Below the pieces are notes generated by a model that worked only from the letters and a program-made list of their open reading frames with translations, ran no database searches and was not told the origin of the DNA. The position numbers and the translations under genes were made by a program. Below, one piece after another: positions 1-64,000 of a DNA stretch of 64,000 nucleotides. This DNA is from an uncultured Acidobacteriota bacterium (GTDB taxonomy: Bacteria; Acidobacteriota; Thermoanaerobaculia; Multivoradales; UBA5704), in contig OY969474.1 in assembly GCA_963700145.1 (NCBI GenBank), forward strand, positions 1,216,001-1,280,000. The letters run 5' to 3'. Numbering within the stretch: position 1 is the stretch's first letter; the number at the start of each line of letters is the position of its first letter.

Positions 1-1050
1 AGTGAGCGCTGCTCTCGTTCCCTGCCACACGTGGAAGAAGCCCGGATAATGGGCGCTTAGGAGGCTCTGGAGGGTAACGCCACCCTTCTCCGCAATCTGC
101 TGCTTGAGGCGCGGCTCTTCCTCTTCATCCTCGCTCTCGGCCGGGCGACCGGTGCCGACGTATCCGAGTCCTCGGAGCAGATTGGCGTGGGCATAGATCT
201 CGATGCCCGGAAGAGTTTCAATTGTGAAGGCCAAGTCACTCAGTCTGGGAGATACGACAAGTGGATCGAACGCGAGGTAGGAGGCTACGAGTTCCGCAGT
301 GGCCCTCTGGAGATGGTCGGTCGGTCCGAGGATGCCATGAAGGTGCCGCCAGTCGAGCGTTGCCAGGGTGTCCTGCACGAAGCGGTCGATTACCGGCGCG
401 TCGCGAAGCAGTGCGTCCATATCAGCCCGTGTTGAGGCGATGCCCTCGTTGAACGCGGCTAATGTGGCGGTGGAGGGCTGCATCGCTTCGAGCCGGGCGT
501 GCACCGCTTCAGCGGCACCCTGGTAAGCCTGTACGCCCTCCGCGAGTCTCCGAATCTCGGGCTGCAGAAGCGCTGCTGTTCTCACGAGTTCAGCCCGGCT
601 CTCCATTTCCTCGAAAGCGGCAGATGCGGCCCGCTTCGCGGTAATCACCTCCTCGACTAGGGATCGCTCCATTAGCCGTCCGTAGTCACTGATCCGGTCG
701 AGCTTTTCAAGAGCGCCGGAGATAGCTCTCGTGCTGGCAATCGCCTCCTCGGCGAGGGATCGCCCCATCAGCCGCGCGCAATCCTCGGCCCGGTTGAGCT
801 CTTCAACGGCGCCGGAGACGAGTCTCGTGCTGGCAATCGCCTCTTCGGCCAAGGATCGCCCCATCAGCCGCGCGCAGTCCCCGGCCCGGTTGAGCTCTTC
901 AAGGGCGCCGGAGACGGCTCTCGTGCTGGCGATCGCTTCCTCGGCGAGGGATCGCCCCATCAACCGCCCGTGGTCCGTAAGCCGATTGAGTTCCTGAAAA
1001 GCTGCGGCAAGGGCTCCGCCGCCGAAAGAGTCTCGATAGCCGCCGTACAT
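1..1050 (-). CDS. Partial gene (runs off the left edge): N-terminal 32-aa tandem repeats followed by a putative pPIWI-associating-nuclease-like (pP_pnuc_1) C-terminal region
   Basis: Not in the ORF track; read manually. ATG at 1050 preceded by GGAGG, open with no stop to position 1. Translates MYGGYRDSFGGGALAAAFQELNRL...(RLMGRSLAEEAIASTRxVSGAxEELNR repeats)...LPGIEIYAHANLL...LQSLLSAHYPGFFHVWQGTRAALT. The family call is recalled similarity only. Confidence 0.7.
   Translation of the reverse strand, partial: MYGGYRDSFGGGALAAAFQELNRLTDHGRLMGRSLAEEAIASTRAVSGALEELNRAGDCARLMGRSLAEEAIASTRLVSGAVEELNRAEDCARLMGRSLAEEAIASTRAISGALEKLDRISDYGRLMERSLVEEVITAKRAASAAFEEMESRAELVRTAALLQPEIRRLAEGVQAYQGAAEAVHARLEAMQPSTATLAAFNEGIASTRADMDALLRDAPVIDRFVQDTLATLDWRHLHGILGPTDHLQRATAELVASYLAFDPLVVSPRLSDLAFTIETLPGIEIYAHANLLRGLGYVGTGRPAESEDEEEEPRLKQQIAEKGGVTLQSLLSAHYPGFFHVWQGTRAALT
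670..990 (-). repeat. Coding 96-bp (32-aa) tandem repeat, about 3.5 copies
   Basis: GTGCTGGC(A/G)ATCGC..GGATCGCCCCATCA recurs at 731, 827 and 923 (96-bp period), with a degenerate copy near 635-730. Confidence 0.9.
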
Positions 1051-1367
1051 GGTGCTGTCCTCCAGTTAACCCAGAGTACAACGAAGAGTTTCAAAGTCAC
1101 TATATCTTGGGCGGGCGCCCGCTGCAAGCACATTAGCTTGGGATGCCAGCTCAGGACCCCCGCACACGGCGGATCGCGGCGCGGCGCCCGCCTTGGGAGG
1201 CTCCAGCACTAGAAGTTAGGGAAGGTTTAAGGCCAAGGCGGCGCGGCCCTGGCAGAGGTCCGGGGGCGGCCTAGAGAAACCGCTAGCGTGGCGTTAGAGG
1301 GCTGGCGCAGCCCGCGCGTGGTAGGCCGTGCACACGAAACCACCGCTCCTTCCGCGTCTGCGCTGAG

Positions 1368-2684
1368 CTAGCCGCCGGGCACAGGAGCCGGTGCGGTGGC
1401 TTTGTCCAGCTCCCCGATCAGCGCGTCCGAGGCCGGGCGCTCCTTCTGCAGGCGCGCCGCCACCGTCTCGGCCTGCCGCAGCACCCGCAGCGCGTTCTCG
1501 CCGGCCAGCTTCTTGACGTCCCCCTCGCTCCAGCCGCGGCGGAGGAGCTCGGCCAGGAGCACCGGGTAGTCGGCCACGTCCTCCAGGCCGACCGGCACCG
1601 TCGTGATGCCGTCGAAGTCCGAGCCGATGCCGACGTGGTCGATGCCGGCCAGCCGCCGCGCGTGCTCGACGTGGTCGGCGACCTCGGCGAGCGTGGCGGG
1701 CGGCTCCGGGTTCGCCGTCCGCCAGGCCTCCAGCGCCGCCTTCGCCGCCTCCGGCTCGCCGGGGTGGAGGGCCTTGAAGCGCGCCTCGGCCGCGTCCTCC
1801 TCGGCCCACCACGCCCGCACCGCCTCGGAGAGGAAGCCCGGCACGAAGGTCACCATCACGACACCGCCGTTCTGCGGCAGCCGGCGCAGGACGTCGTCGG
1901 GCACGTTGCGCGGGTGGGCGTCGAGCGCCCGCGCCGAGGAGTGGGAGAAGACGACCGGCGCCGCGGCCGCGTCGAGCGCGTCGTGCATCGCCTCGGCCGA
2001 GACGTGCGAGAGGTCGACCAGCATGCCGAGGCGGTTCATCTCGCGCACCACCTCGACGCCGAAGGGCGAGAGCCCCCCGACCTTCGGCGCGTCGGTCGCC
2101 GAGTCGGCCCAGGCGGTGTTCTTCGAGTGGGTGATCGTCATGTAGCGCGCGCCGGCGGCGTAGAGCTGGCGCAGCACGGCGAGCGAGTCGGAGATGGCGT
2201 GCCCGCCCTCGACGCCGATCAGCGAGGCGACCTTGCCGGCGCGGTGGATGCGCTCGACGTCGGCGGCGGTGAGCGCCACCTCCAGCGCCTGCGGGTAGCG
2301 GGCGGCGAGGCGGTGGACGACGTCGATCTGCTCGAGGACGGCGACGGTCGGGTTGGCGATGTCGGCCGGCACGTAGACCGACCAGAACTGCGCCCCGACG
2401 CCGCCGCGCTCCAGGCGCACGAGATCGGTGTGGAGCGGCTTCTCGAGACCGCTCTGGTCCTGGCTCAGGTCGATGGCTGCGAGGTGGTTTTGGAAGCGGC
2501 TGCGCAGCTCCCACGGCAGGTCGTTGTGGCCGTCGACCAGCGGCACCTCCTCGAGGAGCGCGCGGGCCCGCGCCACCAGCTCCGCCGGCGGCGGCTGCCA
2601 CGCCGCCGCCCCGCCGTTCTGCGCCGCCGCGGCGCCCAGCCAACCCGCCGCCGCGATCGCTACCAGGACCACCGTCCGCCGCAT
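1368..2684 (-). CDS. Membrane dipeptidase (peptidase M19) with signal peptide
   Basis: VDGHNDLPW, GVEGGH, LVDLSH, FSHS and VGIGSDFDG motifs; ATG at 2684 with a GGAGG SD. Confidence 0.95.
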   Translation of the reverse strand: MRRTVVLVAIAAAGWLGAAAAQNGGAAAWQPPPAELVARARALLEEVPLVDGHNDLPWELRSRFQNHLAAIDLSQDQSGLEKPLHTDLVRLERGGVGAQFWSVYVPADIANPTVAVLEQIDVVHRLAARYPQALEVALTAADVERIHRAGKVASLIGVEGGHAISDSLAVLRQLYAAGARYMTITHSKNTAWADSATDAPKVGGLSPFGVEVVREMNRLGMLVDLSHVSAEAMHDALDAAAAPVVFSHSSARALDAHPRNVPDDVLRRLPQNGGVVMVTFVPGFLSEAVRAWWAEEDAAEARFKALHPGEPEAAKAALEAWRTANPEPPATLAEVADHVEHARRLAGIDHVGIGSDFDGITTVPVGLEDVADYPVLLAELLRRGWSEGDVKKLAGENALRVLRQAETVAARLQKERPASDALIGELDKATAPAPVPGG

Positions 2685-2756
2685 GCCGCCTCCTCCGCGC
2701 CTCGCGAGGCGCTCCGAGCCGGGCATTCTAGCCGGGAGGATCGGCGGCTACGACGA

Positions 2757-3200
2757 CTACTTCCGGACCGCCACCAGCGCGATCTCGACGCGCGCGCCGC
2801 GCGGCAGCGCGGCGACCTGCACGGTCGCCCGCGCCGGCGGCTCCGCGGGGAAGTAGGTGGCGTAGACCTCGTTCATCGCCGCGAAGTCCGCCAGATCGGC
2901 GAGGAAGACCTGCGCCTGGACGACCTCGCCCAGGGAGAACCCGGCGGTGGCGAGGACGGCCTTCAGGTTCTCGAGGGCGCGCCGGGTCTCCGCCTGGATC
3001 CCACCCGGGACCAGCTCGCGGGTCGCCGGATCGAGGCCGAGCTGACCGGCCAGGTAGAGCGTGTCGCCGGCGCGGAAGGCCTGCGAGTAGGGCCCGATCG
3101 CCTGCGGCGCCTCCGGAGTAGAGACCGGCCCCCAGGTGTGGACTTCGACCGTGCAGCCGGCAATCGTGAGCGCGAGAAGGAAGGCTGCTGGGAGATTCAC
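2757..3200 (-). CDS. RidA/YjgF/UK114 family enamine/imine deaminase with an N-terminal lipoprotein-like signal
   Basis: APQAIGPYSQA, LYLAGQLGLDP, MNEVYATYF, PARATVQVAALP and VEI motifs; the N-terminus ends in IAGC. Confidence 0.9.
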   Translation of the reverse strand: MNLPAAFLLALTIAGCTVEVHTWGPVSTPEAPQAIGPYSQAFRAGDTLYLAGQLGLDPATRELVPGGIQAETRRALENLKAVLATAGFSLGEVVQAQVFLADLADFAAMNEVYATYFPAEPPARATVQVAALPRGARVEIALVAVRK

Positions 3201-3211
3201 GGCCTTAATCG

Positions 3212-6109
3212 TTAGGGGACCGGGTGGAGTACATCGACGAAGACAATTCGCTGGATGAGGTCGTCAGACTCCGTTTCGTCGGACTTCAGTTCGAGATCGA
3301 TCCCGCGCTGGAAACGGCCGGGATCGATGCCGTGACTGGTGATGAGATAGCTCGACACTTCGTCGGCGCGGAGGTTGGCGAAACCTTCCGGTTTCTCTTC
3401 CTCGCCGGCGTCGCCTTGAGCGGTAACCCGAACGATTAGCTCGGAGTCTTTCTTCAGTATCTCCGCTACTTCGTCGAGGCTAGCCCTTGCAATATCGTCC
3501 AGATAGCTGCTGCCTTCTATGAAGTAGATCGTTGTCCTCTGGTATGTCGGCAGGGGTGGGGGTGGAACAGAAAAATATTGCTCCCAAGCGCGTATGTTCT
3601 CTTCGATAATGTCTAGATCGGCGCCCTCATCGTCCACCCGGTCGCCCATCGCGGCGATCCAGCTCAGTATTGTCGACATCTCTTCGTTAGATGCCAGCGT
3701 TATGATTTGCTCATAACGTTCCTGCAGTTCACGTACCCGGATCGCGCGCATTTCGGAGCTGGTTGGTTCAGATCTTGTTGTGGAGATTTCACCTGCCCCT
3801 GCATCCGCCGCAAGTGGAAGGGAAACCGTCGAGGATATGGGCGCAGGGCCCGTGGAGGGTGCAGTCTCTGTGCGGGAGATGGGAGGAGTCCCTTCAGACA
3901 AGGCACCTTCAGACGAGGCATTTCTCGACGGAGTGCCCTCAGACGAGGCGGACGCCACCTTGTCGGGAGGCAGCCCGCTCCGGTCCACCCACTCGAAGTT
4001 ACTGATCCCTAGAACGCCATCCTCCGGAGCGGCGTCACGCACGTAGTACCAGCTCCCGCGGGCGGACTCGGGCAGGTCGAGCGAAGCCGGCAGTCGCGGA
4101 AGGCGCTGAGTTTTGGCTCCTACGAGATCTTTCGGAACATCTCGCCACCGCGCATTGCCTACCACCCCGACCCGAACTGACCCCGTTCGTGCTCCCGGAC
4201 CGCGTAGCCGCAGTTCGTACCTCGTCTCCTGTCGGACCGACACCTCGCGGGTGAAGGCGGGCAAGGCATCCGGCAGCGCCACGACTGCTAAGAGGGCCGC
4301 CAGGAGCGCCGTTACGCTCGCCGTCCAGCCCGGAGATGGAAGACGGCGCCAACCGAGGGCGGTCCGGAATGCGCGGTCGCGGATCGGCAAGAGCACCTGC
4401 CGCCGAAGGCTTCGCGCCACCCAGCCCGATATGGGTGGCTCGAGCCCCGCGGCGCTCCGGACCGTCAGCTCCTCGACGGCATCCCCGACCAGGCCGGCCA
4501 GGGGGCCTTGCGCAAGATCGGCCAGCTCGGCCAGGGCCGTGGCCTCGCGCCCGGGAACTCGGATCTCCTGCAAGGCTCGGTCGAATCGCCAGCGCTCGTA
4601 GGCGGCAGTGCCAACCTGCGGTTCGGAGGCGGCGACAAGATCTGCGAGGAAGGCGTGGACTTCGCCGGATGCAGGGGGCAGGCCGAGAGACGCGGCGAGG
4701 GGCGGAGCCTCGAGCGCTTCGAACAAGGCCGCCGGGGGGACGTGGGGGCAGAAACGTTGGCGGAGCCGCTCCAAGAGGGTGGGATCCGGCCGGGGAGCCC
4801 GGGCTAGAAGCCAGCGGAGGCGGTCTATGTCGAGTGGAGTGACCGGACGGTCCGCGGCGGTGCGATAGGTCGCGCGGGACGGCGCGCCAGGGCGGCCGTG
4901 CCGGAGGTGACGGGCGACGGCGAGAAGGCCCTCGGCGGTCATAGGCCAGATGGGAGTCTTCAGCACCTCCGGCCGACGCAGCACCGAATGCCAGGAGCCG
5001 GGGTCGCCCACTGGGTGCAGCCAGGCACGATGCGGCCAGGCCGCGAGCTGCTCGACCCACGGTGCGACCTGCCCCTCCCAGCCGCGGAGAACGCCCGCTC
5101 CCGTGCTGATCACCAGCAGTGGGCTCAAGGCACGTAGCCGGGCAAGCTGTCGAAGCGAGATCTCGGGATCGCCGAGTGAACGGAACACGCGGTCGGCGTC
5201 GGCATGGAACTGCCAGCGGTCGAGGGGGGCGCCGCGCGCCGCGAGACCGGCGAGGAGCGAGGAGATGCGGCTTTGCAAGGGCGCCATCTCGGAGCCGATG
5301 TCCTCCAAGACGACAACCGGGGGCGCCACCGCGCGGGAGCGGAAAACTACGTGAGGGGCGAGCCCGGCGCGCAGGGTGTTTTGCAGCGTACGGTTGACGT
5401 CTAAATCGCCGTATCGAGGGGACATTGGGGTCCGCTGTCCCAGAAGGGCGGCCGCTTCCTCCAGAACCGCGGTCGAGAAGGGGGGTGTTATGTCCCCCAC
5501 CTCGATCTCGTACCCCTGGGGGTTAGGCAACTCTTCCAGCATTTCGTGCCAGCGCTGACGAGCGGCGCGCTCCGTCGCTCGCCGCAGGCGGACTCGGTAG
5601 AGCGCAAGCAGGAGGCCGCCCGCGATGCCGGCGGCGCCTGCCAGCACGCGCTTTCGATCAGGCTGGGGATAGGTGTCCGGGATCAGCGGTAGACGCTCTT
5701 TCCCGTCCGCCGGTGGCTCGCTGGGACGGGAAGCGATCGGCTGCGGCGGTGGTGGGTCGGGTCGCGGCCAGAGCCAAGCGCCGATGACGAGGCCGAGGGC
5801 AATGATCGCCGCGACCCCCAGGAGGGCCAGCCGGGGGAAGCGCCGCTCCTGCGGTTCCTCGGGGGGTGGGGGCGGCTTGGGTTCCTCGGCGGGCCGCAGG
5901 TACAACTCATTGAAGACCTCACGAACCTTTTCCACCTCCTCCGGACTGCGCGCTAGGAGGGCGGCGAGCGCGTCGCGTAGCGAGTCGACGTCCGTGTCAT
6001 CCCACCGCGAGAGGAGACGGGCCACGGCCAGATGTTCCCGCAGGCCGATGTCTAGCTCGCGCTCCTGAAGGAGCTTGAGGAGATCGGCCAGAGGCAGGGG
6101 CTTGACCAT
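3212..6109 (-). CDS. vWA (CoxE-like) component of a MoxR ternary system, with TM helices and a C-terminal OmpA-like domain
   Basis: Helical N-terminus; two hydrophobic segments; DLDVNRTLQNTLRAG, VVVLEDIGSEM, LLVISTG and WPHRAWLHP (vWA-like); a third TM; S/T/P-rich linker; TIYFIEGSSYLDDIARASLDEVAEILK...RADEVSSYLITSHGIDPGRF (OmpA C-like). Confidence 0.75.
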   Translation of the reverse strand: MVKPLPLADLLKLLQERELDIGLREHLAVARLLSRWDDTDVDSLRDALAALLARSPEEVEKVREVFNELYLRPAEEPKPPPPPEEPQERRFPRLALLGVAAIIALGLVIGAWLWPRPDPPPPQPIASRPSEPPADGKERLPLIPDTYPQPDRKRVLAGAAGIAGGLLLALYRVRLRRATERAARQRWHEMLEELPNPQGYEIEVGDITPPFSTAVLEEAAALLGQRTPMSPRYGDLDVNRTLQNTLRAGLAPHVVFRSRAVAPPVVVLEDIGSEMAPLQSRISSLLAGLAARGAPLDRWQFHADADRVFRSLGDPEISLRQLARLRALSPLLVISTGAGVLRGWEGQVAPWVEQLAAWPHRAWLHPVGDPGSWHSVLRRPEVLKTPIWPMTAEGLLAVARHLRHGRPGAPSRATYRTAADRPVTPLDIDRLRWLLARAPRPDPTLLERLRQRFCPHVPPAALFEALEAPPLAASLGLPPASGEVHAFLADLVAASEPQVGTAAYERWRFDRALQEIRVPGREATALAELADLAQGPLAGLVGDAVEELTVRSAAGLEPPISGWVARSLRRQVLLPIRDRAFRTALGWRRLPSPGWTASVTALLAALLAVVALPDALPAFTREVSVRQETRYELRLRGPGARTGSVRVGVVGNARWRDVPKDLVGAKTQRLPRLPASLDLPESARGSWYYVRDAAPEDGVLGISNFEWVDRSGLPPDKVASASSEGTPSRNASSEGALSEGTPPISRTETAPSTGPAPISSTVSLPLAADAGAGEISTTRSEPTSSEMRAIRVRELQERYEQIITLASNEEMSTILSWIAAMGDRVDDEGADLDIIEENIRAWEQYFSVPPPPLPTYQRTTIYFIEGSSYLDDIARASLDEVAEILKKDSELIVRVTAQGDAGEEEKPEGFANLRADEVSSYLITSHGIDPGRFQRGIDLELKSDETESDDLIQRIVFVDVLHPVP

Positions 6110-6121
6110 GCCAGCTCCCGT

Positions 6122-7012
6122 TCAGGCCGCGGGCGGCCTCACGCGGTGCTGGTCTTCCTGCACTTTGAGTAACGCGCAAATATAGGGGAGGTCGCGAAGC
6201 TCCCCCTCGAGCTCCCCATCGGTCACCCGCGCGTGGTGGAGGATCCGAGCCCAGGTCAACATTTCGCTGGTCGACGGTTCCTTGAGAAGTCCTGGGAATT
6301 CGCGGAGCGCGGTAAAACGTCTGACGATCCGCTCGGCTAGTGCCCGGGTCAGCTCCAGATGTCCCAGCCGCTCTTGCAGGATGGCGAGGAGACTGTGTTC
6401 GTCTGGCGGCTCGATGTGATGGAAGACGCAGCGACGCAGGAATGGATCGGGGAGCTGGCTCTCGCGGTTGCTGGTGATCACGACGACGGGACGATGGCGC
6501 GCAGGCTCCGCGATGTCCAGCTCCGGGATGCGGAGCTCCATGCGGTCGAGCGCGTTCAGGAGATCGTTCGGGAAGTCGCGTGGCGCCTTGTCGACTTCAT
6601 CGATGAGCACCACTTTGCGCTCCTCAGATCGGAACGCACGCCCGAGAGGACCGAGGCGTAGGTAGTTGCCGCGGTCGCGGGCGTGCGGATCGCTGACCTG
6701 CGCGTCGTAGAAGCGCTGCAGGTTGTCGATTTCATAAAGAAGGTCCCTCCCCTGATGGTCGCTGCGCACGGCAAAAACCTCGACGTCGCCGAGCTCAAGC
6801 TCCGCGGCGATCGAGAAGGCGAGCACGGTCTTGCCTGTCCCGGCCTTACCGGTGACGAGTAAAGGTTGCTCCACTGCCAGGGCGGCGTTGACGGCGTTGA
6901 CCAGCGCTGGGGAGGCAAGATAGCGGCCGCGCTCGCCCGGTGTGGGGACAGACCGCCCGTCGCGAGTGGTGCCGTTACCCCGATACTGCCGGAACTCGGG
7001 CATCTGGCTCAT
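6122..7012 (-). CDS. MoxR-family AAA+ ATPase
   Basis: PLLVTGKAGTGKT (Walker A), VVLIDEVDKAPRDFPNDLL (Walker B), ITSNRESQLPDPFLRRC; ATG at 7012 overlaps the upstream stop (ATGA). Confidence 0.93.
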   Translation of the reverse strand: MSQMPEFRQYRGNGTTRDGRSVPTPGERGRYLASPALVNAVNAALAVEQPLLVTGKAGTGKTVLAFSIAAELELGDVEVFAVRSDHQGRDLLYEIDNLQRFYDAQVSDPHARDRGNYLRLGPLGRAFRSEERKVVLIDEVDKAPRDFPNDLLNALDRMELRIPELDIAEPARHRPVVVITSNRESQLPDPFLRRCVFHHIEPPDEHSLLAILQERLGHLELTRALAERIVRRFTALREFPGLLKEPSTSEMLTWARILHHARVTDGELEGELRDLPYICALLKVQEDQHRVRPPAA

Positions 7013-8361
7013 GCTCCCTCCTCGGCGGAACACAGCCGCTCCGCGATACGCGCCAGTATGTCGGCCGAATGGTGAGCGCCTTCCAGGACGTCCCGCACAA
7101 GCTCCGTCGTCTCGTTAACCTGGGCTTTGGGCAACGACTCGGCCCAGGACTCGACGTGTTTGCGGGTGATGGGTTTGAGAGGCGGTAGCAGAAAGACCGG
7201 AAGCCGCTCATGAGCTACAGCGCGGAGCTCGTGGAGTGCCTTCTTGGTCTCCTGCGGTGTGGATTTCGGCGCCAGAGGCGACGGCGACCAGTCGACGCCC
7301 TGGACTGCTTTGAGCACGCCGCGCGTGGCGCCCAGCTCCCCCAGCAGCTCCGGCAGCCAGCGGGAGTAGTAGAGCACCAGCGCCTCGTCCCGCAGGCGTG
7401 CCGGTATCACGGGCCGATGCACGAGAACAAGATTGCCGTCGCGCAACCAGAGGCGAAGGGCGTCTTTCAGCGCAGCCTTCTCCGAGGTCTGGCTGCGCAG
7501 TGCCTGAGCCAGGGCGCGGTAGAACTCGTCCTTGTCACGAGGGATCTTTGCCCCCCAGAATACTTTTCGAATGCGCCTCTCCGGCTTGTCCGGGAAACAC
7601 TCTTCGACCGTGTCCAGAAAGTAGTTGTGCCCCTCGCCCCGACGCCCGACGACAAACAAGGCCTCGTGCTCCGTCTTAGCGGCGTGGGTCTCGATCTTCA
7701 TCCACTGCTCGGTGCGGTCGCAGCCCCACACCGCTCGCCCTGGCCCCCAGCGGGCGATCCTGGCGGCGCGCCACTCCTCTTCCGCCGGCGTCCCGGGCAG
7801 CAGAGCCACACCAGAGCCTCCGTCGACTTCTCGGCACGCCTCACGCCCCTTTCTGTCCCACTCCTCTCGCTTGCCAGGTTCCTTCTCCCGAAGGCCGCAG
7901 CAGAGTCGCCAGAACCGTGAGAAGTCCGATTCCTGCTCGTCGTGCCACGAGATGTGCAGATGGCCAAGAAAGTCGATCGGGATCTGGCCCGGGGTGAGGG
8001 GGGAGCGCAACACGGCGATTTTGCGTCGCGCAATTTCCTGGCCGAAGATGAGCACCTCATAGCTGCTCCACTGGCTTTGGAGCGAATTCTCACTGAGCAC
8101 GAACACGGCCTGTGCGCTGCCCAAGAGAGCCTGATAGATCTGGTCCTGGACCGAACCACCAGCCCGCATGCGCTCCTCGTCAAGCCAGACGAGAAACCCC
8201 GCCGCCTCGAGCCTTTTCCTCAACCAAGTGACGAATTCGCGATCTTCGTGGGCGTAGCTGATGAAGACGTCGTAGCGGAGAGAGCGGAGACCGACTGGAG
8301 CGGAGTTGTCGCCAAGCACGGCAAAGATGAATTCTACTGTAGCGGAGGGCTTGCTCTCCAT
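7009..8361 (-). CDS. TIR domain fused to an inactive-STAND (iSTAND)-like domain
   Basis: YDVFISYAHEDREFV, VWLDE and SLQSQWSSYEV (TIR with a catalytic-position Glu); C-terminal CDRTEQW...LFVVGRRGEGH degenerate P-loop region. Exact start uncertain. Confidence 0.8.
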   Translation of the reverse strand: MESKPSATVEFIFAVLGDNSAPVGLRSLRYDVFISYAHEDREFVTWLRKRLEAAGFLVWLDEERMRAGGSVQDQIYQALLGSAQAVFVLSENSLQSQWSSYEVLIFGQEIARRKIAVLRSPLTPGQIPIDFLGHLHISWHDEQESDFSRFWRLCCGLREKEPGKREEWDRKGREACREVDGGSGVALLPGTPAEEEWRAARIARWGPGRAVWGCDRTEQWMKIETHAAKTEHEALFVVGRRGEGHNYFLDTVEECFPDKPERRIRKVFWGAKIPRDKDEFYRALAQALRSQTSEKAALKDALRLWLRDGNLVLVHRPVIPARLRDEALVLYYSRWLPELLGELGATRGVLKAVQGVDWSPSPLAPKSTPQETKKALHELRAVAHERLPVFLLPPLKPITRKHVESWAESLPKAQVNETTELVRDVLEGAHHSADILARIAERLCSAEEGA

Positions 8362-8401
8362 GGATGCATAGTCATTTCGCCATGCAGCTGCCTTCGAGCT
8401 C

Positions 8402-9076
8402 TCATGCCAGCAGCCGTGGCCCGACGGCCTGGACGACCAGGTCGGCGGCGAAGTGCGCGGCGATGGCGGCCTCGATCCCCCAGCGCCAGTAGACGAGCCC
8501 CAGGAAGCCGCCGGCGACGCCGTTGAGCAGCAGGACGGCGGCGATCAACGCCGCCGACACCTGCGTCGCGGCCAGCCAGGCCGGGACGTGCGCGCCGGCG
8601 AAGGCGAGAGTGGAGACGAGGTTGGCGATCCCGACCTGGAGCGGCGTCGCGGCGACGGGCCCCCGGCGCCAGGCGCGGGCGGCGAGCCAGACGACGAGCG
8701 TGAAGAGGAAGAGGCGGAAGACCAGCTCCTCGAGGACCGAGGCCTCGACGGCGAGGGCGAGCGGCATCCAGGCGGGCGCCTGCGCGCGCGGCCGCAGCCG
8801 GGCGGCGAGCGCGGGCTCCAGCGGCACCAGCGCGTAGACGAGGACGGCCAGGACGACCGCGCCGACGAGCGCGCCGAGGACGAGCGCGGCGGCGAGGCGC
8901 CCAGGCCGCACGGGCGGCCGATGCCCGAGGCGGCGGGCCATGGCGAGGCCGAGGACGATGAGGACCGCGCCGGCGGCGAGCGCCGCCGCGAAGGGCCCCG
9001 GCCGGATCGGACGCGGGCTCGCCACCCAGGCGGCGACGCCGAGGAGCCCGAAGAGGACGCCGGCGGTCCTGGCCAA
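8402..9076 (-). CDS. CPBP/Abi (CAAX protease-like) intramembrane glutamic endopeptidase
   Basis: EELVFR, FAGAH and YWRWGIEAAIAAH motifs; multiple TM segments. Confidence 0.88.
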   Translation of the reverse strand: MARTAGVLFGLLGVAAWVASPRPIRPGPFAAALAAGAVLIVLGLAMARRLGHRPPVRPGRLAAALVLGALVGAVVLAVLVYALVPLEPALAARLRPRAQAPAWMPLALAVEASVLEELVFRLFLFTLVVWLAARAWRRGPVAATPLQVGIANLVSTLAFAGAHVPAWLAATQVSAALIAAVLLLNGVAGGFLGLVYWRWGIEAAIAAHFAADLVVQAVGPRLLA

Positions 9077-9079
9077 GGC

Positions 9080-9655
9080 TCAGCCGAGCGCCAGGACGAA
9101 GTCGAAGGCGGCGGCCTTGCCGCCGGCGGCGTCCCGCACCGCCATCAGGAGACGACGATCGTAGAGCCCGTCCCGGGCGTTGCGCGGCTCGCCGGGGAAG
9201 TAGAGCTGCGTCGTCAGGACCCGGCGGTGGGGCGCCTGCACCTTGACGTGGAAGTGGCGCGTGCGGCCGGTGTAGACGCCCGGCACGATGCTCTCGAGCC
9301 TGTAGCGCCCTTGCGCGTCGGTGAACTGGTGGCCGCGGCATTTGTAACCGGCGTTGTCGTAGCGGCCCCGGTCGTCGGCGTGCCAGAAGTCAACCAGCGC
9401 GCCGGCGACCGGCTTGCAGTCCGTGGTCAGCACGGAGCCCGAGACGACGATCGGCGTTCCTGCGATCCCCGGCTCGCGGAGCGACGTGCGCTGCGGCGAG
9501 TCCGGCGTGTAGAAGGGCCCGGTCGTCTGCGCCTGCGTGAGGTCGTCGCCGTCGTCGCACGGCGGGGTCGCCGCCAGGGCCTGGCTGCCGGGCGCGAGCA
9601 CGAACGGCGCCGGCGCCAGCAAGGCGAGGAGCCGCAAGAAGAGGCGCCGGGTCAT
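9080..9655 (-). CDS. Intradiol ring-cleavage dioxygenase family protein with Tat-like signal
   Basis: MTRRLFL start overlaps the upstream stop; TTGPFY, VDFWHAD..GRY and VPGVYTGRTRHFHVKV (Tyr/His iron ligands). Confidence 0.9.
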   Translation of the reverse strand: MTRRLFLRLLALLAPAPFVLAPGSQALAATPPCDDGDDLTQAQTTGPFYTPDSPQRTSLREPGIAGTPIVVSGSVLTTDCKPVAGALVDFWHADDRGRYDNAGYKCRGHQFTDAQGRYRLESIVPGVYTGRTRHFHVKVQAPHRRVLTTQLYFPGEPRNARDGLYDRRLLMAVRDAAGGKAAAFDFVLALG

Positions 9656-10959
9656 GCTTTCGGCAGACCTCTCTCCAGCACCGCCTCCATCGCCGCGACG
9701 AAGCGGTCGATCTCTTCGAGGGTCGTGTAGACGCTCGGCGTGACGCGCAGGCCGCGGAACTCCGAGTGGACGATCGGCGTCACCAGGATGCGGTGCTTCT
9801 TCCACAGGTGATCGGCCAGCTCCTGCGGCTCGATGCCCACCGCCTCGACAGTCGCCAGGCCGCAGGCGAGGCCGGGCTTCAAGCTGGTGTGGAGGCGCGC
9901 CTTCGGATGAGCGGCGAGGCGCTTCGCCCAGCGGTCGCGCAGGTAGACCAGCCGCGCCGCCTTCCGCTCCGGGCCGATGCCGGCGTGGAAGGTGAGCGCC
10001 TCGGCGATCGCCAGGTAGGGCGCCGCCGGATGGGTGCCGATCTCCTCGAACTTGCGGATGTCGCCGTCGAGCTCGGCCGCCGCCGGCATCAAGGGCCAGA
10101 GCGCGGGGATGCGGTCGCGGCGCACCATCAGCATGCCCGTGCCGTGCGGGGCGAAGAGCCACTTGTGGAGGCTGGTCGCGTAGTAGTCGCAGCCGAGGTC
10201 GGCGTGGCGGAAGGGGAAGTGGGCGAAGGCGTGGGCGCCGTCGACGATGACCGGCAGACCGCGCCGCCGCGCCATCTCGACCACCCGCCGCACCGGCAGG
10301 ATCTGCCCGGTGAGATTGATCATGTGGCACATGAGGACGAGGCGCGTGCGCGGCGTGATGTTTCGCTCGAAGAGAGCGACGACCTCGTCGGGGTCTTCGG
10401 CCGGCACGGGAAGCGCGAACTGCCGCAGCACGACGCCGTGGCGGCGCTCGAGCTGCCGCCAGGCGGTGAGCATGCGCGGGTAGTCCTGGGTCGTCGTCAG
10501 CACCTCGTCGCCGGCCTGGAGGTCGAAGCCCAGCTGGCAGATCTCGAGCCCTTCGGAGGCGTTGCGCGTCAGCGCCACCTCCTCGGGGTCGCAGCCGAAG
10601 GCGGCGGCGAGCCGCTGCCGCACCGCCTCGCGCTGCGGCTCGAGCACCTGCCACATGGTGTAGGCCGGGGCCTCGTTCGAGTAGTCGACGTGGCGCCGCT
10701 GGGCCTCCAGCACCAGCCCCGGCGAAGGGGAGACGCCGCCGTTGTTGAGGTTGACGATGCTGCGGTCGACGCGGAACGCTTGCTGCACCTCGAACCAGAA
10801 CGCCTCGTCGGCGGCCAGCTCCTCCGGCGCGCCGGGGCGGCCGGCCACCGCGGCCAGCGCCCGCCGCGCGCCGGCGGCGTCGAGGGCCGCCAGCGCCAGG
10901 CCGGCGGCGGCCGGCCGGGCGAGTGCGGCGAAGAGCTCGCGGCGGCTGAAGGCGCTCAT
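9652..10959 (-). CDS. PLP-dependent aminotransferase class V (cysteine desulfurase / isopenicillin-N epimerase-like) with Tat signal
   Basis: SRRELF Tat motif; NLNNGG, TRNASEG, VDGAH and ATSLHKW (PLP lysine); GGAGGT SD. Confidence 0.92.
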   Translation of the reverse strand: MSAFSRRELFAALARPAAAGLALAALDAAGARRALAAVAGRPGAPEELAADEAFWFEVQQAFRVDRSIVNLNNGGVSPSPGLVLEAQRRHVDYSNEAPAYTMWQVLEPQREAVRQRLAAAFGCDPEEVALTRNASEGLEICQLGFDLQAGDEVLTTTQDYPRMLTAWRQLERRHGVVLRQFALPVPAEDPDEVVALFERNITPRTRLVLMCHMINLTGQILPVRRVVEMARRRGLPVIVDGAHAFAHFPFRHADLGCDYYATSLHKWLFAPHGTGMLMVRRDRIPALWPLMPAAAELDGDIRKFEEIGTHPAAPYLAIAEALTFHAGIGPERKAARLVYLRDRWAKRLAAHPKARLHTSLKPGLACGLATVEAVGIEPQELADHLWKKHRILVTPIVHSEFRGLRVTPSVYTTLEEIDRFVAAMEAVLERGLPKA

Positions 10960-11066
10960 GAAGGGACCTCCGGAGATGTCAAGTGATCCTAGCGCAGAGT
11001 CACGGCACGCCAAGTGCGGAAGCTTGCCGGGGAGTACGCTAGCGCCGCTCGCCCGGAGCTGCCTGC

Positions 11067-12392
11067 ATGGACCGCTGCCGCACCATCGTCTGGACCCTCG
11101 CCGTACTGCTGGCAGGGGCCATCGCGCCGGCGCCCGGGCGGAGCCAAGCCGGCGGCCCGCCCCCCTCGGTCGTCATCGCCGCCGCCGGCGACATCGCCTG
11201 CGACCCGGGCGACGCCAACTACAACGGCGGCGCCGGCACCGCCACGGCCTGCCGCATGGCGGCCACCTCCGACCTGCTGCTGTCGCTCGCTCCCGACGCG
11301 GTCCTCACGCTCGGCGACAACCAGTACGAGAACGGCACGCTCGCCAAGTACCAGGCCTCGTACGATCCGAGCTGGGGGCGCCTGAAAGCGATCACCCTTC
11401 CGGTCCCCGGCAACCACGAGTACCTGACCGCCGGCGCCGCCGGTTACTTCGCCTACTTCGGCGCCGCCGCCGGCACCGCCGGCCAGGGCTGGTACAGCGT
11501 CGACCGCGGCGGCTGGCACCTCGTCGCGCTCAACTCCAACTGCGCCGCCGTCGGCGGCTGCGACGCCGCCTCGCCGCAGGGGCAGTGGCTGGCGGCCGAC
11601 CTCGCCGCCCACCCGGACGTCTGCACGCTCGCCTTCTGGCACCACCCGCGGTTCTCCTCCGGCCCGCACGGCAACGACGCCACCACGCAGCCCTTCTGGG
11701 ACGCCCTCTGGGCGGCCGGTGCGGACGTCGTCTTGAACGGCCACGACCACATCTACGAGCGCTTCGCGCCGCAGCGGCCGGCCGGCGTCGCCGACCCGGC
11801 CGGGCCGCGGCAGCTCACCGTCGGCACCGGCGGCAAGAACCTGACCGGCGTCGTCGCCGTGCAGCCGAACAGCGTGGCGCGCCACGCCGCGAGCTTCGGC
11901 GTCCTCGAGCTCACTCTCTACGGCAACGGCTACGAGTGGCGCTTCGCGCCGCTCGCGGGCTCGACCTTCCACGACGCCGGCGCCGCCTTCTGCCACAGCG
12001 CGCCGGCGCCGCCCCCGGCCGACTTCTACACCCTGCCGCCCTGCCGGCTGGCCGACACCCGCCGCCCCGCCGGGCCGAGCGGGGGGCCGGCCCTCGCCGC
12101 CGGCGCGATGCGCGCCTTCCCCGCCGCCGGCGCCTGCGGTGTCCCGGCCGACGCCCTGGCGGTGGCGGCGAACTTGACCGTCGTCGCGCCGAGCGGCGGC
12201 GGTCACCTCACCGCGTTCGCCTGGGGCGCGCCGGTGCCGGGAACCAGCACGCTCAGCTTCAACGCCGGGAAGGTCCGCGCCAACAACGCGATCGTCGGCC
12301 TCGGCGTCGGCGGCAAGCTGGCGGTGGCCGCCTCCCTGCCGCCGAGCGGCTCTACCCACCTGGTCGTCGACCTCTTCGGCTACTTCCGCTAG
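11067..12392 (+). CDS. Secreted calcineurin-like metallophosphoesterase with C-terminal PCRLxDTR module
   Basis: AAGDIA, LGDNQY, PGNHEY, WHHP and NGHDHIYER motifs; C-terminus FYTLPPCRLADTR...HLVVDLFGYFR. Confidence 0.9.
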   Translation: MDRCRTIVWTLAVLLAGAIAPAPGRSQAGGPPPSVVIAAAGDIACDPGDANYNGGAGTATACRMAATSDLLLSLAPDAVLTLGDNQYENGTLAKYQASYDPSWGRLKAITLPVPGNHEYLTAGAAGYFAYFGAAAGTAGQGWYSVDRGGWHLVALNSNCAAVGGCDAASPQGQWLAADLAAHPDVCTLAFWHHPRFSSGPHGNDATTQPFWDALWAAGADVVLNGHDHIYERFAPQRPAGVADPAGPRQLTVGTGGKNLTGVVAVQPNSVARHAASFGVLELTLYGNGYEWRFAPLAGSTFHDAGAAFCHSAPAPPPADFYTLPPCRLADTRRPAGPSGGPALAAGAMRAFPAAGACGVPADALAVAANLTVVAPSGGGHLTAFAWGAPVPGTSTLSFNAGKVRANNAIVGLGVGGKLAVAASLPPSGSTHLVVDLFGYFR

Positions 12393-12403
12393 CGGACCAC
12401 TTT

Positions 12404-12431
12404 GCGGAGCCCGGAGAATGGGCTCCGCTAC
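12404..12431 (-). repeat. Single GTAG-type REP-like palindrome
   Basis: Reverse strand reads GTAG-CGGAGCCC-ATTCTCC-GGGCTCCG, just downstream of the phosphoesterase stop. Confidence 0.55.
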
Positions 12432-12525
12432 CCGCAGGGTCGCCGGCCGGAGCCGGCGGTTGATCCGCGGGTTCGAGCGCAGGAATCGGATGGCGGGGCG
12501 CCCGCGGCTGGCGTAGCCTGGCGCC

Positions 12526-13578
12526 ATGTTGGAGCACGCGACGATCGACCCCGAAACCGCCTGGACGGCCGTCCTCGCCCGCGACGCGGGGCGCGACGGG
12601 AGCTTCGTCTACGCCGTTGCCTCGACCGGGATCTACTGCCGCCCTTCGTGCCCGTCGCGGCGGCCGCGGCGGCCGCAGGTCGCCTTCTTCCCGACGCCAG
12701 ACGCCGCCGAGGGCGCCGGCTACCGCGCCTGCCGCCGCTGCCGGCCGCGCGAGGCTGCGGCCGGCGCCGCCGCGGTGGCGCGCGCCTGCGCCTGGATCGA
12801 CGCCCATCCCGACGAGCCGGTGTCTCTCGCCGAGCTGGCGCGCGCCGTGGGGCTCTCGCCGGCGCACCTGCAGCGCACTTTCCGCCGGGCGACCGGCGTC
12901 ACCCCGAAGCAGTACGCCGACGCGCGCCGCCTGGCGCGTCTCAAGGACCGACTCCAGAAAGGAGACGACGTGACCACCGCCCTCTACGACGCCGGCTACG
13001 GCTCGAGCAGCCGCCTCTACGAGCGCTCCGACGCGCGCCTCGGCATGACCCCCGCCACCTACCGCCGCGGCGGCCGCGGCATGCGCATCCGTTTCGCCTG
13101 CGCCGACTCGCCGGCCGGGCGCCTCCTCGTCGCCGCCACCGAGCGCGGCCTCTGTGCCGTGCAGCTCGGGGAGGACGACGACGCCCTCGAAGCGGCGCTG
13201 CGCCGCGAGTTCCCGGAGGCCGAGATCGCCGCCGACGCCGCCGGGCTCGGCGCCCTGGTCGCCGCGGTTTTGGCGCGCCTCGACGCCGGCCCCTCACCCG
13301 CCCTGCCGCTCGACGTCCGCGCCACCGCCTTCGAGCAGCGCGTCTGGGCGGCGCTCCAGGAGATCCCGCCCGGCACGACCCGCACCTACGGCGAGGTGGC
13401 CGCGTCCCTCGGCCGCCCGGGCGCCGCCCGCGCCGTGGCCCGCGCCTGCGCCGCCAACCCGGTGGCCCTGGTGGTGCCCTGCCACCGCGTGGTGCGCGGC
13501 GACGGCGGCCTCGGCGGCTACCGCTGGGGGGAGGAGCGGAAGCGGCGTCTCCTGGCGCGCGAGCGGCGGGCGTTGTAG
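12526..13578 (+). CDS. ada: Bifunctional transcriptional activator / O6-methylguanine-DNA methyltransferase Ada
   Basis: STGIYCRPSC and YRACRRC Zn site, AraC HTH, VPCHRVV active site. Confidence 0.96.
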   Translation: MLEHATIDPETAWTAVLARDAGRDGSFVYAVASTGIYCRPSCPSRRPRRPQVAFFPTPDAAEGAGYRACRRCRPREAAAGAAAVARACAWIDAHPDEPVSLAELARAVGLSPAHLQRTFRRATGVTPKQYADARRLARLKDRLQKGDDVTTALYDAGYGSSSRLYERSDARLGMTPATYRRGGRGMRIRFACADSPAGRLLVAATERGLCAVQLGEDDDALEAALRREFPEAEIAADAAGLGALVAAVLARLDAGPSPALPLDVRATAFEQRVWAALQEIPPGTTRTYGEVAASLGRPGAARAVARACAANPVALVVPCHRVVRGDGGLGGYRWGEERKRRLLARERRAL

Positions 13579-13691
13579 GACGGGCACCGACGGCGGCTCG
13601 GCGGACTTACCGACAGCGATCTCCGCCCTCCGCCGATGAGCGAGGCACCGGTGCGCACCTACAGTGCGGTCAGCCAAGAGGAGACCAAGCC

Positions 13692-14708
13692 ATGATGACC
13701 GCGCAAGCCGCCACCGTTGCCCGCCTGCCGAACCCAGCGCCGCCAGCACCGCTCGCCGCCGCGCGCGGCAGCAGCGTCGAGGTGAGCCTCTTCGAGGGGC
13801 CGCCCATCTGCGGCTCGGTCGGCCTCTTCAACCCGCGCTCCCCGCAGTTCCTGATCCACCGCAACGGCACCGACATACGGGCGCGGCAGGTGGTGCCCTT
13901 CGAGCGCGTGCGGCACGTCGCCTTCCTGGGGAACCCGCCGCCCGACGGCATGACGATCTCCGCCGCCTACCGCGTGGTGCGGCTCCGCCTGCTGGATGGC
14001 ACGGAGGTCGAGGGCCTCTCCCATAGCTGGGGCGGGCTGCGCCAGGGGATCTTCCTCCGTCCGATCGGCCGGCGCGGGGTCGAGCGCCTCTACGTGCCGG
14101 CTTCCGCCGTCAGCGAGGTGGCCGCGGTCCAGGACCTCGGCACGCTCCTCGGCGGCCGCAAGTTCGCGACGATGGAGATGGTGGAGGCGGCGCTCGCCGA
14201 GCAGCGGGCGCTCGCCGCGGCGCGGCCAAGGCCTGTGCCGGCGCCGCCGCCGGCGAAGGCCGGCTCGGCGCGCACCGCCGTCCGCCTCGGCGAGATCCTG
14301 GTCTCGCAGGGCGCCATCACGCTGCAGGAGCTCGGGCACGCGCTCGCGGCGCAGGCCGGCCGCGCCGGCCGGCGGCTCGGCGAGCTGCTCGTCGAGCTGG
14401 GGATCGCCAGCCACAAGATGGTGGCGATCGGCCTCGCGGCGCAGCACGGCATCCCCTACCTCACCCTGCGCGGCCATCCGGTCGATCCGGCCCTGCGCAA
14501 CGTTCTCCCCGCCGAGCTGGCGCGCCGCTACCAGGCGATGCCGGTGCAGCACGCGGCGGGGCAGCTCACCGTGGCGGTCGCCGATCCGGGCGAGCCGGCC
14601 TTCGCGGCCGCCCTGCGCGCCGCCACCGGTCTCGCCATCACCCCGGCGGTGGCAACGCCGCAGGACATCGCGGGCGCCATCCGCGAGCTCTACGGAGCGG
14701 CCCAATGA
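13692..14708 (+). CDS. Stand-alone MshEN (GspE/PilB N-terminal) domain protein, putative c-di-GMP receptor
   Basis: ATG at 13692 after AGGAG; RLGEILVSQGAITLQELGHALAAQ and RLGELLVELGIA motifs, then a T2SSE_N-like fold; stops with no ATPase domain. Confidence 0.8.
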   Translation: MMTAQAATVARLPNPAPPAPLAAARGSSVEVSLFEGPPICGSVGLFNPRSPQFLIHRNGTDIRARQVVPFERVRHVAFLGNPPPDGMTISAAYRVVRLRLLDGTEVEGLSHSWGGLRQGIFLRPIGRRGVERLYVPASAVSEVAAVQDLGTLLGGRKFATMEMVEAALAEQRALAAARPRPVPAPPPAKAGSARTAVRLGEILVSQGAITLQELGHALAAQAGRAGRRLGELLVELGIASHKMVAIGLAAQHGIPYLTLRGHPVDPALRNVLPAELARRYQAMPVQHAAGQLTVAVADPGEPAFAAALRAATGLAITPAVATPQDIAGAIRELYGAAQ

Positions 14709-14717
14709 GCGCCCCGG

Positions 14718-15485
14718 TCATGCCGCCCCGGCGAACAGGCGGAAGAAGTTGGCGGTCGTGCGGGACGCCACCGCCGCGGGCGTCTCGCCGGTCTCCCGCG
14801 CCAGCCGCTCGGCCACCTCCGCGACGTACTCCGGGCGGTTGGGCCGGCCGCGGTAGGGCACCGGCGCGAGGTAGGGCGTGTCGGTCTCGACGAGGACGCG
14901 GTCGGCCGGGACGAGCGGGATCAGCTCGCGCACGTTCGCCGCCTTGGGGAAGGTGATCATCCCGGAGAACCCGAAGTAAAAACCACGCACCACCAGCTCT
15001 TCGGCCATCGCGGGGCCGCCGGCGAAGGAGTGGAAGTCGGCGGCCAGCCCGGCGAAGGCCGGGTCGCGCACCAGCTCCAGCATCGCGGCGTCGCTCTCCC
15101 GGTTGTGGACGACGACCGGCAGCCCGAGCCCGAGCGCCAGCTCCCACTGCGCGCGCAGCACCCGCTCCTGGACGTCGCGCGGCGCGTGGTCGTAGTGGAA
15201 GTCGAGCCCGCACTCCCCCACCGCCACCGCGCGCGGGTCGGCGAGCAGGCCGGCGAGCCGCCGCTCGTCGCCGTCGCGCCAGCCGGACGCCTCGTGCGGG
15301 TGGACACCTAGCGCGCACCAGACGTCCGGGTGGCGGTGGCAGAAGGCGAGCAGGTCCTCGGCCTCGTCGAGGCGCGTCGCCGGCACCAGGAAGCCGCCGA
15401 CCCCGCGCTCCCGTGCCGCGTCGAGCGCCGACTCGCGCTCGTCGGGCGGCAAGGACTGCAGGTGGCAGTGCGAGTCGACGAGCAT
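14718..15485 (-). CDS. tatD: TatD family metal-dependent hydrolase/DNase
   Basis: DSHCHL, GVHPH, VGECGLD, HNRE and VETDTPYL motifs; downstream of metG. Confidence 0.93.
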   Translation of the reverse strand: MLVDSHCHLQSLPPDERESALDAARERGVGGFLVPATRLDEAEDLLAFCHRHPDVWCALGVHPHEASGWRDGDERRLAGLLADPRAVAVGECGLDFHYDHAPRDVQERVLRAQWELALGLGLPVVVHNRESDAAMLELVRDPAFAGLAADFHSFAGGPAMAEELVVRGFYFGFSGMITFPKAANVRELIPLVPADRVLVETDTPYLAPVPYRGRPNRPEYVAEVAERLARETGETPAAVASRTTANFFRLFAGAA

Positions 15486-15496
15486 CCAGCCGGGCG

Positions 15497-17419
15497 CTAC
15501 TTCACCCGCGTCCCGTTCGGCACCGGCGCCGCCGGGTGGAGCAGGACCGGCGTGCCGCCGTCGGAGGCGGCGAGCACCATCCCCTGCGACTCCACCCCCA
15601 TGAGCTTCGCCGGCTGCAGGTTGGCGACGAGCACGACCTGCTTGCCCACCAGCTCCTCGGGCGTGTACTGCTTGCCGATGCCGGCGACGACGGTGCGCGG
15701 CTCCTCGCCGAGGTCGACCGCCAGCTTGATCAGCTTGTCCGACTTCGGCACCCGCTCGGCGGCGGTGACGGTCCCCACCTTCAGCTCGACGTCGGCGAAC
15801 TGGTCGATCGTGATCATGCGCCGCTCCTCGCGGGGTTTCTCGTTGGCCTCAGGGGCCGTGGGCGCCGCGCCCTCGGCGAAGTACGCCGCCTTGTCGATGC
15901 GCGGGAAGAGCGGCTGCGGCTCCGGCAGCGGCGCACCGGTGGGTGTCCCGCCCCACGCCAGGGCGTCGAGCCGCGCTGGCGGCGCCGCCGTGCCGACGCC
16001 CGCCAGCACCCGCGGCGCGGTCTCGGGCATGAACGGCAGGAGGCCCGTCGCCACGATGCGCGTCGCCTCGAGGCCGTTCCAGAGGACGCGCGACAGGCGC
16101 TCGCTCCCCGGCTCGCTCTTGACCAGCTTCCAGGGCTCGCGCTCGACGATGTACTGGTTGGCCTCGGCGAGGAGGCGCCAGAGGGCTTCGAGCGCGCGCT
16201 GGAAGGCCAGCTCCTCCATCGCCGTGCGGTAGTCGGCCGCGGCGCGGGCGGCGGCGGCGATCAGGGGGTTGTCGTCGCAGGGCGTCGGCGGAGTCTTGCC
16301 GTCGAAGGCGCGGCGCGACAGCGTCACCACGCGGCTCACCGTGTTCCCCAGGTCGTTCGCCAGGTCGCTGTTGTAGCGGTCCACGAACGCCTCGTCGGAG
16401 AAGCTCGCGTCCTGGCCGAAGACCATCTCGCGCAGCAGGAAGTAGCGCAGCGGATCGACCCCGAAGCGCGCCACCAGCTCGTTCGGGCGCACGACGTTGC
16501 CCGAGGACTTCGAGACCTTGCGCCCGTGGAGCTGCCACCAGCCGTGCGCCCAGACCGTCGTCGGCGGCGGCAGGCCGGCCGAGAGCAGGAAGGCCGGCCA
16601 GTAGACGGCGTGGAAGCGCAGGATGTCCTTGCCCACCAGGTTGAGGCGGGTGTCGGCCCCCTCCCAGTAGCGGCGGTAGCGCTCGGCCTCGGCGCCGTCG
16701 CGCCCGAAGCCCAGGGCCGTGACGTAGTTGGAAAGCGCGTCGAGCCAGACGTAGACGGTGTGCCCCGGCCGGCCGGGGAAGGGGATCCCCCACTCGAGAC
16801 CGGTGCGCGACACCGACAGGTCGCGCAGCCCGGACTCGACGAAAGCGCGCACCTCGTTGCGCCGCGCCGGCGGGAGGACCGCCTCGGGGTGCGCGTCGTA
16901 CCAGTCGAGGAGCGGCTGCTGGTACTTGGAAAGCCGGAAGAAGACGTTCTCCTCCGACTTCCACTCGACCGGCGTCTCGTGCACCGGGCAGCGGTTGCCG
17001 GGGAGCAGCTCCTTCTCGGTGTAGAAAGTCTCGCAGGGGACGCAGTACCAGCCCGCGTGCGCGGCGGTGTAGAGATCGCCGGCGGCGTCGAGGCGCCGCA
17101 CCAGCTCCTCGACGCCGATGCGATGGCGCTCTTCGGTCGTGCGGATGAAGTCGTCGTGGCTGATGCCGTACTCGCGCCAGAGCCGCTGCACGTGCTCGGC
17201 CACCCAGTCGGCCTGCGCCTGCGGCGCGATCCCCTTCTCGCGCGCCGCGCGCTCGATCTTCTGGCCGTGCTCGTCGGTGCCGGTGAGGAAGAAGACGTCG
17301 TCGCCGGCCAGCCGGCGGTAGCGCGCCAGGGTGTCGGCCACCAGCGTCGTGTAGATGTGGCCGATGTGCGGCAGGTCGTTGACGTAGTAGATCGGGGTGG
17401 TGAGGTAGTAGACGGACAT
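15497..17419 (-). CDS. metG: Methionyl-tRNA synthetase with C-terminal tRNA-binding domain
   Basis: YLTTPIYYVNDLPHIGH (HIGH), TGTDEHGQKI, YVWLDAL, GKDILRFH, KVSKS; C-terminal ANLQPAKLMGVESQGM. Confidence 0.97.
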   Translation of the reverse strand: MSVYYLTTPIYYVNDLPHIGHIYTTLVADTLARYRRLAGDDVFFLTGTDEHGQKIERAAREKGIAPQAQADWVAEHVQRLWREYGISHDDFIRTTEERHRIGVEELVRRLDAAGDLYTAAHAGWYCVPCETFYTEKELLPGNRCPVHETPVEWKSEENVFFRLSKYQQPLLDWYDAHPEAVLPPARRNEVRAFVESGLRDLSVSRTGLEWGIPFPGRPGHTVYVWLDALSNYVTALGFGRDGAEAERYRRYWEGADTRLNLVGKDILRFHAVYWPAFLLSAGLPPPTTVWAHGWWQLHGRKVSKSSGNVVRPNELVARFGVDPLRYFLLREMVFGQDASFSDEAFVDRYNSDLANDLGNTVSRVVTLSRRAFDGKTPPTPCDDNPLIAAAARAAADYRTAMEELAFQRALEALWRLLAEANQYIVEREPWKLVKSEPGSERLSRVLWNGLEATRIVATGLLPFMPETAPRVLAGVGTAAPPARLDALAWGGTPTGAPLPEPQPLFPRIDKAAYFAEGAAPTAPEANEKPREERRMITIDQFADVELKVGTVTAAERVPKSDKLIKLAVDLGEEPRTVVAGIGKQYTPEELVGKQVVLVANLQPAKLMGVESQGMVLAASDGGTPVLLHPAAPVPNGTRVK

Positions 17420-17486
17420 GGCGCGCGCCCCCGGCGCGGGAGGACGGCAGATTCTAACAGCGACCTGACATACACTCCGCGCGCTC

Positions 17487-19178
17487 ATGCCCCGCACGCC
17501 GCTGTTCGCGCTGGTCGAGCGCTCGCTGCGCCTCGCCCGCGCCGCCGCCGCGACCGGCCGCCCGCCGGCCGAGCTAGTCGAGGAGGACGCGGCCCACAGG
17601 CTCGCCGCGCGACTGGCGAAGCGCGAGGCCCGCCTCACCCGCCGCGAGCTGCTCGGCGGCTCGCTGGCGCTCGGTGCCGGGCTCGCCGCCGGGCTCCCCG
17701 GCCTGGTGACCGCCGGCTGCGCCGGCACCGGCGCGCCGCGGCCCGGCGGGCGCATCCTCCGCGGCGGCGCCGGTGGCCTGCCGGTTCTGATCGTCGGCGC
17801 CGGCATCGCCGGCCTGACCGCCGGCCACCGGCTGCGCCAGGCCGGCGTGGCGGTGCGCATCCTCGAGGCGCAGGGCCGCACCGGCGGCCGCATGCTCAGC
17901 CAGCGCGGCCGCTTCGCCGACGGCCAGGTGGTGGAGCTGGGCGGCGAGCTGATCGACACCGGCCACGAGCGCATCCGCGCTCTCGCCGAGGAGCTGGAGA
18001 TCGTCCTCGACGACCTGGCGCAGGAGGACCCGGCCGTCGAGGAGGTCTGGTTCTTCGACGGCGAGCGGCGCAGCGAGCGCGAGGTCGTCGAGGCCTTCCT
18101 GCCACTGGTGCGGCCGATCGAGTCGGCGGTGGCGGCGATCGCGGCCGACGACGTCACCTACGCCACACCCGGCGGCGCCGAGGCGCTCGACCGGATGTCG
18201 ATCACCCAGTGGCTCGACGGCGCCGGCGTCTCGGGCTGGTTCCGGCGCCTCCTCGACGTCGCCTACACGACCGAGTACGGGCTCGAGCCGGGCGAGCAGT
18301 CGGCGCTCAACTTCCTGCTGATGATCGACCCCGACCCCACACCCTTCCGCATCTTCGGCGACAGCGACGAGCGCTTCCACGTCCGCGGCGGCAACGACCT
18401 CATCACTGCCGCCTTGGCCGAGCGGCTGCGCGACGCCATCGAGCTGGACTCGCGGCTGGAGGCGGTCGGGCGGGCAGCCGACGGCACGCTGCGCTGCACC
18501 GTGCGGCGCGGCGGCATGAGCCGTGACATCGCCGCCGAGCACCTGGTCCTGGCGCTCCCCTTCACGCTGCTGCGCGACGTGCGGCTCGACCTCGAGCTGC
18601 CGCCGGTCAAGACGCGGGCGATCCAGGAGCTCGGCTACGGCACCAACGCCAAGCTGATGGTCGGCTTCTCCGAGCGCGTCTGGCGGACGCGCCACCGCGG
18701 CAACGGCAGCGTCGTCGCCGACCTCCCCTTCCAGACCACCTGGGAGACCAGCCGCCAGCAGCCGGGCGATGCCGGCATCCTCACCAACTTCACCGGCGGC
18801 GCCCACGGCGTCGAGCTGGGCCGCGGCTCGACCGCGGAGCAGGCGGCGCGGCTGACGGCGGACCTGGAGCGCATCTTTCCAGGCGCCGCGGCGGCCCGCC
18901 GCGGCATGGCCGAGGTGCGCTTCCACTGGCCCACCCACCCCTGGACCCGCGGCAGCTACGCCAGCTACAAGGTCGGCCAGTGGACCACGATCGGCGGCGC
19001 CGAAGGCGAGCCCGCCGGCAACGTCCGCTTCGCCGGCGAGCACTGCTCGCGCGTCGCCCAGGGCTTCATGGAAGGCGGCTGCGAAACCGGCGAGCAAGCG
19101 GCGAGAGACATCCTCAGTGCGATGGGGCTGCCCTGGCCGGTGGCGGCCGACGCGGGACGGCTGCGGCGGGCGAGCTAG
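17487..19178 (+). CDS. Flavin monoamine oxidase family FAD-dependent oxidoreductase
   Basis: IVGAGIAGLTAG, EAQGRTGGR, ELGGELID, FAGEH and GFMEGG motifs. Confidence 0.92.
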   Translation: MPRTPLFALVERSLRLARAAAATGRPPAELVEEDAAHRLAARLAKREARLTRRELLGGSLALGAGLAAGLPGLVTAGCAGTGAPRPGGRILRGGAGGLPVLIVGAGIAGLTAGHRLRQAGVAVRILEAQGRTGGRMLSQRGRFADGQVVELGGELIDTGHERIRALAEELEIVLDDLAQEDPAVEEVWFFDGERRSEREVVEAFLPLVRPIESAVAAIAADDVTYATPGGAEALDRMSITQWLDGAGVSGWFRRLLDVAYTTEYGLEPGEQSALNFLLMIDPDPTPFRIFGDSDERFHVRGGNDLITAALAERLRDAIELDSRLEAVGRAADGTLRCTVRRGGMSRDIAAEHLVLALPFTLLRDVRLDLELPPVKTRAIQELGYGTNAKLMVGFSERVWRTRHRGNGSVVADLPFQTTWETSRQQPGDAGILTNFTGGAHGVELGRGSTAEQAARLTADLERIFPGAAAARRGMAEVRFHWPTHPWTRGSYASYKVGQWTTIGGAEGEPAGNVRFAGEHCSRVAQGFMEGGCETGEQAARDILSAMGLPWPVAADAGRLRRAS

Positions 19179-19221
19179 AGCAATGAGCCCGTGACGGGAG
19201 CCCGTGACGGAACCGGCAGAC

Positions 19222-19290
19222 TCTGACACGCTCGTCGACCAGCTGCCCGAGAACAAGCTCCTGACGGCGCGCCGCTTCCTCTAGTACTCA
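19222..19290 (+). pseudogene. Remnant of a small antitoxin-like gene
   Basis: Reads TLVDQLPENKLLTARRFL*Y with no start codon; resembles 'LHxLVDxLPExELxxARRFLEYL' small antitoxins (recalled similarity). Confidence 0.35.
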
Positions 19291-20079
19291 AGCGCGAATA
19301 GTGATCCGTGGCAAGAGTTGTACGACCCGTGGGGCAACCGTCGCATTGACCAAACGATAACCTCTAAACGTGCCGTCAGATTTAGGCTCCAGTACAAGCT
19401 TGTGGAGCGACTCGTCGTCTAGGATATAGCCGTCCTCGTCGAGAAGCTGTAGCGCAGCGTCGCACCCTATCGCGGTGTCAGTCAGATTCCGCAGGATCAG
19501 TATCCAAGAGATCCGCCACCAAGAACTGTTTCGCTCGGTAACCCTCATCGAGGCACCTGCTATTTCCACCCATGGGCCTGTAGGAACCTGGATTGCTCGC
19601 TCGGGCTCTGCCTCTGGCCTTGGAGTCTTTAGGGCGCTCAGCTCCTCAGCCACGCTACGGATACCACGTGCGACATCGGCCCACGCTTCATCGCGGTTCG
19701 GCCATCCCGTGACTGCTACGCCATCGCGTGGAAGCGCTTGCAACTTGCCGAAAGGCGCAGGGTGCCAATCGCACTCACGCAGGATCACCGGCACCACCTT
19801 CGCCGAGCCTCCACGATGTCTGTCTAGCGCCTCCTTCAATTCTCGGCCGTAGCAATAGTCAGAAGCCATGAAATCAGCACTCACAAGCAGAAGTACGATG
19901 TCAGCCTCACGAAGATTTGCGTCAATGGCACCGTCGAGTTCAGTACCGGCCGTAATCTTGCGATCGTGCCAGGTATCGATGATCTCCTGGCGCTTCAAGA
20001 GGGCGAGATGTGCCTCGAGCTCGTCGCGAAGACCTCCGTCTCGATGCGAGTAGACGAAAAACAGTTTTAGCGCTTCCAC
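19288..20079 (-). CDS. TIR domain protein with uncharacterised C-terminal beta-rich domain
   Basis: AAGGAGG SD; FFVYSHRD, TWHDRKITAG, LLLVSADFMASDYCYGRE and VVPVILREC motifs. Confidence 0.9.
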   Translation of the reverse strand: MEALKLFFVYSHRDGGLRDELEAHLALLKRQEIIDTWHDRKITAGTELDGAIDANLREADIVLLLVSADFMASDYCYGRELKEALDRHRGGSAKVVPVILRECDWHPAPFGKLQALPRDGVAVTGWPNRDEAWADVARGIRSVAEELSALKTPRPEAEPERAIQVPTGPWVEIAGASMRVTERNSSWWRISWILILRNLTDTAIGCDAALQLLDEDGYILDDESLHKLVLEPKSDGTFRGYRLVNATVAPRVVQLLPRITIRA

Positions 20080-20208
20080 GCGGCCTCCTTGGACCTCACC
20101 CGGTGGGGCGACTCAGCGATGAAGCCTTGCCGCTTCGTCCGCAGCTGTCCTACCTACCGGCGCAGGCAAGGTTGAGAGAGTTTAAACATGCTCCGTTCGA
20201 GTTTGGGC

Positions 20209-20460
20209 TCATGGGAAGGTCGGCAACTCGCCGCATGCTTCACAGATTACTAGCCCCAAGACTTGCTCACCGCAGTGCTCACAAAATCTTCGATCATGCC
20301 GAGTCAGATTCTCGCAGATATCCTTTGCTTCTCGCTGGCTTCCAGCTGTTGTGCTGTTTGCGCACCATGCCAGCCCACCGCCGGACACAATTGGCCCACC
20401 ACAGTCGCGGCAGAACCGCGATCCGGCATTAACCGCGCGCTGCGTTGCCAATTCGCTCAC
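20209..20460 (-). CDS. Small putative zinc-ribbon protein
   Basis: Three CxxC pairs (CRDC, CEHC, CEAC) plus two further Cys in 83 aa; AAGGAG immediately 5' of the GTG, so the true start is uncertain. Confidence 0.45.
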   Translation of the reverse strand: MSELATQRAVNAGSRFCRDCGGPIVSGGGLAWCANSTTAGSQREAKDICENLTRHDRRFCEHCGEQVLGLVICEACGELPTFP

Positions 20461-20740
20461 CTCCTTGTCGCGTTACCTGAGCGTTTCCGTCTACAGGTCG
20501 TGGCGCGCTCAAGGTGAGAGTAGCAGCGCCCCGCCCTCGCGACCGCTCTCCGGCCTCGTCGACGACCAAGTCGATGCCTTCATCAGCAACCTCCCCGGCC
20601 AGTATATGACCGCGCTTTAGTGGTGATGCCTGGTCCCGCCATGGTGGCCTGTAGGCTTCCCGATAGGCATTAGTAGTTTGCGCAGCCACGAATGTAGGGC
20701 GGCTTCGAGCGGCCGTCTACCTGCAGGAGGTCTCACGGGT

Positions 20741-20767
20741 GTCGTACACTGTGTACATGCGTACGAC
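20741..20767 (+). promoter_or_regulatory. Palindromic operator and -10 box of the TA operon
   Basis: GTCGTACACTGTGTACATGCGTACGAC contains GTACAC-T-GTGTAC and outer GTCGTAC/GTACGAC; TACACT lies 6 nt before the ATG. Confidence 0.55.
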
Positions 20768-20990
20768 GCTGACCATCCGGACCGACGAGCAACTCCGCGA
20801 GGCGCTCGAGGAGCGGGCCGCCATGCAGGGCAAGACTGTCTCGGAAGTAGCGCGCGAGATTTTGAGCGCCGCCGTCTCCGAGCGACCCCTGGGGGCGCGC
20901 ATCGGTCGCTTGCGTGGACAGCTCGAGCTGCCCCGCGAGAGCGCCGATCCCCGGCGCAGCCGGCTCCGCAAGCGCAACTGGCGGCCTTGA
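20757..20990 (+). CDS. RHH/CopG-type antitoxin (VapB-like)
   Basis: MRTTLTIRTDEQLREALEERAAMQGKTVSEVAREIL ribbon-helix-helix pattern; overlaps the PIN gene (TTGA). Alternative GTG start at 20739. Confidence 0.85.
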   Translation: MRTTLTIRTDEQLREALEERAAMQGKTVSEVAREILSAAVSERPLGARIGRLRGQLELPRESADPRRSRLRKRNWRP

Positions 20991-21421
20991 AGGTCTGGCT
21001 GCTCGACACCGGGCCGCTCGTCGCCTACCTCGACGCGGCCGACAAGGATCACTCGCGGGTCGCGGCCGCGCTCGACGTCTTCACCGGGCAGCTGATCACG
21101 ACGACCGCCGTCATCGGGGAGGCGATGTACCTCCTCGCCGAGGTCCGCAGCGGACCCGCCCTACTCGCCGAGTTCGTCGCGGAAAGCGCCTTGCAGATCG
21201 TGGACTTCAGCCACCCGGAGGACCTGGCCGAGGCCGCCCGTCGGATGGAGAAGTATGCCGACTTGCCGATGGACTACGCCGACGCGACGCTGGTCCTCCT
21301 GGGAGAGCGCCTCGGGGTCTTCGACGTGTTGACGCTCGACCGTCGCGGCTTCACCGTCTACCGCGCCGCCCAAGGCAAACACTTCAAGCTCGTGCTCGAA
21401 GATAGCGGCAGGCGGCGGTAG
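20987..21421 (+). CDS. vapC: PIN-domain toxin (VapC family)
   Basis: LLDTGPLVA, VIGEAMYLL, PMDYADATLV and LTLDRRGFTVYR (acidic PIN residues); TTG start. Confidence 0.9.
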   Translation: MKVWLLDTGPLVAYLDAADKDHSRVAAALDVFTGQLITTTAVIGEAMYLLAEVRSGPALLAEFVAESALQIVDFSHPEDLAEAARRMEKYADLPMDYADATLVLLGERLGVFDVLTLDRRGFTVYRAAQGKHFKLVLEDSGRRR

Positions 21422-21508
21422 ATTTCAGGGGCCTCTTCCCCACCTGGGATGGCCGAACTGCGCTTCGGCTGGGCCCCTGGCCGTTTTCCCTAGGCTGGAC
21501 GCCAACGT

Positions 21509-21846
21509 CCATGGGCTCCAAGGAGCTTTCCAGCTGCCGCTAGCCGATTTCCATGGGCCGGTAGGAGCTTCCCATGGGCTCCAAGCCACTTCGGCATGGA
21601 GCCCAAGCCGTTTTCCATGGACTCCAAGGGAAAATCCATGGCGCCCAAGCCGACTTGCATCGCGCCCAAGCCATTTTCCATGGAGCCCAAGCCGTTTTGG
21701 ATGGGCTCCAAGCCGTTTTTGCATCGCGCCCAAGCCGCTTTCCATCGGCTCCAAGCCGTTCTGCATGGCGCCCAAGCCACTTTCCATGGACTCCAAGCCG
21801 TTTTGCAGCGCGCCCAAGCCGTTGTGCATGGCGCCCAAGCCGACTT
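21509..21846. repeat. Intergenic 21-bp tandem repeat, about 16 degenerate units
   Basis: Consensus (C/G)CATGG.(G/C).CCAAGCCG.TTT; two units are 22 bp (21572, 21699). Confidence 0.9.
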
Positions 21847-21906
21847 CCGCGCCGTCCCGGCGGCCTTTCCAGCCGCCCCCGCCGCCAGCGCCTTGCCCCG
21901 CGCCGG

Positions 21907-24078
21907 CTAGCCGCTCGGCTTCCCCGCCACCTTGAACGCCGCCTTGGACGTCACCATCCGCCGCTGGCGGTCGAGGTTGCGGCCGAGGGAGATCGCGAGG
22001 CCTTGCGGGTCGGGCTCGAGCATCGAGACCTCCAGCGTGTACTCCCCGGGCTGGACGCGGCCGACTTGCAGGGTCGCGACCAGGTGGTCGAGGCCGGCGG
22101 CGCTGACGTCGCGGCCGAGGGGCTTGAAGCGCATGCCGCGGACCTCGCGGCCGTCGCTGCCGAGCACCCGGCCCTCGACCTCCACGTTCTGCGTCGAGAG
22201 GTTGTAGCCGGCGAGGAAGACCCGCACCTGCTCGCCGGCCTTGACCACCGGCATCGCCGAGGGGACGAAGACCTGCCCGCCGGCGACGAAGGGGTAGGCG
22301 TCGCTGCCGACGACGCCGCCGGCGACCTCGCGCACCGTCAGGCCGCCGCGCTCCGGCTGCACGAAGAAGGGCTGCAGCAGGCGGCTCGCGACCTTGCCGA
22401 AGTCCGGCACCTCCAGCGGCAGTGCGCGCACCGTGGCGCGGCCGCTGTCGGCGCTGCGCACCAGGAGGCGCAGGTCGTACTTCCCCGGCGCCAGGTAGAG
22501 GTCGCCGACGAAGCGGACGCCGCCGGCGCGCACGCTCTCGCCGTGGCGCGCGGTCTCGTAGCGCACCACCTGCGAGAAGTAGTCCGCGACCTCGCGCTGG
22601 GGGTCGAGGGCGTAGCCGTAGAACTCCAGCGTGTGGGTCGCTCCCTTCCCCTCGGCGGCGAGACTTGCTGGGTCCACCTCGATGACCACCGGCACGTAAG
22701 CGCCGCCCTCCGGCGCGCGGAAGGGGGTGGCGAGCGCGGTGGTCTGGAGGTCGGAGCGCTCGGGACCGAGCAGCAGCTCGATCGCCTTGGCCATGCGCCG
22801 CGACGCCGCCTGGCCCAGCGGCCGCGGCGCGTAGTAGCCGGCGCGATGCACCACCTTCCCCTTGCGGCCGCCGGCCAGGCGGACGTCCAGCTTGTGGTAC
22901 TTGCCGTCGTGCTCGATGTCCGGCGCCTCCAGGGTCAGCACGTAGGTCACCGTCGAGGTCTCGAGCACCCGTCCCATCGCCTCGGAGAGGTCGTTGGTCT
23001 GGGAGAGGAAGCTGCCGCCGGTCTCCTTCGCCATGTACCAGAGCCCCTCGGAGGAGAAGCCCGTCGGGTCCCAGTTGCCGGAGAGGCCGAAGGCCTCGAC
23101 GGTGTGGATCACCCAGTTGGCGCGGCGGAACTGCTCGGCCATGCGCTCGAGATCGCCGTAGGCCGCGGCGTCGCCGAGCGCGGCCGAGCCGCCGCGTGCG
23201 CGCCACTGGGTACCGCGCACGCCCCGCTCGCCGCGCATGTAGCTGTCCACGAAGCCGTCGGAGAACAGGACCAGGTGCTTGCGCCCGTCGATGCTCGCCG
23301 TCGCCCGCGCCAGCGCCGCGAGGCCCTGGGTCAGGATCCCTACCTCGGAGCGGCCCTCTTCGCGGTTGTTGCGCATCGTGTCCATCGCCATCTCGGGGAG
23401 GCCTTCCGTCTCGTAGCCATCCTCCAGCAGCTCCATGGCGAGGTTGCTCTTCTCGCCGAAGCCGCTGCCGATCTGGCCGCCGATGGCGGCGACGTCGCGC
23501 GGCGAGAGCCCCAGCCGCCCGGCCCCCGCCTCGTCGCGCTGCAGGAGCGCGCGGAAGTCGTCGAGCGCCGCCACGGCCAGCGCGCGGTCGGCGGTGAAGT
23601 TGAGCGGCACGGTGACGCCGCGGGCATTGGAGAAGAAGGCGATGCCGACGAGGTCGGTCGGGTGGAGCCCTTCGGCGAGGAGCTTGCGCGCCGCCTGCTC
23701 GGCGGCGACGAGCGACCGCGTGGTGGTGAAGTAGAGGTCGAAGAAGAGCATGAAGTGGCGGCGCGCGGCGGGGCTCGGCGCGGCGGCGGGAGCGGCCGCG
23801 GGCGCGGCGCCGGTCGAGGACGACGCGGCGAGGTCCACCACCTCGAAGGCGGTGACGGCGCGCGGCGTCTTGCCGTCGAAGACTTCGAAGTCGGCGGCGG
23901 TCAGGCCGCGCACCGGCTTGCCGTCCTCGAGCACCTGCACGGGCACCTCGACGACGACGACGGAGGTCTCCTCGGTGAAGCTCTGCTCCTGCGCGCGGAC
24001 CGCGGCGGGCGGTCCGGCGAGGGCGAGCGCGGCGAGGAACAGGGTGGCGAAAGGGACGGCGGCGCGACGGTGGGGCAT
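21907..24078 (-). CDS. Acidobacterial-type VWA domain protein, secreted (paralogue 4, most divergent)
   Basis: Signal peptide; EETSVVVVEVPVQV..DGKPVRGLT, LFFDL, GRKHLVLFSDGF, ETGG and HRAGYYAP motifs. Confidence 0.88.
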   Translation of the reverse strand: MPHRRAAVPFATLFLAALALAGPPAAVRAQEQSFTEETSVVVVEVPVQVLEDGKPVRGLTAADFEVFDGKTPRAVTAFEVVDLAASSSTGAAPAAAPAAAPSPAARRHFMLFFDLYFTTTRSLVAAEQAARKLLAEGLHPTDLVGIAFFSNARGVTVPLNFTADRALAVAALDDFRALLQRDEAGAGRLGLSPRDVAAIGGQIGSGFGEKSNLAMELLEDGYETEGLPEMAMDTMRNNREEGRSEVGILTQGLAALARATASIDGRKHLVLFSDGFVDSYMRGERGVRGTQWRARGGSAALGDAAAYGDLERMAEQFRRANWVIHTVEAFGLSGNWDPTGFSSEGLWYMAKETGGSFLSQTNDLSEAMGRVLETSTVTYVLTLEAPDIEHDGKYHKLDVRLAGGRKGKVVHRAGYYAPRPLGQAASRRMAKAIELLLGPERSDLQTTALATPFRAPEGGAYVPVVIEVDPASLAAEGKGATHTLEFYGYALDPQREVADYFSQVVRYETARHGESVRAGGVRFVGDLYLAPGKYDLRLLVRSADSGRATVRALPLEVPDFGKVASRLLQPFFVQPERGGLTVREVAGGVVGSDAYPFVAGGQVFVPSAMPVVKAGEQVRVFLAGYNLSTQNVEVEGRVLGSDGREVRGMRFKPLGRDVSAAGLDHLVATLQVGRVQPGEYTLEVSMLEPDPQGLAISLGRNLDRQRRMVTSKAAFKVAGKPSG

Positions 24079-24141
24079 ACGGCCTTCCTTCCTGCGGTGA
24101 AGCGCCCGCGCGGCGGGCGATTCAGAGTAGCAGGCGGAAGC

Positions 24142-26313
24142 TCAGCCGTCGCGCCGCGCTTGCGTGACCACTGCGAAGGGCGCCGTCGCCTTGACCGCCG
24201 CGCCGCTCGGCTCGGCGAGCGTCACTTCGAGCCGGTAGTCCCCCGGCGCCAGCCCTTCCGGCCGGAAGGTGGCGAGGACGCGCGCGAGGTCGCCCTCGCC
24301 CTTGAGGCGGCCGATGCCGCTCAGCACGCCGCCGGCGACCGGCGTGCCGTCGGCGGCGAGCACCCGGCCGCTCACGACCAGGTCGCCTGCGACCAGATGG
24401 TAGGCGCTCAAGAAGAGGCGTGTCTCCTCCCCGGCGGCGAGGCGCGGCCGCGGCGCGGGCACGAAGGGCTGCGCCCCCAGCCGGAACGGGTACTCGGCCT
24501 CCTCCGCCTCCGCGCCCGCCTCGCGCAGGGTCAGGGTGCCCTCCTCGGCGGCGACGAAGAAGGGCGGCAGGAGCCGCTTGGCGATCCGCAGCGGGTCGGG
24601 GACGGCGAGCGGCACGACCGCCAGCGTCGTGCGACCGCTGGCGGTGCCGCGCACCAGCAGGCGCAGCTCGTGCTCGCCGGGCGGGACCGCGAGGTCGGCG
24701 ACGAAGCGCAGCCTGCCGCCGGTGGCCGTGGCCGAGCGCTCGGCATCGAGCTGGAGCTGCTGGGCGAAGAAGTCCTGCACCCGTCCCTCGCCGTCGAAGA
24801 CGTAGCCGTAGAGCTCGAGCCCGAGGCCCTCCGCCGTCTTCTCGGCGGCGAGCGCCGCGCCCTCGACCTCGACGACGACTGGCACGTAGCCGCGCTCCGC
24901 GCCGGCCTCCCCGGCGAACGGGATCGCCAGCACCGCGACCGGAATCTCGGCGTGCGGCTCGCCCGCCACGATCATCTCGGCGGCGGCGAAGCGACGCTCC
25001 GGCGCGCGTTGCTGCGCCAGCGGCAGCGGCGCGTAGTAGCCGGCCCGGTGGACGGCGCGGGCGCCGCGCGGGGCGCCCTTGAGCTCCACCCGCAGCTTGC
25101 GGAAGGCGCCGTCGGGCGGCACTTCGTCGCCGGAGAAGGTCAGGACGTAGGTCAGGCTGCTCGCCTCCAGCATCCGGCCCATCGCCGCGCCCAGGTCGTT
25201 GCTGTGGTTGAAGAACGTGCCGCCGGTCTCCTTGGCGAGGTAGAACATCCCCTCCGAGCCGATGCCGGTCGGGTCCCATTTGCCGGAGACGCCGAAGGGC
25301 TCGACGGTGTGGATGACCCAGCCGGAGCGGCGGAACTCCTCGAGCATGCGGTTGAGGTCGCCCATCGCCCCGGCGTTGCCGAGCAGCTCGCCGCCGCCGG
25401 GCATCGACGCGCTCTCGACGTCGTCCCCCATGATCAGGGCGTCGTCGAAGCCGTCGGAGAAGAAGACCAGCGCCTTCCGCCCTTCGACCTCGCGCATCAG
25501 CCGCGCCATGACCGCGAAGTTCTCGCTCAAGGCGGCGATCTGGCTCCGCCGCCCCTGGGTCACGAACGGCGTGGTGATGGCGTTCATGTCGGCCAGCGTC
25601 CCGCCGATGAACAGGCCGCCCCTGCCGCCGGCGTGGTCGGTGATCCACGTCAGCGTCTCCCCGGCCAGGCTCATCTCCCAGCCGGCGAGGCTGCCGAGGC
25701 CGCGGACGATGGCGCGGAAGTCGGGCGCCGTGAGGCCGAGCGGGTCGCGCTCGCCGCTCTCCGCCGCCTGCCGGCGCTGCCGCTCGGCCGCCTCGACGTC
25801 GTGCCGCAGCAGGACGGCCAGGGCGTCGAGCACGCGCTCCACCTGCCGCCGGTCGGAGGTGAAGCCGACCGGCATGACCACGCCATGGGCCGGGGTGTAG
25901 AAGGCCACGCCGACGAGGTCCTGCGGGTGGAGCCCGCGGGCGAGGAGCTGGCGCGCCGCCGCCTCGGACTTCTGCAGCGAGTTGGGGCCGGTGAAGGCGA
26001 GGTCGAAGAGAAGGAGGAGGTTGCGGCGCGCGGCGGGCGGGATCGGTGCCGGCCGGCCGCCGGCCGTGGCCGCGAGGTCCACGACCTCCACCGAGGTGAC
26101 GGCGCGCCGCACCTTGCCGTCCCAGACCTCGAAGTTCTCGGCCGTCAGCCCGCGCACCGGCTTGCCGTCCTGGACCACCTGGACGGGGACCTCGACGACC
26201 ACGACGGAGGTCTCCTCGCGGAAGCCCTCCGGCGCCGGCGCCTGCGCGGAGGCGGCGGGGACGAGCGCGAGCGCGGCGGCGAGCGCGGCGCAGGCGATGG
26301 CGCCGCGGCTCAC
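24142..26313 (-). CDS. Acidobacterial-type VWA domain protein, secreted (paralogue 3)
   Basis: Same motif set; GTG overlaps the upstream stop. Confidence 0.88.
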   Translation of the reverse strand: MSRGAIACAALAAALALVPAASAQAPAPEGFREETSVVVVEVPVQVVQDGKPVRGLTAENFEVWDGKVRRAVTSVEVVDLAATAGGRPAPIPPAARRNLLLLFDLAFTGPNSLQKSEAAARQLLARGLHPQDLVGVAFYTPAHGVVMPVGFTSDRRQVERVLDALAVLLRHDVEAAERQRRQAAESGERDPLGLTAPDFRAIVRGLGSLAGWEMSLAGETLTWITDHAGGRGGLFIGGTLADMNAITTPFVTQGRRSQIAALSENFAVMARLMREVEGRKALVFFSDGFDDALIMGDDVESASMPGGGELLGNAGAMGDLNRMLEEFRRSGWVIHTVEPFGVSGKWDPTGIGSEGMFYLAKETGGTFFNHSNDLGAAMGRMLEASSLTYVLTFSGDEVPPDGAFRKLRVELKGAPRGARAVHRAGYYAPLPLAQQRAPERRFAAAEMIVAGEPHAEIPVAVLAIPFAGEAGAERGYVPVVVEVEGAALAAEKTAEGLGLELYGYVFDGEGRVQDFFAQQLQLDAERSATATGGRLRFVADLAVPPGEHELRLLVRGTASGRTTLAVVPLAVPDPLRIAKRLLPPFFVAAEEGTLTLREAGAEAEEAEYPFRLGAQPFVPAPRPRLAAGEETRLFLSAYHLVAGDLVVSGRVLAADGTPVAGGVLSGIGRLKGEGDLARVLATFRPEGLAPGDYRLEVTLAEPSGAAVKATAPFAVVTQARRDG

Positions 26314-28463
26314 GAGGGGCCGCCGACGCGGAACGGCGCCGAGGCGCTGAGCCTCCCCCCTTGCGGCTCGACCAGCGTCACCTGCAACCGGTAGGCGCCG
26401 GGGGCGAGGCCTTCCGGCCGGAAGGTGGCGAGCACGCGGTCGAGGCCGTCGCCGGCGGTGACCCTGCCGAGGCCGGTCAGGACGCCGCCCGCCACCGGCT
26501 GGCCGTCGGCTGCGAGCACCCGCCCGCTGACCCGCAGATCGCCGGTCGCCAGGTGGTAGCCGGCGACGAAGAGGCGCACCTCCTCGCCGGCGGCCAGCTT
26601 CGGGTCGGCCTCGGGCACGAACGGCTGCTCGCCGAGCCGGAAGGGGTAGCCGGTGCCGGCCGCGTCGGCGCCCGCCTCGCGCACCGTCAGCGCGGAGTCG
26701 CCGCCGGCGACGAAGAAGGGGGGCAGCAGGCGCTTGGCGACGCGCTGCGGAGTGGGCACGACGAGCGGGATGACGTCGAGGGTCGTCTTGCCGCTGGCGC
26801 CGCCGCGCACCAGGAGGCGCAGCTCATGCTCGCCGGGCGGCAGCCGCAGGTCGCCGACGAAGCGCACGCCGGCGGCGCCGGCCGCGGCCGCCCGCTCGGG
26901 GTCGAGCCGGAGCTGCTGCGCGAAGAAGTCCTGCACCCGTCCCTCGCCGTCGAAGGCGTAGGCGTAGAGCTCGAGGGCCGCGCCCTCGGCCGTCGTCTCG
27001 GCGGCGAGCGCCGCGCCGTCGATCTCGACGACGACCGGCACGTAGCCGCGCTCCTCCGTCCCCTCGAACGGGGTGGCGAGGACCGCCACCGGGATCTCGG
27101 CGCGCTCCTCCCCCGCCACCACGAGGTCGGCGGCGGCGAAGCGGCGTTCCACCCCCTGCCGCTGCGACGCCGGGGTCGGCGCGTGCCAGCCGGCACGGTG
27201 GACGACGCGGGCGCCGCGCGGCGCGCCCTTGAGCTCCACCCGCAGCTTGCGGAAGGCGCCGTCGGCGGGCACGTCGTCGGCCGGGAAGCTGAGGAGGTAG
27301 GTCTGGCTGCTCGCCGCGAGCATCCTCTCCATCGCCTCGCCCAGCCTGTTGGTATTGTTGAAGTAGGTGCCGCCGGTCTGGTTGGCGACGTAGAAAAGCC
27401 CCTCCTCGCCGACCCCTCCGCGACCGACGCCGGCCGTCTCGACGGAGTGGATGACCCACCCGGAGCGGCGGAACTCCTCGAGCATGCGGTTGAGGTCGTT
27501 GAGAGCGCGGGAGTTGCCGTAGAGGGTGCCGCCCACCCCGGCGCTGGCGGACCGCTCGTTTCGCTGCCCCATCATCACGTCGTCGTCGAAGCCTTCGGAG
27601 AAAAAGACCAGCGTCTTGCGCCCCTCGACCTCGCGCAGCATGCGCGCGAGCGCGCCGAGGTCTTCGGTCATCGCTCCGACCTTGCCGCGCTTCGCCTCCG
27701 CGATGTGCGGGTTCATGATGGCCGCCATGTGGCCGAGGGCGTTGGCCAGGAGGTCGAGGGCTTGGGGGCCCATCTGGAGGGAGATCCAGGACAGCGCCTC
27801 TCCCGAGAGCGCCACGTCGACCCCCGCCAGGCTGCCGAGACCGTGGACCAGGGACGGGAAGTCGGCCGCGGCGAGCCCCAGCGGGTCCTTGCCGCGCGCC
27901 TCCTGCGCCTGCCGGCGCTGGCGCTCGGCGGCCGCGACGTCGCCGCGCAGGAGCACGGCGAGGGCGTCGAGGACGCGCTCCACCTGCCGCCGGTCGGAGG
28001 TGAAGCCGACCGGCATTGCCAGCCCGCGCGTCGGGCTGTAGAGGGCGACGCCCACCAGGTCCTGCGGGTGGAGGCCTCGCGCCAGGAGGTCGCGCGCGGC
28101 GGTCTCGGCCCTCTCCAGCGACTGCCGGTTGGAGAAGGCGAGGTCGAAGAGGAGGAGGAAGTTGCGCCGGGCGGCGGTGGGCACCCGCGGCGGGCGCCCT
28201 CCGGGCGCGGCCGGAGCCGCCAGGTCCACCACCTCGAAGGAGGTGATCGGGCGGCGCACCTCGCCGTCCCAGACCTCGAAGTTCTCGGCCGTGAGGCCGC
28301 TCACCGGCTTGCCGTCCTTGACCACCTGCACCGGGACCTCGACCACGACGACCGAGGTCTGGTCCTGGAACTTCTCCTGCGCCGCGGTGGCGCCCGGCCC
28401 CAGCACGGGCAGGACCATCAGCGCGACGACGGGGACAAGGAAAGACGACAAACGACGCCTCAC
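26310..28463 (-). CDS. Acidobacterial-type VWA domain protein, secreted (paralogue 2)
   Basis: Same motif set; GTG overlaps the upstream stop. Confidence 0.88.
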   Translation of the reverse strand: MRRRLSSFLVPVVALMVLPVLGPGATAAQEKFQDQTSVVVVEVPVQVVKDGKPVSGLTAENFEVWDGEVRRPITSFEVVDLAAPAAPGGRPPRVPTAARRNFLLLFDLAFSNRQSLERAETAARDLLARGLHPQDLVGVALYSPTRGLAMPVGFTSDRRQVERVLDALAVLLRGDVAAAERQRRQAQEARGKDPLGLAAADFPSLVHGLGSLAGVDVALSGEALSWISLQMGPQALDLLANALGHMAAIMNPHIAEAKRGKVGAMTEDLGALARMLREVEGRKTLVFFSEGFDDDVMMGQRNERSASAGVGGTLYGNSRALNDLNRMLEEFRRSGWVIHSVETAGVGRGGVGEEGLFYVANQTGGTYFNNTNRLGEAMERMLAASSQTYLLSFPADDVPADGAFRKLRVELKGAPRGARVVHRAGWHAPTPASQRQGVERRFAAADLVVAGEERAEIPVAVLATPFEGTEERGYVPVVVEIDGAALAAETTAEGAALELYAYAFDGEGRVQDFFAQQLRLDPERAAAAGAAGVRFVGDLRLPPGEHELRLLVRGGASGKTTLDVIPLVVPTPQRVAKRLLPPFFVAGGDSALTVREAGADAAGTGYPFRLGEQPFVPEADPKLAAGEEVRLFVAGYHLATGDLRVSGRVLAADGQPVAGGVLTGLGRVTAGDGLDRVLATFRPEGLAPGAYRLQVTLVEPQGGRLSASAPFRVGGPS

Positions 28464-30628
28464 GAGGGGCCTCCAGAGACGCGGAAGGGTGCCGAGGCGG
28501 TCAAGGCACCCCCTCGCGGTTCGATGAGAGTCACGACGAGCCGATAGGCGCCCGGCGCCAGCCCCTCCGGGCGGAAGGTGGCGAGGACGCGGTCGAGGCC
28601 GTCGCCGGCGGTGACCCGGCCGAGGCCGGTCAAGACGCCGCCCGCCACCTCCTTGCCGTCGGCCCCCAGCACCTTGCCGCGCAGCCGCAGGTCGCCGGTG
28701 GCCAGCTGGTAGCCGGCGAGGAAGAGGCGCACGTCCTCGCCCGCCGCGAGCAACGGGTCTGGCTCGGGCACGAACGGCTGCTCGCCGAGCCGGAAGGGGT
28801 AGGCGTCGTCGGCCGGCGCGGCAGCGGCCTCGCGCACCGTCAGCGCCGCGCCGTCACCGGCGATGAAGAAAGGCTGCAGCAGGCGCTTGGCGATCCGCTC
28901 CGGGCTGGGGACGGTGAGCGGCACGACGCGCAGCGTCGTCTTGCCGGTGGCGCCGCCGCGCACCAGCAGGCGCAGCACGTGCTCCCCGGGCGGGAGCTGC
29001 AAGTCGCCGACGAAGCGGAGGCCGCCGGCCGTTGCCGTGGCGGTGCGCTCGGCGTCGAGCTGGAGCTGCTGGGCGAAGAAGTCCTGCACCCGCCCCTCGC
29101 CGTCGAAGGCGTAGGCGTAGAGCTCGAGGGCCGCGGTGTCGCCGCTCTTTTCGGCGGCTACCGCCGGCCCCGCCACCTCGATCACCACCGGCACGTAGCC
29201 GCGCTCCTCGGCGCCGGTGAAGGGCGTGGCCAGCACCGCCAGCGGGATCTCCGAGCGCTCCTCGCCGGAGACGATCAGCTCGGCGGCGCGGAAGCGGCGC
29301 TCGCCGACGCTGCGGCGCTCCGCGGCGAGCGGCGCGTAGTAGCCGGCGCGGTGGGTCAGGCGGGCGCCGCGCGGCGCCCCCTTGAGCTCCACCCGCAGCT
29401 GGTGGAAGGCGCCGTCCGGCGGCACCTCGTCGGCCTGGAAGGTGAGGACGTAGGTCAGACGGCTGGCCTGGAGCATCCGCTCCATCGCCTCGCCGAGATT
29501 GTTGGTCTGACGGAAGAAGGTGCCGCCGGTCTCGTTGGCCAGGTAGGCGAGGCCTTCGCTGCCGACCCCGGTCTCGTCCCAGTTGCCGGACAGGCCGAAG
29601 GACTCGACGGTGTGGATCACCCAGCCGGCGCGGCGGAACTCCTCGACCATGAGGAAGAGGTCCTTGAGCATCTGCGCGTTGCCCAGGAGCTGCCCGTTGT
29701 TGAGCCCGCCGACCTGGTTGCGGGCCTCGTCGCCGAGCATCAGCGCGTCGTCGAAGCCGTCGGAGAAGTAGACCAGGGCCTTCCGCCCCTCGACGTCGCG
29801 GGTGGCGCGCGCGATGTCGGTGAAGGTGTCGGTGAAGGCGCGCACCTGGCCGCGGCGGGACTCGTTGAGGAACGGGGTGTGGATGGCGTCCATGCCGGCC
29901 AGGGCCTCGAGGAGCAGCCCGGCGCCGCGGCCGGCCATCGCGTCCGAGACCCAGGTCAGCGCCTCGCCGGCGGCGCTGATCTCGATGCCCGCCAGCCGGC
30001 TGATGCCGTTGACGACGGCGGTGGCGTCGGCGGCGGTCAGGCCCAGCGGATCGCGCGCGCCCTGCTGCGCCGCTTCGGCCTGCAAGCGGGCGGCGGCCTC
30101 GCGGTCGCGGCGGAAGAGGGCGGCGATGGCGTCGAGCACGCGCTCCACCTGCCGGCGGTCGGAGGTGAAGCCGACCGGCAGGACGACGCCGCGCTGCGAG
30201 GTGTAGAGCGCCACCCCCACCAGGTCCTGCGGGTGGAGGCCGCTGGCGAGGAGCTCGCGCGCGCCGCGCTCGGCGCGATCGAGCGAGCGGTGGCTGGTGA
30301 AGGCGAGGTCAAAGAGCAGGAGGATGTTGCGCCGGGCGACCGGAGGGACCGGCGCCGGTGCGGCGGCCTCACCGGGGGCCGTCGCGCCGAGGTCCACGAT
30401 CTCGAAACCGGTGATCGGACGCGGCGCTTTGCCCTCGAAGATCGCGAAGTTGGCGGCGGTCAGGCCGCGCACCGGCTGGCCGTCCTTGACCACCTCGACC
30501 GGCACCTCGACGACGACGACCGAGGTCTCGTCGCGGAAGGTGTCGGTCTGCGGTGCGGCGGGGGCGGCGAGGGCGAGCAGGAGAGAGGCGGCGATCGGGG
30601 CGCGGAAAATAGACCTGCAGCCAAGCAT
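28460..30628 (-). CDS. Acidobacterial-type VWA domain protein, secreted (paralogue 1)
   Basis: ATG at 30628 after GGAGG; same motif set. Confidence 0.88.
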   Translation of the reverse strand: MLGCRSIFRAPIAASLLLALAAPAAPQTDTFRDETSVVVVEVPVEVVKDGQPVRGLTAANFAIFEGKAPRPITGFEIVDLGATAPGEAAAPAPVPPVARRNILLLFDLAFTSHRSLDRAERGARELLASGLHPQDLVGVALYTSQRGVVLPVGFTSDRRQVERVLDAIAALFRRDREAAARLQAEAAQQGARDPLGLTAADATAVVNGISRLAGIEISAAGEALTWVSDAMAGRGAGLLLEALAGMDAIHTPFLNESRRGQVRAFTDTFTDIARATRDVEGRKALVYFSDGFDDALMLGDEARNQVGGLNNGQLLGNAQMLKDLFLMVEEFRRAGWVIHTVESFGLSGNWDETGVGSEGLAYLANETGGTFFRQTNNLGEAMERMLQASRLTYVLTFQADEVPPDGAFHQLRVELKGAPRGARLTHRAGYYAPLAAERRSVGERRFRAAELIVSGEERSEIPLAVLATPFTGAEERGYVPVVIEVAGPAVAAEKSGDTAALELYAYAFDGEGRVQDFFAQQLQLDAERTATATAGGLRFVGDLQLPPGEHVLRLLVRGGATGKTTLRVVPLTVPSPERIAKRLLQPFFIAGDGAALTVREAAAAPADDAYPFRLGEQPFVPEPDPLLAAGEDVRLFLAGYQLATGDLRLRGKVLGADGKEVAGGVLTGLGRVTAGDGLDRVLATFRPEGLAPGAYRLVVTLIEPRGGALTASAPFRVSGGPS

Positions 30629-30776
30629 TGAACCCTCCAGGATCAACGGATCTCTAACGTGGAGCCTAGCAAGCCGGCTGCCACCGGCGCAGGGTTCATG
30701 GAATCAGTGACTTCCGCCCCGCGGCGCGCTGCGCGAGCACCCCTGCCGTCCTCGCCCGCGGACTCGCCTGTCCACG

Positions 30777-33041
30777 CTACCTGCTCGCCAGCTTCTCCTC
30801 CAGGTACGCGACCGCCCGCTCCAGCACCTCGTCGCGGCCGGCGCGCAGGCCGGCCAGGGTGGGCGCGGCCGGCACGTCCGGCTGGAGGCCGAGCCGCTGC
30901 AGCTGCCGGCCGTCGGCGTGGCGCACGTCGTGGCCGGTGAAGGAGACCCGGATGCCGCCGGGGAGCGCGAAGTTGGTGACGTCGCCGTTGGCGCCGGCGG
31001 TGGGCTCGCCGACGAAGACGGTGCCGGACGCCGCTTCCAGGAAGAGCCCGGTGTGCTCGGCCTGGCTGATCGCCCGCTCGTCGATCAGCATCACCGTCTC
31101 GCCCTGATAGACCCAGTCCCCCTCCGCCGTCTCGGGGACCGGCTGGGCGAAGTAGTACCCCGCGTCGGCCAGCCCGAAGGCGTCGGCGCTCACCTCGCGG
31201 CGGCGGAAGAGCGCCGCCACCTTGGCGCCGCGCCGGTTGAGGCGCGGCGCCAGCGCCCAGGCGGTGCCGTTGGGGTAGCCGCGCATGTCGAAGACGAGCG
31301 CCGAGGTGTCGCGCAGCTCGTCGAGCATCGCGCCCACTTGCTCGACCTCCAGCCACTGCAGGTCGACGTAGCCGATGCGCGGCGTCAGGCGCCGCCAGGG
31401 CTTCCCCGCCGGCGGCGCCGGCCGCCAGTCGGTGCCGCGCTTCACCTCGACCCGCCGCCGCGCGCCGTCCGCCTCCTCGACCTCCAACACCGCGGTCGAG
31501 TCGGGCGGCCCGGCGAGCGCCCGCCGCGCCGCCCGCACCCGCCGCGTGGTCTCGGTCGAAGCGGTGGTGAGCGGCAGGAGCCGCTCCATCCGCGCCGCCA
31601 GCGGCTCGCCGTCCACCGCCAGCACGACGTCGCCCGGGCGCAGACCGGAGACCGCGGGATCGACCGTGATGACCGTCACCCGGCCTTCGATCAGCCGCAC
31701 GTCCACCGGCGGCCGGGCGGGGCCGCCCTCGAGACGCGCGATCGCGGGGTGCCCCGAGACGCGGGTGTGGCCGTCGGCGACGTGCGCCATCAGCTCCAGC
31801 ACGGCGCGCGCGTAGGCCTCCTGGCCCTCGGCCGCCGCGAAGGTCGGGAGGGCGGCGAGGAAGGCGGCGTCCCAGTCGTCGATCAGCTCGAGATAGGGGT
31901 AGAAGTGCTGGATCACCCCCCAGGCCCGGCAGGCGGCGAGGAGCCGCATGCCGAGGGGCGGCGCCAGCATCTCCGGGTAGTCCGCCGCGGGGCGGTCGGC
32001 CGCCGGGGCGGCGGCGGCCGGGACGCTCGCGGCGGGCGCCGGCCAGGGCCCGGCCAGGAGCCGCTGCGCCACGCGTACCGCCGCCTCGGGGTCCCGCGCC
32101 TCCGCCGGCGTCAGGACGACGTCGGCGGCCGGCGGCGGCCCGCTGGGGAAGAGCAGATCGCCGGTGCGCACCCAGGCCCGCAATCCCTCGCCGAGATCGA
32201 CGACGATGCGCTCGGCGCCGCCGTGCGCCGCCGCGGCGCCCTCGCTCACCACCTTGGCGAGCCCGGCCGCCTGCAGCGCCAAGGCCATCTCGGGAAGCTC
32301 CGAATGCGCGTCGGTAAGGAGCACGAGCCGCCAGGCGCCGCCGGCGCCCGACGGCCGGTAGTCGGCCGCCCCCGAGGTCACCAGCCCCGAACGGTAGCCG
32401 CCGGAGGTGCTGCCCCGGTGCGGCGTGTAGCCCCAGTGCACGAGCCAGCGCCGGGCGGGTCCCGGCACTGCGCGCGGCACGAGCTGCGGCGCGGCCCACT
32501 CGACGGCATACGAGCCCCAGAAGTTGGGCTCGCCGAAGCGGAGGTCGAGGATCACCCCCTTGGCCGCGGGGAGCTTCTCGTCGAGCGCCGCCTCGGCCAG
32601 CGCGGCGACCATGCCGCGTGCCTGCCGCACCGACGGCAGGTCGACGAGGAGCACGCCGTTCCCCAACTCGCGCAGCAACGGCCGCTCGGGCGCTGGCACC
32701 GGCGCCGGCTCTGCGCCGGCGCTCACTTCGGCCGCGGGCTCGTCCGGCCCCACGACCTCGGTTGCGGGGTCGCCGAGCGCGCCGAGCATCGCCGCGGCGA
32801 CCTCGCGGTAGCGCGCGGTGGGCGCGGTGCCGTCGATCGCCGCCGCCGCCGCGGCGAAGGCCGCGTCCCAGTCCCGCTCGCTCTGCCAGAGCCCGGGGTG
32901 CAGGTACTCGGCCGCCGTCCAGGCGCGGCAGAGCCCCGCGATCCGCTGCCACCGGCGGTCGGCGGGAGCGCTCTCCTCGCCGCGCAGCGGCGGCGCGGCG
33001 AGCGCGGCGAGGAGGCAGACGAGAACGGCGCGGTGCATCAA
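30777..33041 (-). CDS. S41 family peptidase (PDZ plus tail-specific protease) with a second S41-like N-terminal region
   Basis: Signal peptide; VFDMRGYPNG, AISQAEH (catalytic Ser), VGEPTAGANG and GLQPD motifs; PDZ-like GLRPGDVVLAVDG. Confidence 0.9.
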   Translation of the reverse strand: MMHRAVLVCLLAALAAPPLRGEESAPADRRWQRIAGLCRAWTAAEYLHPGLWQSERDWDAAFAAAAAAIDGTAPTARYREVAAAMLGALGDPATEVVGPDEPAAEVSAGAEPAPVPAPERPLLRELGNGVLLVDLPSVRQARGMVAALAEAALDEKLPAAKGVILDLRFGEPNFWGSYAVEWAAPQLVPRAVPGPARRWLVHWGYTPHRGSTSGGYRSGLVTSGAADYRPSGAGGAWRLVLLTDAHSELPEMALALQAAGLAKVVSEGAAAAHGGAERIVVDLGEGLRAWVRTGDLLFPSGPPPAADVVLTPAEARDPEAAVRVAQRLLAGPWPAPAASVPAAAAPAADRPAADYPEMLAPPLGMRLLAACRAWGVIQHFYPYLELIDDWDAAFLAALPTFAAAEGQEAYARAVLELMAHVADGHTRVSGHPAIARLEGGPARPPVDVRLIEGRVTVITVDPAVSGLRPGDVVLAVDGEPLAARMERLLPLTTASTETTRRVRAARRALAGPPDSTAVLEVEEADGARRRVEVKRGTDWRPAPPAGKPWRRLTPRIGYVDLQWLEVEQVGAMLDELRDTSALVFDMRGYPNGTAWALAPRLNRRGAKVAALFRRREVSADAFGLADAGYYFAQPVPETAEGDWVYQGETVMLIDERAISQAEHTGLFLEAASGTVFVGEPTAGANGDVTNFALPGGIRVSFTGHDVRHADGRQLQRLGLQPDVPAAPTLAGLRAGRDEVLERAVAYLEEKLASR

Positions 33042-33122
33042 GGCCTCCGGAAAAGAGGCCCAAGGCTAGCGTAGGAGGGGATGAGTGTGCGGCGGCGCGG
33101 AGAGAACGGCGGAAGTCCTGGC

Positions 33123-33266
33123 CTACACGGCAGCGCGGAGCCGGCGCCGCTCGTTGAGCTTGCGCACCAGGTAGACCGCGCCGACAAGCCAGAGCGGCAC
33201 GGTGAAGAAGCCCAGTCGCATCTTCTGGTTCATCAGGCCCTTGACGTTGCGCTTGACTTTGCCCAT
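33123..33266 (-). CDS. 47-aa small membrane protein, below the ORF-track cutoff
   Basis: AAGGAG SD; MGKVKRNVKGLMNQKMRLGFFTVPLWLVGAVYLVRKLNERRRLRAAV; high-GC third positions; sigma54 motif upstream. Confidence 0.75.
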   Translation of the reverse strand: MGKVKRNVKGLMNQKMRLGFFTVPLWLVGAVYLVRKLNERRRLRAAV

Positions 33267-33299
33267 GCGTCGCTCCTTTCGCGTCCGCCCCAGCGAATT

Positions 33300-33315
33300 T
33301 GCAATCAGGGTGCCA
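33300..33315 (-). promoter_or_regulatory. Sigma54 (-24/-12) promoter
   Basis: Reverse strand TGGCAC-CCTGA-TTGCA, a perfect consensus. Confidence 0.75.
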
Positions 33316-33940
33316 CGCGCGGCCGGCGGCGCGGCTCGTCGAGCCCGGCGTAGTCGAGCTCGATGCCGCTCGCCGCGGCGCGCAGCAGGAGCGACCCGCG
33401 GCTCATGTCGCCGAGCCCCGCGAAGCAGCGCGGGAAGCGCAGGCGCTCGCCGAAGAGCGGCAGCAGCAGGTCCACGTACTTGCCGGTCGCGACGCTGCCG
33501 AGGAGCACCGCGCGCCCGCCGCCGAGGCGCCCAGCCAGCGCCGCCGCCTGCGCCACGAGCGGCCGCGCGTAGGCGCGGTTGCGCACGTCGACCGGCGTCC
33601 GTCGCAGCCGCCGCCAGCGCTCGGGAGTCAGCGCCCAGTCCGGCGGCACCAGGCCGAAGCCCGGCGCGATGACGAAGATCCCGCCTTCGGCCGCCAGCTC
33701 GCCCGGCGGCCGCGCGAAGCGGCGGGCGTAGGCGATCTTGCCGCGGAAGTAGAGGGCGGAGAGGAAGCTGAACGCCTCGTCGAGCGGCACGCCCTCGGGG
33801 CCGCGGAAGCGCTCGGCCGCGGCGAAGCGGGCGCGCGGCGAAGCGAGCTGCCGCGCCCGCACGCCCGCGACGCTGGCCGGAGAGAGGAGGAAGACCTGCG
33901 GCGGGAGATCAGCCGCGGCGGGGGGCTCCGGGCCGCTCAT
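33305..33940 (-). CDS. Conserved hypothetical protein
   Basis: VFLLSPA, SFLSALYFRGKIAYA, LLGSVATGKY and GLGDMSRG motifs; coding-like codon usage; function not recognised. Confidence 0.75.
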   Translation of the reverse strand: MSGPEPPAAADLPPQVFLLSPASVAGVRARQLASPRARFAAAERFRGPEGVPLDEAFSFLSALYFRGKIAYARRFARPPGELAAEGGIFVIAPGFGLVPPDWALTPERWRRLRRTPVDVRNRAYARPLVAQAAALAGRLGGGRAVLLGSVATGKYVDLLLPLFGERLRFPRCFAGLGDMSRGSLLLRAAASGIELDYAGLDEPRRRPRVAP

Positions 33941-34232
33941 GCTCGTCTACGAGCGACGCCTCCTCGAGCTGCTCGTCGTCGGTCGGGTGGGCCTCCTCGG
34001 CCACTCCCTTGCCGGCCGCCACGCCCGCCGCGCCGCCGATCATGCCGCCGACCACGGCGCCGGGCGGGCCGCCGACCGCCGCGCCCACCGCCGCGCCGGC
34101 GACCGCGCCGGCCAGGCCGCCGACGCCGCTCGCCACCGGGTGCTGCGGCGGTGCTTCCGGATCGCCGGGGTGGGTGGCCTCCTCGGGGCTTCCGGGCTCG
34201 GGCTCCTCGTCGTGCTCTCTCGCCTCGTCCAT
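33909..34232 (-). CDS. Glycine-zipper small protein
   Basis: AGGAGG SD; HPVASGVGGLAGAVAGAAVGAAVGGPPGAVVGG. Confidence 0.75.
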   Translation of the reverse strand: MDEAREHDEEPEPGSPEEATHPGDPEAPPQHPVASGVGGLAGAVAGAAVGAAVGGPPGAVVGGMIGGAAGVAAGKGVAEEAHPTDDEQLEEASLVDEHERPGAPRRG

Positions 34233-34314
34233 CGCATTCCTCCTGAGGGTCAAGGGCCGAAGACAAGAAGGGGCGGCCGGAGCCGCCCCTCATGGAATTC
34301 GACGGTCTCCGGCG

Positions 34315-34581
34315 TTACGGGCTGGGTGGCTCGTCGTCGTCGTCTTCCGGCGGCATGCTGACGTCGACGTCCGGGACGGTCACCGTGACCTCCTTGGTGC
34401 CGACATCGACGTCCGCGGCGTCCACGTCGTACTCGGGGAGGCTCCCCGGCTCGGCCGAGACATCGACGTCGACCTCGGGCAACTCCCCCTCTTCCGTCTG
34501 CCGCACGCGGCAGGCGGTCGAGGTGACGGTGGCACACAGCACCAGCAACAGCATCAACACTCGCAGCGTGGTCGACTTCAT
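34315..34581 (-). CDS. Acidic small lipoprotein
   Basis: AAGGAGG SD; signal ending STAC; QTEEGELPEVDVDV...LPEYDV...VPDVDV. Confidence 0.8.
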   Translation of the reverse strand: MKSTTLRVLMLLLVLCATVTSTACRVRQTEEGELPEVDVDVSAEPGSLPEYDVDAADVDVGTKEVTVTVPDVDVSMPPEDDDDEPPSP

Positions 34582-34707
34582 CCCGACCTCCTTTCCTCTC
34601 TCGAGATGCGCCCCCGGCCCTGCCCCTGCCGCCGCCTACAGCGATTCCCGAAAAACGTTCTGGGATGGGCGGAAGGTGGGTTCGGTTCGATCTCGCGCCC
34701 GAAAGAG

Positions 34708-34723
34708 TGCAAGGCGCGTTCCA
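34708..34723 (-). promoter_or_regulatory. Sigma54 (-24/-12) promoter
   Basis: Reverse strand TGGAAC-GCGCC-TTGCA upstream of the lipoprotein gene. Confidence 0.65.
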
Positions 34724-34744
34724 GCCCGGCCGGACGGCCGCCGT

Positions 34745-35680
34745 CTACAGGTACGGGTTGCCGATGTCCGCGACCACCTTCCAGCCCCCGTCGGGCTGCT
34801 GGCGCCAGACGGTCAGATAGCGGCCGCGGGCGGCGACCGCGGGCGCGGCGCCCTCGCGCCGCTCGACGAAGTCCCAGGCGCCGATCGTGTAGCCGAGGTC
34901 GCCGGCGGCGGAGGCCTCGGCGACGAGCGGCCGCCAGCGCAGGTCGGTCGCCGGATCGCCGAGCAGCGGCTCCATCTCGCCCCGGATCGCCTCACGGCCA
35001 CGCAGCAGCTTGTCGTTGCCGCCGACTTGGAGGCCGTCGGGCTCGAACCAGGCGATCCACCCCGCGGCGCCGCGCTCCGCGGTGGCCTGGTCGAAGTCGC
35101 GGTCGGCGAGCATGAGCGCCGCGGGCGCGCCCTGGATGATCGCGGTGGTGGGGAGCTGGTCGGCGGCGGGAGCGGCGGGGCGCGCGCCGGAGGGGAGCGC
35201 CGAGCGGGTGTTGATCACCTCGGCGACGACCTGCCAGGGGCCGCCGGCCCGCGGCCGGCGCCAGACCCGGACGTAGAGTCCCGGCTCTTCGATCCGCGCG
35301 GCGCCGGCGGCGCCGTCCGCGCTCAGCCGGTAGCGCCCCCAGGTCCACCCCAGGTCGCCGGAGGCCGCCGCCTGCGCACCTTCCGGCTGCCAGGTGAAGG
35401 CGAAGCCGGGCGCGGCGAAGGCCGGCGCGAGATAGGCGCGGATCGCGGCCTCGCCCGCGAGGTCGGGTGCGCCGAACCGGGAGACGGTGGCGTCCGGGGC
35501 GAAGCCGGCGAGGAAGCCATCGAGCCCGCGCTCCGCGGTGGCGCGTGCCAGCGCGCGGTCGGCTTCGAGCAGCGCGGCATCGCCGGCGGCGGGCGGCGCG
35601 GCCGCGGCGACGGGTCCGTTGGCGAGCGCGGCGGCGGCGAAGAGAGTTAGGCCGAGGAGAGCGAGGGCGAGGGCGCGCAT
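34745..35680 (-). CDS. Secreted protein with two NTF2-like (DUF4440/SnoaL) domains
   Basis: Signal peptide; two copies of ADR.F...G.EAIR...W.P....S..GDLG.T.G...G.Y..VWR....G.W.VVA. Confidence 0.85.
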   Translation of the reverse strand: MRALALALLGLTLFAAAALANGPVAAAAPPAAGDAALLEADRALARATAERGLDGFLAGFAPDATVSRFGAPDLAGEAAIRAYLAPAFAAPGFAFTWQPEGAQAAASGDLGWTWGRYRLSADGAAGAARIEEPGLYVRVWRRPRAGGPWQVVAEVINTRSALPSGARPAAPAADQLPTTAIIQGAPAALMLADRDFDQATAERGAAGWIAWFEPDGLQVGGNDKLLRGREAIRGEMEPLLGDPATDLRWRPLVAEASAAGDLGYTIGAWDFVERREGAAPAVAARGRYLTVWRQQPDGGWKVVADIGNPYL

Positions 35681-35688
35681 GGCGCGCG

Positions 35689-36597
35689 CTACTGTATCGG
35701 TTCCTCGGCGCCGTCCTTGCCGCGCAGGAGCTTGCCGAGCCGCGCCAGCTCGGGCGGCTCCTCGCTCTTGACGTCCGGCCATTCGACGCTGCGCGCCGAG
35801 GACGCGGCGTCGAGCCGCTCCCAGAGCGCGCGGTTGCGCACCGGCGCGCCTGCCTGCGTGCGCCAGCCGCGCCGCCGCCAGGCCGGCAGCCAGCGCGTCG
35901 CGCCGTGGCGCAGGTAGTCCGAGCCGGTGTGGAAGGCGACGGCCTCCCCGGCCGGCAGCCGCTCCAGCACTTCGGCGGCGGCCAGGAGATCGACCTGGTT
36001 GGCGGAAGCGCCGTCGGTCTCACCGCGCAGCAGCTCCTCCTCGCCGCCGGGCCGCCGCACCAGCGCCGCCCACGCCCCGCGCCCGCCGCCGGCGGTGACG
36101 CGCAGGAAGACCTCGGTGCAGGGGACGGCGGCCGCGCCGCGCGGCGTGCGCTGGGCGCGGATCGCCGCCGCCGCCAGGCGGTCGGCGCGCTCGTTGTAGC
36201 GGTCGCCGGAGTGCCCCTTGACCCAGTCCCAGGAGATCTCGTGCTGCCGCGCCAGCTCGTCGAGCCGGCGCCAGAGGTCGAGGTTCTGCACCTCGCCCGC
36301 CTTCCGCCGCCAGCCCCGCGCCACCCAGTCGGGCAGCCACTGCGTGACGCCGAGCCGCAGGTACTGCGAGTCGGTCACCAGCCGCACCCGGCTCCGCCGC
36401 CCGAGCGCCTCGAGCGCCCGGATCGCCGCCGTCAGCTCCATCCGGTTGTTCGTGCTCTGCGCCTCGCCGCCGGAAAGCTCGGTGACCTTCCCGCTCGCCG
36501 GGTGGATCAGCACGGCCCCCCAGCCCCCAGGCCCAGGGTTCGGATCGGCGCCGCCGTCGGTGTAGACGGTGACGGCGGGGAGTTCCTCGACGGGCAC
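35689..36597 (-). CDS. rnhA: Ribonuclease HI with a second, degenerate RNase H domain
   Basis: YTDGG..PNPGPGGWG, TNNRMEL, VTDSQY and WVKGHSG..NERAD motifs; second copy GAWAAL...SANQVDL...HTGSDYL...WRRRGWRT. GTG at 36597. Confidence 0.92.
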   Translation of the reverse strand: MPVEELPAVTVYTDGGADPNPGPGGWGAVLIHPASGKVTELSGGEAQSTNNRMELTAAIRALEALGRRSRVRLVTDSQYLRLGVTQWLPDWVARGWRRKAGEVQNLDLWRRLDELARQHEISWDWVKGHSGDRYNERADRLAAAAIRAQRTPRGAAAVPCTEVFLRVTAGGGRGAWAALVRRPGGEEELLRGETDGASANQVDLLAAAEVLERLPAGEAVAFHTGSDYLRHGATRWLPAWRRRGWRTQAGAPVRNRALWERLDAASSARSVEWPDVKSEEPPELARLGKLLRGKDGAEEPIQ

Positions 36598-36620
36598 GGC
36601 CGGGATCTTACCGGTGCGCC

Positions 36621-36860
36621 GGTCGTGGAAGCTCCACGACCGCCGTGGGAGTGCCACAACCGCCGTGGAAGGCCCACAACCGTCGGGGGAGGCTGACGAC
36701 CGCCGTGGAAGAGTCACAACCGTCGGGGGAGGCTGACGACCGCCGTGGAAGAGTCACAACCGTCGGGGGAGGCTGACGACCGCCGTGGAAGAGTCACAAC
36801 CGTCGTGGAAGCCCTACGACCGCCGTGGAAGCCCTACGACCGTCGCGGGAGTCTGACGAC
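36621..36860. repeat. Intergenic array of twelve 20-bp palindromic units
   Basis: Exact 20-bp period; consensus CG(T/C)CGTGG-N5-CAC(G/A)AC; units 4-9 alternate as a perfect 40-bp dimer. Confidence 0.95.
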
Positions 36861-36949
36861 GTCGTGCGAGCCCGGAGCGGTTTCCTTGCGCAAGCACCGG
36901 AAAGCGCGCAGGATCATCCGTCTATAGACATGCGCATCGGAGGTGAGCC

Positions 36950-38185
36950 ATGGCCTATGGCGCGGTTTCAGAGCCCGTCCCGGTTTCCGAGGCCTTCACC
37001 CGCGAGGACGACGCGGCCCTCCAGTCGCAGGCCGCGCTCCTCCTCACCGTCGGCAACCTGCTGCGCTACCGCGATCCGCGCTTCGAGGAGCCGCCGCCGC
37101 TGCCGCCCGGGCCGGGTGTCCTCGCGGCCGAGGCGGGCGAGCCGGCCGGCGAGGCGCCGGTCCTCGCCGAGGAGGACCGCGAGGAGCTGGCCATCCCCGC
37201 CGAGCTCTTCGCCCTCTCCGCTGCCCGTGGCGCGCGCTTCGACGCCCAGTTCATCCGCGAGCGCTCGCGGCCGGACCGCGGCCTCACCGCCACGGCGGCG
37301 CCACGGAGCGACGAGGCAGAGGCGCAGACCCGCGAAGCGGCGCCGCGCCTCGCCGAGCAGCTGCAGGCCGAGCCCGCCGATCCCGTGACCGCCGCCGCGC
37401 TCGTCGAGGTCAACCTCACCAGCCCGGACGAGCTGGTGCGCGTGTCGGCGGCGGCGGCCTACGTCGAGATCGCCCTCGAGCACCAGCTCGAGCCGGCGAT
37501 CGCCATCCTGGTGCAGGGCACCGAGAGCCAGGACCCGCTGGTGCGCGAGGTGGCCGCGACCGGGCTGGCGAAGGTCGTGCCCGGCCACCCGGCGCTCCTC
37601 CGCCTCATGCAGCCGGCCGCCGCGATCGTCGAGGGCGAGCCCGCGCACACCGGCCTGATGGTGCACGGCACCTTCGCGCGGCAAGGCCGCTGGTGGCAAC
37701 CCGGCGGGGACTTCCACACCTACATCAAGACCACGCGCGCCGTCGATCCCAACCTCTACGCCGCCCCCGACCGCTTCGAGTGGTCGGGCGGCTACAGCGA
37801 CGCGGCGCGCGCCCTCGCCGCCATCGAGCTGATCGCCTGGATGAACGACCACCAGTTCGGCTGCCTCGACATCTTCGCCCACAGCCACGGCGCCAGCGTC
37901 GCGATGCTGGCGAGCAAGACCGCCAGCTTCGGGCGCATGGTGCTGCTGAGCTGTCCGGTGCACCGGCGGAAGTATTTCCCCAACTTCGCCCGCGTGCAGA
38001 AGGTCATTTCGATCCGCGTCCGCGCCGACCTGGTGATCCTCGCCGACGGCGGCGGCCAGCGCTTCCGCGACCCGCGGATCGAGGAGATCGTGCTGCCGAT
38101 CTGGTTCAACCATTCGGTCACGCACGATCCCGGCACCTGGGACGCGCAGGGGCTGCCCGGGAGGGTCGGTACGCCGATTTGCTAG
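36950..38185 (+). CDS. HEAT-like repeats fused to an alpha/beta-hydrolase-like domain
   Basis: GGAGG SD; SPDELVRVSAA and SQDPLVREVAATGL (HEAT-like); MVHGTFA and FAHSHGAS nucleophile elbow; C-terminal His. Confidence 0.7.
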   Translation: MAYGAVSEPVPVSEAFTREDDAALQSQAALLLTVGNLLRYRDPRFEEPPPLPPGPGVLAAEAGEPAGEAPVLAEEDREELAIPAELFALSAARGARFDAQFIRERSRPDRGLTATAAPRSDEAEAQTREAAPRLAEQLQAEPADPVTAAALVEVNLTSPDELVRVSAAAAYVEIALEHQLEPAIAILVQGTESQDPLVREVAATGLAKVVPGHPALLRLMQPAAAIVEGEPAHTGLMVHGTFARQGRWWQPGGDFHTYIKTTRAVDPNLYAAPDRFEWSGGYSDAARALAAIELIAWMNDHQFGCLDIFAHSHGASVAMLASKTASFGRMVLLSCPVHRRKYFPNFARVQKVISIRVRADLVILADGGGQRFRDPRIEEIVLPIWFNHSVTHDPGTWDAQGLPGRVGTPIC

Positions 38186-38194
38186 GTTCCCGGC

Positions 38195-38572
38195 GTGCAG
38201 GTCGGTAAGGCGGCGCAGCTCTTCGCCGCGAAGGCGCTCTGGCAGGCCACCGGGCTGCGCTCGGCGGGGCGCGCGTTGGTGCGGGCGCTGGGCTCGCCGG
38301 ACGACGCCATCCGCACCCTCGCCGGCATGTTCCTGGTGCAGGGTGGGAAGAAGGCGGCGCCCCTCCTCGACGAGGCCCTGCGCCGCCGCGAGCACCTGCC
38401 GATCGTCCTGACCCTCCTCGCCGACCTCGGCGATCCCCGCTACGAGCCGGCGCTGCGCGCCTTCGCCGCCGACCCCGATCCCGCCGTCGCCGAGAGCGCA
38501 CGCCAGGCGCTCAAGGTGCTGGAATTCGCACGCGGCGCCGCTGCGGGGCCTAGCGCTTCGCCAAGAGCGTGA
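38195..38572 (+). CDS. Small HEAT-repeat protein
   Basis: LGSPDDAIRTLAG, LADLGDPR and DPDPAVAESARQAL motifs. Confidence 0.75.
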   Translation: MQVGKAAQLFAAKALWQATGLRSAGRALVRALGSPDDAIRTLAGMFLVQGGKKAAPLLDEALRRREHLPIVLTLLADLGDPRYEPALRAFAADPDPAVAESARQALKVLEFARGAAAGPSASPRA

Positions 38573-39122
38573 AGAGCAGGCGGGCGGCGAAGTAGGCCCA
38601 GGGGATCCAGCGGGAGTCGTTCAGCGTCTCGTACCAGGGCGGCTCCGGCGGCTCGTTCGCCTGCCGCTGCCGCGCGCGGCGGCGCAGCTCCTGCCACTGG
38701 GCGTCGCGGACGTCCGCCTTCGGCCCGGCCTCGCCGCCCGCGTGCACCCAGCGCAGCAGCCGGTCCAGCTCCTCCAGATCGAACCAGGCGCCGTGCTTCT
38801 CGCAGACGTCGAGGACGACGCCGCTCTTCTGCGCGTAGTTCTGCCGCCGCATCAGAGCGCCGCAGCGGGGGCAGGAGCGGTAGGCGCGCGGCGGCTTGCG
38901 CGGGCCGTCGAGCAGGGGGGGACGCTCCAGCCGCGCCGGCAGCGGCGCCGGCGGCTCGCGGCGCGCCCGTTCGACGAGCCCCTGGAAGACCGCGCCGTCG
39001 ACCCAGAAGCCGCCGCACGCGTCGCACTCGGAGAGCTCGACCGGCGGCGTCCCCGCCTGGCGCCGGGACAGGCCCTGCTTGTCGCCGCAGGCGGGACAGG
39101 CGGGCTCCGCGAGCAGGCGCAC
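38550..39122 (-). CDS. Protein with two zf-TFIIB-like zinc ribbons
   Basis: CPAC...ECDACGGFWVD and CPRC...DVCEKHGAWFDLEEL motifs. Confidence 0.85.
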   Translation of the reverse strand: MRLLAEPACPACGDKQGLSRRQAGTPPVELSECDACGGFWVDGAVFQGLVERARREPPAPLPARLERPPLLDGPRKPPRAYRSCPRCGALMRRQNYAQKSGVVLDVCEKHGAWFDLEELDRLLRWVHAGGEAGPKADVRDAQWQELRRRARQRQANEPPEPPWYETLNDSRWIPWAYFAARLLFTLLAKR

Positions 39123-39125
39123 GGC

Positions 39126-39920
39126 TCAGTCGCGGCTTTGCGACACGGGACGGCCCTCGCGGTTCTGGAGCGGGCGCGCGGTGTCCTGGTAGCGGCTTTG
39201 GAAGTCCTCAATCTGGTCGTTGGACACCGTCATCGGCTGCTTCAGGACATGCCAACGCATCCCTTCGGTGCAGGCCGGCGTGGTGAGCGATCCCTCATAG
39301 TGGTAGTAGCCGTGCGGTTCCGGCGGCAGCAGGGCGCGCGGATCGAGCGTGGCGTCGCCACCCGGTGTTGCAGCCAGGAAGGCCTTGAAGGCCGGGTTCT
39401 CCCTCCCGCCTCCGGTGAAGCGCACACCGACGACGGCCTCGATCTCGCCGCTGGCGTTGTGGTGGACGAGGTGGAGCTCCAACTCGCGCTCCGGCCGCGG
39501 CTCCGGACAGTGCTCGCAAGGGTTGTGGAAGTGGAACTGGGCCAAGGGGTATCTCTTGCCCTCGATCTCCAGGTAGGGCGGCTCCGTGGCGGCCTGCACT
39601 TGGGCCTGAAGCTCCTGGTCCCAATACACCTCGACGACCTTGAACACCGCCTCACGGTATTTGAACTCGAGCTTCGGCAGGGCAGCTGGCTCGGCAGGGG
39701 CGAGGTCGATCGGCGACTGCTTCACCCCGTTCTCGCACCGGGCGTATGGATATTGGGGCGGGCAGAGCTTCCCCCAGTTGTCGGGTCCGGTGTCGCCTTC
39801 CTTGTAGCTCCACTCGCAGTCGGCTGCCGTCTCGGGCCCGGCGGCGGGGAGGTTCGGGGCCGCGGCCGGCACGCAGGCCGTCAGCGGGAAAGCGACCAGA
39901 CACGCGAGAAGCGTTCTCAC
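39126..39920 (-). CDS. Alpha-class carbonic anhydrase, lipoprotein
   Basis: LTAC lipobox; WSY..G..GP..W, QSPIDL, QFHFH..EH, ELHLVH and YEGSLTTPAC motifs. Confidence 0.93.
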   Translation of the reverse strand: MRTLLACLVAFPLTACVPAAAPNLPAAGPETAADCEWSYKEGDTGPDNWGKLCPPQYPYARCENGVKQSPIDLAPAEPAALPKLEFKYREAVFKVVEVYWDQELQAQVQAATEPPYLEIEGKRYPLAQFHFHNPCEHCPEPRPERELELHLVHHNASGEIEAVVGVRFTGGGRENPAFKAFLAATPGGDATLDPRALLPPEPHGYYHYEGSLTTPACTEGMRWHVLKQPMTVSNDQIEDFQSRYQDTARPLQNREGRPVSQSRD

Positions 39921-39977
39921 GGCGGGCCTCCTTTCAGAAACGATGGGGTGGCGCCGCGAGACTACCGCAGTTCCGGC

Positions 39978-40607
39978 TCAGTGCTCCGCGGCGGTGCCGG
40001 CGCTCCAGGGGGGGACGACGTCGTTCATGCGCGCGTAGGCGATCGCCTGGCCGAGGTGCTCGTGCATGTGGTTGGCGAGGGTGAAGAAGAGCTCGCGGAC
40101 GGTGGCCTCGCGGCCGAAGGCCTGGACGCGCCGCTCGAGGTCGACGGGCGAGGCCTTCTCGAACTCGCTGCGGACGTGCGCGATCGAGCGGTCGAGGAGC
40201 GCCACCAGCTGGGCCTTCTCCGGCGGCGCCTGCTGCAGCGCGGCGGGGTCCACGCCTTCGAGGGCCGGCGCGCCCCAGAGGCGCGGCAGCAGGACGTTGG
40301 TCGCCACGACGTGGGCGTAGACCTCGCCGACCGAGCGCACCCCGTCGCCCGGGCGCCAGCGGTAGAGCTCGGCGGGGGTGGCCTCGGCGAGCGCGCCGAG
40401 CTTCTCGTCGAGCTCGGCCAGGTCGCGCAGGTACTCGCCTCGGAAGCCGGGGTCGGCGGGCGCGGGCGCCGGGGCGGCCGCCGGAGAAGCGACACCGGCG
40501 GGCGGCGGATCGGGAGTGAGGTCGAGGATGGTCTCGGCGGCGGCGGGCGCGGGGACGAGCGCCGCGGCGAAGACGAGCAGGGCGATCCAGCGGAGCGATG
40601 GCTTCAT
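39978..40607 (-). CDS. DinB family protein with signal peptide
   Basis: AGGAG SD; YRWRPGDGVRSVGEVYAHV and HMHEHLGQAIAYAR motifs. Confidence 0.88.
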   Translation of the reverse strand: MKPSLRWIALLVFAAALVPAPAAAETILDLTPDPPPAGVASPAAAPAPAPADPGFRGEYLRDLAELDEKLGALAEATPAELYRWRPGDGVRSVGEVYAHVVATNVLLPRLWGAPALEGVDPAALQQAPPEKAQLVALLDRSIAHVRSEFEKASPVDLERRVQAFGREATVRELFFTLANHMHEHLGQAIAYARMNDVVPPWSAGTAAEH

Positions 40608-40696
40608 ACGGCGGTCTCCTCGGGTCCGGTGCGCGGGCCCAGGGTGCAAAAGCGCGCCGCGGCGCCGTTTCATTCCGGCTAAGATCGGGAATACCG

Positions 40697-41974
40697 ATGA
40701 ATCTCGCGCTCGCCACCCTGGCCGGCCTGTCGGTGCTGGCGGTCCTGGTCTGGCTGCTGCTCCAGCTCCAGCGCACCTCCTTCCTGGCGCGGCAGCTCGC
40801 CTTCCCGCTCTACGTCGCGGCGGCGACGGCGGGGCTGTGGACCGCCACCCTCTTCCCCGCCGGCAAGCCGGCGATGCGGGTCTTCGAGTGGGCGCTCGTC
40901 TTCCTGGTCTGCGTCACCGTGCTGCGCGTCCTCGGGCTCCTCCTCTTCGACGTCCACCTGCACGGGCGCAAGGGGATGCGCCTGCCGCCGCTGCTGCCGG
41001 CGGTGGCCTTGGGACTGGCCTACGTCGTCACGGCGCTGATCAGCCTGAAGCTCACCTTCCGCGAGCTCTCCTTCACCGCCCTCCTCGCCTCGACCGCCGT
41101 CACCTCGCTGGTGCTCGGTCTCGCCCTCCAGCCCATCCTCGCCAACTTCTTCGCCGGCCTGGTCATCAGCCTCGAGCGGCCGTTCCGCATCAACGACTGG
41201 ATCAAGGTCGGGGACACCGAAGGGCGCGTGGTGGCGATCAACTGGCGCACGACGCACCTGCGCACCCGCGACAACGACAACGTGATCTTCCCCAACAGCA
41301 AGATCTCCGACGAGCGCGTCCTCAACTACTTCTACCCCCAGCCGATGCACCTGGAGCGGATCGTCGTCGGCGTCCACTACCGCACGCCCCCCTACCGCGT
41401 GCGGCGCGCCCTGCTGGAGTGCGCGGCCGGGGTGCCCGGGGCGCTGGAGAAGCCGACGCCGGAGGTCTACCTGCTCGGCTTCGGCGAGAGCGCCGTGACC
41501 TACGAGCTGCGGGTGTGGATCGAGGACATCGCGCAGGCGCCGCGCATCGCCAGCGACCTGCGTACCAGGATCTGGGAGGAGTTCAAGCGCGAGGGGCTGG
41601 TCATCCCCTACCCCATCCAGACCCTCGAGCTGGCGCCGCGGGTGCGGGCGCGCCTGGCCGAGAGCGAGGAGGGGCCGCCGCCGGCCCGCCTCTTCGTCGC
41701 CGAGGGGCCGGACCGCGGGCGGTCGCTGGAGCTCGACGGCGCGGCGGTGACCCTCGGGCGCTCGCGCGGCTGCGCGCTCCCCCTCTCCGACCCCAACGCC
41801 AGCAAGGAGCACCTCAAGATCGAATGGACCCCGGAGGGCTATCTGATGTCCGATCTCGGCAGCAGCTTCGGCACCCTGGTCAACGGCCGGCCGGCGACCA
41901 CCGCCCTGCTCCGGCCGCTCGACCGCATCGCCGTCGGCGAGACGACCATCGTCTTCGAGAGCGATGCCCGCTGA
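40697..41974 (+). CDS. MscS mechanosensitive channel fused to a C-terminal FHA domain
   Basis: Several TMs; LGLALQPILANFFAG, ERPFRINDWI, INWRTTHL and IFPNSKI (MscS); C-terminal TLGRS, ASKEH, DLGSSFGTLVNG and DRIAVG (FHA). Confidence 0.9.
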   Translation: MNLALATLAGLSVLAVLVWLLLQLQRTSFLARQLAFPLYVAAATAGLWTATLFPAGKPAMRVFEWALVFLVCVTVLRVLGLLLFDVHLHGRKGMRLPPLLPAVALGLAYVVTALISLKLTFRELSFTALLASTAVTSLVLGLALQPILANFFAGLVISLERPFRINDWIKVGDTEGRVVAINWRTTHLRTRDNDNVIFPNSKISDERVLNYFYPQPMHLERIVVGVHYRTPPYRVRRALLECAAGVPGALEKPTPEVYLLGFGESAVTYELRVWIEDIAQAPRIASDLRTRIWEEFKREGLVIPYPIQTLELAPRVRARLAESEEGPPPARLFVAEGPDRGRSLELDGAAVTLGRSRGCALPLSDPNASKEHLKIEWTPEGYLMSDLGSSFGTLVNGRPATTALLRPLDRIAVGETTIVFESDAR

Positions 41975-42932
41975 GACGCCGGAGCGGCTCGGCCCCTATC
42001 AGGTACTGGCCCCGCTCGGCCGGCGCGGCTCGCTGGTCGTCTACGACGGGGTGGAGGCGGCGAGCAACCGCCCGGTGACGCTCAAGGCGCTGCAGCCTCG
42101 CCTGGCCGAGAACCCCGAGGCGGTGCGCCGCTTCGAGGCGGCGGTCGAGGCGGCGGCGCGGCTCCCCCAGCACGCGCACGTGCTGCCGGTCCTCGGCCGC
42201 GGCCAGGAGGACGGCGTCCCCTTCGCCGCCTTCGAGCGCTTCTCCGGCACGCCGCTGCACGAGGTGCTGCGGCAGCGGCGGCTGTCGCTGCAGGAGGCGA
42301 TGGAGGCCGTCAAGGCGATCTGCCGCGGCCTCCAGCACGCCCACGCCCGCGGCCTGCTGCACGGCAGCCTCGACCCCTGGACGGTGCTGGTGGCGCCCGA
42401 CCTCTCGGAGGTCCGGCTCACCGACTTCGGCCTCGGCCGGCTGCCGGCGCCGACCAGCCTGACGACGACGATCAACACCACCGAGATCACCCTCAGCGGC
42501 TTCCACTACCTCGCCCCCGAGCTGCTGGAGCTCAACGCCCGGGGCGACGCCCGCGCCGACCTCTACTCGGCCGGCGTCATGTTCCACGAGATGCTGACCG
42601 GCCGGGCGCCGGGGGGGAAGTTCAGCCTGCCGAGCCAGCTGAACGGCGAGCTGCCGTCGGAGATCGACGTCGTGGTGCTGAAGTGCCTGGCGCGCCGCCC
42701 CGAGGACCGCTACCGCAACGCCGGCGAGCTGCTGGCCGAGCTCGAGCGCCTGGAGGAGACGCTGCGCCTGCGCCTCCTCTCCGAGCTGCGCGGCATCACG
42801 CGCGGGACCTCGCGCCTCCTCGGCGGCGGCGAGGAGGCCGGCGCCGGCGGCGGCAAGCGGACGCTGCTGCTGGTCGTGGCGATCGCCGTCCTGCTGGCGC
42901 TCCTGGCAGCCGCCGGGCTGCTGCTGACGTAG
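41964..42932 (+). CDS. Hanks-type Ser/Thr kinase-like protein with degenerate catalytic loop and C-terminal TM
   Basis: VTLK, TDFG, YLAPE and ADLYSAG present; HRDLKPxN replaced by HGSLDPWT; overlaps the mscS-FHA stop. Confidence 0.88.
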   Translation: MPAETPERLGPYQVLAPLGRRGSLVVYDGVEAASNRPVTLKALQPRLAENPEAVRRFEAAVEAAARLPQHAHVLPVLGRGQEDGVPFAAFERFSGTPLHEVLRQRRLSLQEAMEAVKAICRGLQHAHARGLLHGSLDPWTVLVAPDLSEVRLTDFGLGRLPAPTSLTTTINTTEITLSGFHYLAPELLELNARGDARADLYSAGVMFHEMLTGRAPGGKFSLPSQLNGELPSEIDVVVLKCLARRPEDRYRNAGELLAELERLEETLRLRLLSELRGITRGTSRLLGGGEEAGAGGGKRTLLLVVAIAVLLALLAAAGLLLT

Positions 42933-42935
42933 GCG

Positions 42936-43027
42936 ATAGAACGCCCGGCACGTGGGCCGGGCGCTACGTCCGCTTTTGCGGCCGTCTTGGTTCGTAGCGC
43001 CCGGCCTACGTGCCGGGCGTTTTCTAT
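42936..43027. repeat. Inverted pair of GTAG-type REP palindromes (REPIN-like) between convergent genes
   Basis: Arms ATAGAACGCCCGGCACGTGGGCCGGGCGCTACG and CGTAGCGCCCGGCCTACGTGCCGGGCGTTTTCTAT are near-perfect reverse complements; each is GTAG plus a CGCCCGGC/GCCGGGCG hairpin. Confidence 0.8.
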
Positions 43028-45447
43028 TCCGCGCGCAGCGCCACGATCGGGTCGACCTGCGTCGCCCGCCGCGCCGGCAGCCAGCTGGCCGCGAGCGCCA
43101 CCAGCGCCAGCAGCACCGGCACCGCCGCGAAGGTCAGCGGGTCCGTCGCTTCCACGCCGTAGAGGAAGCTGGCCAGGAGGCGCGTCGCGAGATACGCCGC
43201 CACCAGCCCCACCGCAGCGCCCACCAGCACCAGCCGCAGCCCCTGCCCGACGACCAGCCGCTGCACCTGCTCGCGGCGGGCGCCGAGCGCCATGCGCAGC
43301 CCCATCTCGTGGCGGCGCTGGGTGACGCCGTAGCTGATGACGCCGTAGACGCCGACCGAGGCGAGCACCAGGGCGAGGCCGGCGAAAATCGCCAGGAGCG
43401 TGGTGCGGAAGCGCTGCTCGGCGAGCGACTCGGCCACCACCTTGGTCAGCGGGCGGACGCTGAAGACCGGCAGGTCGGCGTCGGCGCGGCGCACCGCCTC
43501 GCGCACCGGCGGCGCCAGGCGCATCGGGTCGCCGTCGGTGCGCACCACCAGCACGGCGGCCGAGGACGGGGCCTGCGCCATCGGCAGGTAGGTCTCCGCC
43601 GCCGGCTCGGTGTCGAGCGTCATGTGGCGCACGTCGCCGACCACGCCGACCACCGTCCGCCATTCGACGTCATCGTCGCCGGGGTCGTCGAAGGTGAAGC
43701 GCTTGCCGACGGCCTCCTCGCCGGGCCAGGTCTTCTCGGCCATCGTGCGGTTGACGACCGCCACCGGCAGGACGCCGTCGCGGTCGCCGGCGTTCAGGCG
43801 GCGGCCGCGGACGAGGGGGATGGCGAGCGATTCGAGGTAGCCGGGCGTGACGAAGCGGATGTGGCTCGTCTCCTCCTGTCCCGGCGGCGGCTCGGGGCGC
43901 CCCTCGACGACGAAGCTCAGCACGTAGGCGCTGCCGCCGAGCGGCAGCGGGTAGCCGGCGCCGGCGCTCACCACGCCGGGGAGCCCGCGCACCTCCGCCA
44001 GCACCTCGTCGTAGAAGGCGGCGATGCGCGGGTCGTCGTCGGGGTAGCGGGCCTCGGGAAGGTTGACCTCGAGGGTCAGGATGCCGGCGGTCTCGAAGCC
44101 CGGGCTGACGGCCGAGAGGCCGACGAGGCTGCGCAAGAGGAGCCCGGCGGCGACCAGCAGCACCAGGGTGAGCGCCACCTCGACGACCACCAGGGCGCCG
44201 CGCGCCGAGCGGGCGCGCACGCCGGCGCTCGCCCCGCGGCCGCCCTCCTTGAGCGTGCCCTGGAGGTCGGGGCGCGCGGCGTGGAGCGCCGGCACCAGGC
44301 CGAAGACGAGGCCGGTGACGACCGCCAGCGCCAGCGTGAAGAGGAGGACGGGAGGCTCGAGGCCGATCTCGGCGGCGCGCGGGATGTTGTCGGCGTTCAT
44401 GGCGACCAGGGCGCGGGTGCCCCAAAGGGCGACGAGCAGCCCGAGACCGGCGCCGGCCAGGGCCAGCAGCACGCTCTCGGTCAGGAACTGGCGCACCAGG
44501 CGGCCGCGGCCGGCGCCGAGCGCGGTGCGCACCGCCACCTCGCGCTCGCGCGACGCCATCCGCGCCAGCAGCAGGTTGGCGACGTTGGCGCAGGCGATCA
44601 GCAGCACCACCGCCACCGTCGCCATCAGCACCAGGAGCGCCGGGCGGACGTCCTCGACGATCAGCTCGCGCAGCGGCACCGCGTTGACCGTCCAGCCGGT
44701 GTTGCTGTCGGGGTACTGCTTCTCGAGGCGGCTGGCGATGACCGTGAGCTCCGCCTGCGCCCGGGCGACCGGGACGCCGGGCTTGAGCCGCCCGACGACG
44801 CCGAGGAAGTGGCCGCCGCGCATCTGCGGCGTGATCTCCAGGGCGAGCGGCGTCCAGACCTCGACGCGGCTGGGGAACTGGAAGCCCTCCGGCGCGATGC
44901 CGACGACGGTGTGCGGCGTCCCCTCGAGCTCGATGGTGCGGCCGACGAGCTGGCGGTCGGCGCCGAAGCGGCGGCGCCAGAGCTCGTGCGAGAGGACGGC
45001 GACCGGCGGCGCGCCGGGGCGGTCGTCGGCGGCGCCGATGCCGCGGCCGAGCGCCGGCGGCACTTCGAGGGTCTCGAAGAAGCCGGCCGAGATCTGCGCG
45101 CCCTCCAGCCGCTCGGGCTCGGCGCCGCCGCCGGTCAGGCTGGGGTTGGCGCGCGTCATGGCGGCCATGCCGGCGAAGGAGCGGCTCTGGGCGCGCCAAT
45201 CGACGAAGTTGGGCGGCGAGGAGGTGAAGCGGTCGAAGCCGCGGGAGGGGTTGGCGTCGATGAGCATCACCAGCCGCTCGGGGCTGGGGTACGGCAGCGG
45301 CTCGAGGAGCACGCCGTAGACGACGCTGAAGATGGCGGTGTTGGCGCCGATCCCGAGCGCCAGCGCCAGCAGCGCGGCGGCGGTGTGGCCGGGGCTGCGG
45401 CGCAGGGAGCGGAGGGCGAAGCGGATGTCCTGCCAGAGTCTTTCCAA
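43024..45447 (-). CDS. ADOP-family duplicated ABC transporter permease (MacB/FtsX-like)
   Basis: QDIRFALRSL, ALGIGANTAIFSVV, LLIACANVANLLLAR, RTALGA, GVYGVISY and RRATQVDPIVALRAE motifs. Confidence 0.93.
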   Translation of the reverse strand: MERLWQDIRFALRSLRRSPGHTAAALLALALGIGANTAIFSVVYGVLLEPLPYPSPERLVMLIDANPSRGFDRFTSSPPNFVDWRAQSRSFAGMAAMTRANPSLTGGGAEPERLEGAQISAGFFETLEVPPALGRGIGAADDRPGAPPVAVLSHELWRRRFGADRQLVGRTIELEGTPHTVVGIAPEGFQFPSRVEVWTPLALEITPQMRGGHFLGVVGRLKPGVPVARAQAELTVIASRLEKQYPDSNTGWTVNAVPLRELIVEDVRPALLVLMATVAVVLLIACANVANLLLARMASREREVAVRTALGAGRGRLVRQFLTESVLLALAGAGLGLLVALWGTRALVAMNADNIPRAAEIGLEPPVLLFTLALAVVTGLVFGLVPALHAARPDLQGTLKEGGRGASAGVRARSARGALVVVEVALTLVLLVAAGLLLRSLVGLSAVSPGFETAGILTLEVNLPEARYPDDDPRIAAFYDEVLAEVRGLPGVVSAGAGYPLPLGGSAYVLSFVVEGRPEPPPGQEETSHIRFVTPGYLESLAIPLVRGRRLNAGDRDGVLPVAVVNRTMAEKTWPGEEAVGKRFTFDDPGDDDVEWRTVVGVVGDVRHMTLDTEPAAETYLPMAQAPSSAAVLVVRTDGDPMRLAPPVREAVRRADADLPVFSVRPLTKVVAESLAEQRFRTTLLAIFAGLALVLASVGVYGVISYGVTQRRHEMGLRMALGARREQVQRLVVGQGLRLVLVGAAVGLVAAYLATRLLASFLYGVEATDPLTFAAVPVLLALVALAASWLPARRATQVDPIVALRAE

Positions 45448-45522
45448 GGGGAGGCCTCCCGGGCGTTCTTACCTCTACGCAGGCGCGGGGCCAGGGTTTT
45501 TCCTCGCGTAGAATCCGCCGCG

Positions 45523-46110
45523 ATGGACCTCAGCTCCGAGCAGCAGCGCGCCCTGGACTACCTGCGCCGCAAGGGGACGGAGGCGCCGGTCGAGCGGCTG
45601 CGCGAGCACGTGGCGGGAACGTTCGCGGAGCTGGAGGCGCTGCTCGACGGCGTGCCGCCGGCGCTGCGGGCGGTCCCCCCCGGGCCGGGGCGCTGGTCGG
45701 TGCAGGAGGTCGTCGATCACCTGGTCGAGAGCCACCGGCCGGCGCTCGTGCAGCTCCGGTCGCTGGTCGCCGGCGAGCGCCCCGCGGGCGGGCCGGTGCC
45801 GGCGAGCCTCCAATCCGCGGCGCCGCACGAGCGCCCGTGGGACGACCTGGTCGCCGAGTTGCGCCAGATCCACCGCGGCTTCCGCAAGGTCCTCGCCGAC
45901 GCCGGCGACGACGTCTCGCTGGCGGTCACCGGCCCGATCGTCATGGTGGTCAAGGTGGCGGACGCCTCCGGCGCCCTCACGCCGGAGGCGTCCGAGCACG
46001 AGCTGGACTGGAAGGCCTTCGCCCAGGTCTTCCGCGTCCACACCCTCCAGCACCGCGACCAGATCCGCGCGACCCTTGCCGATCTCGTCCAGGCGCCCGC
46101 ACCCTCATAG
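45523..46110 (+). CDS. DinB family protein
   Basis: WSVQEVVDHL and HTLQHRDQI motifs; ATG at 45523. Confidence 0.82.
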   Translation: MDLSSEQQRALDYLRRKGTEAPVERLREHVAGTFAELEALLDGVPPALRAVPPGPGRWSVQEVVDHLVESHRPALVQLRSLVAGERPAGGPVPASLQSAAPHERPWDDLVAELRQIHRGFRKVLADAGDDVSLAVTGPIVMVVKVADASGALTPEASEHELDWKAFAQVFRVHTLQHRDQIRATLADLVQAPAPS

Positions 46111-46126
46111 CTTCATGGAGAAGCCC

Positions 46127-46948
<822 letters not shown>

Positions 46949-46972
46949 TCCCGGCCGGCGCGCCGGCCGCCC

Positions 46973-47155
46973 CTACCTCACGGCCGCGCCGCGGCCGACC
47001 ACGAACCCCGCGATGCCGAGCACGATCGCGATCACGCCCAGGACCCGGGTGAGCGTGAGACCGCAGGCGATGCAGACGATGCCGTCGGGCGTGAACATCA
47101 GAGCGCCGACGATGATGAGGAAAGCGAACGCCAGGACGCGGACGAGATTCGGCAT
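46973..47155 (-). CDS. 60-aa two-TM membrane protein with a CxxC loop
   Basis: Two hydrophobic helices flanking TPDGIVCIACG; GGAGG/GGAG upstream. Confidence 0.65.
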   Translation of the reverse strand: MPNLVRVLAFAFLIIVGALMFTPDGIVCIACGLTLTRVLGVIAIVLGIAGFVVGRGAAVR

Positions 47156-47273
47156 CTCCCTGCCTCCTCGAGCAGCCGCTGATGGACGGCAACCCCGCAG
47201 TGGGCGGCGAGACCAGTGAGGGGAAACGCTGTCGGGTGAGCCGCGCGGATCCTAGGTCAGCGCGCGGAAGGCG

Positions 47274-47723
47274 TCAACCGGGTGGGAGCGATTCGAGCTG
47301 CTCGATGTCTGCGAGGTCTTGGAGCCTGCCGGTGGTCCGTTTGTTCTGGATTAGGTGGCGGCGGGACAAGACGGCGGCAGGCTGGCCGGCGAACGTGGTC
47401 TCGACACGCTCCGCCCAAGCCTCCGCGAACTCGACGCCGTCGATTGAGGTCAGGACGTCGATCCGCACGGGGGGCAGTCCAACCTGGAAGATCAGACCGG
47501 GCTGCGTCAGGTCGTGCGCGACCAAGTCCTGTAGGGGGGCGCCGAAAGAGCCGAGCGCATCCAGCACCTTCGAAGCATTGCCGGGCGATGGGTTCACCCA
47601 GACGTCAAGGTCCTTCGTGGCGCGGACGTGTCCATGAGCGGCGAGCGCATGCGCTCCCACGACCAGATACTCAACGCCCGCGGCGTTGAACTCGGCTAAC
47701 AGATCTCTGAAGTCGGGGTTCAT
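47274..47723 (-). CDS. Minimal nucleotidyltransferase (DUF6036-like)
   Basis: YLVVGAHALAAHGHVRATKDLDVWV, RIDVLT and NKRTTGRLQDLAD motifs. Confidence 0.85.
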   Translation of the reverse strand: MNPDFRDLLAEFNAAGVEYLVVGAHALAAHGHVRATKDLDVWVNPSPGNASKVLDALGSFGAPLQDLVAHDLTQPGLIFQVGLPPVRIDVLTSIDGVEFAEAWAERVETTFAGQPAAVLSRRHLIQNKRTTGRLQDLADIEQLESLPPG

Positions 47724-47889
47724 CGCCGCCGTCGCTGTGCCACCCCATGCACGCTTTCGTCAACGTCCAGACACCTTCGATGCGCTCTGCCGGCGCGAGC
47801 ACCAGCCAGTCGCGGTCCCGCGGGACAGGCTCTCCTGCTCGGATCACACGGGAGGTGATCAACCGCTGCCGCTGACTTCGGGTACTCAC
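47671..47889 (-). CDS. Small partner protein of the nucleotidyltransferase (putative antitoxin-like)
   Basis: PAERIEGVWTLT...DEPRLQRSV overlaps the MNT start; TAGAAT lies 7 nt before the GTG at 47889. Confidence 0.65.
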   Translation of the reverse strand: MSTRSQRQRLITSRVIRAGEPVPRDRDWLVLAPAERIEGVWTLTKACMGWHSDGGDEPRLQRSVSRVQRRGR

Positions 47890-47963
47890 AGTCGCTATTC
47901 TATCACCGTGTACCGTGTACGAGGTGACATGCATACGAGGCCAATATATTTACTGTGAGTAGC

Positions 47964-49481
47964 TCAAGACTTTTCGGCGGCCAACCGACCTTCCAGCCAG
48001 ATGACTTCGCGTCGCCGACGGCCGTAGCCGCATGCCTCAATCAGATCGCGCGCGCGGGTAAGATGCCTGCTAGCCGTCCTCTTGTCCCCTTGTTGGAGGC
48101 GGGTGCGGGTCCACTCAAGTTGAGCATCGGCTTCAAAAAGGCGCATCTGGCCCCGCTCGGCGATCTCTCCGACCTCGCGGAGATCGCCGGCAGCAGCGGC
48201 CAGATCACCTTGGAGGCGGCGGAGCGCGGCACGCGCAAGGAGGCCCCGGGGAAGCTCATCTTGCTGACCAGCTTGCCGAAGTCCCTCGATCGCTCGGTTT
48301 AGGTACTCGTCGGCCAGGTAGAGCTCCGCCAAGTCGACAGTTAGACCCAGGCCCAGATAGGCACGGCCTAACGTGAGGTGGTAAAGAGCGATATCAAGGA
48401 GCCAGTTCATCGACATGATCTGGCCCAACGTTCGCTGTGCCCGATCGCGGGCCTCTTCACAGGCCTTTTGGTATCGCGCGCGCGACTGATCGTTGCTATT
48501 TATATCGTCTAGCCCTGAACCGTCCTCCGGCTCAGAGCTTCCCAAGAGCAAATCGCAATAGCGAAAGCCCTGCACTGAATGAAGAAGGAGATCCCCAGGC
48601 TGTTGTTGCGAGTGCAGAACCTCCGCCTCCCGGAAGAGAGACCCACTTTCCTTTAGCTTGCCCTCTTGGTGAGCAACATCGGCCAGAACCGTCCGGCTGA
48701 CCACCCTTGCGAACAAATCTCCTGAGCGATCAGCCAGCTCGACACTTTGCCTTCCAGCCTCAACAGCTTCTGCGATCTGGCCGAAGGTCAAGAGTAGCTC
48801 GCACAAATTGCTCGCAGCGCGTGCCGCTTCCGGCCAGCGTGCTTCCTCAATCCGGAGCGCTAGTCCCGCCCGAAGCGGCTGGCCGGCTTCCTGCAGTCTG
48901 CCAAGGGCGCGCAGGATGAATCCAGCCTCGTTTAGTAAGAAGGCCTGAGCCGACGGGGACAGTCGGGGAGAGAGTTGGTTCCAGGGCCGTTCGAAGAAAG
49001 CGGCGAGTGCTGCCAGCTCGACACCAAACGCACCGAGCGTCCTCAGACTAAAACCTTCATTGCCGCGCCGAATTCGCCGTAGGAAAATGTTCTCCAGTAC
49101 CTCTTGCTCTCGGCCAGCCTTGCATCCATGAACGACCGCCGCATAAAGTGGCAGAAGCAGCTCAAGCGTGTCTGGATACTCTTGTGAGGTCTGCCGGTAG
49201 TGCTCGTAAAGTCGCTCATGTCCCAGACGCCAAGCCTCTGGGGCCTCCTCTCGAAGCCGTTTCCCGAAGTGCTCCCGTACGAGAGGATGGGTATCGATCG
49301 GAGCGTTCACGTCACCGGACGCCTCGATCGTTACCAGATGCGCACTTCGAAGCCGCGACAAAGCTTTGCGCCAATCTTGTTCGTCGTTCAAGCCGATCCC
49401 ATCAGTGAGCCCCGAGATGGAAGGGGGGATGCCCCGTTCCCTGTTGAAAGCCGAAAGAGGGAAAGCGGCTCGGTTGATCAT
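47964..49481 (-). pseudogene. C-terminal half (helical/TPR) of the IS-interrupted STAND NTPase gene
   Basis: IDTHPLVREHF, AVVHGC and repeated TPR-like helices; native sequence resumes at 49424. Confidence 0.85.
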
Positions 49482-50883
49482 GCCACGGCCTTGGTGTTCG
49501 TCGGTTCCTCGATCGCCGCGAGCGCGAGCTCGAGAGCCCCGAGGTGCCGATGTCCCTTGACACGCCGGAAGCCAGCCTCCGCGTCACACAGCGCCAGGGC
49601 GACCCAGCGCAGCACCATGTCGCCGCCGCGCCAGCGCTTGACGTTGCGCGTCGTCGTACGGATCGAGCCGATCGTGTTCTCGATCGCGTTGGTCGAGGCG
49701 AGCAACCGGCGCAGAGCGTCGGGCAGCTTCAGCCGCAAGGCGGTGAGGGTCTCGTCGAGGCCCTCGCGCAGGCTGCCCGCGGCGCCCGCGTGGCCTGCGT
49801 GCTCGAGCCAGCGGGCAAGCTGCTCGAGGCGACGCTTGGCGAGGTCGAAGCGAGCGCTCTGGTAGGCCTCGACCATCAGGCGGTCGACCCGGGCTTGGAG
49901 CTGCTTGGGCAGGTGGTCGCGGACGTTGCGGCGCTTGTGGAGCTGGCAGCGCTGGACGTGGGTTGCGTCCCCGAAGACGGCGCGCACGGCCTTGCGCAGC
50001 CCCTTGCCGCCGTCGAGCACCGCCAAGAAGCGCGGCGGCATCGCGAGGCCTCGCTCCAACAGCTCCTGGAGCAGGCCGGTACAGAGCGCCGCGTTCTCCG
50101 TCGCGCCTTCACGCAGGCCGAGCACCCGCTTGGTCCCGTCGCGCGCGATGCCGAGTGCCACCACCAGGGTGTGGCCGGCCACCTCCAGCCCGTCGATCAT
50201 CAGGATCAGGGGCTGGAAGTCCGACAGGTCTCGGCGCAGCCACGCGCCCAGCAGACGACGCGTCCCCGCCACCAGCCGGCGCTGGACCGCACTCTTGCTC
50301 GTCGCGCGCTCCGGCACCGACTCTGCGAGCGGCTCCAAGCTCCGACCGTAGCGGCGCTGCGAGACGCCGACCAGCGCCTGCTCGATCACCCGCTCCGTGA
50401 AGGGATCTTCGTCCTGAAAGGCGCGCACCGAAGGCAAGCTCATCTCGCCACCGTCGCGTCGCCGGACGCGCGGTCGCGGCAGCGCCACCTGGCGGCCACC
50501 CAGCACGAACTCGCTCGCCGTCGAGCCCCAGCGGTACGCCTCGCGGGTCGGATTGCGCCGACGCTTCGGACCGACGACGGCCTCGACCTCGTCCGCGAGC
50601 TGCCGCCCCAGGGCCTCGACGCCCGCGGCGTGAAACAGCTCCAGCAGCCCCTGGCGGCTGGCCTCGATGCCCTCGACCATCGGCCGCAGCAGCGCTTGTA
50701 GCCCGTGGCTGATGCGCGCCGCACGGCCCCCTTGCCACACCACCCGCCTTTCTGCTCTCGTCTTCATCACGGCTCCTTGGCCCCCTGGCGGGGCCGGTTA
50801 TTCGACCAACCCGATTCTCGATCAGGTGGGCCGAGGAGCCGCCTTCACCTCATTGCTCTTTCAACAGCGGGAGGGACAACCCC
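49425..50883 (-). mobile_element. IS256-family insertion sequence, 1459 bp
   Basis: Imperfect 26-bp terminal IRs (GGGGATGCCCCGTTCCCTGTTGAAAG / rc GGGGTTGTCCCTCCCGCTGTTGAAAG); 8-bp target duplication ATGGAAGG at 49417-49424 and 50884-50891. Confidence 0.95.
49478..50770 (-). CDS. IS256 (mutator) family DDE transposase
   Basis: RPRVR, LMIDG, VLDGGKGL, QRCQLHKRRN and STNAIE motifs. Confidence 0.95.
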   Translation of the reverse strand: MMKTRAERRVVWQGGRAARISHGLQALLRPMVEGIEASRQGLLELFHAAGVEALGRQLADEVEAVVGPKRRRNPTREAYRWGSTASEFVLGGRQVALPRPRVRRRDGGEMSLPSVRAFQDEDPFTERVIEQALVGVSQRRYGRSLEPLAESVPERATSKSAVQRRLVAGTRRLLGAWLRRDLSDFQPLILMIDGLEVAGHTLVVALGIARDGTKRVLGLREGATENAALCTGLLQELLERGLAMPPRFLAVLDGGKGLRKAVRAVFGDATHVQRCQLHKRRNVRDHLPKQLQARVDRLMVEAYQSARFDLAKRRLEQLARWLEHAGHAGAAGSLREGLDETLTALRLKLPDALRRLLASTNAIENTIGSIRTTTRNVKRWRGGDMVLRWVALALCDAEAGFRRVKGHRHLGALELALAAIEEPTNTKAVA

Positions 50884-52073
50884 ATGGAAGGTGGCATCCG
50901 CAGGGCAGTGAGCGCCGCTGCCTCAGCCGCGCGATCGAATAGTCCTAGGAGATACAGCACCTCGATCTCTGAGCCCGGCCCGAGCCACATCTCGTATGAG
51001 GTCAATACGCTGTGTGCGTGGTCTTCTCCCTCAATCTCTTCATCCAGAAGTGAAACCTCATGCCGCCGGCGCACGTCACCGCCGCAAACATCCCGCAGAT
51101 AGCTTCCTAGGAGCGTTAGTGCCAAGGCGTGACCACCAAACTCCTTCGCCGTCTGTCTCAGTTCCACCTCTGTACCTATAACCCCGAGGCGCTGTAGCAG
51201 TTCAGCCCCGGCGCTTTCCGGTAGCGCCTCCAGGGTAATTTGTACCACTCCCGCTCTTCCGAGGATATCGCTCACCGAAAGCCGACTCGTGATCAGGCAC
51301 AGGCCGGAATTGGAGGCTGCAAGGTCACGCACCAGTGCCGCGATGGCAGGGTCCTTAAGTCGCCCAGTCTGGACACCAGGCGGGTGCTGGAGGGGCTCAA
51401 GGCCATCGAGGATTAGCAGAGTTCGCCTCTCGCGCACAAGCTCTGCGAGCCTCGCGCCCTTTTCCCAGGGCGAGGGGCTCGGGGTACTCTCGTTCCCCAA
51501 CCAACCCAAGGCGTAATCGACGAACGCGTCTCCTGATGCACCGGCCGTATCCATTCCCTGGCTATAGAAGGACCACCCTAGGATACGCTCGGCATCCCGC
51601 CAGCCTTCGGCACCGAGGCGATCGAGCCAATGATTAACCAGCGCTGACTTCCCCATACCGCCGACCGCAACCAGAACCGCGACATTCACACCCGGGTCGT
51701 TCCATGCCGTATCTAAATGATTGAGCTCTTCCTCTCGGTCGACAAAGGCAACTCCCGATACTGGCAATCTGGCAATCGATACACGAGGCTCGTACCGTTG
51801 GGGTTGTCCCTCCAGGGGCAAAATAAAAGGATTGTGATACTCATCTGAGGCCCTAAAGAGCCAATCGCCGATCTCGCGGGCCGTCCATTGAAGATCTTCA
51901 CGGTCGGCCAGGTCGCTCACATAGCGACCAGCCGCTATGACTTGAGCGAACAAAGTCCTCAATTTTGCAGTTGAGTCCTCGCCAGTCGCATTATCCTCCG
52001 ACGAGAATTTGATCTGCTGCCATAAGCCCTGTAGTTCCCTTGCCGAAAGATGGGCCATTCCTATTTCATCCAT
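50850..52073 (-). pseudogene. N-terminal half of the STAND (NB-ARC/NACHT-like) NTPase gene, interrupted by IS256
   Basis: FVDREEEL, GGMGKS (Walker A), LLILDGLE (Walker B), LITSR and GGHALAL motifs; rejoins the C-terminal half in frame when the IS and one target copy are removed. Confidence 0.88.
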
Positions 52074-53052
52074 GCTCGTCGAAGAACTTCTCAAGCATAC
52101 CGTCAGCGATCACTAAAGCTTGGTGATACCAACTGACCATCCATTCGATCAGCAAGACAGCGCTCGCAGTGTAGGCATCGAAACGTTGAGCCGCTAGAGC
52201 ATCCCGCATTACATCCAGGCAAATCCAAGTACCTAGAAGGAAGTCAAGAAACTCCAGAGACCCAGTTGTTCTCATGACAGCTTCTAACTCGTCAACAATC
52301 CTTCGAAGATCGCTGTCCGATGTGCTAAGAATTCTTCTTGCCGAGTCTCGAGTAGCCACATTTCGGTGCCTTTTGTAGATCTGGAAGGCTTCCTCAAGGA
52401 CTCTTGCGCGCGAGAACATCTGCTCTGCGAGTTTGTGTACGGCCTTCCAACTTCGACCATCTCGTCTGGTCCGTTCAACCTCTGCCGCCGAGATCCCAGG
52501 AACCCTAGATGAAAATACGCTCTGGGCCCCCCTGGAATCGGTAATACGAACCTCGGATCCTCGAAACAAAATGGAGAAAGATCGATGGTCAGGTAGATAG
52601 TCCGCGAAATATCTATTGATAATCGTTGGGTAGTTCCAAAGCTCCTCTAGAAGGTCTTCCCAAGCCCAGACTGAGACCGGGAAGGACCCGCGCTCCACTT
52701 GGATGCCGCTAATCTCACGCACAAACTCTTGGACGGAGACGCTGCGTGGCGCTGTGGTAGCTACCGTTAGCTTTCTGAGCCCTGGTTGGAAACGCAGAGC
52801 AGCATGGACCTCGTCTTCAACCTCTTGCCTATCGAGCTGTTTTCCTTTGCTCTTGGCTTTGCATTGCACGCCTTCCCATTGAGGCCCTCGGTCAGGCTGG
52901 CCAAAAATGTCGACACCCCTCTGAGCCTCGCCCTGCCGACCGTGTTTTTGTGCACCTGGATCGCTCCACATCCGTCTAAACAGGTCGCAGCAGAGATCCT
53001 CGAAATCCTGCCAGCGATCCGGCGGAGGCAGAGCGACCTTTAGCGGGGGCAT
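52066..53052 (-). CDS. Mrr-like PD-(D/E)xK restriction-endonuclease-fold protein with unknown helical C-terminus
   Basis: WQDFEDLC...GRQGEAQRGVDI...GVQCK motif; overlaps the STAND start; AT-richer than the backbone. Confidence 0.8.
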   Translation of the reverse strand: MPPLKVALPPPDRWQDFEDLCCDLFRRMWSDPGAQKHGRQGEAQRGVDIFGQPDRGPQWEGVQCKAKSKGKQLDRQEVEDEVHAALRFQPGLRKLTVATTAPRSVSVQEFVREISGIQVERGSFPVSVWAWEDLLEELWNYPTIINRYFADYLPDHRSFSILFRGSEVRITDSRGAQSVFSSRVPGISAAEVERTRRDGRSWKAVHKLAEQMFSRARVLEEAFQIYKRHRNVATRDSARRILSTSDSDLRRIVDELEAVMRTTGSLEFLDFLLGTWICLDVMRDALAAQRFDAYTASAVLLIEWMVSWYHQALVIADGMLEKFFDEHG

Positions 53053-53158
53053 AGGCTCGTAGTTCGCAGATCTCGGTATCGCTACTGAGAACCTGATTCT
53101 CCGTCGGGGAAAGGCTCTGATGCAACTTAGGACTTGAGCGCGCCTCTTCGACGCTTCG

Positions 53159-54472
53159 CTAGGTGGGCTCAACTGGGAAAGAGGCACCATCCGCCAGAAT
53201 CATTTTCAGCATCGCGATGTTGTCGCGGTGGCCGGTCAGCTTGGCGGTGACCTTGCCGCGGATCGGATAGCCCAGGAGATAGAAGTCGCCGAGGATGTCG
53301 AGGATCTTGTGGCGGGCGAACTCGTCGGGGAAGCGGAGCTCGGTGTTGACGATCTCGTCCTCGCCGACCAGGATGAAGTTGTCGAGCCGCCCGCCGGAGC
53401 CCAGCCCCAGCTCGTTCATCATCTTGAGGTCCTTCAGAAAGCCGAAGGTGCGGGCCGGCGCGATCTCCTCCTGGTAGCGGGCGAAGTCGGTGAGCGTGAA
53501 GTCGTAGCGCTGCTCCCCGACCGGCGGCGGGTAGCGCAGCTCGTAGGAGACCGCGAAGCCGTCGTAGGGCTCGAGCACCAAGCTCTTGCCGCCCGCGCCG
53601 CCGACCTCGTAGCGCCGGTCGATCACGATCTCCTGCCGCGGCGCGTCCTGGTCGACCACGCCGACCTCGTCGAGCACGCGGCAGAACTCCAGCGCCGAGC
53701 CGTCGAGGACCGGCAGCTCGCCGTGCACCTTGACCAGCAGGTTTCCCACCCCGGCGGCGTGGAGGGCGGAGAGGAAGTGCTCCACCGTGCGCACGCTCTC
53801 GCCGTCGGTCGAGAGCGTCGTGGCGTAGTCGGTGTCGGCGACGGCGCGGACGTGCGCCGGGATCTCCGCCCCGGCCGGCAGGGTCACGAAGTGGACGCCG
53901 GTGTCGGGCGGCAGCGGCTGGATGACCATGCCGGTGCGCCCGCCGGAGTGGAGGCCCAGGCCGTAGATCACCGTGCTGTGGCGAATGGTGCGCTGCGGCC
54001 GGTCGCTGGTGCGCAGCAGCGCCAGCGGCGGCGGCGGCTCGAGCTGCCGCTCCTCGGCGCGCGACGGCCCGGCCGGCGCCGGCAGCGCCGCCTCGCCGCC
54101 CAGGCTGCGCTTCATCGCCAGCGCGCCGGCCACGGCGTCCACGGCGCGCCGGTACGAGAGCGGCTTCTCGAGATAGTCGAAGGCGCCCATCTTGATCGCC
54201 TTGACCGCGGTCGCCGTGGTGCCGTGTCCCGACATCATGACGACCGCCGCCGCCGGGTCGGACTCGCGCAGCGCCTGCAGGGTCTCGAGCCCGTCGCGGT
54301 CGGCCAGCCAGACGTCGAGGAAGACCACGTCCGGCCGCGCCTCGGCGTAGAGCCGGAGCGCGTCGGCGCCGCTGCGCGTGGCGAGGGTGCGGTACCCCTC
54401 GTCGGCGAGGATCCCCGACAGGGTGGTCAGGATCCCCGGCTCGTCGTCGACGATCAGCACCAGGTCGCTCAT
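53159..54472 (-). CDS. lpxC: Response-regulator receiver domain fused to UDP-3-O-acyl-GlcNAc deacetylase LpxC
   Basis: REC motifs LIVDDE, VFLDVWL, MMSGHG and LEKP; LpxC motifs QRTI, GLGLHSG, TVEHFLSAL, ELPVLDGSA, IAPARTFGF, HKILDILGD and GH. Confidence 0.93.
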   Translation of the reverse strand: MSDLVLIVDDEPGILTTLSGILADEGYRTLATRSGADALRLYAEARPDVVFLDVWLADRDGLETLQALRESDPAAAVVMMSGHGTTATAVKAIKMGAFDYLEKPLSYRRAVDAVAGALAMKRSLGGEAALPAPAGPSRAEERQLEPPPPLALLRTSDRPQRTIRHSTVIYGLGLHSGGRTGMVIQPLPPDTGVHFVTLPAGAEIPAHVRAVADTDYATTLSTDGESVRTVEHFLSALHAAGVGNLLVKVHGELPVLDGSALEFCRVLDEVGVVDQDAPRQEIVIDRRYEVGGAGGKSLVLEPYDGFAVSYELRYPPPVGEQRYDFTLTDFARYQEEIAPARTFGFLKDLKMMNELGLGSGGRLDNFILVGEDEIVNTELRFPDEFARHKILDILGDFYLLGYPIRGKVTAKLTGHRDNIAMLKMILADGASFPVEPT

Positions 54473-54496
54473 GACGGGTGTACGGTGCCGGGGAGT

Positions 54497-55948
54497 CTAC
54501 CGCCCGGCGGGTGGCGGGTCCGCCGGCGGCTGGCCGAGACGCGCCTCCATCTCGGCCGCGGCGTAGGCCACGACCGCCCAGGCGGCGACGTTCTGGTCGA
54601 GGTCGCGCGCCGAGACGTGCGCCAGCGTGTCGTTCGGCGAGTGGTGGACGTCGAAGTAGAAGGTGCCGTCCTGGGCGAGCGAGACGATCGGCACCCGCGC
54701 CGGACGGATGGGGATCAAGTCGGCGCCGCCGCTCGCCGTGTTGTTGCCGCGGCCGACGCCGAGCGGCTCGAGGAGGGCGGCGATCTCGTCCATCGCCGGC
54801 AGCGACTCGGCGGCGATGCGCGAGGAGAGCTCGTAGACGCGCCCCGAGCCGAAGTCGGACTCGCCGGCCAGGACGTGCTGCGGCAGCGCCGCCGCGTGCG
54901 CCGCGGCGTAGGCGTTGGCGCCCGAGAGCCCGAACTCCTCGTTGGCGTAGAGGACGACGCGCACCGTGCGCCGCGGCGGGCGCGGCAGCTGGGCGATGCG
55001 GCGCGCCGCCTCGACGACGATGCCGCAGCCGGCGGCGTCGTCCTCGGCGCCGGTGCCGAGGTCCCAGGAGTCGAGGTGGCAGGCGAGGAGGACGATCTCC
55101 TCCGGCCGCTCCCGCCCGACGACCTCGCCGATGACGTTGGCTGACGGCTCGGGCGGCAGCTCGCGGCTGCGCAGGACCAGGTGGAAGCGCACCGGCCTAC
55201 CACTCGCCAGCGCCGCCTGGAGGAGGTCGGCGTCGGGGTTGGAGAGCGCCGCGGCGGCGATGCGCGGCACGCCCTCCTCGTAGCGGGTGGCGCCGGTGTG
55301 CGGCAGGCGGTCGTCGGAGGTGCCGACCGAGCGGATCAGGAGCGCGACGGCGCCGAGCTTGGCGGCGCGCGACGGCCCGGCGCCGCGCATCCCGACGGTG
55401 CGGCCGTAGCCGGCGCCGTCGCGCCGGCGCGCCATGCGCGGCGAAAGGAAAACAATCTTGCCGCGCGCCCGCTCGCCCAGGGCGTCGAGCGCTTCGAGCG
55501 AGACGGCCTCGACGACCTCGGCCTCGATCCCCGTCTCCGGCGTCGCGACGCTGCCGCCGAGGGCGGCGAGCACTACCGGCTGGACGAAGGGAGCGAGGAT
55601 GCTGCCTTCGATCGTGCCGCGCTCCCAGTGTGGCACCGTGACCGGCTCGGCGCGGACGTTTTCGAAGCCCAGGCCGCGCAGAGTGCGCAGCCCCCACTGG
55701 ACGGCGGCCTTGTCCCCCGGCGAGCCGGCGAGGCGCGGCCCGACCTCGGTGGTCAGCGAGCGGACGATCTCGTAGGCGCCGGTCCCCTGCAGCGCGCCGT
55801 CGCGCAGGGCGGCGGCGGTGGCATGGACCTCGGGCGAGAGGGAAACGGGAGCGGCCGGGGCGGTGTCCGCGGCGGTTGGGGCCTGGGCGGCCAGCAGGCC
55901 GGCGACCGCCAGGGCGAGCCCCGCGAGGAGGCCGGCGACGAGCCTCAC
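54497..55948 (-). CDS. M28 family metallopeptidase (carboxypeptidase Q-like), secreted
   Basis: VGPRLAGS, HLDSWDLGTGAEDD, ANEEFG, GESD and HHSPNDT motifs; GTG start at 55948. Confidence 0.92.
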   Translation of the reverse strand: MRLVAGLLAGLALAVAGLLAAQAPTAADTAPAAPVSLSPEVHATAAALRDGALQGTGAYEIVRSLTTEVGPRLAGSPGDKAAVQWGLRTLRGLGFENVRAEPVTVPHWERGTIEGSILAPFVQPVVLAALGGSVATPETGIEAEVVEAVSLEALDALGERARGKIVFLSPRMARRRDGAGYGRTVGMRGAGPSRAAKLGAVALLIRSVGTSDDRLPHTGATRYEEGVPRIAAAALSNPDADLLQAALASGRPVRFHLVLRSRELPPEPSANVIGEVVGRERPEEIVLLACHLDSWDLGTGAEDDAAGCGIVVEAARRIAQLPRPPRRTVRVVLYANEEFGLSGANAYAAAHAAALPQHVLAGESDFGSGRVYELSSRIAAESLPAMDEIAALLEPLGVGRGNNTASGGADLIPIRPARVPIVSLAQDGTFYFDVHHSPNDTLAHVSARDLDQNVAAWAVVAYAAAEMEARLGQPPADPPPAGR

Positions 55949-55956
55949 GGGCCGAA

Positions 55957-57084
55957 TTACGCGGGGAGCGCCTCGGCGGAGCGGAGCTGCTCGAGGACCA
56001 GCCGCCACTCCTGGAGGGCCTGCTCGACCGCGCGATGGCAGGCGAGGACGCCTTCGTCCACCTCCGCCGCGAGCGCGCCGCGGGCGCGGCGCTGCAGCGT
56101 CAGCAGCTCCTGGAGGCGCGCCTGGACGGCGGCGTGGGCGTCGTGCAGCCGCCGCTCCTGCGCCTGCCGCAGCTCGCCGACGCGCTGCGCCAGCCGTTCG
56201 CGCGCGTGATCGAACTGCACGCTGACGCGGGCCCGCAGCAGCAGGGCGTCCGGGGCGCGGCGCAGCTCGCGCGCCAGCCCCAGCTTCGAGAGCGCGAAGA
56301 TCACCCACTTCGCCGGGTCGAAGTGCCAGGGCTTGACGCCGTTGCGGTAGTCGAAGGGGAAGCTGTGATGGAAGTTGTGATAGCCCTCGCCGAGCGCCAG
56401 GACCGCCATCACCGCGCTGTCGCGGGCGCTGTGCTCGCGGCTGTAGGGCTGGCGGCCGATCATGTGGCAGAGGCTGTTGATGAAGAAGGTGGCGTGATGG
56501 CTGGCCACGATGCGCGCCACGCCGCCGATCAGCAGGCAGCCCAGGACCCGTCCCGTCGCCAGCCCCACCACCAGGGGGATGCCGAAGGACAGGCCGAAGC
56601 CGATCACGCGGTTCCAGCGGTCTTGCCAGAGGACCAGGGGGTCGTCCTGGAGGTCGCGCACGACGTTGAGGCTCGGCGGCTCGTGGTGGAAGAAGACCCA
56701 CCCCATGTGCGCCCACCAGAACCCCTTCTGGATGTTGTAGGGGTCGCGGTCGTGGTCGGTGTGCGAATGGTGGACGCGGTGGTCGGCCGACCAGCGGAGG
56801 GCCGAGTTCTCGAGCGCCGCGGCGCCGAAGACCAGGAAGAAGAGGCGCACCGGCCAGGCGGCGCGGTAGGTGCGGTGGCTGAAGAGGCGGTGGTAGCCGG
56901 CGGTCACCGAGACGCCGATGACCAGCCAGAGGACGGCGAAGGTGATGGTCTCCGGCCAGCCGAGCCCGACCTTGACGATGTACCAGGGCACACCGACCAG
57001 GGTGACGGCGAGCGTGCCGAGGAGGAAGAGCGTGTTGACGAGGTCGAGGCGGTTTTCGATGCTTTGGTCCACTGTTTGGTCCAC
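55957..57084 (-). CDS. Acyl-CoA (Delta-9) fatty acid desaturase
   Basis: His boxes HRLFSH, HRVHH and HNFHH; GFWWAHMGW and DYRNG motifs. Confidence 0.94.
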   Translation of the reverse strand: MDQTVDQSIENRLDLVNTLFLLGTLAVTLVGVPWYIVKVGLGWPETITFAVLWLVIGVSVTAGYHRLFSHRTYRAAWPVRLFFLVFGAAALENSALRWSADHRVHHSHTDHDRDPYNIQKGFWWAHMGWVFFHHEPPSLNVVRDLQDDPLVLWQDRWNRVIGFGLSFGIPLVVGLATGRVLGCLLIGGVARIVASHHATFFINSLCHMIGRQPYSREHSARDSAVMAVLALGEGYHNFHHSFPFDYRNGVKPWHFDPAKWVIFALSKLGLARELRRAPDALLLRARVSVQFDHARERLAQRVGELRQAQERRLHDAHAAVQARLQELLTLQRRARGALAAEVDEGVLACHRAVEQALQEWRLVLEQLRSAEALPA

Positions 57085-57222
57085 TAGGAGGGGCCCCCGG
57101 ATTGTTCTTGCTTGCAAGGCGGACGCCGCGATTGTAGCGGAAATGCTTCCCCGCCGCCCCGCGTTGAGAGAGACTGAGCTTTCCGTAGACCTGAACCGGG
57201 ACCCTAGAGGAGAGATTCCCCC

Positions 57223-57636
57223 ATGAGCACCCCGCACCGCTTCCGCCCCCTCGCCGCCGCCTTCTGCCTGGCAGCGCTCGCCGCCGCCGGCGCCGCCATG
57301 GCCGGCGAGGCCAAGCCCGGCAAGGCCGAGAAGGAGGCCGCGCCGGCCCTCCACCGCGTCGAGACCAAGAAGGTCTGCATGGTCAACGACCAGGTCTTCG
57401 AGCGCGACCAGATCCCGGTCGCGGTCGACGGTAAGACCTATTACGGCTGCTGCGCCATGTGCAAGGAGCGGCTGTCCAAGGACGCCGAGGCGCGCACCGG
57501 CGTCGATCCGTTGACCCAGAAGAAGGTGGACAAGGCCACGGCCGTCATCGCGGCGCGCGAAGACGGCAGCGTCCTCTACTTCGAGAGCGAGAAGACCTAC
57601 ACCGAGTACCTGAAAAAGCTCGAGAAGGGGGGCTGA
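57223..57636 (+). CDS. Secreted YHS/TRASH-like metal-binding protein
   Basis: Signal peptide; VCMVND, GKTYYGCCAMC, VDPLT and LYFESE motifs. Confidence 0.82.
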   Translation: MSTPHRFRPLAAAFCLAALAAAGAAMAGEAKPGKAEKEAAPALHRVETKKVCMVNDQVFERDQIPVAVDGKTYYGCCAMCKERLSKDAEARTGVDPLTQKKVDKATAVIAAREDGSVLYFESEKTYTEYLKKLEKGG

Positions 57637-57647
57637 GCCGGGCCTTC

Positions 57648-57663
57648 TGGCCCCCGTCTTGCA
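57648..57663 (+). promoter_or_regulatory. Sigma54 (-24/-12) promoter
   Basis: TGGCCC-CCGTC-TTGCA upstream of the gene at 57737. Confidence 0.6.
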
Positions 57664-57736
57664 ACCTGCATCTCCTGGCGCGAGGGGGAAGTCTCCACCT
57701 CGTCGACAAAGCACTGACAGCCAAGGAGATGCAGCC

Positions 57737-58678
57737 ATGAAGAGCACCCATCGCATCGCCGCCGCGGCCCTCGCGCTCGCCCTGCTCGGGGCGGGCGGGG
57801 CCGCCGCGGATCACAAGAAGGACACCGTAGCCGCCAAGCAGCTCGCCGGCACCGTCGGCGCCAAGGTCATCGCTCTGCAGACCTGGGTCGAGAACCTGAC
57901 CGCCGGCGCGGAGTCCCGTTACGGCATCCACCCGACCAACGAGCCGATCCCGGTCAACGTCGGCGACCGCGTGCGGGTGCGCCTGGTGGGGACGGCGATC
58001 GAAGGCGACGGCGACGGCGTCGAGATCCCGATCCACGCCCGCTTCTCCGAGGCCTCGGGCACCAGCCGCCTCGACATCCTCGAGCGCGGTCCGAACTGGG
58101 TCGTGGTGCGGATCGGCGACCGCGACCGCCTGCGCAACGACGACCGCGCCCAGCTGGCCTTCGAGGTCACCGGCCGCTACGACCTGCGCAACAACCTCGA
58201 GAGCGGCCGCATCACCTTCGACCTCGGCGGCCGCGGCGGCTCCTCGCTCGGCTTGAGCCAGGGGGCGACCGACCGCGAGCGCCTGCGGGAGTCCGAGCGG
58301 CTGACGGCGTTGCTCTACGACGCCCTCCTGCTGGAGGACACCTCCAGCCTGCGGCGCGACACCGACTTCAACGCCGGCGTCGACCGGATCTACCGCGACG
58401 GTTACGAGGCGGTCATCGAGGTGGCACTCGACCTCGCCCGCCAGGCGCAGGAGCGCAGCGTCTTCCGCGGCCACTCGGCGCAAGAGGTCGTGGCGCACCT
58501 CTACCGGGTGCTCCTCGGCCGCAGCGGCAGCGTCAGCCAGCTCGCCTCGGACCCCGGCTTCGTCGCCAACGTGCGCCAGCTGGAGCGGGGCCGGCTCTAC
58601 GACCTGGTCGAGACGGTCGTCCGCTCCGAGGAGTTCCACCGGAACCACAACCTGACCGGCTTCACGCGCCTCCGCTAA
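57737..58678 (+). CDS. Secreted hypothetical protein with C-terminal DUF4214/phycobilisome-linker-like repeat
   Basis: AAGGAG SD; signal peptide; VAHLYRVLLGR...VVRSEEF. Confidence 0.75.
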   Translation: MKSTHRIAAAALALALLGAGGAAADHKKDTVAAKQLAGTVGAKVIALQTWVENLTAGAESRYGIHPTNEPIPVNVGDRVRVRLVGTAIEGDGDGVEIPIHARFSEASGTSRLDILERGPNWVVVRIGDRDRLRNDDRAQLAFEVTGRYDLRNNLESGRITFDLGGRGGSSLGLSQGATDRERLRESERLTALLYDALLLEDTSSLRRDTDFNAGVDRIYRDGYEAVIEVALDLARQAQERSVFRGHSAQEVVAHLYRVLLGRSGSVSQLASDPGFVANVRQLERGRLYDLVETVVRSEEFHRNHNLTGFTRLR

Positions 58679-58703
58679 CGCGGAGCGCGGGCGGGGAGGG
58701 GCG

Positions 58704-59633
58704 CTACCAGCCGCTGGACGCCCCTCCCCCGCCGAACCCCCCGCCACCGCCCGAAAAGCCCCCGCCGCCGCTCCAGCCGCCGCCGCGCCCTCCCCCACCG
58801 CCCATCGGGAAGTTGAACCAGCCGCCGGCGCCCCCGCCGGGGCCCATCGTGTCGGTCCAGAAGCGCTTGCCGCGCGGCGTCTTGCGCAGGCGCCGCAGCA
58901 GCGGGTAGCCGATCGTCCAGGCGAGCCAGGCGACGAGGCCGGCGATCGGCGTGTCGAAGATCCCGGTCGGGAAGGCGAAGTAGAAGGGCATCAGGAAGAC
59001 GTAGAGGCCCCAGGCGCCGCAGCCGTCGGGGGCGGCGAGCGCGCTCAACGAGAAGATGCCGATGACGATGCAGAAGACGAAGCCGATGAAGACGCGGGCG
59101 TACCAGGGCGACCCTTCCATCCCCTCCGCCATGTCGACCTCCGGCGCCGGCAGCGGCTCGCCGCGCACCGAGGCGGCGATCGCGTCGACCCCGGCCTCGA
59201 TCCCGCCGGCGTAGTCGCCGCGCCGGAAGGCCGGGCGGATCACCTGGTCGAGGATCTGCCGGCTCTCGAGGTCGGTGAGCGCCCCCTCCAGACCGTAGCC
59301 CACCTCGATCCGCATCTGCCGGTCCTGCTCGGCGACCAGCAGGAGCACGCCGTCGTCCACCTTCTCGCGGCCGAGCTTCCAGGTCTCGACGACGCGCATC
59401 GAGTAGTCCTCGATCGGCTCGCCTTCGAGGCTCTCGACGGTGAGCACCGCCACCTGCGAGCCCTTCTCCTTCTCCAGCGCCGCGAGCTTGGCGTCGAGGC
59501 GCGCCTCGACCTCGGGAGGGAGGAGCTCGGCCTCGTCCACGACGCGGCCGGAGAGGAACGGCACCTCCTGGGCGGCGGCCGGCGCGGCGCAGAGGGCGAG
59601 CGCGAGGAGAGCGAGGAGCCAGAGGCGTCTCAC
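58704..59633 (-). CDS. TPM-domain protein (YgcG-like) with Gly-rich tail
   Basis: GRVVDEAELL, WKLGREKVDDGVLLLV, RIEVGYGLEG and GGGFGGGGASSGW motifs. Confidence 0.93.
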   Translation of the reverse strand: MRRLWLLALLALALCAAPAAAQEVPFLSGRVVDEAELLPPEVEARLDAKLAALEKEKGSQVAVLTVESLEGEPIEDYSMRVVETWKLGREKVDDGVLLLVAEQDRQMRIEVGYGLEGALTDLESRQILDQVIRPAFRRGDYAGGIEAGVDAIAASVRGEPLPAPEVDMAEGMEGSPWYARVFIGFVFCIVIGIFSLSALAAPDGCGAWGLYVFLMPFYFAFPTGIFDTPIAGLVAWLAWTIGYPLLRRLRKTPRGKRFWTDTMGPGGGAGGWFNFPMGGGGGRGGGWSGGGGFSGGGGGFGGGGASSGW

Positions 59634-60283
59634 GGCTCGCCCTGCCGCAGCACGTTCCCCAGCTCGTCGGTGTCGTCCACCCGGCAGACGACGCCGTGCC
59701 GGGCGAGGAGGCCGCCGCACTCGCGCACCGCCGCCGCCACCGCCGGACCGGGGCGGCCGGCGCGGATGCCGGCGACGACCGTCTCGACGATCCCCTCCCA
59801 CTCGGCTTGATCGACGCGCGCGTTGATCCCCGAGTCGCCGAGCACCACGACCCGGTGCTCGAAGAGCGAGAGGAAGAGGAGGATGCCGGTGCGGTCGCGG
59901 GTGGCGAAGACCTCCTCCTCGAGAAAGGCCACTCCCGCCCGCCGCCGCACCCGCAGCTCCATCACCGCCTGCCCGGCCAGCGCCCGGCGCACCGCCGGGA
60001 CCTGGGCGACGAGCCACCCGAGGGCGGCGCCCGCGGCGGCCGGCAGCACCATCCAGACGAAGAGCTGGCCGCCCCAGAGGCCCAGGAGCCCGTGCACGCC
60101 CCAGGCGAGGAGCGGCAGCGTCATCGCCCCGAGGGCGGCGCCGCGCCAGGGCGCGTTGGGGTACTCGTCGCTGGCGTCGACGACGTAGGGGACGATCTCG
60201 CCGGAGGTCGCGCACTCGGCCTCTTCGACGGCAGCGCGGATCGCCTCGCGGTCGGCGTCGCTGAAGAGGGTGTCGGCGGTCAT
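59630..60283 (-). CDS. TPM-domain membrane protein (partner of the YgcG-like gene)
   Basis: AEcaTSGEIV, TRDRTGILLFLS..EH and DELGN motifs. Confidence 0.88.
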   Translation of the reverse strand: MTADTLFSDADREAIRAAVEEAECATSGEIVPYVVDASDEYPNAPWRGAALGAMTLPLLAWGVHGLLGLWGGQLFVWMVLPAAAGAALGWLVAQVPAVRRALAGQAVMELRVRRRAGVAFLEEEVFATRDRTGILLFLSLFEHRVVVLGDSGINARVDQAEWEGIVETVVAGIRAGRPGPAVAAAVRECGGLLARHGVVCRVDDTDELGNVLRQGEP

Positions 60284-60387
60284 GGGCGGGCGCGGTGCGC
60301 GGGCGATGCTACGCCAGCGGCGGGCGCCGCGGACAGCCTTGCGGATATGCGCCCTCTGCTATCGTTCGCCGCGCAGTGAGACGTTCG

Positions 60388-62412
60388 ATGCCGTTCCGCC
60401 GTCCTCCCGGTTCCTGCCGCGCCGCCCTCGCCTGGCCGCTCCTGGCCCTCGCGCTCCTCCTCGCCGGCGGTCCCCCCGACGCCCCGGCGGCGCCGGGCCT
60501 CCGCGCGACGACCGCCCCGCTCGACATCTCGCGCGTCCGCCTCGAGCGCCTGGGGACCGGCCTCGGGGCGATCACCGGCATTACCCATGCCGGCGACGAC
60601 CGCCTCTTCCTCACCCTGCGCGACGGGCGGATCGCGATCTTCTCCGGCGGCCGTGTGCTCACCCGTCTCTTCCTCGACATCCGGTCTCTCACCACCACCG
60701 ACGGCGAGCGCGGGCTCCTCTCGACCGCCTTTCACCCGCGCTACGCCGAGAACGGCTTCTTCTTCGTCAACTACACGGACAACCGCGGCGACACGGTCGT
60801 CGCCCGCTACCGGGTGACGGCCGGCGACCCCGGCCTCGCCGATCCCGCCAGCGCGCGCGTGCTGCTCACCATCGGGCAGCCCTTCGCCAACCACAACGGC
60901 GGCCAGCTCCAGTTCGGCCCGGACGGCTATCTCTACATCGGCATGGGGGACGGCGGCTCCGGCGGCGACCCCGCCTGCCGGGCGCAGCGCGGCAACGACC
61001 TGCTCGGCAAGATGCTGCGCATCGACGTCGATCAGAACGCCGGCGCGGCGCCCTTCCACGGCATCCCGCCGAGCAACCCGTTCGTCGGCGTCGCCGGCGT
61101 GCGGCCCGAGATCTGGGCCGTCGGTTTCCGCAACCCCTGGCGCTTCACGTTCGACCGCGCGACCGGCGACATGTACATCGGCGACGTCGGGCAGAACGCG
61201 CGCGAGGAGATCGACTTCCAGCCGGCGGCCAGCCGCGGCGGCGAGAACTACGGCTGGAAGGTCATGGAGGGCAACGCCTGCTTCAGCCGCGACGCCTGCC
61301 CGTCGAGCGTGCCGCCGTGCGGCGCCTCGGTCCTGGTGCGGCCGATCCTGGAGTACGACCACGGCGGCGACGACTGCTCGGTCTCCGGCGGCTACGTCTA
61401 CCGCGGCACCCAGGTGCCCGAGCTCGCCGGCGCCTACCTCTTCGGCGACCTGTGCAGCGGGCGGGTGCGGATCGCCGAGCGCAGCGGCGGCGTCTGGAGC
61501 GCGCAGATCCTGGGCGACCGCGCGCCGCTCCTCACCACCTTCGGCGAGGACCGCCTGGGCGAGCTCTACGTCGGCACCCTCGGCGGCGACCTCTTCCGCC
61601 TGGCGACCGACGCGCCGCCGCCACCACCACCTCCGCCACCTCCGCCGCCTCCTCCCCCACCGCCGCCCCCGCCCCCCGGCGAGGGCGACGGGGTCGGCCT
61701 CTTCGACCCGGCGCTCTCCCGCTTCCACTTGAAGGACGCGCTGCGCACCGGCCCGGCCGACCGCTCCGTCCGCTTCGGCCCGGTCAACAACCCCTGGCGG
61801 CCGCTCGCCGGCGACTGGAACGGCGACGGCGCCGCCACGATCGGCTTCTTCGATCCGGGGACCCGGCGCTTCCGGCTCAAGGACTCGCTCTCGGGCGGCG
61901 CTTCCGACCGCCTCTTCACGCTCGCCGCCGTGCCGCCCGCGGCCGCCGGCGCGGTGACCGGCGACTGGAATGGCGACGGCGCCGACGGCGTCGGCCTCTA
62001 CGACGACGCGTCGCGCACCTTCCACCTGCGCGACGACGCCACCGGCGGCCCGGCCGACCACACCGTCCGCTTCACCGGCGCGGCGGCCGGCTGGCTGCCG
62101 ATTGCCGGCGATTGGGACGGCGACGGACGGGACGGCGTCGGCCTCTACGATCCGGCCGCCTCGGTCTTCCACCTGCGCAACCCGCTGACCAACGGGCCGG
62201 CGACGACGGTCTACCCGTTCGGCCCGGGAGGACGCGGCTGGCTGCCGGTTGCCGGCGATTGGGACGGCGACGGCGACGACACGATCGGGCTCTACAACCC
62301 GCTGCAGCGGAGCTTCCGGCTCGAGAACCGGCACGCCACCGGCACCGCCGACATTCGCTTCGTCTTCTCCGGAGCGGCCGCCTCCTGGCGGCCTCTCGCC
62401 GGGCGATGGTGA
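60388..62412 (+). CDS. PQQ-dependent sugar dehydrogenase (GSDH) with poly-Pro linker and C-terminal GDW(D/N)GDG repeats
   Basis: ERGLL, NHNGG, FGPDGYLYIGMGDGG, GFRNPWR and GDVGQ motifs; 21 consecutive Pro; four GDWxGDG repeats. Confidence 0.9.
   Translation: MPFRRPPGSCRAALAWPLLALALLLAGGPPDAPAAPGLRATTAPLDISRVRLERLGTGLGAITGITHAGDDRLFLTLRDGRIAIFSGGRVLTRLFLDIRSLTTTDGERGLLSTAFHPRYAENGFFFVNYTDNRGDTVVARYRVTAGDPGLADPASARVLLTIGQPFANHNGGQLQFGPDGYLYIGMGDGGSGGDPACRAQRGNDLLGKMLRIDVDQNAGAAPFHGIPPSNPFVGVAGVRPEIWAVGFRNPWRFTFDRATGDMYIGDVGQNAREEIDFQPAASRGGENYGWKVMEGNACFSRDACPSSVPPCGASVLVRPILEYDHGGDDCSVSGGYVYRGTQVPELAGAYLFGDLCSGRVRIAERSGGVWSAQILGDRAPLLTTFGEDRLGELYVGTLGGDLFRLATDAPPPPPPPPPPPPPPPPPPPPPGEGDGVGLFDPALSRFHLKDALRTGPADRSVRFGPVNNPWRPLAGDWNGDGAATIGFFDPGTRRFRLKDSLSGGASDRLFTLAAVPPAAAGAVTGDWNGDGADGVGLYDDASRTFHLRDDATGGPADHTVRFTGAAAGWLPIAGDWDGDGRDGVGLYDPAASVFHLRNPLTNGPATTVYPFGPGGRGWLPVAGDWDGDGDDTIGLYNPLQRSFRLENRHATGTADIRFVFSGAAASWRPLAGRW
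61615..61677 (+). repeat. Poly-proline tract (21 CCN codons)
   Basis: Counted directly; mixed CCG/CCA/CCT/CCC codons. Confidence 0.95.
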
Positions 62413-62413
62413 T

Positions 62414-62863
62414 CTAAATCTTGAACAGCGCGTCGAAGGCGGCGCGCGGGTCGGTGGGTCCGGGCTTGGCGCTCTCGGCGCCGAACTCCTGCACCGTCTT
62501 GGGCTGGAAGCAGGGGCACTCGTTGCGCTCGCGCTTCTTGACCACCCGGGCGGGGATCTCGGCGTGCCGGCGGCACTCCCAGCGGGCGGCGGTGTCGAAG
62601 TGGAGGCAGTTGGAGCAGGTGTGGAGGGCGGCGCCGCAGCGGCCGCAGGCGGCGTCGAACGGCACCTCGTCGGCGGCGCCGGTCAGCAGGCGCTTCTCGC
62701 CGCAGGCGGCGCAGCGGAAGACGGTCTCGGTGGGGCGGCCGAGGCCGCGCCCCCGCGGCCCCTCGGGCTTCTCGCGCGGGCCCTGCGGCGGCCGATCCTT
62801 CCTCTCCTCGGAGCGGCCGGTGTCCTGGTAGCCGCGCTGGCGGTATTTCCGGTCGTCGGCCAT
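62414..62863 (-). CDS. Cys-rich conserved hypothetical (zinc-finger-like) protein
   Basis: MADDRKYRQRGY...CAAC...CGRC..LHTCSNCLHFD..WEC..NECPCF..FDALFK. Confidence 0.8.
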   Translation of the reverse strand: MADDRKYRQRGYQDTGRSEERKDRPPQGPREKPEGPRGRGLGRPTETVFRCAACGEKRLLTGAADEVPFDAACGRCGAALHTCSNCLHFDTAARWECRRHAEIPARVVKKRERNECPCFQPKTVQEFGAESAKPGPTDPRAAFDALFKI

Positions 62864-62874
62864 CGCGGGGGAGT

Positions 62875-63873
62875 CTAGCTCCCCCAGCGCGCCGGGTAGC
62901 CGCGGGTGTCGACGTGCAGGTACGGTCCGTGGCTGGCGCCGCCGCGGTAGAACCCCAGCCCGCCGACGTACTCCGCCAAGGTCGGCAGCCCGTCGATCCC
63001 CTCGACGATGCGGCGCAGCGCCTCGGCGTCGCCGTTGCCCAGGCGGCCGTTGCCGTCGAGGTCGTCCATCCGGCCGTTGCCGTCCTGGTCGACGAAGAGG
63101 TCGGCGGCGTCGCCGTAGATGTGCCGGCTGTAGCGGCCGCGGCCGCGGGTGTGGTTGTGGTGCGGCGTGCGGTAGCCGCTCTGGATGCTCAGCGTGTCGG
63201 CGGGATGCCCCGAGGCGTTGACCGCCTCGACGATCATCTCGAGCTTGAGCAGCAGCCGCTCGCGCAGCGCCACGTACTTGGGGAAGCCGCCCTGCTGGCG
63301 GCAGAGGAACTGCGCCAGCGTGAAGTGCGGGGCGACGCGGGCGTCGCGCAGCTCCTCGGTGACCTCGATGAAGCCGCGCGGCGGCAGGTAGGAGGGGAGG
63401 TCGCGGAAGGGCTCGTCCGGGTAGTCGCCGAGGCGGTAGCCGTTGAGCTCGCCGCCGTTGGCCTGCGAGGCCGGCACCATGACGAAGACGTTGAGGGTCA
63501 GGGTGCGCCCGCTCGGCGCCTGGTGCACGATGAGCGGGTAGAGGCCGGTCGCCGCCGGCGCCGTCCAGCGCCAGGCCGCGGGCCCCGCCGGCTCGACCGC
63601 CGTCTCCCCCGGCGCCTCCAGCTCGTAGCTCCCGGCCGCCCGGTCGGCTTCGGCGACCGCCAGCGGCAGCACCTCGCCCGGCAGGACGAACACCCCGAGC
63701 AGCGTGTGGTGGGTCTCCTCGCCGTGGAAGCGGACCGAGAAGCCGGCCCGGTCGGGCTGCCAGCCGGCGAAGTAGGGACCGCGGGCGGTGGCGGCGCCGC
63801 CCCCGGCGAGGACGGCGAGCAGCAGGCAGGCGGCGAGCTGCGGGATCGGGGACGAGGGGCGTGCTTGGCGCAG
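62875..63873 (-). CDS. Peptidase M15A-like (D-Ala-D-Ala carboxypeptidase family) secreted metallohydrolase
   Basis: APHFTLAQF, SGYRTP, SRHIYGDAAD and LHVDTRG motifs; the frame is open upstream of 63693 through a signal peptide to a CTG at 63873 preceded by AGGAGG. Confidence 0.85.
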   Translation of the reverse strand: MRQARPSSPIPQLAACLLLAVLAGGGAATARGPYFAGWQPDRAGFSVRFHGEETHHTLLGVFVLPGEVLPLAVAEADRAAGSYELEAPGETAVEPAGPAAWRWTAPAATGLYPLIVHQAPSGRTLTLNVFVMVPASQANGGELNGYRLGDYPDEPFRDLPSYLPPRGFIEVTEELRDARVAPHFTLAQFLCRQQGGFPKYVALRERLLLKLEMIVEAVNASGHPADTLSIQSGYRTPHHNHTRGRGRYSRHIYGDAADLFVDQDGNGRMDDLDGNGRLGNGDAEALRRIVEGIDGLPTLAEYVGGLGFYRGGASHGPYLHVDTRGYPARWGS

Positions 63874-64000
63874 GCGATCCTCCTGGCACTCCGAGCCGGT
63901 GCCGCCAAGCGCGCGGCGGGCGCGGCACCCAAGGCTCCTGCGAAGGGGGGCCCCGGAGAGACCGGACCTCGCCGTGCTGACGGCTGTTCAGTTGTTCGAC

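Follow-up and report, generated by a model that had tools for sequence, protein, structure and literature searches.

iSTAND ternary systems

The closest described systems are the iSTAND ternary systems, introduced as vWA-MoxR subsystem 2 by Kaur, Burroughs, Iyer and Aravind (eLife 2020; PMC7159879) and extended in a further paper (eLife 2021; PMC8195603). Fusion of TIR to iSTAND N-termini is already present in the first of these. The same paper reports that in about 28% of iSTAND systems the vWA component carries TM segments at its N-terminus, and that OmpA, PEGA, PASTA or Sel1 modules occur on the vWA subunit after a TM segment (Kaur et al., 2020, PMC7159879). Those who described the class proposed that the invader is sensed in the cytoplasm by iSTAND, with the C-terminus of vWA acting as effector (PMC8195603; PMC12839542), which is the opposite of the wiring favored below. 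A literature search found no experiment on any iSTAND system.

A three-gene operon of this class

The window analyzed here, a stretch of 64,000 nucleotides from an uncultured Acidobacteriota bacterium, contains three co-oriented minus-strand ORFs, g1, g2 and g3. Their features are as follows.

7009..8361, minus strand: g1, TIR-iSTAND protein, 450 aa (ORF; AF2 model, mean pLDDT 79)
7927..8274, minus strand: TIR domain, residues about 30-145, with catalytic-position Glu E102 (TIR_2, E 4e-22)
7012..7794, minus strand: inactive STAND module, residues about 190-450 (Pfam iSTAND PF19995, homologues, motifs)
6122..7012, minus strand: g2, MoxR-type AAA+ ATPase, 296 aa counted from the ATG (AAA_5, E 1.2e-11)
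3212..6109, minus strand: g3, three-pass membrane vWA protein, 965 aa (ORF; AF2 mean pLDDT 76)
5900..6091, minus strand: N-terminal four-helix domain, residues 7-70, predicted cytoplasmic (AF2 model, homologues)
5585..5836, minus strand: TM1 (92-113), Pro-rich periplasmic loop and TM2 (about 152-175) (hydropathy, AF2 model)
4895..5332, minus strand: vWA domain, residues about 260-405 (VWA_CoxE, 27.3 bits against a cut-off of 26.4)
4367..4837, minus strand: helical linker domain, residues 425-581 (eight helices in the AF2 model)
4265..4327, minus strand: TM3, residues 595-615 (hydropathy, AF2 helix)
3986..4252, minus strand: periplasmic beta-sandwich adjoining the membrane, residues 620-708 (strands, pLDDT 73-88)
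3572..3976, minus strand: disordered Ser/Pro-rich linker (712-780; pLDDT 31-40) and three helices (784-846)
3218..3553, minus strand: OmpA-like peptidoglycan-binding domain, residues 853-964, predicted periplasmic (Pfam OmpA)

The genes are tightly coupled, as a sequence-only reading had claimed: the g1 stop and the g2 start overlap in ATGA, 12 bases separate the g2 stop from the g3 ATG, and the coordinates match the sequence. The AT-richer patch noted in that reading is also real. GC is 0.57-0.70 in the operon versus 0.72-0.79 in the flanks (500-bp windows), and GC3 is 0.77, 0.77 and 0.74 in g1, g2 and g3 versus 0.97, 0.92 and 0.94 in the nearby M19 peptidase, RidA and aminotransferase genes. 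Housekeeping genes flank the operon (M19 dipeptidase, RidA, dioxygenase, aminotransferase). The operon is probably a horizontally acquired one of the iSTAND ternary type.

Several features are shared with the published systems. Both have the same three components in a tight operon, with TIR at the N-terminus of iSTAND and a small MoxR that lacks VMAP-type extensions. Both also have a CoxE-type vWA protein whose N-terminal part comprises a 4-helix domain and TM segments (PMC7159879), then a helical linker followed by a TM-preceded peptidoglycan-binding OmpA module, the C-terminal module being variable (PMC7159879; PMC8195603). Domain matches, fold comparison and kept gene order all agree with the class proposed from sequence, and it is very probable that the operon is an iSTAND/MoxR/vWA ternary conflict (anti-invader) system. 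It is a good new example of a class whose description from genomes dates to 2020, and not a new kind. The TIR effector and the vWA subunit with TM segments and an OmpA-like end had both been considered unusual, but both are described in PMC7159879 and TIR_2 is carried by 65/105 homologues of the iSTAND region. The word "acidobacteria" is absent from the main text of PMC7159879, although its source-data tables may include precisely this architecture.

The TIR-iSTAND protein and the MoxR ATPase

The g1 TIR matches AbTIR (phmmer, E 1.4e-9), and its E102 aligns with the W-x-x-x-E Glu of AbTIR and is invariant in 25/25 homologues. This bears out the earlier claim of a Glu at the catalytic position, and the TIR is likely an NAD-cleaving enzyme. 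The operon encodes no receptor for a TIR product, and no effector gene besides the g1 TIR lies within the three genes. With the Glu kept throughout and no such receptor in the operon, the TIR looks like the terminal output. Thoeris and other TIR defences (ThsB, Retron-TIR, SPARTA) likewise have a TIR with the catalytic Glu. However, the operon is without a ThsA-like receptor, an Argonaute or a reverse transcriptase. PADLOC, proposed earlier as a check, gave no system-level match for the operon. Its partial matches and those of NCBIfam are confined to the TIR part, and all their scores are far under the family cut-offs (e.g., ThcB4, 33.9 versus 220 bits).

In the homologue alignment of g1 the Walker A position of the STAND module reads G-R-R-G-E-G-H, without Lys-Ser/Thr, and the Walker B position reads L-V-L-V-H-R-P, without Asp/Glu. 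Since there is no working P-loop, g1 cannot switch itself by nucleotide exchange. PF19995 covers residues 214-314 with E 2e-4, but its 22.2 bits lie under the cut-off of 24, and a profile search of the own genome with the iSTAND family gave no match to g1. Thus the iSTAND assignment made from sequence holds by E-value and by relatives (61/105 homologues of the region match PF19995 at E<=1e-3) and not by the Pfam threshold, and therefore membership rests on homologues and fold. TIR is the commonest head among relatives of the region.

The best whole-length Foldseek match of g1 is the plant TIR-NLR RPP1 (7dfv_B, E 8.3e-10, TMq 0.31, rmsd 19.4 A), followed by TIR domains and then ORC/Cdc6. Plant TIR-NLRs (RPP1, PDB 7dfv/7crc) resemble g1 in having a TIR and then a STAND-type NTPase fold. 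Unlike them, g1 has neither sensor repeats nor a working P-loop, and its MoxR AAA+ and vWA partners are encoded separately. The output of plant TIR-NLRs is TIR NADase activation through induced oligomerization.

In g2 the Walker A (G-K-A-G-T-G-K-T) and Walker B (V-L-I-D-E) motifs are both intact. NCBIfam MadB_ATPase matches with E 1e-23, at a score far under the family cut-off.

The membrane vWA protein

Hydropathy gives g3 three hydrophobic segments (about 92-113, 155-173 and 595-615, with peaks of 2.52, 1.76 and 2.10), and AF2 helices (92-113, 152-192 and 595-615) coincide with them. Arg-rich stretches precede TM1, follow TM2 and precede TM3. The predicted topology places the N-domain, vWA domain and helical linker in the cytoplasm and the beta-sandwich and OmpA-like module in the periplasm. 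The four helices of the N-domain (7-16, 23-34, 41-52 and 56-70 in the AF2 model) are conserved across 29 homologues and fit the CoxE-type 4-helix N-domain of PMC7159879. The helical linker probably corresponds to the domain named "vWA-L" in Kaur et al. (2021, PMC8195603).

VWA_CoxE is present in 22/29 members of the g3 family (E<=0.01). In the family alignment the metal site is degenerate, with D-I-G-S-E-M instead of D-x-S-x-S and, after strand 4, S-T-G instead of T-D-G. VIA-align pairs the domain with CMG2 vWA (Z 9.2, rmsd 2.8, 123 aligned), the Rea1 MIDAS domain (Z 9.1, rmsd 3.5, 155 aligned) and the MDN1 MIDAS domain (Z 9.0).

Beyond TM3, the beta-sandwich has no match in the family search or Atlas, and W-Y-Y-x-R and L-x-I-S-N stretches in it are conserved across the family. 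The stretch with the Ser/Pro-rich linker has GC 0.55, and the linker contains a 15-nt repeat at 3891-3950 (repeat family D4). The terminal domain scores 31.1 bits for Pfam OmpA (cut-off 27.2), with Foldseek E 8.9e-6 and TMt 0.74, and by VIA-align pairs with 9uu2 (Z 14.6, rmsd 2.1, 105 aligned) and the Acinetobacter baumannii OmpA-like domain 3td3 (Z 14.2). The Asp of its G-D-A-G and the Arg of its L-R-A-D align with T-D-S and n-R-A-D of 5wtp. The earlier claim of three TM segments and a C-terminal OmpA-like domain thus agrees with hydropathy, model and profile. Zorya ZorAB (PDB 8qyd), an anti-phage system, likewise sits in the inner membrane and carries an OmpA/MotB-like peptidoglycan-binding domain in the periplasm (Z 7.9 against ZorB), but the operon has no MotAB-like ion-driven motor, its cytoplasmic machinery is other, and the sequences are unrelated outside the OmpA-like fold. 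Zorya is a precedent of an envelope-anchored defence sensor.

Relatives and distribution

The g1-g2 order is kept in 7/7 distinct related loci and g3 follows in six of the seven; the seventh ends at a contig end. Acidobacteriota MAGs account for the named relatives, and Thermoanaerobaculia MAGs are among them. The iSTAND region is the most divergent part of the core (34-67% identity, versus 69-78% for MoxR). The core is kept in close relatives while the periplasmic module of g3 is swapped: OmpA, PEGA, TIG, TPR, SLT, CAP and C39 occur there, and CarboxypepD_reg is also among the C-terminal modules. Some relatives carry an enzyme (SLT transglycosylase, C39 peptidase) at this position.

The iSTAND region was found in 0/4 same-genus genomes searched, 5/36 same-family genomes and 0/24 genomes from other families of the order. 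In one same-genus genome RidA and the dioxygenase gene directly adjoin where the operon stands here. The operon occupies a variable genomic spot.

A predicted contact between vWA and iSTAND

The vWA-iSTAND complex model scores 0.85, a mark attained by 58/80 solved complexes and 2/110 mismatched pairs, versus 0.00 for the best of three controls. Three runs share at least 77% of contacts, with partner pLDDT of at least 76. The modeled interface centers on the loops of the vWA metal-site face (residues 271-276, 302, 312-313, 341-346 and 374-376). Binding of iSTAND to this face is supported, though not demonstrated, by the model. Conservation shows no excess at the interface over the rest for vWA (0.636 versus 0.654), iSTAND (0.616 versus 0.650) or a broad iSTAND set (0.310 versus 0.376), and random residue sets reached the observed means in 3298, 3975 and 4763 of 5000 draws each.

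There is a parallel in Midasin/Rea1 (PDB 6qta, 8ql1), where a MoxR-clade ATPase goes with a vWA/MIDAS domain that grips its client by the metal-site face. The Rea1/Midasin MIDAS binds the UBL of Rsa4/Ytm1, and iSTAND is predicted on the same face of g3 vWA. However, g3 lacks the metal-binding serines and second Asp, the ATPase and vWA are in separate proteins, and the client would be an immune-type TIR protein. Because the metal site is degenerate, ligand binding by g3 cannot take the usual metal-bridged mode. Neither the degenerate site nor the predicted iSTAND docking on that face was met in the descriptions given in PMC7159879 and PMC8195603.

How might the switch work?

The most likely single mechanism, its steps jointly falling slightly short of an even chance, runs from outside to inside, like the relay from cell-wall disturbance via MoxR to TIR that the sequence-only reading had put forward. 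The vWA protein would be an inner-membrane scaffold tied to peptidoglycan by its beta-sandwich and OmpA-like module. At rest, the dead STAND module would hold TIR-iSTAND on the vWA metal-site face, keeping the TIR heads apart. When the exchangeable periplasmic module reports a disturbance, the signal would pass through TM3 and the helical linker, and we infer that the MoxR ATPase would then spend ATP on remodeling the vWA-iSTAND complex or stripping it apart. Freed TIR domains could then self-associate and cleave NAD+, so that NAD+ depletion or an ADP-ribose-derived signal stops the infected cell. Against this are the lack of interface conservation above the rest, the degenerate metal site and a topology that is predicted. 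Another is that SLT and C39 peptidase in relatives fit an effector role of the C-terminal module better than a sensor role.

What if the wiring runs the other way? iSTAND would then sense an invader (e.g., nucleic acid) in the cytoplasm, MoxR-vWA would set an ATP-dependent threshold, TIR would make a nucleotide-derived signal, and the vWA C-terminal module would be a deployed effector or a mere cell-wall anchor fixing the position of the complex. This is less likely than the outside-in order, although iSTAND has been predicted to be "the invader-sensing component" (PMC8195603; likewise PMC12839542) and OmpA/PEGA modules have been termed "effector domains" (Kaur et al., 2020, PMC7159879). SLT, C39 and CAP in some relatives would suit such effectors, and the divergence of iSTAND is what one would expect where a protein surface is in contact with invaders. 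Nevertheless, OmpA, PEGA, TIG, TPR and CarboxypepD_reg have no catalytic activity that an effector could use, and the TIR seems to be the last step. The complex model, with iSTAND on the vWA ligand face, is compatible with either wiring. A non-immune role is improbable. MoxR-vWA pairs are known to act as chaperones (Kaur et al., 2020, PMC7159879), g3 vWA matches the CoxE-type model and the flanking genes are housekeeping, so a pair of the CoxD/CoxE or RavA/ViaA kind might mature or maintain an envelope complex with TIR-iSTAND as client or adaptor. However, patchy distribution (absence from the same-genus genomes searched), foreign codon usage, a hypervariable C-terminal module and an intact TIR catalytic Glu are all what conflict systems typically show, whereas a housekeeping chaperone would be expected to show none of them. 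Most improbable is a decaying or inert acquired remnant without current function. The degenerate metal site, the sub-threshold iSTAND score and the atypical composition could be read in this way, but the three frames are intact and tightly coupled, as are the TIR Glu and MoxR Walker motifs. The degenerate metal site and dead P-loop are common to the whole family and are therefore ancestral, not recent decay.

The best explanation taken whole (class, acquisition and the outside-in mechanism) is rather probable. What is new here is the swapping of periplasmic modules on a kept core, the variable genomic spot and the vWA-iSTAND complex model. The three genes are a predicted bacterial immune switch.

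Organization of the operon

The system consists of three genes in 5.1 kb, all on the minus strand:

g1, 8361..7009, minus strand, ORF of 450 aa: TIR-iSTAND protein
g2, 7012..6122, minus strand, ORF of 296 aa counted from the ATG: MoxR-type AAA+ ATPase
g3, 6109..3212, minus strand, ORF of 965 aa: membrane vWA protein

A single ATGA contains both the stop of g1 and the start of g2, and 12 bases separate the g2 stop from the g3 start (strand read directly). GC content per 500 bp is 0.57-0.70 in the operon patch and 0.72-0.79 around it. The difference from the surroundings is greater at third codon positions, with GC3 values of 0.77, 0.77, and 0.74 for g1, g2, and g3 compared with 0.97, 0.92, and 0.94 for the nearby M19 dipeptidase, RidA, and aminotransferase genes. 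The sequence-only reading had described three tightly coupled genes in an AT-richer patch, and the ORFs, their junctions and their GC content bear this out. Promoter and terminator scans gave no usable result, the sole promoter-like site on the operon strand being within the start of g1.

The arrangement recurs elsewhere. Nine loci fetched from relatives include two pairs whose alignments are identical, which leaves seven distinct loci. g1 and g2 are adjacent in all seven and g3 comes next in six, the contig of the seventh stopping after MoxR. From this gene order, the three genes are predicted to form one conserved operon. MoxR is its best-conserved component, with 69-78% identity across the related loci.

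A TIR head on an inactive STAND module

One end of the g1 product is readily recognized. Residues 32-142 match TIR_2 (E 4e-22). In the alignment with AbTIR, a TIR NADase of Acinetobacter (E 1.4e-9), E102 falls on the Glu of its W-x-x-x-E motif, and none of the 25 aligned homologues departs from Glu here. From chain offsets, we infer that the AbTIR residue is E208; a passage of PMC10641520 describes the AbTir E208A protein as catalytically dead. The TIR fold with its catalytic-position Glu is therefore present in g1, and its predicted activity is that of an NADase.

The other end is more divergent. The Pfam iSTAND model (PF19995) does not match full-length g1 at E<=0.1, and appears only when the C-terminal 300 residues are scanned alone, as a weak match (E 2e-4, 22.2 bits against a cut-off of 24). 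The same model finds nothing in the organism's own genome at E<=0.01. An exhaustive search with the iSTAND region returned 142 representative clusters at E<=1e-3, from which 12 short fragments and the 26 weakest were left out, so that 104 clusters plus the query (105 sequences) were scanned for domains. iSTAND is matched in 61 of the 105 (E<=1e-3) and TIR_2 in 65. Other heads are EAD1 (in 6) and kinase, SAVED, caspase, trypsin, CHAT, PNP, and REase domains (in 1-2 each). Where Walker A would be, the sequence is G-R-R-G-E-G-H, and L-V-L-V-H-R-P stands in place of Walker B; the P-loop Lys and the Walker B acidic residue are missing family-wide. The top structural match of the AlphaFold2 model (pLDDT 79) is the plant TIR-NLR RPP1 over the whole length (E 8.3e-10, TMq 0.31), followed by isolated TIR domains and ORC/Cdc6. 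Taken together, the domain, motif and fold evidence makes g1 an inactive STAND module headed by a TIR domain, without sensor repeats.

The 5.46 Mb genome has one iSTAND copy and nine other TIR-only matches. The nine (loci L082-L088 and two more places; E 3.7e-13 to 1.7e-6) include two with an in-frame stop, and none of them has an iSTAND region (0/9).

The MoxR-type ATPase

g2 encodes a small MoxR-type AAA+ ATPase (AAA_5, E 1.2e-11) with intact Walker A (G-K-A-G-T-G-K-T) and Walker B (V-L-I-D-E) motifs. As described in passages of PMC7159879, the MoxR proteins of VMAP systems have N- and C-terminal extensions with W-x-h-a-p-G and P-s-W-R-x-a motifs, whereas those of iSTAND systems are without extensions. 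g2 has no Trp in the 45 residues ahead of Walker A, and the VMAP-type Trp-containing N-terminal motifs are absent.

The NCBIfam model MadB_ATPase also matches g2, at E 1e-23 and far under the model cut-off; no paper explaining the name MadB was found in the literature. Two further places in the genome match this model, L109/L110 at ~73 kb (E 6.8e-34) and L112/L113 at ~2.48 Mb (E 1.8e-16). Like the g2 match, which they equal or better, these fall short of the cut-off, and the two places may encode additional MoxR-like systems.

The membrane vWA protein

g3 has three hydrophobic helices (~92-113, 155-173, and 595-615), with Arg-rich stretches ahead of TM1, behind TM2 and ahead of TM3. By the positive-inside rule, residues 1-90 and 175-595 are predicted to be cytoplasmic and the last 350 periplasmic. 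The structural model (pLDDT 76) has, in order, a four-helix N-domain, an alpha/beta domain (260-405), a helical domain (425-581), TM3, a beta-sandwich (620-708), a disordered Ser/Pro linker, three helices and a second alpha/beta domain (853-964).

Residues 260-405 pass the VWA_CoxE model narrowly (27.3 bits against a cut-off of 26.4), and 22 of 29 members of the g3 family match it at E<=0.01. The family profile found no vWA relative among the sequences of solved structures, only chance matches at E>=0.5, so support for the vWA fold comes from structure instead. Here the domain aligns with the CMG2 vWA (Z 9.2) and the MIDAS domains of Rea1 (Z 9.1) and MDN1 (Z 9.0). Its metal site is degenerate, with D-I-G-S-E-M in place of D-x-S-x-S and S-T-G in place of T-D-G; D-x-S-x-S is kept only in the most distant g3 homologue.

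The last domain had been read as OmpA-like, and this holds. It passes Pfam OmpA (31.1 bits against a cut-off of 27.2). Because the phmmer match of the C-terminal 204 residues to solved structures is weak (E 0.079), the identification was decided by fold searches, which gave Z 14.6 with an rmsd of 2.1 A over 105 residues and Foldseek TMt values of 0.74-0.78. In OmpA-like domains, a conserved Asp and Arg hold the diaminopimelate moiety. Both are kept in g3, aligned to the ligand-holding pair of 5wtp, and the Asn of the N-x-x-L-S motif is lost.

Two further features of the predicted periplasmic part deserve mention. The beta-sandwich (residues 620-708, window 3986-4252) stands right behind TM3, is confidently modelled and is conserved throughout the g3 family. 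No Pfam model matches it, and residues 612-715 gave no usable match in the ESM Atlas. The end module is swapped and the sandwich is constant, so the sandwich could be the actual transducer. The other feature is a 15-nt unit present three times with 80-100% identity (window 3891-3950, g3 ~720-740), which encodes a short S-S-E-G-like peptide repeat within the disordered linker.

Exchange of the predicted periplasmic module

Aligning 29 of the 31 g3 homologues (one partial sequence and one marginal match were dropped) reveals that the first ~600 residues are common to all 29 while the periplasmic end differs. The end modules are TIG (4), OmpA (2), PEGA (2), TPR (2), CarboxypepD_reg (2), CAP (1), SLT (1), and C39 peptidase (1). 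The nearest g3 core, at 69% identity, ends in TPR without OmpA, and tblastn with the OmpA module found no match in any of the seven related loci. In g3 itself, the C-terminal module has a GC content of 0.55-0.57 compared with 0.70 for the remainder, a lower value that fits a separate, recent origin for this cassette.

A variable chromosomal spot

The iSTAND region was found in none of 4 same-genus genomes, in 5 of 36 same-family genomes and in none of 24 genomes from the other families of the order. Full-length relatives among named records are Acidobacteriota MAGs, one labelled to phylum only and three from Thermoanaerobaculia.

On the operon strand, the order is a dioxygenase gene, a CPBP/Rce1-like membrane protease gene, g1-g3, RidA and the M19 dipeptidase; the flanks are housekeeping genes, with gaps of 40 bp ahead of g1 and 11 bp behind g3. 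RidA and the dioxygenase gene are immediate neighbours in one same-genus genome, and RidA abuts the aminotransferase gene in another. Since the neighbours differ between genomes of the same genus, the spot is variable, and either an insertion or a presence/absence polymorphism accounts for the operon. The operon is intact and horizontally acquired. No tRNA gene was found in window 1-20000 and no convincing direct repeat flanks the block, so no sign of the insertion route was found.

Comparing window 2757-10654 with L107 and L108, loci of related genomes, places this variation in the interval from RidA to the class-V aminotransferase. Within the genus the interval is empty in one relative, and holds the dioxygenase gene and ~2.4 kb of other DNA in another. 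In the present genome it contains the CPBP gene and the three-gene system besides the dioxygenase gene.

The CPBP/Rce1-like intramembrane protease gene (window 8402-9076, minus strand; PF02517, E 1.8e-10), which ends upstream of g1, is missing along with the operon from the same spot of a same-genus genome. It is not counted as a fourth component, since its GC3 of 0.97 is host-like and all seven related loci lack it. Further away, an ORF on the plus strand (window 12402-14708) has a C-terminal MshEN domain (E 1.6e-20), and a GspE-type ATPase gene adjoins the related operon in locus L001. This is probably a coincidence.

A predicted contact between iSTAND and the vWA domain

How might the three proteins be connected? 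One clue is a complex prediction between the cytoplasmic part of g3 (175-595) and the iSTAND region of g1 (151-450). The pair scored 0.85, compared with 0.00 for the best of three controls; 58 of 80 solved complexes attained the score mark used, as did 2 of 110 mismatched pairs. Three prediction runs had at least 77% of contacts in common, with partner pLDDT values of at least 76. The predicted contact is made by the vWA loops behind strands 1 and 4 (residues 271-276 and 341-346), which form the metal-site face of other vWA domains. Rea1 holds its UBL client by this same vWA face. On the g1 side, the predicted contact loops are residues 263-272 and 286-289. The modelling lends support to a putative binding of iSTAND to the g3 vWA domain. 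Raised conservation at the predicted interface, relative to the rest of either domain, was not found.

Which end is the input?

A mechanism can be sketched from this contact. The membrane vWA protein would hold the TIR-iSTAND protein on its metal-site face, which would be released or rearranged when the periplasmic part changes and the MoxR ATPase acts. The freed TIR heads would then assemble and cleave NAD+. It is quite possible, and our tentative preference, that the system works in this way, with a vWA-docked TIR-iSTAND protein released by MoxR, an NADase output and the periplasmic module acting as input or anchor. Those who described the class have preferred the opposite wiring, in which, going by passages of PMC8195603 and PMC12839542, iSTAND is a cytoplasmic sensor, TIR a signal generator and the vWA C-terminus the effector. 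The SLT and C39 modules of some relatives favour this. OmpA, PEGA, TIG, and TPR are non-catalytic binding modules that are hard to see as effectors, and a receptor for the TIR product is absent from the operon. For these two reasons, TIR as the output is favoured.

A more specific version would make the system an outside-in receptor, in line with the sequence-only proposal that cell-wall disturbance is sensed outside and relayed via MoxR to TIR. The OmpA-like domain, bound to peptidoglycan on a long flexible tether, would report local wall damage; TM3 and the helical linker would relay the change to the metal-free vWA domain holding TIR-iSTAND; and MoxR-driven release would let the TIR domains assemble into an NADase. 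That the exchangeable periplasmic module reports a wall breach or pulling during phage entry in this way seems rather unlikely. If true, the system would count as the bacterial equivalent of a Toll-like receptor, its threshold set by a chaperone and its ectodomains of a plug-in type. The broader reading, of a vWA-docked TIR-iSTAND protein released by MoxR, leaves the periplasmic module as either input or anchor.

Relation to the published class and significance

The assignment to the iSTAND/MoxR/vWA ternary systems of Kaur et al. (2020) stands, given a MoxR with intact active-site motifs, a CoxE-type vWA protein with a four-helix N-domain, an inactive STAND core and a conserved gene order. In the passages of that paper drawn on here (PMC7159879), the systems are defined, TIR is described at iSTAND N-termini and the vWA proteins have a CoxE-like 4-helix N-domain. 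N-terminal TM segments are recorded in ~28% of iSTAND systems, as are TM-preceded OmpA, PEGA, PASTA, and Sel1 modules, with action close to the membrane and cell wall. The helical linker was named vWA-L in a 2021 follow-up, according to the part of it used here (PMC8195603). A TIR effector and a TM-OmpA vWA subunit had been called unusual for this operon. That judgement falls, since Kaur et al. (2020) state each feature. The architecture, TIR head and TM-OmpA tail included, is already in print and is ordinary as a discovery; the source-data tables of that paper may already list it exactly.

Systems of the iSTAND type are proposed to act against invaders such as phages. In PADLOC-DB v2, matches are confined to the TIR portion (PDC-S66, ThsB, and others) and the P-loop portion (TRIP13, IetA); g3 has none, and no single catalogued system is matched at full length. 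Among the literature matches listed, there were computational papers only and no experimental studies of iSTAND/MoxR/vWA systems.

The operon would be a convenient test case, since it is compact and both its input-side domain and its output enzyme can be recognised. Three things are added to the published description. One is a direct contact, predicted by modelling, in which the inactive STAND module meets the ligand face of a vWA domain whose metal site is lost. Another is the clear polymorphism of a single chromosomal spot within one genus, where the operon is either present or absent. The last is the cassette-like exchange of periplasmic modules among close systems, which, if the outside-in model is right, would be the site of their specificity.

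Follow-up and report, generated by a model that had tools for sequence, protein, structure and literature searches.

A low-GC STAND-TPR locus with a separate Mrr-like nuclease, interrupted by an IS256-family element, points to a candidate heterotypic adaptor pair

The window, that is the whole stretch of 64,000 nucleotides from an uncultured Acidobacteriota bacterium that we analysed, contains on its minus strand two neighbouring genes, the downstream one of which is split by an insertion sequence (IS). The upstream gene (53052..52066) is an intact open reading frame for a 328-aa protein in which the effector is made up of a PD-(D/E)xK head matching Pfam Mrr_cat (residues 1 to about 150; 52603..53052) and the C-terminal 178 aa, nucC (52069..52602), a candidate docking module. 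The 5' part of the downstream gene (52073 or 52058..50886, depending on the start codon) encodes a helical N-domain of about 90 aa (51780..52073), which we regard as the putative receptor for nucC, followed by a STAND NTPase module (50886..51779); the 3' part (47964..49416, stop codon at 47964-47966) encodes a winged-helix/helical region and a TPR sensor. Between the two lies the IS (49425..50883, transposase gene 50770..49478 on the minus strand), flanked by the two copies of its target-site duplication identified in a repeat search, ATGGAAGG at 49417..49424 and ATGGAAGG at 50884..50891. Open reading frames, Pfam matches and repeats thus placed every part named in the preliminary description of this DNA where it had been located on the minus strand.

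The nuclease had been described as a separate, overlapping gene upstream of the STAND gene, and the two indeed lie tightly coupled on the same strand with the nuclease gene upstream. Its TGA stop codon (52068-52066) overlaps the STAND start codon ATG 52073 by 8 nt (ATGGATGA) or, if translation begins at ATG 52058, lies 7 nt ahead of the start. Because ATG 52058 aligns with the start methionine of the four relatives described below, it appears more likely to be the STAND start than ATG 52073; the nuclease start, M47, is consistent with the starts of homologues. A promoter/terminator scan, itself uninformative, gave no terminator-like site on the minus strand between the two genes. The locus forms a low-GC island (GC 0.51-0.61), with a GC3 of 0.50-0.63 compared with 0.97-0.99 in the flanking host genes, and we conclude that it is a recent import, a horizontally acquired two-gene module that is now broken.

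The IS is 1459 bp long, with ends defined by the extent common to its 21 full-length copies in the same genome, all 100% identical. It matches Transposase_mut (Pfam; E 4.5e-33) and has imperfect inverted repeats at its termini. Members of the IS256 family usually duplicate 8-9 bp of their target, and the Mutator-type transposase, the terminal inverted repeats, the 8-bp duplication and the multiple copies all place the element in this family. It splits the STAND gene between NTPase and sensor and leaves the nuclease gene intact; apart from the IS, both reading frames are undamaged. Removal of the IS together with one duplication copy in silico generated an in-frame junction (...LRMPPS-I-SGLTDG...) and a restored STAND protein of 887 aa (TTG start), 880 aa (ATG 52073) or 875 aa (ATG 52058), in agreement with the ~880 aa originally proposed. 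The restored protein is colinear across the junction with the intact homologue P0044 and ends no more than three residues from the end of P0044. We conclude that a multi-copy IS256-family element recently inactivated the module in this genome.

The 5' part of the STAND gene encodes a Walker A (GGMGKS) and a Walker B motif (LLILDGLE), and its matches to AAA_16 and NACHT are weak, falling below the Pfam cut-offs. The NTPase module is 59-67% identical to a family of STAND-TPR proteins (59% to P0044), which comprised 3008 proteins at E<=1e-3 among 8000 candidates scored and with which the restored protein is strongly colinear. The 3' part is 53% identical to, and colinear with, residues 446-942 of the 945 residues of P0044, and gave matches to TPR_MalT (E 9.5e-8) and TPR_12 (E 1.8e-6), both under the Pfam cut-offs. 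A STAND NTPase with Walker A and B motifs followed by a TPR-like sensor is the architecture of Avs-type proteins. In sequence comparison, the STAND protein matched no solved chain, and PADLOC had no family for either half or for the full-length members P0044, P0054 and P0110. Because the STAND family matches no PADLOC model, even its putative role in defence is deduced from its architecture.

The nuclease head matches Mrr_cat above the cut-off (E 1.6e-6; 28.7 bits; cut-off 21) and keeps the family-conserved residues E18, D48 and Q63-x-K65 (here Q63-C-K65), i.e. the acidic residue and Q/E-x-K motif of an Mrr-like PD-(D/E)xK nuclease. D48 and Q63-C-K65, whose columns are conserved in 34-35 of 35 family sequences, we take to be the catalytic residues; at two other strongly conserved positions the protein departs from its family, with S104 in place of D (33/35) and E42 in place of Q (33/35). 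The Avs and other bacterial NLR-like proteins of Gao et al. 2022 are said to carry fused N-terminal nucleases. The preliminary description gave such fusion as the usual form, and it is also the arrangement in the close relatives of this locus: the head is 46-57% identical to the heads of P0044, P0054, P0082, P0104 and P0018, all of which are nuclease-STAND-TPR fusions. TIR and PNP heads, like Mrr heads, also occur fused directly to members of the STAND-TPR family. P0044, P0054, P0082 and P0104 share with this locus the nuclease family as well as the NTPase and TPR family, and have ~40 residues between nuclease and NTPase, whereas at this locus nucC (~170 aa), a gene boundary and the N-domain (~90 aa) lie in between. 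Consistently, homologues align only to the nuclease-domain part of the 328-aa protein: the nuclease domain was matched in 15 of 61 related genomes sampled, and the matches other than the window's own covered query residues 1 to ~155 only (one reached 186) and lay mostly within open frames of about 900-1300 aa.

What the window's nuclease has in place of a fused NTPase is nucC. An AlphaFold2 model of this domain (pLDDT 90.9, pTM 0.86) predicts a three-strand beta-meander and a four-helix bundle, in line with the helical C-terminal domain of its own that had been ascribed to the separate nuclease. nucC is rare. When 1.84 billion representative proteins were searched exhaustively with HMMER, only four others matched (PNP_UDP+nucC, TIR+nucC, bDLD3+nucC [P0155] and one fragment). 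Four more (SMEK_N+nucC, DUF676 hydrolase+nucC, EAD8+PNP+nucC and one without a recognisable enzyme head) came from motif scans of 185,579 species genomes, so that nine nucC proteins were found in total, five among the representatives with the window's included and four in the scans. In all eight full-length proteins nucC is C-terminal, and none of the eight is fused to a STAND NTPase, which runs counter to the possibility that the homologues of the locus are single fused frames. Across the nine sequences (alignment A4), L163, A166, D167, L170 and E171 are invariant, and conservation is highest in one terminal helix (L..AD..LE.YF), which lacks a catalytic-looking motif. nucC matched no Pfam, NCBIfam or PDB family (the window's domain no Pfam family at E<=1), and the nucC regions of the relatives no Pfam family. 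Sequence and profile searches of the PDB returned no credible match, Foldseek returned nothing from the PDB at E<=0.001, and the best VIA-align matches were helical bundles, either designed or generic, at Z<=11, which is below the tool's stated noise level for helical folds. Among 401 genomes of the host phylum, the nucC profile found the window's copy and three weak matches (E>=1e-3), and in a 401-genome sample from the phylum of genome G451 only that genome's own copy; a locus search with alignment A2 gave nothing in metagenome or genome contigs. Because nucC occurs on many heads, in each case as the C-terminal part, and on no STAND NTPase, we propose that it behaves like an adaptor.

The N-domain of the STAND protein is equally distinctive. 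Its alignment (A3, five sequences) contains an invariant pattern (W, G, R..LQ..ARE..D..F....EY....I) and a conserved motif (R..LQ..AREIGD.IF..T.EYP), and the segments AGRYVSD, DREDLQ, AREIG and DEY..P singled out in the preliminary description proved to be this signature. The domain appears to be portable in that it heads three different types of core: the STAND-TPR family (the window's protein and that of L090, 40% identical), an NB-ARC protein, and a helical protein of 421 aa whose gene is followed by one for an nSTAND1-WD40 protein. In BLASTP against the Trichodesmium NB-ARC protein (E 3e-12), the N-domain alone aligned. The N-domain had no Pfam (window's domain, E<=1), NCBIfam or PDB match, and the corresponding regions of its relatives had no Pfam match; a word-based search among proteins of 707-2015 aa found none; a protein atlas had no usable match for it or for nucC; and the motif had no matches in those supplementary files of the two eLife papers on adaptor domains (2020, 2021) that were searched. 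An AlphaFold2 single-sequence model of the domain was poor (pLDDT 53). We also considered that the N-domain might be the relic of a fused nuclease domain, as suggested by extension of a BLAST alignment; because it shows no similarity to a 35-sequence nuclease profile (no hmmsearch match; hhalign 0.5%), this was rejected. Weak matches of the N-domain HMM to L241, L246, L237, L245 and L253 were to unrelated proteins, e.g. Lrp/AsnC-like regulators, that carry the motif by chance.

The search for IS-free homologous loci, for which we scanned the 185,579 species genomes with degenerate motifs, yielded four: one in an ANME-1 archaeon, two in cyanobacteria and one in a metagenome-assembled genome labelled Bifidobacteriaceae. 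At all four, the gene for a nucC protein directly precedes, on the same strand, a gene that begins with the N-domain; the two genes overlap by 4 nt at two of the loci and are separated by 11 nt and by 1 nt at the other two. L090 and L108 were found via the nucC motif, after which the N-domain was seen on the next gene, while L203 and L231 were found via the N-domain motif, after which nucC was seen on the previous gene. For sequences outside the training sets, the E-values were 1.8e-25 to 5.7e-14 with the nucC HMM and, with an N-domain HMM built from three sequences, 2e-18 (L203) and 2.6e-16 (L231). The effector heads at the four loci all differ (SMEK, alpha/beta-hydrolase, EAD8-PNP and, in L108, a protein without a recognisable enzyme head), and in L231 the N-domain is carried by a protein other than the NTPase. 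With the window's locus included, nucC and the N-domain are adjacent at 5/5 loci with genomic context, the only ones known; for the four nucC proteins from the representative set no context was retrievable. Far from never meeting elsewhere, the two domains are supported by these comparisons as a coupled, portable pair in which effector heads and cores are swapped.

As for the nature of this pair, nucC and the N-domain are unrelated: hhalign of A4 (nine sequences) against A3 (five sequences) gave a probability of 0.05%, hhalign of alignment A1 against the N-domain gave 0.17%, and BLASTP between the two detected no similarity. The nucC model, a four-helix bundle with a beta-meander, also appears to differ from the six-helix Death fold. 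Because the two domains are homologous neither to each other nor to Pfam, NCBIfam or PDB entries, the view that they form an EAD-like but heterotypic adaptor pair is largely supported by the sequence comparisons, and the homotypic logic behind EAD predictions is inapplicable. The preliminary description had proposed recruitment in trans through an adaptor-adaptor contact like that of effector-associated or death-like domains; the co-occurrence at four of four other loci is in keeping with a coupled pair on two separate proteins, whereas a homotypic EAD- or Death-like contact was not supported, neither domain having a Pfam EAD or Death match. A complex prediction for nucC (alignment A1) with STAND residues 8-112 scored 0.00, the mark being 0.32, while the fold of the partner was itself uncertain; this result speaks for binding no more than against it. 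nucC could also dock on another part of the STAND protein.

Our working hypothesis, which we hold to be probable though by no means certain, is that the locus encodes a two-gene NLR-like (STAND-TPR) conflict or defence module in which a separate nuclease is recruited to the sensor via the heterotypic nucC/N-domain pair. Specifically, the four-helix-bundle nucC domain of the effector would dock on the helical domain of ~90 aa at the N-terminus of the STAND protein. The TPR region would bind a foreign, probably phage, protein; the NTPase would then oligomerise by analogy with solved Avs proteins, the resulting array of N-domains would gather several nucC-tagged nucleases, and proximity would activate these to cut DNA. 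Activation at the NTPase would match the fused relatives, which carry the same nuclease at exactly that position. Weighing against this hypothesis are the small number of loci, the placement of the N-domain outside the NTPase protein in L231, the two residues (S104 and E42) at which the nuclease departs from its family and the low confidence of the N-domain model.

The contact might instead serve as a restraint, with the resting N-domain sequestering or inhibiting the effector in a toxin-antitoxin-like manner until activation of the sensor releases it. The same co-occurrence would be expected, free-standing nucleases, TIR and PNP enzymes need restraining, the two genes are translationally coupled, and the cell tolerates the IS while the half-gene for N-domain and NTPase is still an open frame beside an intact nuclease gene. 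We nevertheless consider this unlikely, in view of the fused relatives, which tether the same nuclease to the N-terminus of the NTPase, and of solved Avs proteins, in which oligomerisation activates nucleases so placed (preprint 10.64898/2026.01.04.697583). Moreover, an EAD7 precedent from the same STAND family is taken as recruitment in the literature. A slightly smaller chance attaches to nucC being itself an effector or regulatory domain (e.g. an oligomerising or membrane-active bundle) of a two-headed effector that is linked to the STAND protein by some other contact. By the EAD principle, bDLD3+nucC would mark nucC as cargo; the L108 protein and the generic four-helix bundle point the same way. 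This is countered by the range of heads to which nucC is joined, always C-terminally, six different ones being recognised as enzymatic or nuclease-like, by the nature of its best-conserved helix, and by the N-domain gene that adjoins it wherever the context is known. That the genes are accidental neighbours or a decaying remnant, i.e. an independent restriction-like gene or a broken former nuclease-STAND fusion with no functional coupling, is very improbable and largely refuted, for although the island is recently acquired and already struck by an IS, and fused nuclease-STAND genes are the common form, the pair recurs at four other loci in distant taxa with different heads and cores, the N-domain is unlike the nuclease profile and both frames are otherwise intact.

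Returning to recruitment via nucC and the N-domain, we suggest that the two represent a previously undescribed domain pair that travels together in distant microbes and probably docks an enzyme onto a sensor. Homotypic EAD and Death-like domains have led to the prediction that effectors are recruited in trans to NLR-like sensors of bacteria, but we know of no experimental demonstration. With somewhat less than even confidence, we put forward nucC and the N-domain as the first heterotypic (lock-and-key) adaptor pair described for prokaryotic NLR-like immunity, one that would plug any effector into any oligomerising core. In that case bDLD3-nucC would be a two-part adaptor that bridges its partners, much as FADD or ASC does when animal cells signal their own death. 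If the pair is a general connector, its effectors would include a nuclease, TIR, PNP, a lipase-like hydrolase and SMEK, and its cores STAND-TPR, NB-ARC and, via a helical intermediary, nSTAND1-WD40. Together, the locus and its four relatives outline a compact pair of domains, one of about 170 aa and one of about 90 aa, each with a sharply conserved motif. Because the domains are not copies of each other, their interfaces must have co-evolved. The pair might also serve as an orthogonal connector by which effectors are wired to sensors. The case further illustrates how a role can be assigned from context even to domains so rare that family databases lack them.

Among known systems, the locus resembles Avs in its tripartite composition of effector, STAND NTPase and TPR-like sensor, but differs in that the effector is a separate gene product rather than an N-terminal fusion and in the lack of a match to a curated defence model in PADLOC. 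GAAD (GTPase-associated adaptor domain) is, according to Kaur et al. 2020 (PMC7159879), a predicted heterotypic adaptor, alpha-helical and effector-borne, that would dock directly on a core component, and is described there as specific to GAP1/DO-GTPase systems. nucC is likewise an effector-borne domain proposed to dock directly on a core, but the cores here are STAND NTPases, and Pfam scans, in a copy that may hold no GAAD model, revealed no sequence relation. Lastly, EAD1-11 and bDLD link effectors with cores, STAND NTPases among them (Kaur, Burroughs, Iyer, Aravind, eLife 2020, 2021), and what defines EADs is that one and the same domain occurs on each of the two partners (Kaur et al. 2020, PMC7159879). 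The effector and the STAND protein described here do not share a domain in this way, neither nucC nor the N-domain matches a described EAD or bDLD model in Pfam or NCBIfam, and nucC, which spans about 170 aa and includes a beta-meander, exceeds the Pfam models of EAD7 (62 positions) and EAD8 (96) in size. Like an EAD, however, nucC is a small non-enzymatic domain on many heads (Mrr-like nuclease, TIR, PNP_UDP, SMEK_N, DUF676 hydrolase, EAD8+PNP and bDLD3), of which the Mrr, TIR and PNP types occur elsewhere fused directly to cores, with the partner domain at the N-terminus of a core encoded by the adjacent gene at all five loci. The parallel extends into the same STAND-TPR family, in which L016 has a gene for a caspase with a C-terminal EAD7 directly upstream of an EAD7-STAND-TPR gene.

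The nuclease gene (53052..52066, minus strand; ORF list and Pfam scan) encodes a 328-aa protein, of which the first ~150 residues match Mrr_cat (28.7 bits vs a cut-off of 21; Pfam) and the C-terminal ~170 residues form the domain that we refer to as nucC. Compared with its family, the nuclease has S104 where 33/35 sequences have D and E42 where 33/35 have Q. The STAND gene on the same strand is in two parts: a 5' part ending at 50886 (403 aa native), which has the Walker A motif GGMGKS and matches AAA_16/NACHT weakly, and a 3' part ending at 47967 (484 aa), which matches TPR_MalT/TPR_12 weakly (Pfam scan, ORF list). Between the two parts lies a minus-strand gene for a Mutator-type transposase (E 4.5e-33, Pfam scan). 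The nuclease stop codon (TGA, 52068-52066) overlaps a STAND gene read from ATG 52073, while ATG 52058 starts 7 nt after it; this second ATG lines up with the start Met of the genes carrying the ~90-aa helical N-terminus of the STAND-TPR protein (N-domain) in 4/4 relatives.

The interrupting element is of the IS256 family and is present in 21 full-length copies with 100% identity in the window's own genome (5.46 Mb), which points to a recent transposition burst. Its ends (49425-50883, 1459 bp) were set by the extent common to the genomic copies; its terminal inverted repeats are imperfect, and the direct repeat ATGGAAGG borders it on both sides (49417-49424 and 50884-50891). Taking out the element together with one repeat copy joins the two parts as ...LRMPPS-I-SGLTDG... 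with the frame kept. Because an intact homologue (P0044, 945 aa) matches the 5' part with its residues up to 447 and the 3' part with residues 446-942, the restored protein is colinear and otherwise undamaged. It is 887 aa long from TTG, 880 aa from ATG 52073 or 875 aa from ATG 52058, in agreement with the preliminary description, which had claimed that removal of the IS restores a protein of ~880 aa. We conclude that the insertion is recent and that this copy of the STAND gene is inactivated by it.

The whole locus is a compositional island (GC 0.51-0.61, GC3 0.50-0.63, vs GC3 0.97-0.99 in the flanking SDR and LpxC genes). Its GC is lowest in nucC (52069-52602; 0.51) and the N-domain (51780-52073; 0.52), with 0.57 in the nuclease head and 0.60-0.61 in the NTPase and TPR regions; these values would fit an adaptor pair swapped in as a single contiguous cassette, though the segments are short. 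Just downstream of the STAND gene, a 149-aa ORF (47274-47723, minus strand; GC3 0.79) weakly matches the AbiEii nucleotidyltransferase in PADLOC (E 7e-4) and has no Pfam match; it lies inside the island and may be what is left of a toxin-antitoxin or abortive-infection system. On the island's flank, the host gene at 53159-54472 (minus strand) encodes a response-regulator receiver domain (E 4.8e-28) fused to an LpxC deacetylase (E 6.1e-81), an architecture that is unusual for the enzyme of the committed step in lipid A synthesis.

With the STAND 5' part as query, 3008 proteins of 707-2015 aa were found at E<=1e-3 (8000 candidates scored). Family members have the NTPase and TPR body in common, at 45-67% identity, whereas their N-termini vary. 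To these, Pfam assigned TIR/SEFIR (38), PNP_UDP (2), DUF4062 (2), Mrr_cat (2), EAD7 (2), HTH (1) or nothing (6) in 53 loci around relatives of one member, a sample that is biased because an EAD7-bearing protein was its seed. In P0044, three other homologues (P0054, P0082, P0104) and a fragment (P0018), the window's nuclease family is fused ~40 residues before the NTPase. The nuclease domain had a match in 15 of 61 related genomes, and all matches in these genomes except the window's own nuclease were limited to query residues 1 to ~155 (one to 186), mostly within open frames of ~900-1300 aa. Because the matches are confined to the nuclease head within long frames, the fused form is the norm, and it is the split form that needs explaining. 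PADLOC had no model for either STAND half or for three full-length family members, and no solved protein chain matched the STAND protein in sequence. A paralogue in the window's genome (P0056) is a 964-aa SEFIR/TIR-STAND-TPR protein with a 61% identical NTPase and a head that strongly matches PADLOC bSEFIR (2.3e-44).

Near-length relatives of the nuclease protein match it only over the head. When its last 178 residues were searched exhaustively with HMMER against 1.84 billion representatives, four other proteins emerged, all without genomic context: PNP_UDP followed by nucC (P0154), TIR_2 followed by nucC (P0157), bDLD3 (bacterial Death-like domain 3) followed by nucC (P0155) and a 93-aa fragment (P0156). 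In the fold that AlphaFold2 predicted for nucC from the five-sequence alignment (pLDDT 90.9, pTM 0.86), a meander of three strands precedes a four-helix bundle. The only matches to it from Foldseek/VIA-align were helical bundles of a generic or designed kind (best Z 11, under the tool's stated noise level for helical folds); profile searches of Pfam, NCBIfam and PDB assigned it to no family. Across nine nucC sequences, L163, A166, D167, L170 and E171 are invariant, all in the last helix.

We translated the invariant columns of this helix into a degenerate DNA pattern, ran it over a genome collection of 185,579 species and screened the loci with a nucC HMM. The pattern has at least 120 matches; among the matches listed, two loci were real: L108 on an ANME-1 archaeon contig (E 1.8e-25 on later re-scoring) and L090 (E 2.7e-20) in a MAG that is labelled Bifidobacteriaceae. 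In each of them, the nucC gene and the downstream STAND gene overlap by 4 nt, and the first ~100 residues of the STAND protein resemble the window's N-domain. A pattern for the N-domain (A-R-E-h-x-D-x-h-F-x4-E-Y) gave a complete list of 54 stretches, in which an N-domain HMM built from three sequences had real matches only in L090, L108, L203 (a Trichodesmium MAG; E 2e-18) and L231 (a Prochloraceae MAG; E 2.6e-16); weaker matches were rejected as unrelated proteins with the motif by chance. A nucC gene lies immediately upstream of the N-domain gene in L203 (E 2.8e-17, gap 11 nt) and L231 (E 5.7e-14, gap 1 nt). Because the loci found through nucC and those found through the N-domain each carry the partner, co-occurrence holds in both search directions (4/4). 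Counting the window, the two domains are adjacent in 5/5 loci with context, i.e. in at least five loci, given that the nucC loci come from the matches listed and that both DNA patterns require exact motif matches, which divergent or partnerless members could escape. Each of the four other genomes has one nucC copy, and no further copy turned up in two phyla, each sampled with 401 genomes; the pair is therefore rare, with a patchy distribution.

What is constant across these loci is nucC, the N-domain and their adjacency. The head in front of nucC is the Mrr-like nuclease in the window, SMEK_N in L090, a DUF676/alpha-beta-hydrolase in L203, EAD8 plus PNP_UDP in L231 and ~150 aa with no assigned domain in L108. 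Behind the N-domain, L090 has the window's STAND-TPR family (40% identity through N-domain and NTPase), L108 an NB-ARC-like NTPase and TPR in two ORFs, L203 an NB-ARC protein of which only the N-domain aligns with the window's STAND protein in BLASTP (35% over 83 residues, E 3e-12), and L231 a 421-aa helical protein without a Pfam match, followed by an nSTAND1-WD40 gene. The N-domain, for which the predicted model is of low confidence (pLDDT 53), has W18, G49, R58, Q62, A65, R66, E67, D70, F73, E78, Y79 and I84 invariant in five sequences.

Individual loci have further features. L090:2523-13191 is an apparent defence island around the IS-free relative, with a 1167-aa SNF2-family helicase upstream and, directly downstream, another STAND-TPR gene (1098 aa) whose N-terminal head is different and has no assigned domain. 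L231:909-8114 (minus strand) is a three-gene variant (EAD8-PNP-nucC, the 421-aa protein and the 1299-aa nSTAND1-WD40 protein) in which the N-domain is on the intermediary protein and not on the NTPase; no EAD8 was found within residues 1-120 of the nSTAND1 protein. In L108:1155-3968, the two STAND ORFs (395 aa and 476 aa) are ~195 nt apart, which could come from a disruption, from an error in sequencing or from an insert that went unrecognised.

An N-domain that restrains the effector in an antitoxin-like manner, instead of recruiting it, fits the same genomics; restraint and recruitment both account for these data and are inseparable here. That nucC is itself the cargo is suggested by the bDLD3-nucC protein but fits poorly with the presence of nucC on six different recognised heads and its strict adjacency to the N-domain. 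A chance neighbourhood or a decayed nuclease-STAND fusion is excluded because the pair recurs in other loci and the N-domain is without any similarity to the nuclease profile.

Because a portable module, adjacent genes and heads that are fused elsewhere together make an EAD-like pattern, we interpret the locus as an NLR-like module of two genes. We infer that nucC and the N-domain bind each other and that the system activates the nuclease in defence. Specifically, the nuclease would dock via nucC onto the STAND N-domain, the sensor would trigger oligomerisation of the NTPase, and the docked nuclease would be activated by proximity, as described for fused Avs nucleases on NTPase oligomerisation (10.64898/2026.01.04.697583). 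The preliminary description had proposed recruitment through effector-associated or death-like adaptors; the effector in trans and the adaptor-like modules stand in substance, whereas a homotypic pair does not, the nucC and N-domain families being unrelated (hhalign probability 0.05%), and a Death-like pair is unlikely.

According to Kaur and colleagues (PMC7159879), EADs are non-enzymatic modules present on many effector heads that are elsewhere fused to the core, and the module is encoded beside a core bearing the partner module at its N-terminus. The nucC/N-domain pattern agrees with this definition, except that the modules on the two partners here are not the same domain. The homotypic case occurs in the same STAND-TPR family, in a locus (L016) where the gene directly upstream of EAD7-STAND-TPR encodes a caspase with EAD7 at its C-terminus. 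No heterotypic STAND adaptor was described in the literature searched, and the supplements of two eLife papers, one file aside, contained none of four N-domain motif strings; the domain is possibly listed under another name. The nearest published idea in the literature searched is GAAD (PMC7159879), which is predicted to act as a heterotypic adaptor in GTPase systems. What is new compared with these systems is the proposed coupling, in the style of EADs, by two domains that are unrelated to each other and were not described before.

Follow-up and report, generated by a model that had tools for sequence, protein, structure and literature searches.

The sole LpxC of an uncultured Acidobacteriota soil bacterium is encoded in one polypeptide with an N-terminal receiver (REC) domain, and it groups with a distinct LpxC subfamily, spread over several phyla, whose members have an NtrX/NtrC-type regulator as their N-terminal part. 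Across the order to which the bacterium belongs, we describe a complementary pattern that is new here: where the fusion is present, the operon-borne lpxC and its regulator are absent. We propose that a two-component system that formerly regulated lpxC transcription now probably acts on the LpxC protein itself, via an NtrY-like kinase. Phosphotransfer from this kinase and any effect on LpxC, with its sign, are inferred.

A receiver domain on the sole LpxC of the genome

The fusion gene lies in a 64,000-nucleotide stretch of DNA (the window), and its parts and neighbors are collected in Table 1. The REC-linker-LpxC architecture that the original prediction had read in one open reading frame (ORF) is borne out by Pfam and NCBIfam, with all the residues it named in place. 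Response_reg matches the protein with an E-value of 4.8e-28 (98 bits, cut-off 30.2) and LpxC with 6.1e-81 (272 bits, cut-off 27), the latter covering positions 1-267 of the 268-position Pfam profile, i.e., a complete domain; TIGR00325 lpxC of NCBIfam is matched with 231 bits (cut-off 187). The REC domain, whose top-scoring models are NtrX, AtoC and NtrC, exhibits a (beta-alpha)5 pattern in the AlphaFold model and contains the acidic pair D9 and D10, the predicted phospho-acceptor D53 (codon 54314-54316), S81, Y100, K103 and P104. The LpxC domain aligns with the solved Pseudomonas LpxC 5u39 (E 3e-52), and the alignment places the Zn ligands at H232, H388 and D392 and the catalytic residues at E231 and H415, with T342/F343, K389 and D396 also present. 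In E. coli LpxC, we take the corresponding Zn and catalytic residues to be E78, H79, H238, D242 and H265; the LpxC residues named in a review are E78, T191 and H265 (PMC13333357).

Table 1. Coordinates of the fusion gene, its surroundings and the candidate sensor genes.
Feature	Coordinates	Strand	Basis or remark
REC-LpxC fusion gene	53159..54472	-	437 aa, one ORF, ATG start
Receiver (REC) domain, residues 5-114	54131..54460	-	Pfam Response_reg
Pro/Ala-rich linker, residues 119-159	53996..54118	-	AlphaFold, Pfam
LpxC deacetylase domain, residues 160-426	53195..53995	-	Pfam, NCBIfam, solved-structure alignment
Strain-specific C-terminal tail and stop codon	53159..53191	-	blastn, relatives' C-termini
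Low-G+C inserted island, 5.9-kb	47282..53190		abuts the fusion's 3' end; context, outside the system
M28 peptidase gene	54497..55906	-	ends 24 nt upstream of the fusion ATG
NtrY-like kinase, own genome	G000:C1:2158334-2160166		no regulator adjacent
DUF4390 gene, own genome	G000:C1 about 2160176-2161006		9-nt gap to kinase

In the full AlphaFold model (pTM 0.70) the linker is disordered, with pLDDT below 50 at residues 126-141, and the model fixes no arrangement of the REC and LpxC domains, be it a CheB-like one with REC packed over the active site or any other. A complex prediction of REC (1-122) with LpxC (156-437) returned "no answer" with a score of 0.00, which speaks neither for nor against. 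Pfam finds neither a central AAA+ domain with GAFTGA nor a C-terminal HTH_8 in the protein, and no remnant of HTH, AAA+ or AAA-lid in the linker. Judged by its sequence, the fusion protein is a descendant of the NtrC/NtrX-type sigma-54 activator (bEBP) family and not a member of it. The closed 5.46-Mb Thermoanaerobaculia genome was checked for another lpxC, as the original prediction had advised, and holds no further LpxC match. Because the fusion is the sole LpxC in a genome that also encodes both LpxB and LpxK, it is predicted to have UDP-3-O-acyl-GlcNAc deacetylase activity.

The fusion is widespread. Both domains are present in all 120 of the best database relatives; within the order, the fusion is whole in one open frame in 33 of 41 genomes and split across two contig ends in one further genome, and 23 of the 301 genomes sampled from the phylum carry it, the genomes compared being related and these counts therefore non-independent events. 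The range outside Acidobacteriota is given by a few record titles among the matches listed, many of which are ordinary LpxC genes. Clustering at 50% identity yields 21 short, 15 long and one intermediate representatives, the short form being REC-linker-LpxC and the long form REC, AAA+, HTH and LpxC; a search for short-form loci starting from the alignment added at least one more full-length short form (L126) and at least one long form (L127). The short representatives are merely 30-50% identical to the window's protein. D10, S81 and K103 are kept in all 21 of them, D53 is conserved in 20 of the 21 short representatives and in 15 of the 16 long or intermediate ones, and none of the 37 family representatives has lost an LpxC catalytic residue, a single T-to-S change aside, so that the intact receiver and complete enzyme noted at the outset hold through the family. 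An assembly or annotation artefact, or a chimera confined to this contig, is ruled out by more than 100 independent assemblies and by bridging contigs (2681 and 2510 nt) of two independent soil-metagenome studies, which span window positions 53191/53208-54798 unbroken.

Homology to close relatives stops at about 53191, the site of island insertion (blastn breakpoint 53191/53208 against G004/G001), and the fusion's C-terminus is unlike those of relatives P0002-P0007. The ORFs of the island encode TPR_MalT, an IS256/Mutator transposase, AAA_16 and Mrr_cat. On the other side, the M28 peptidase gene and the fusion are probably co-transcribed; this neighborhood is not kept in relatives. A search between the two genes for a sigma-70-like or sigma-54-like promoter found none, and a sigma-70 promoter scan around the fusion gene gave no match. 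RNA run X20 yielded three short contigs only, with one clean 154-nt piece within REC, too little to claim transcription. As the original prediction had stated for the window, no cognate kinase is at hand: a Pfam scan of the 16 ORFs at window positions 42.9-64 kb detects no histidine kinase.

The fused branch of LpxC and its long forms

Fused and ordinary LpxCs part at a split with support 99 in a 115-row LpxC tree. On the fused side stand the window's protein, all 21 short forms, 20 long ones and the intermediate forms, and the four separate LpxCs of the order group with the ordinary LpxCs, opposite the fused side. Four rows on the fused side carry no REC (P0162, P0177, P0188 and P0220); the gene calls may be truncated there, or REC may have been lost secondarily. 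The LpxC and REC trees are both quick searches, and the LpxC tree is unrooted.

By its motifs, the AAA+ domain of the long forms, a sigma-54 ATPase, is decayed: GAFTGA, the Walker-B DE and the arginine-finger motif are each found in 0 of 15 long forms, and Walker A in 13 of 15. Three of the five long-form loci examined (L023, L024 and L127) are immediately preceded by a DUF4390 gene (E 1e-22 to 1e-24 in Pfam) and a kinase with the architecture NtrY_N-HAMP-PAS-HisKA-HATPase; no kinase is found near the long-form loci L025 and L026, nor near the short-form locus L126. The long forms with upstream DUF4390 and NtrY-like kinase come from phyla other than Acidobacteriota. Short or intermediate forms are nested in long clades (P0145, P0141, support 100; P0144, 94), and we propose that in several lineages the decayed ATPase and the HTH were deleted, which would give REC-linker-LpxC as in the window. 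This long-to-short polarity is supported locally, by the nested forms, and the base of the unrooted tree gives no direction. A tree of REC domains (59 rows) is weakly resolved; in it the fusion's REC is not sister to the operon regulator, and the tree cannot tell descent from the local operon regulator apart from descent from the long forms.

The older lpxC operon and a partnerless kinase

Four genomes of the order (G013, G022, G027 and G031) have a separate lpxC, and in all four it is followed by DUF4390, an NtrY-like kinase and an NtrC/NtrX-type regulator, with YbjN preceding the array. Each of these operons has a -24/-12 element of the sigma-54 type, placed 66-123 nt upstream of the LpxC domain (background rate 0.009 per 150 nt), and none was found upstream of the fusion. 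An early remark that the fused gene sits outside the usual ftsZ context does not apply here, since the ancestral context in this order is YbjN-lpxC-DUF4390-kinase-regulator and the fused gene is located elsewhere. None of the 26 fusion-bearing genomes examined has lpxC or a neighboring REC at its DUF4390-kinase locus (in G011 the downstream flank ends too early to tell), the gene order being YbjN-DUF4390-kinase-YqeY-selB. The kinase has a match in 40 of the 41 genomes of the order, and DUF4390 is present at all 30 kinase loci of the order examined; outside the order, no DUF4390 was found in two of five fusion-bearing genomes (G159 and G222). In the fusion's own genome the NtrY-like kinase is intact, with four transmembrane segments and an H-box at H403, and lies 890 kb from the fusion; a search of this genome for an orthologue of the operon regulator found none. 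Of 13 short-form loci, 11 have no kinase within 8 kb of the fused gene.

The helix around the phospho-His of the NtrY-like kinase is nearly invariant between fusion-bearing and separate-lpxC genomes. Between the window's REC and the lost regulator, 11.2 of 16 alpha-1 positions and 8.8 of 11 beta3-alpha3 positions match, as compared with 6.7 and 4.8, respectively, for the other conserved NtrC-type paralogue; on these positions, the kinase-docking surface of the fusion resembles that of the lost regulator. The partnerless NtrY-like kinase at genome position 2.158-2.160 Mb is the likely phosphodonor of the fusion. It is conceivable, if unlikely, that a phosphorylated REC domain does regulate LpxC but with phosphate received from another kinase or from acetyl phosphate, the NtrY-like kinase instead serving a conserved NtrC-type regulator elsewhere in the genome (G000:C1:972814-974148). 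That regulator is likewise partnerless and present in both genome types (70-84% identity), and its REC and that of the fusion are each 50% identical to the REC of the lost regulator; the NtrY-like kinase and the fusion are unlinked, and the genome has at least 24 kinase-like matches. Against this, the docking surface of the fusion is far nearer to that of the lost regulator than is that of the regulator at 972814-974148, loss of the operon regulator coincides with presence of the fusion (26 of 26 versus 4 of 4 genomes), and the genes of long forms immediately follow those of NtrY-like kinases.

A proposed circuit and its known relatives

With the NtrY-like kinase as the favored donor, the following circuit can be proposed. 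The older circuit in this order would have comprised a sigma-54 promoter, lpxC, DUF4390, the NtrY-like kinase and a sigma-54 activator. The fusion would have taken the place of two of these genes, lpxC and the regulator, while the kinase and its periplasmic DUF4390 partner stayed. An envelope or periplasmic signal would be read by the DUF4390/NtrY-like sensor, leading to phosphorylation of D53, and phosphorylated REC would alter LpxC activity, and possibly stability, through dimerisation or a change in domain packing. Because phospho-REC is proposed to change LpxC, lipid A flux would be set post-translationally and not by lpxC transcription. The suggestion in the original prediction that phosphorylation directly gates LPS synthesis is strengthened by the candidate kinase outside the window and by the ancestral operon, which ties this two-component system to lpxC. 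We give even chances to a wider scenario, in which a periplasm-facing DUF4390/NtrY-type envelope sensor formerly drove lpxC transcription by way of a sigma-54 activator, this whole circuit has since been short-circuited, and three stages are preserved in living genomes: a separate operon, a regulator-enzyme fusion with a dying ATPase, and a minimal REC-LpxC with a partnerless kinase.

No description of a REC-LpxC fusion was found in the literature searched, in keeping with the initial view that this mode of control is uncharacterised, and the consulted portions of a 2026 review of LpxC control (PMC13333357) make no mention of a receiver, a two-component system, phosphorylation or a fusion. The review describes control via FtsH/LapB/YejM proteolysis and, recently, the activity-altering partners LapB and MurA (PMC13333357); these E. 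coli routes employ proteolysis adaptors or partners in trans, whereas here a phospho-receiver would act in cis. A two-component system dedicated to lpxC is known from D. vulgaris, in which the NtrC-type sigma-54 regulator DVU2934, with the kinase DVU2931, has lpxC as its single mapped target, and in S. fumaroxidans lpxC lies directly upstream of the orthologous regulator operon (PMC3333781). The S. fumaroxidans arrangement is that of the four separate-lpxC genomes with their sigma-54-type promoter, a likeness in gene arrangement. There the regulator controls transcription; in the fusion it shares a single polypeptide with the enzyme.

In the Bordetella PlrP-PlrS-PlrR system, DUF4390/PlrP is the third component of an NtrYX-family system (PMC13001219). 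Similarly, the DUF4390 gene abuts an NtrY_N-HAMP-HisKA-HATPase kinase in the fusion's own genome and in relatives, and the REC of the fusion is NtrX/NtrC-like. A second trait of NtrYX/PlrPSR systems, a regulator adjoining the kinase, is absent from the own and the other 25 fusion-bearing genomes and is seen at the long-form loci L023, L024 and L127. The fusion also differs from PlrPSR as a regulator that has no DNA-binding or ATPase domain, has an enzyme as output and is encoded far (890 kb) from the kinase. The PlrP/PlrS study is a proteobacterial one, and LpxC goes unmentioned in its consulted portions (PMC13001219). NtrYX systems are tied to the cell envelope and LPS level: in R. sphaeroides without NtrYX, lpxC mRNA is up 8.8-fold and LPS is doubled (PMC7240162).

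Natural fusions of LpxC also include LpxC-FabZ (LpxC plus a FabA-like domain), found in 5 of 48 relatives scanned; there, however, the partner is C-terminal and a pathway-neighbor enzyme, not a signalling domain, and the proteins lie on the ordinary-LpxC side of the tree. Response regulators with enzymatic output include CheB (REC-methylesterase), PleD/WspR (REC-GGDEF) and RpfG (REC-HD-GYP), which, like the fusion, join a REC domain to a catalytic domain through a flexible linker. They differ in that their output is a signalling enzyme, whereas that of the fusion is a core biosynthetic enzyme of an essential pathway. These regulators are the likely functional analogy, by which phosphorylation would alter the activity of the fusion through domain packing or dimerisation.

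Enzyme-linked receivers such as CheB and PleD act on activity, and no sequence pointer to a protease was found; both points weigh against the alternative, which we regard as decidedly unlikely, that phosphorylation sets the amount of LpxC, with REC as a signal for conditional degradation or for an adaptor, functionally analogous to control by FtsH/LapB. What recommends it is that the C-terminal tail of the fusion varies by strain, that proteolytic control of LpxC abundance is established in E. coli (PMC13333357), and that the genome contains no LapB equivalog over the cut-off. The last is a weak test: the NF008757 search gave TPR-level matches below the cut-off only, and PF18073 also matches Gram-positive control genomes. 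This alternative overlaps with control of activity by the NtrY-like kinase, the last step alone being different.

It is very improbable that REC is a non-signalling relic, i.e., a phosphorylation-independent scaffold, dimerisation or solubility domain on a constitutive LpxC. The AAA+ decay in the long forms demonstrates that domain decay does occur in the REC-LpxC family, and most short-form loci are without an adjacent kinase; however, the phospho-acceptor Asp, the acidic Mg ligands, the Ser and the Lys are kept in 20-21 of 21 short representatives, which argues against a relic, as a relic would lose these residues just as the AAA+ domain has lost its motifs.

Lipid A synthesis has LpxC as its essential, flux-controlling step, and the enzyme has long been an antibiotic target. 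A receiver in cis on the sole LpxC, across several phyla, would constitute a direct signalling route to outer-membrane synthesis and could expose an allosteric surface of LpxC. The wider short-circuit scenario, if true, would be a new mode of LPS homeostasis and one of the few documented conversions of a transcription factor into an allosteric module of its own target. The proposed circuit would also give the poorly understood DUF4390/NtrY sensors a clear output. The three-stage series makes the question testable, with a defined kinase, a defined phospho-acceptor and natural controls in the relatives that have separate genes.

Domain architecture and genuineness of the fusion

The original prediction of a receiver domain (REC) and a complete LpxC within one ORF is borne out by Pfam, NCBIfam, alignments to solved structures and to the family, and AlphaFold (see the table). 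The fusion protein scores 231 bits against the NCBIfam lpxC equivalog model (cut-off 187), and its top NCBIfam receiver models are NtrX, AtoC and NtrC. D9, D10, the phospho-acceptor D53, S81, Y100 and K103 are all present in the receiver. Alignment to solved LpxC structures, of which 5u39 is the closest (E 3e-52), and to the family identifies H232, H388 and D392 as the zinc ligands and E231 with H415 as the catalytic pair, with T342, F343, K389 and D396 likewise in place. An AlphaFold model built from 69 sequences (mean pLDDT 86.8, pTM 0.70) comprises a (beta-alpha)5 receiver whose alpha-5 helix is long (residues 107-124), then disorder over residues 126-141, and an LpxC fold. At five positions of the LpxC domain (181, 240, 248, 264 and 368), a residue conserved in 80% or more of the fused clade occurs in no more than 6% of ordinary LpxCs, K248 being a charge reversal of the Glu or Asp of ordinary LpxC; these are candidate receiver contacts.

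The fusion is neither an assembly chimera nor unique to this contig. The window genome is a single contig of 5,455,767 bases (95% complete). Among 5.8 billion proteins, the best 120 relatives all carry both Pfam domains at 72-99% identity; their sources are named Thermoanaerobaculia or Acidobacteriota, and source databases call them simply LpxC. Two soil metagenome runs, from different studies, each yielded one contig (2681 and 2510 nt) that spans 53191/53208-54798. A search of the window genome for another lpxC returned exactly one LpxC match, the fusion itself; LpxB and LpxK are also found, so the genome has a lipid A pathway that relies on the fusion protein.

The close relatives G004 and G001 lack a low-G+C island that was inserted at the 3' end of the gene and overwrote its final few codons, which makes the protein strain-specific beyond about residue 428. 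The island may represent a STAND-type defence gene interrupted by an IS. On the other side, the M28 peptidase gene is preceded by a fatty-acid desaturase gene.

Features of the fusion gene, its surroundings and the associated regulatory loci (C1, contig of the window genome G000; L numbers, loci)
Feature	Location	Strand	Remarks
REC-LpxC fusion ORF	window 53159-54472	-	437 aa, one ORF
Receiver domain	fusion residues 5-114		Pfam E 4.8e-28
LpxC domain, complete	fusion residues 160-426		Pfam E 6.1e-81, profile positions 1-267 of 268
M28 peptidase gene	24 nt upstream of fusion		context not conserved in relatives
Fatty-acid desaturase gene	window 55957-57756	-	
137-aa ORF	window 57223-57636	+	overlaps desaturase gene; no Pfam match
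Low-G+C island, 5.9 kb	window 47282-53190		GC 0.51-0.61 vs about 0.73 around
TPR_MalT ORF	window 47964-49481	-	in island
IS256/Mutator transposase	window 49478-50770	-	in island
AAA_16 NTPase ORF	window 50850-52094	-	in island
Mrr_cat nuclease-like ORF	window 52066-53190	-	in island
Kinase locus L079	G000:C1:2150000-2169000		GDSL, FadL, YbjN, Phd/PIN, inverted DUF4390-kinase, Ser/Thr kinase, baeRF, YqeY, selB
NtrY-like kinase	G000:C1:2158334-2160166		611 aa, intact
Closest NtrC-type match	G000:C1:972814-974148		separate paralogue; the activator of locus L080
Locus L080	G000:C1:966000-981000		positions 6791-9802: NtrC-type sigma-54 activator next to HtrA-like protease
Locus L222	G081:C9:3039000-3051000		weaker DUF4390-like match, kinase, NtrC-type regulator

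Distribution and forms of the fused family

The phylogenetic spread of the fusion was followed in 41 genomes of the order searched for LpxC types, 33 of which carry it full-length in one frame. In G017 it is divided between two contig ends, and G008 has both fused and separate LpxC. Four genomes (G013, G022, G027 and G031) possess a separate LpxC only, at 37-41% identity, and G014 has fragments of the separate type. LpxC was found by neither a protein query nor the Pfam PF03331 model in G019 and G036 (96% and 94% complete), which could reflect an assembly gap or true loss; both genomes retain the DUF4390-kinase locus described below. Of 301 genomes drawn evenly across the phylum (match threshold 1e-30), 23 have the full-length fusion: the window genome and six others of the order, three from other families of the class, four from two families elsewhere and nine from one family at merely 43-48% identity. 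Of the remaining genomes, 12 gave no match at 1e-30 and the others have ordinary LpxC; the tally counts the unpublished genomes G063, G088 and G189, all three with ordinary LpxC, which enter into none of the other results.

A wider search covered 1.84 billion cluster representatives, and Pfam was run on 48 of the best 150. These comprise 21 short forms (REC-LpxC, 412-505 aa, with 30-49% identity to the window's protein), 15 long forms (650-736 aa; REC, sigma-54 AAA+, AAA lid, sometimes HTH_8, then LpxC), one intermediate (P0141; REC, HTH_8, LpxC), six long forms cut at the N-terminus and five LpxC-FabZ fusions. Assembly titles with long forms read Deltaproteobacteria, Thermodesulfobacteriota, Nitrospirae and 'bacterium'. 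The AAA+ domain of the long forms is decayed: GAFTGA, the Walker-B Glu and the FRxDLxxR arginine-finger motif are each kept in 0/15, and Walker A in 13/15. In the family alignment, D53 is kept in 20/21 short forms and in 15/16 of the long and intermediate ones taken together; D10, S81 and K103 are kept in 21/21 short forms, and in 15/16, 14/16 (Thr in the other two) and 15/16 of the long or intermediate forms, respectively. The alignment thus indicates that the residues of receiver phospho-chemistry are kept across distant family members. The LpxC catalytic residues are all kept in 37/37 family representatives, with one T-to-S.

A quick, unrooted tree of 115 LpxC domains, whose base gives no order of events, contains a branch with support 99 that parts 66 ordinary LpxCs, including the order's four separate LpxCs and the five FabZ fusions, from 49 fused-side rows, which include all of the short, long and intermediate forms, the protein of the window, two rows with an N-terminal extension and four REC-less rows. 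The tree argues that fused LpxC did not descend from the order's own operon LpxC and is a separate subfamily which displaced it. Short and intermediate forms are nested in long-form clades (protein rows P0145, support 100; P0141 with P0148, 100; P0144, 94), so the ATPase was lost more than once.

A retained NtrY-like kinase and its lost regulator

All four separate-lpxC genomes share the order YbjN, lpxC, DUF4390, NtrY-like kinase, regulator, selB, with YqeY between regulator and selB in G013 and G022, divergent FadL and GDSL genes next to the cluster in three genomes, and two inserted genes in G013. The operon regulator consists of REC, sigma-54 AAA+ (227-241 bits) and HTH_8, and the two aligned, from G031 and G013, have GAFTGA. 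In 4/4 of these operons, a sigma-54-type -24/-12 element (TGGCAC-N5-TTGCW; at most two mismatches, GG and GC fixed) precedes the LpxC domain by 66-123 nt, the genome-wide rate giving an expectation of 0.009 per 150 nt. By published description, this operon is matched by the lpxC-targeting DVU2931/DVU2934 system of Desulfovibrio vulgaris: PMC3333781 reports lpxC as the single mapped target of the NtrC-type regulator DVU2934, encoded with kinase DVU2931, and, in S. fumaroxidans, lpxC directly upstream of the orthologous operon. Of five long-form loci, three (L023, L024 and L127) have DUF4390 (Pfam E 1e-22 to 1e-24) followed by an NtrY_N-HAMP-PAS-HisKA-HATPase kinase and then the long fusion, and the genes abut or overlap. 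Genetic work in Bordetella recently established DUF4390 (PlrP) as a third component of PlrSR, a system of the NtrYX family, and DUF4390 always colocalises with ntrYX homologues according to that study (PMC13001219).

The NtrY-like kinase is found in 40/41 genomes of the order, and 30 of its loci were examined (G022, G027, 26 fusion-bearing genomes, G019 and G036). Only G022 and G027, the sole separate-lpxC genomes among the 30, have lpxC before DUF4390 and a REC gene after the kinase; the other 28 loci have neither (in G011 the downstream flank is too short to tell) and, where flanks reach, read YbjN, DUF4390, kinase, YqeY, selB (e.g., L090 in G038). In L079 of the window genome (positions 7623-8352 and 11804-15545), a Phd/PIN toxin-antitoxin pair occupies the relatives' lpxC place and the DUF4390-kinase pair is inverted; between that pair and selB are genes for a Ser/Thr protein kinase and for baeRF, which is release-factor-like. 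In the window genome's NtrY-like kinase, four hydrophobic segments and HAMP are accompanied by the H-box (H403) and the N and G boxes; its PAS domain is gone, likewise in three other genera. This PAS-less kinase, one contiguous match in four genera, has orthologues in G009, G019, G010, G020 and G038, and other genera retain the PAS domain (about 740-800 aa).

No orthologue of the operon regulator was found in the window genome or G038. The closest NtrC-type match in the window genome has its own orthologues (70-84%) in 5/5 genomes tested, including the four keeping the operon regulator, and is therefore a separate paralogue. This paralogue, the sigma-54 activator of locus L080, is partnerless and has an intact GSFTGA loop; it adjoins an HtrA-like protease, and no kinase gene neighbours it in the window genome. 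Beyond the order, the fusion-bearing genomes G081, G202 and G301 have the DUF4390-kinase pair without a regulator, and DUF4390 was not found in fusion-bearing G159 and G222. G081 also has a second, weaker DUF4390-like match, behind which lie a kinase and an NtrC-type regulator that is complete (L222), and thus holds a complete system plus a partnerless pair.

Over the 80 residues flanking the kinase phospho-His, other genera of the order share 57-81% identity with the window genome, and from the phospho-His onward the sequence hardly varies; the four separate-regulator genomes, at 68-81%, are no more divergent than fusion-bearing ones. Kinases dock on receivers through alpha-1 and the beta3-alpha3 loop. 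Here the window REC agrees with the lost operon regulator at 11.2/16 and 8.8/11, respectively, versus 6.7/16 and 4.8/11 for the other NtrC-type paralogue and 8.2/16 and 5.2/11 for long-form RECs of other phyla. Being closest to the lost regulator in both parts, the fused REC fits the local kinase, with which it would either have co-evolved or, alternatively, it would derive from the local regulator.

Predicted control of LpxC and proposed history of the fusion

We infer from these sequence comparisons that the NtrY-like kinase phosphorylates D53, which would alter LpxC activity or stability. Alternatively, a different phosphodonor may serve the fusion, the NtrY-like kinase being retained for the other partnerless regulator; or control may fall on LpxC stability, not activity. 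That the receiver is a non-signalling relic is unlikely, since its phospho-residues are conserved although the neighbouring ATPase lost its motifs. For control through D53 by the NtrY-like kinase, the only clue to direction is a hint by analogy with R. sphaeroides, in which lpxC mRNA rises 8.8-fold and LPS doubles when NtrYX is lost (PMC7240162).

The original prediction regarded this mode of control as not known to be characterised, and in line with this a full-text literature search found no description of a receiver-LpxC fusion. A term search of the text of a 2026 review of LpxC control found no occurrence of receiver, two-component or fusion, and a preprint on domain combinations mentions LpxC-FabA as the only one for LpxC.

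Collectively, the data support a three-stage picture of the fusion's history. In stage A, a DUF4390/NtrY-type system would govern lpxC transcription via a sigma-54 activator; in stage B, the activator would have joined LpxC, its ATPase decaying; and in stage C, the state in the window, REC-linker-LpxC alone would be left, often unlinked from the kinase.
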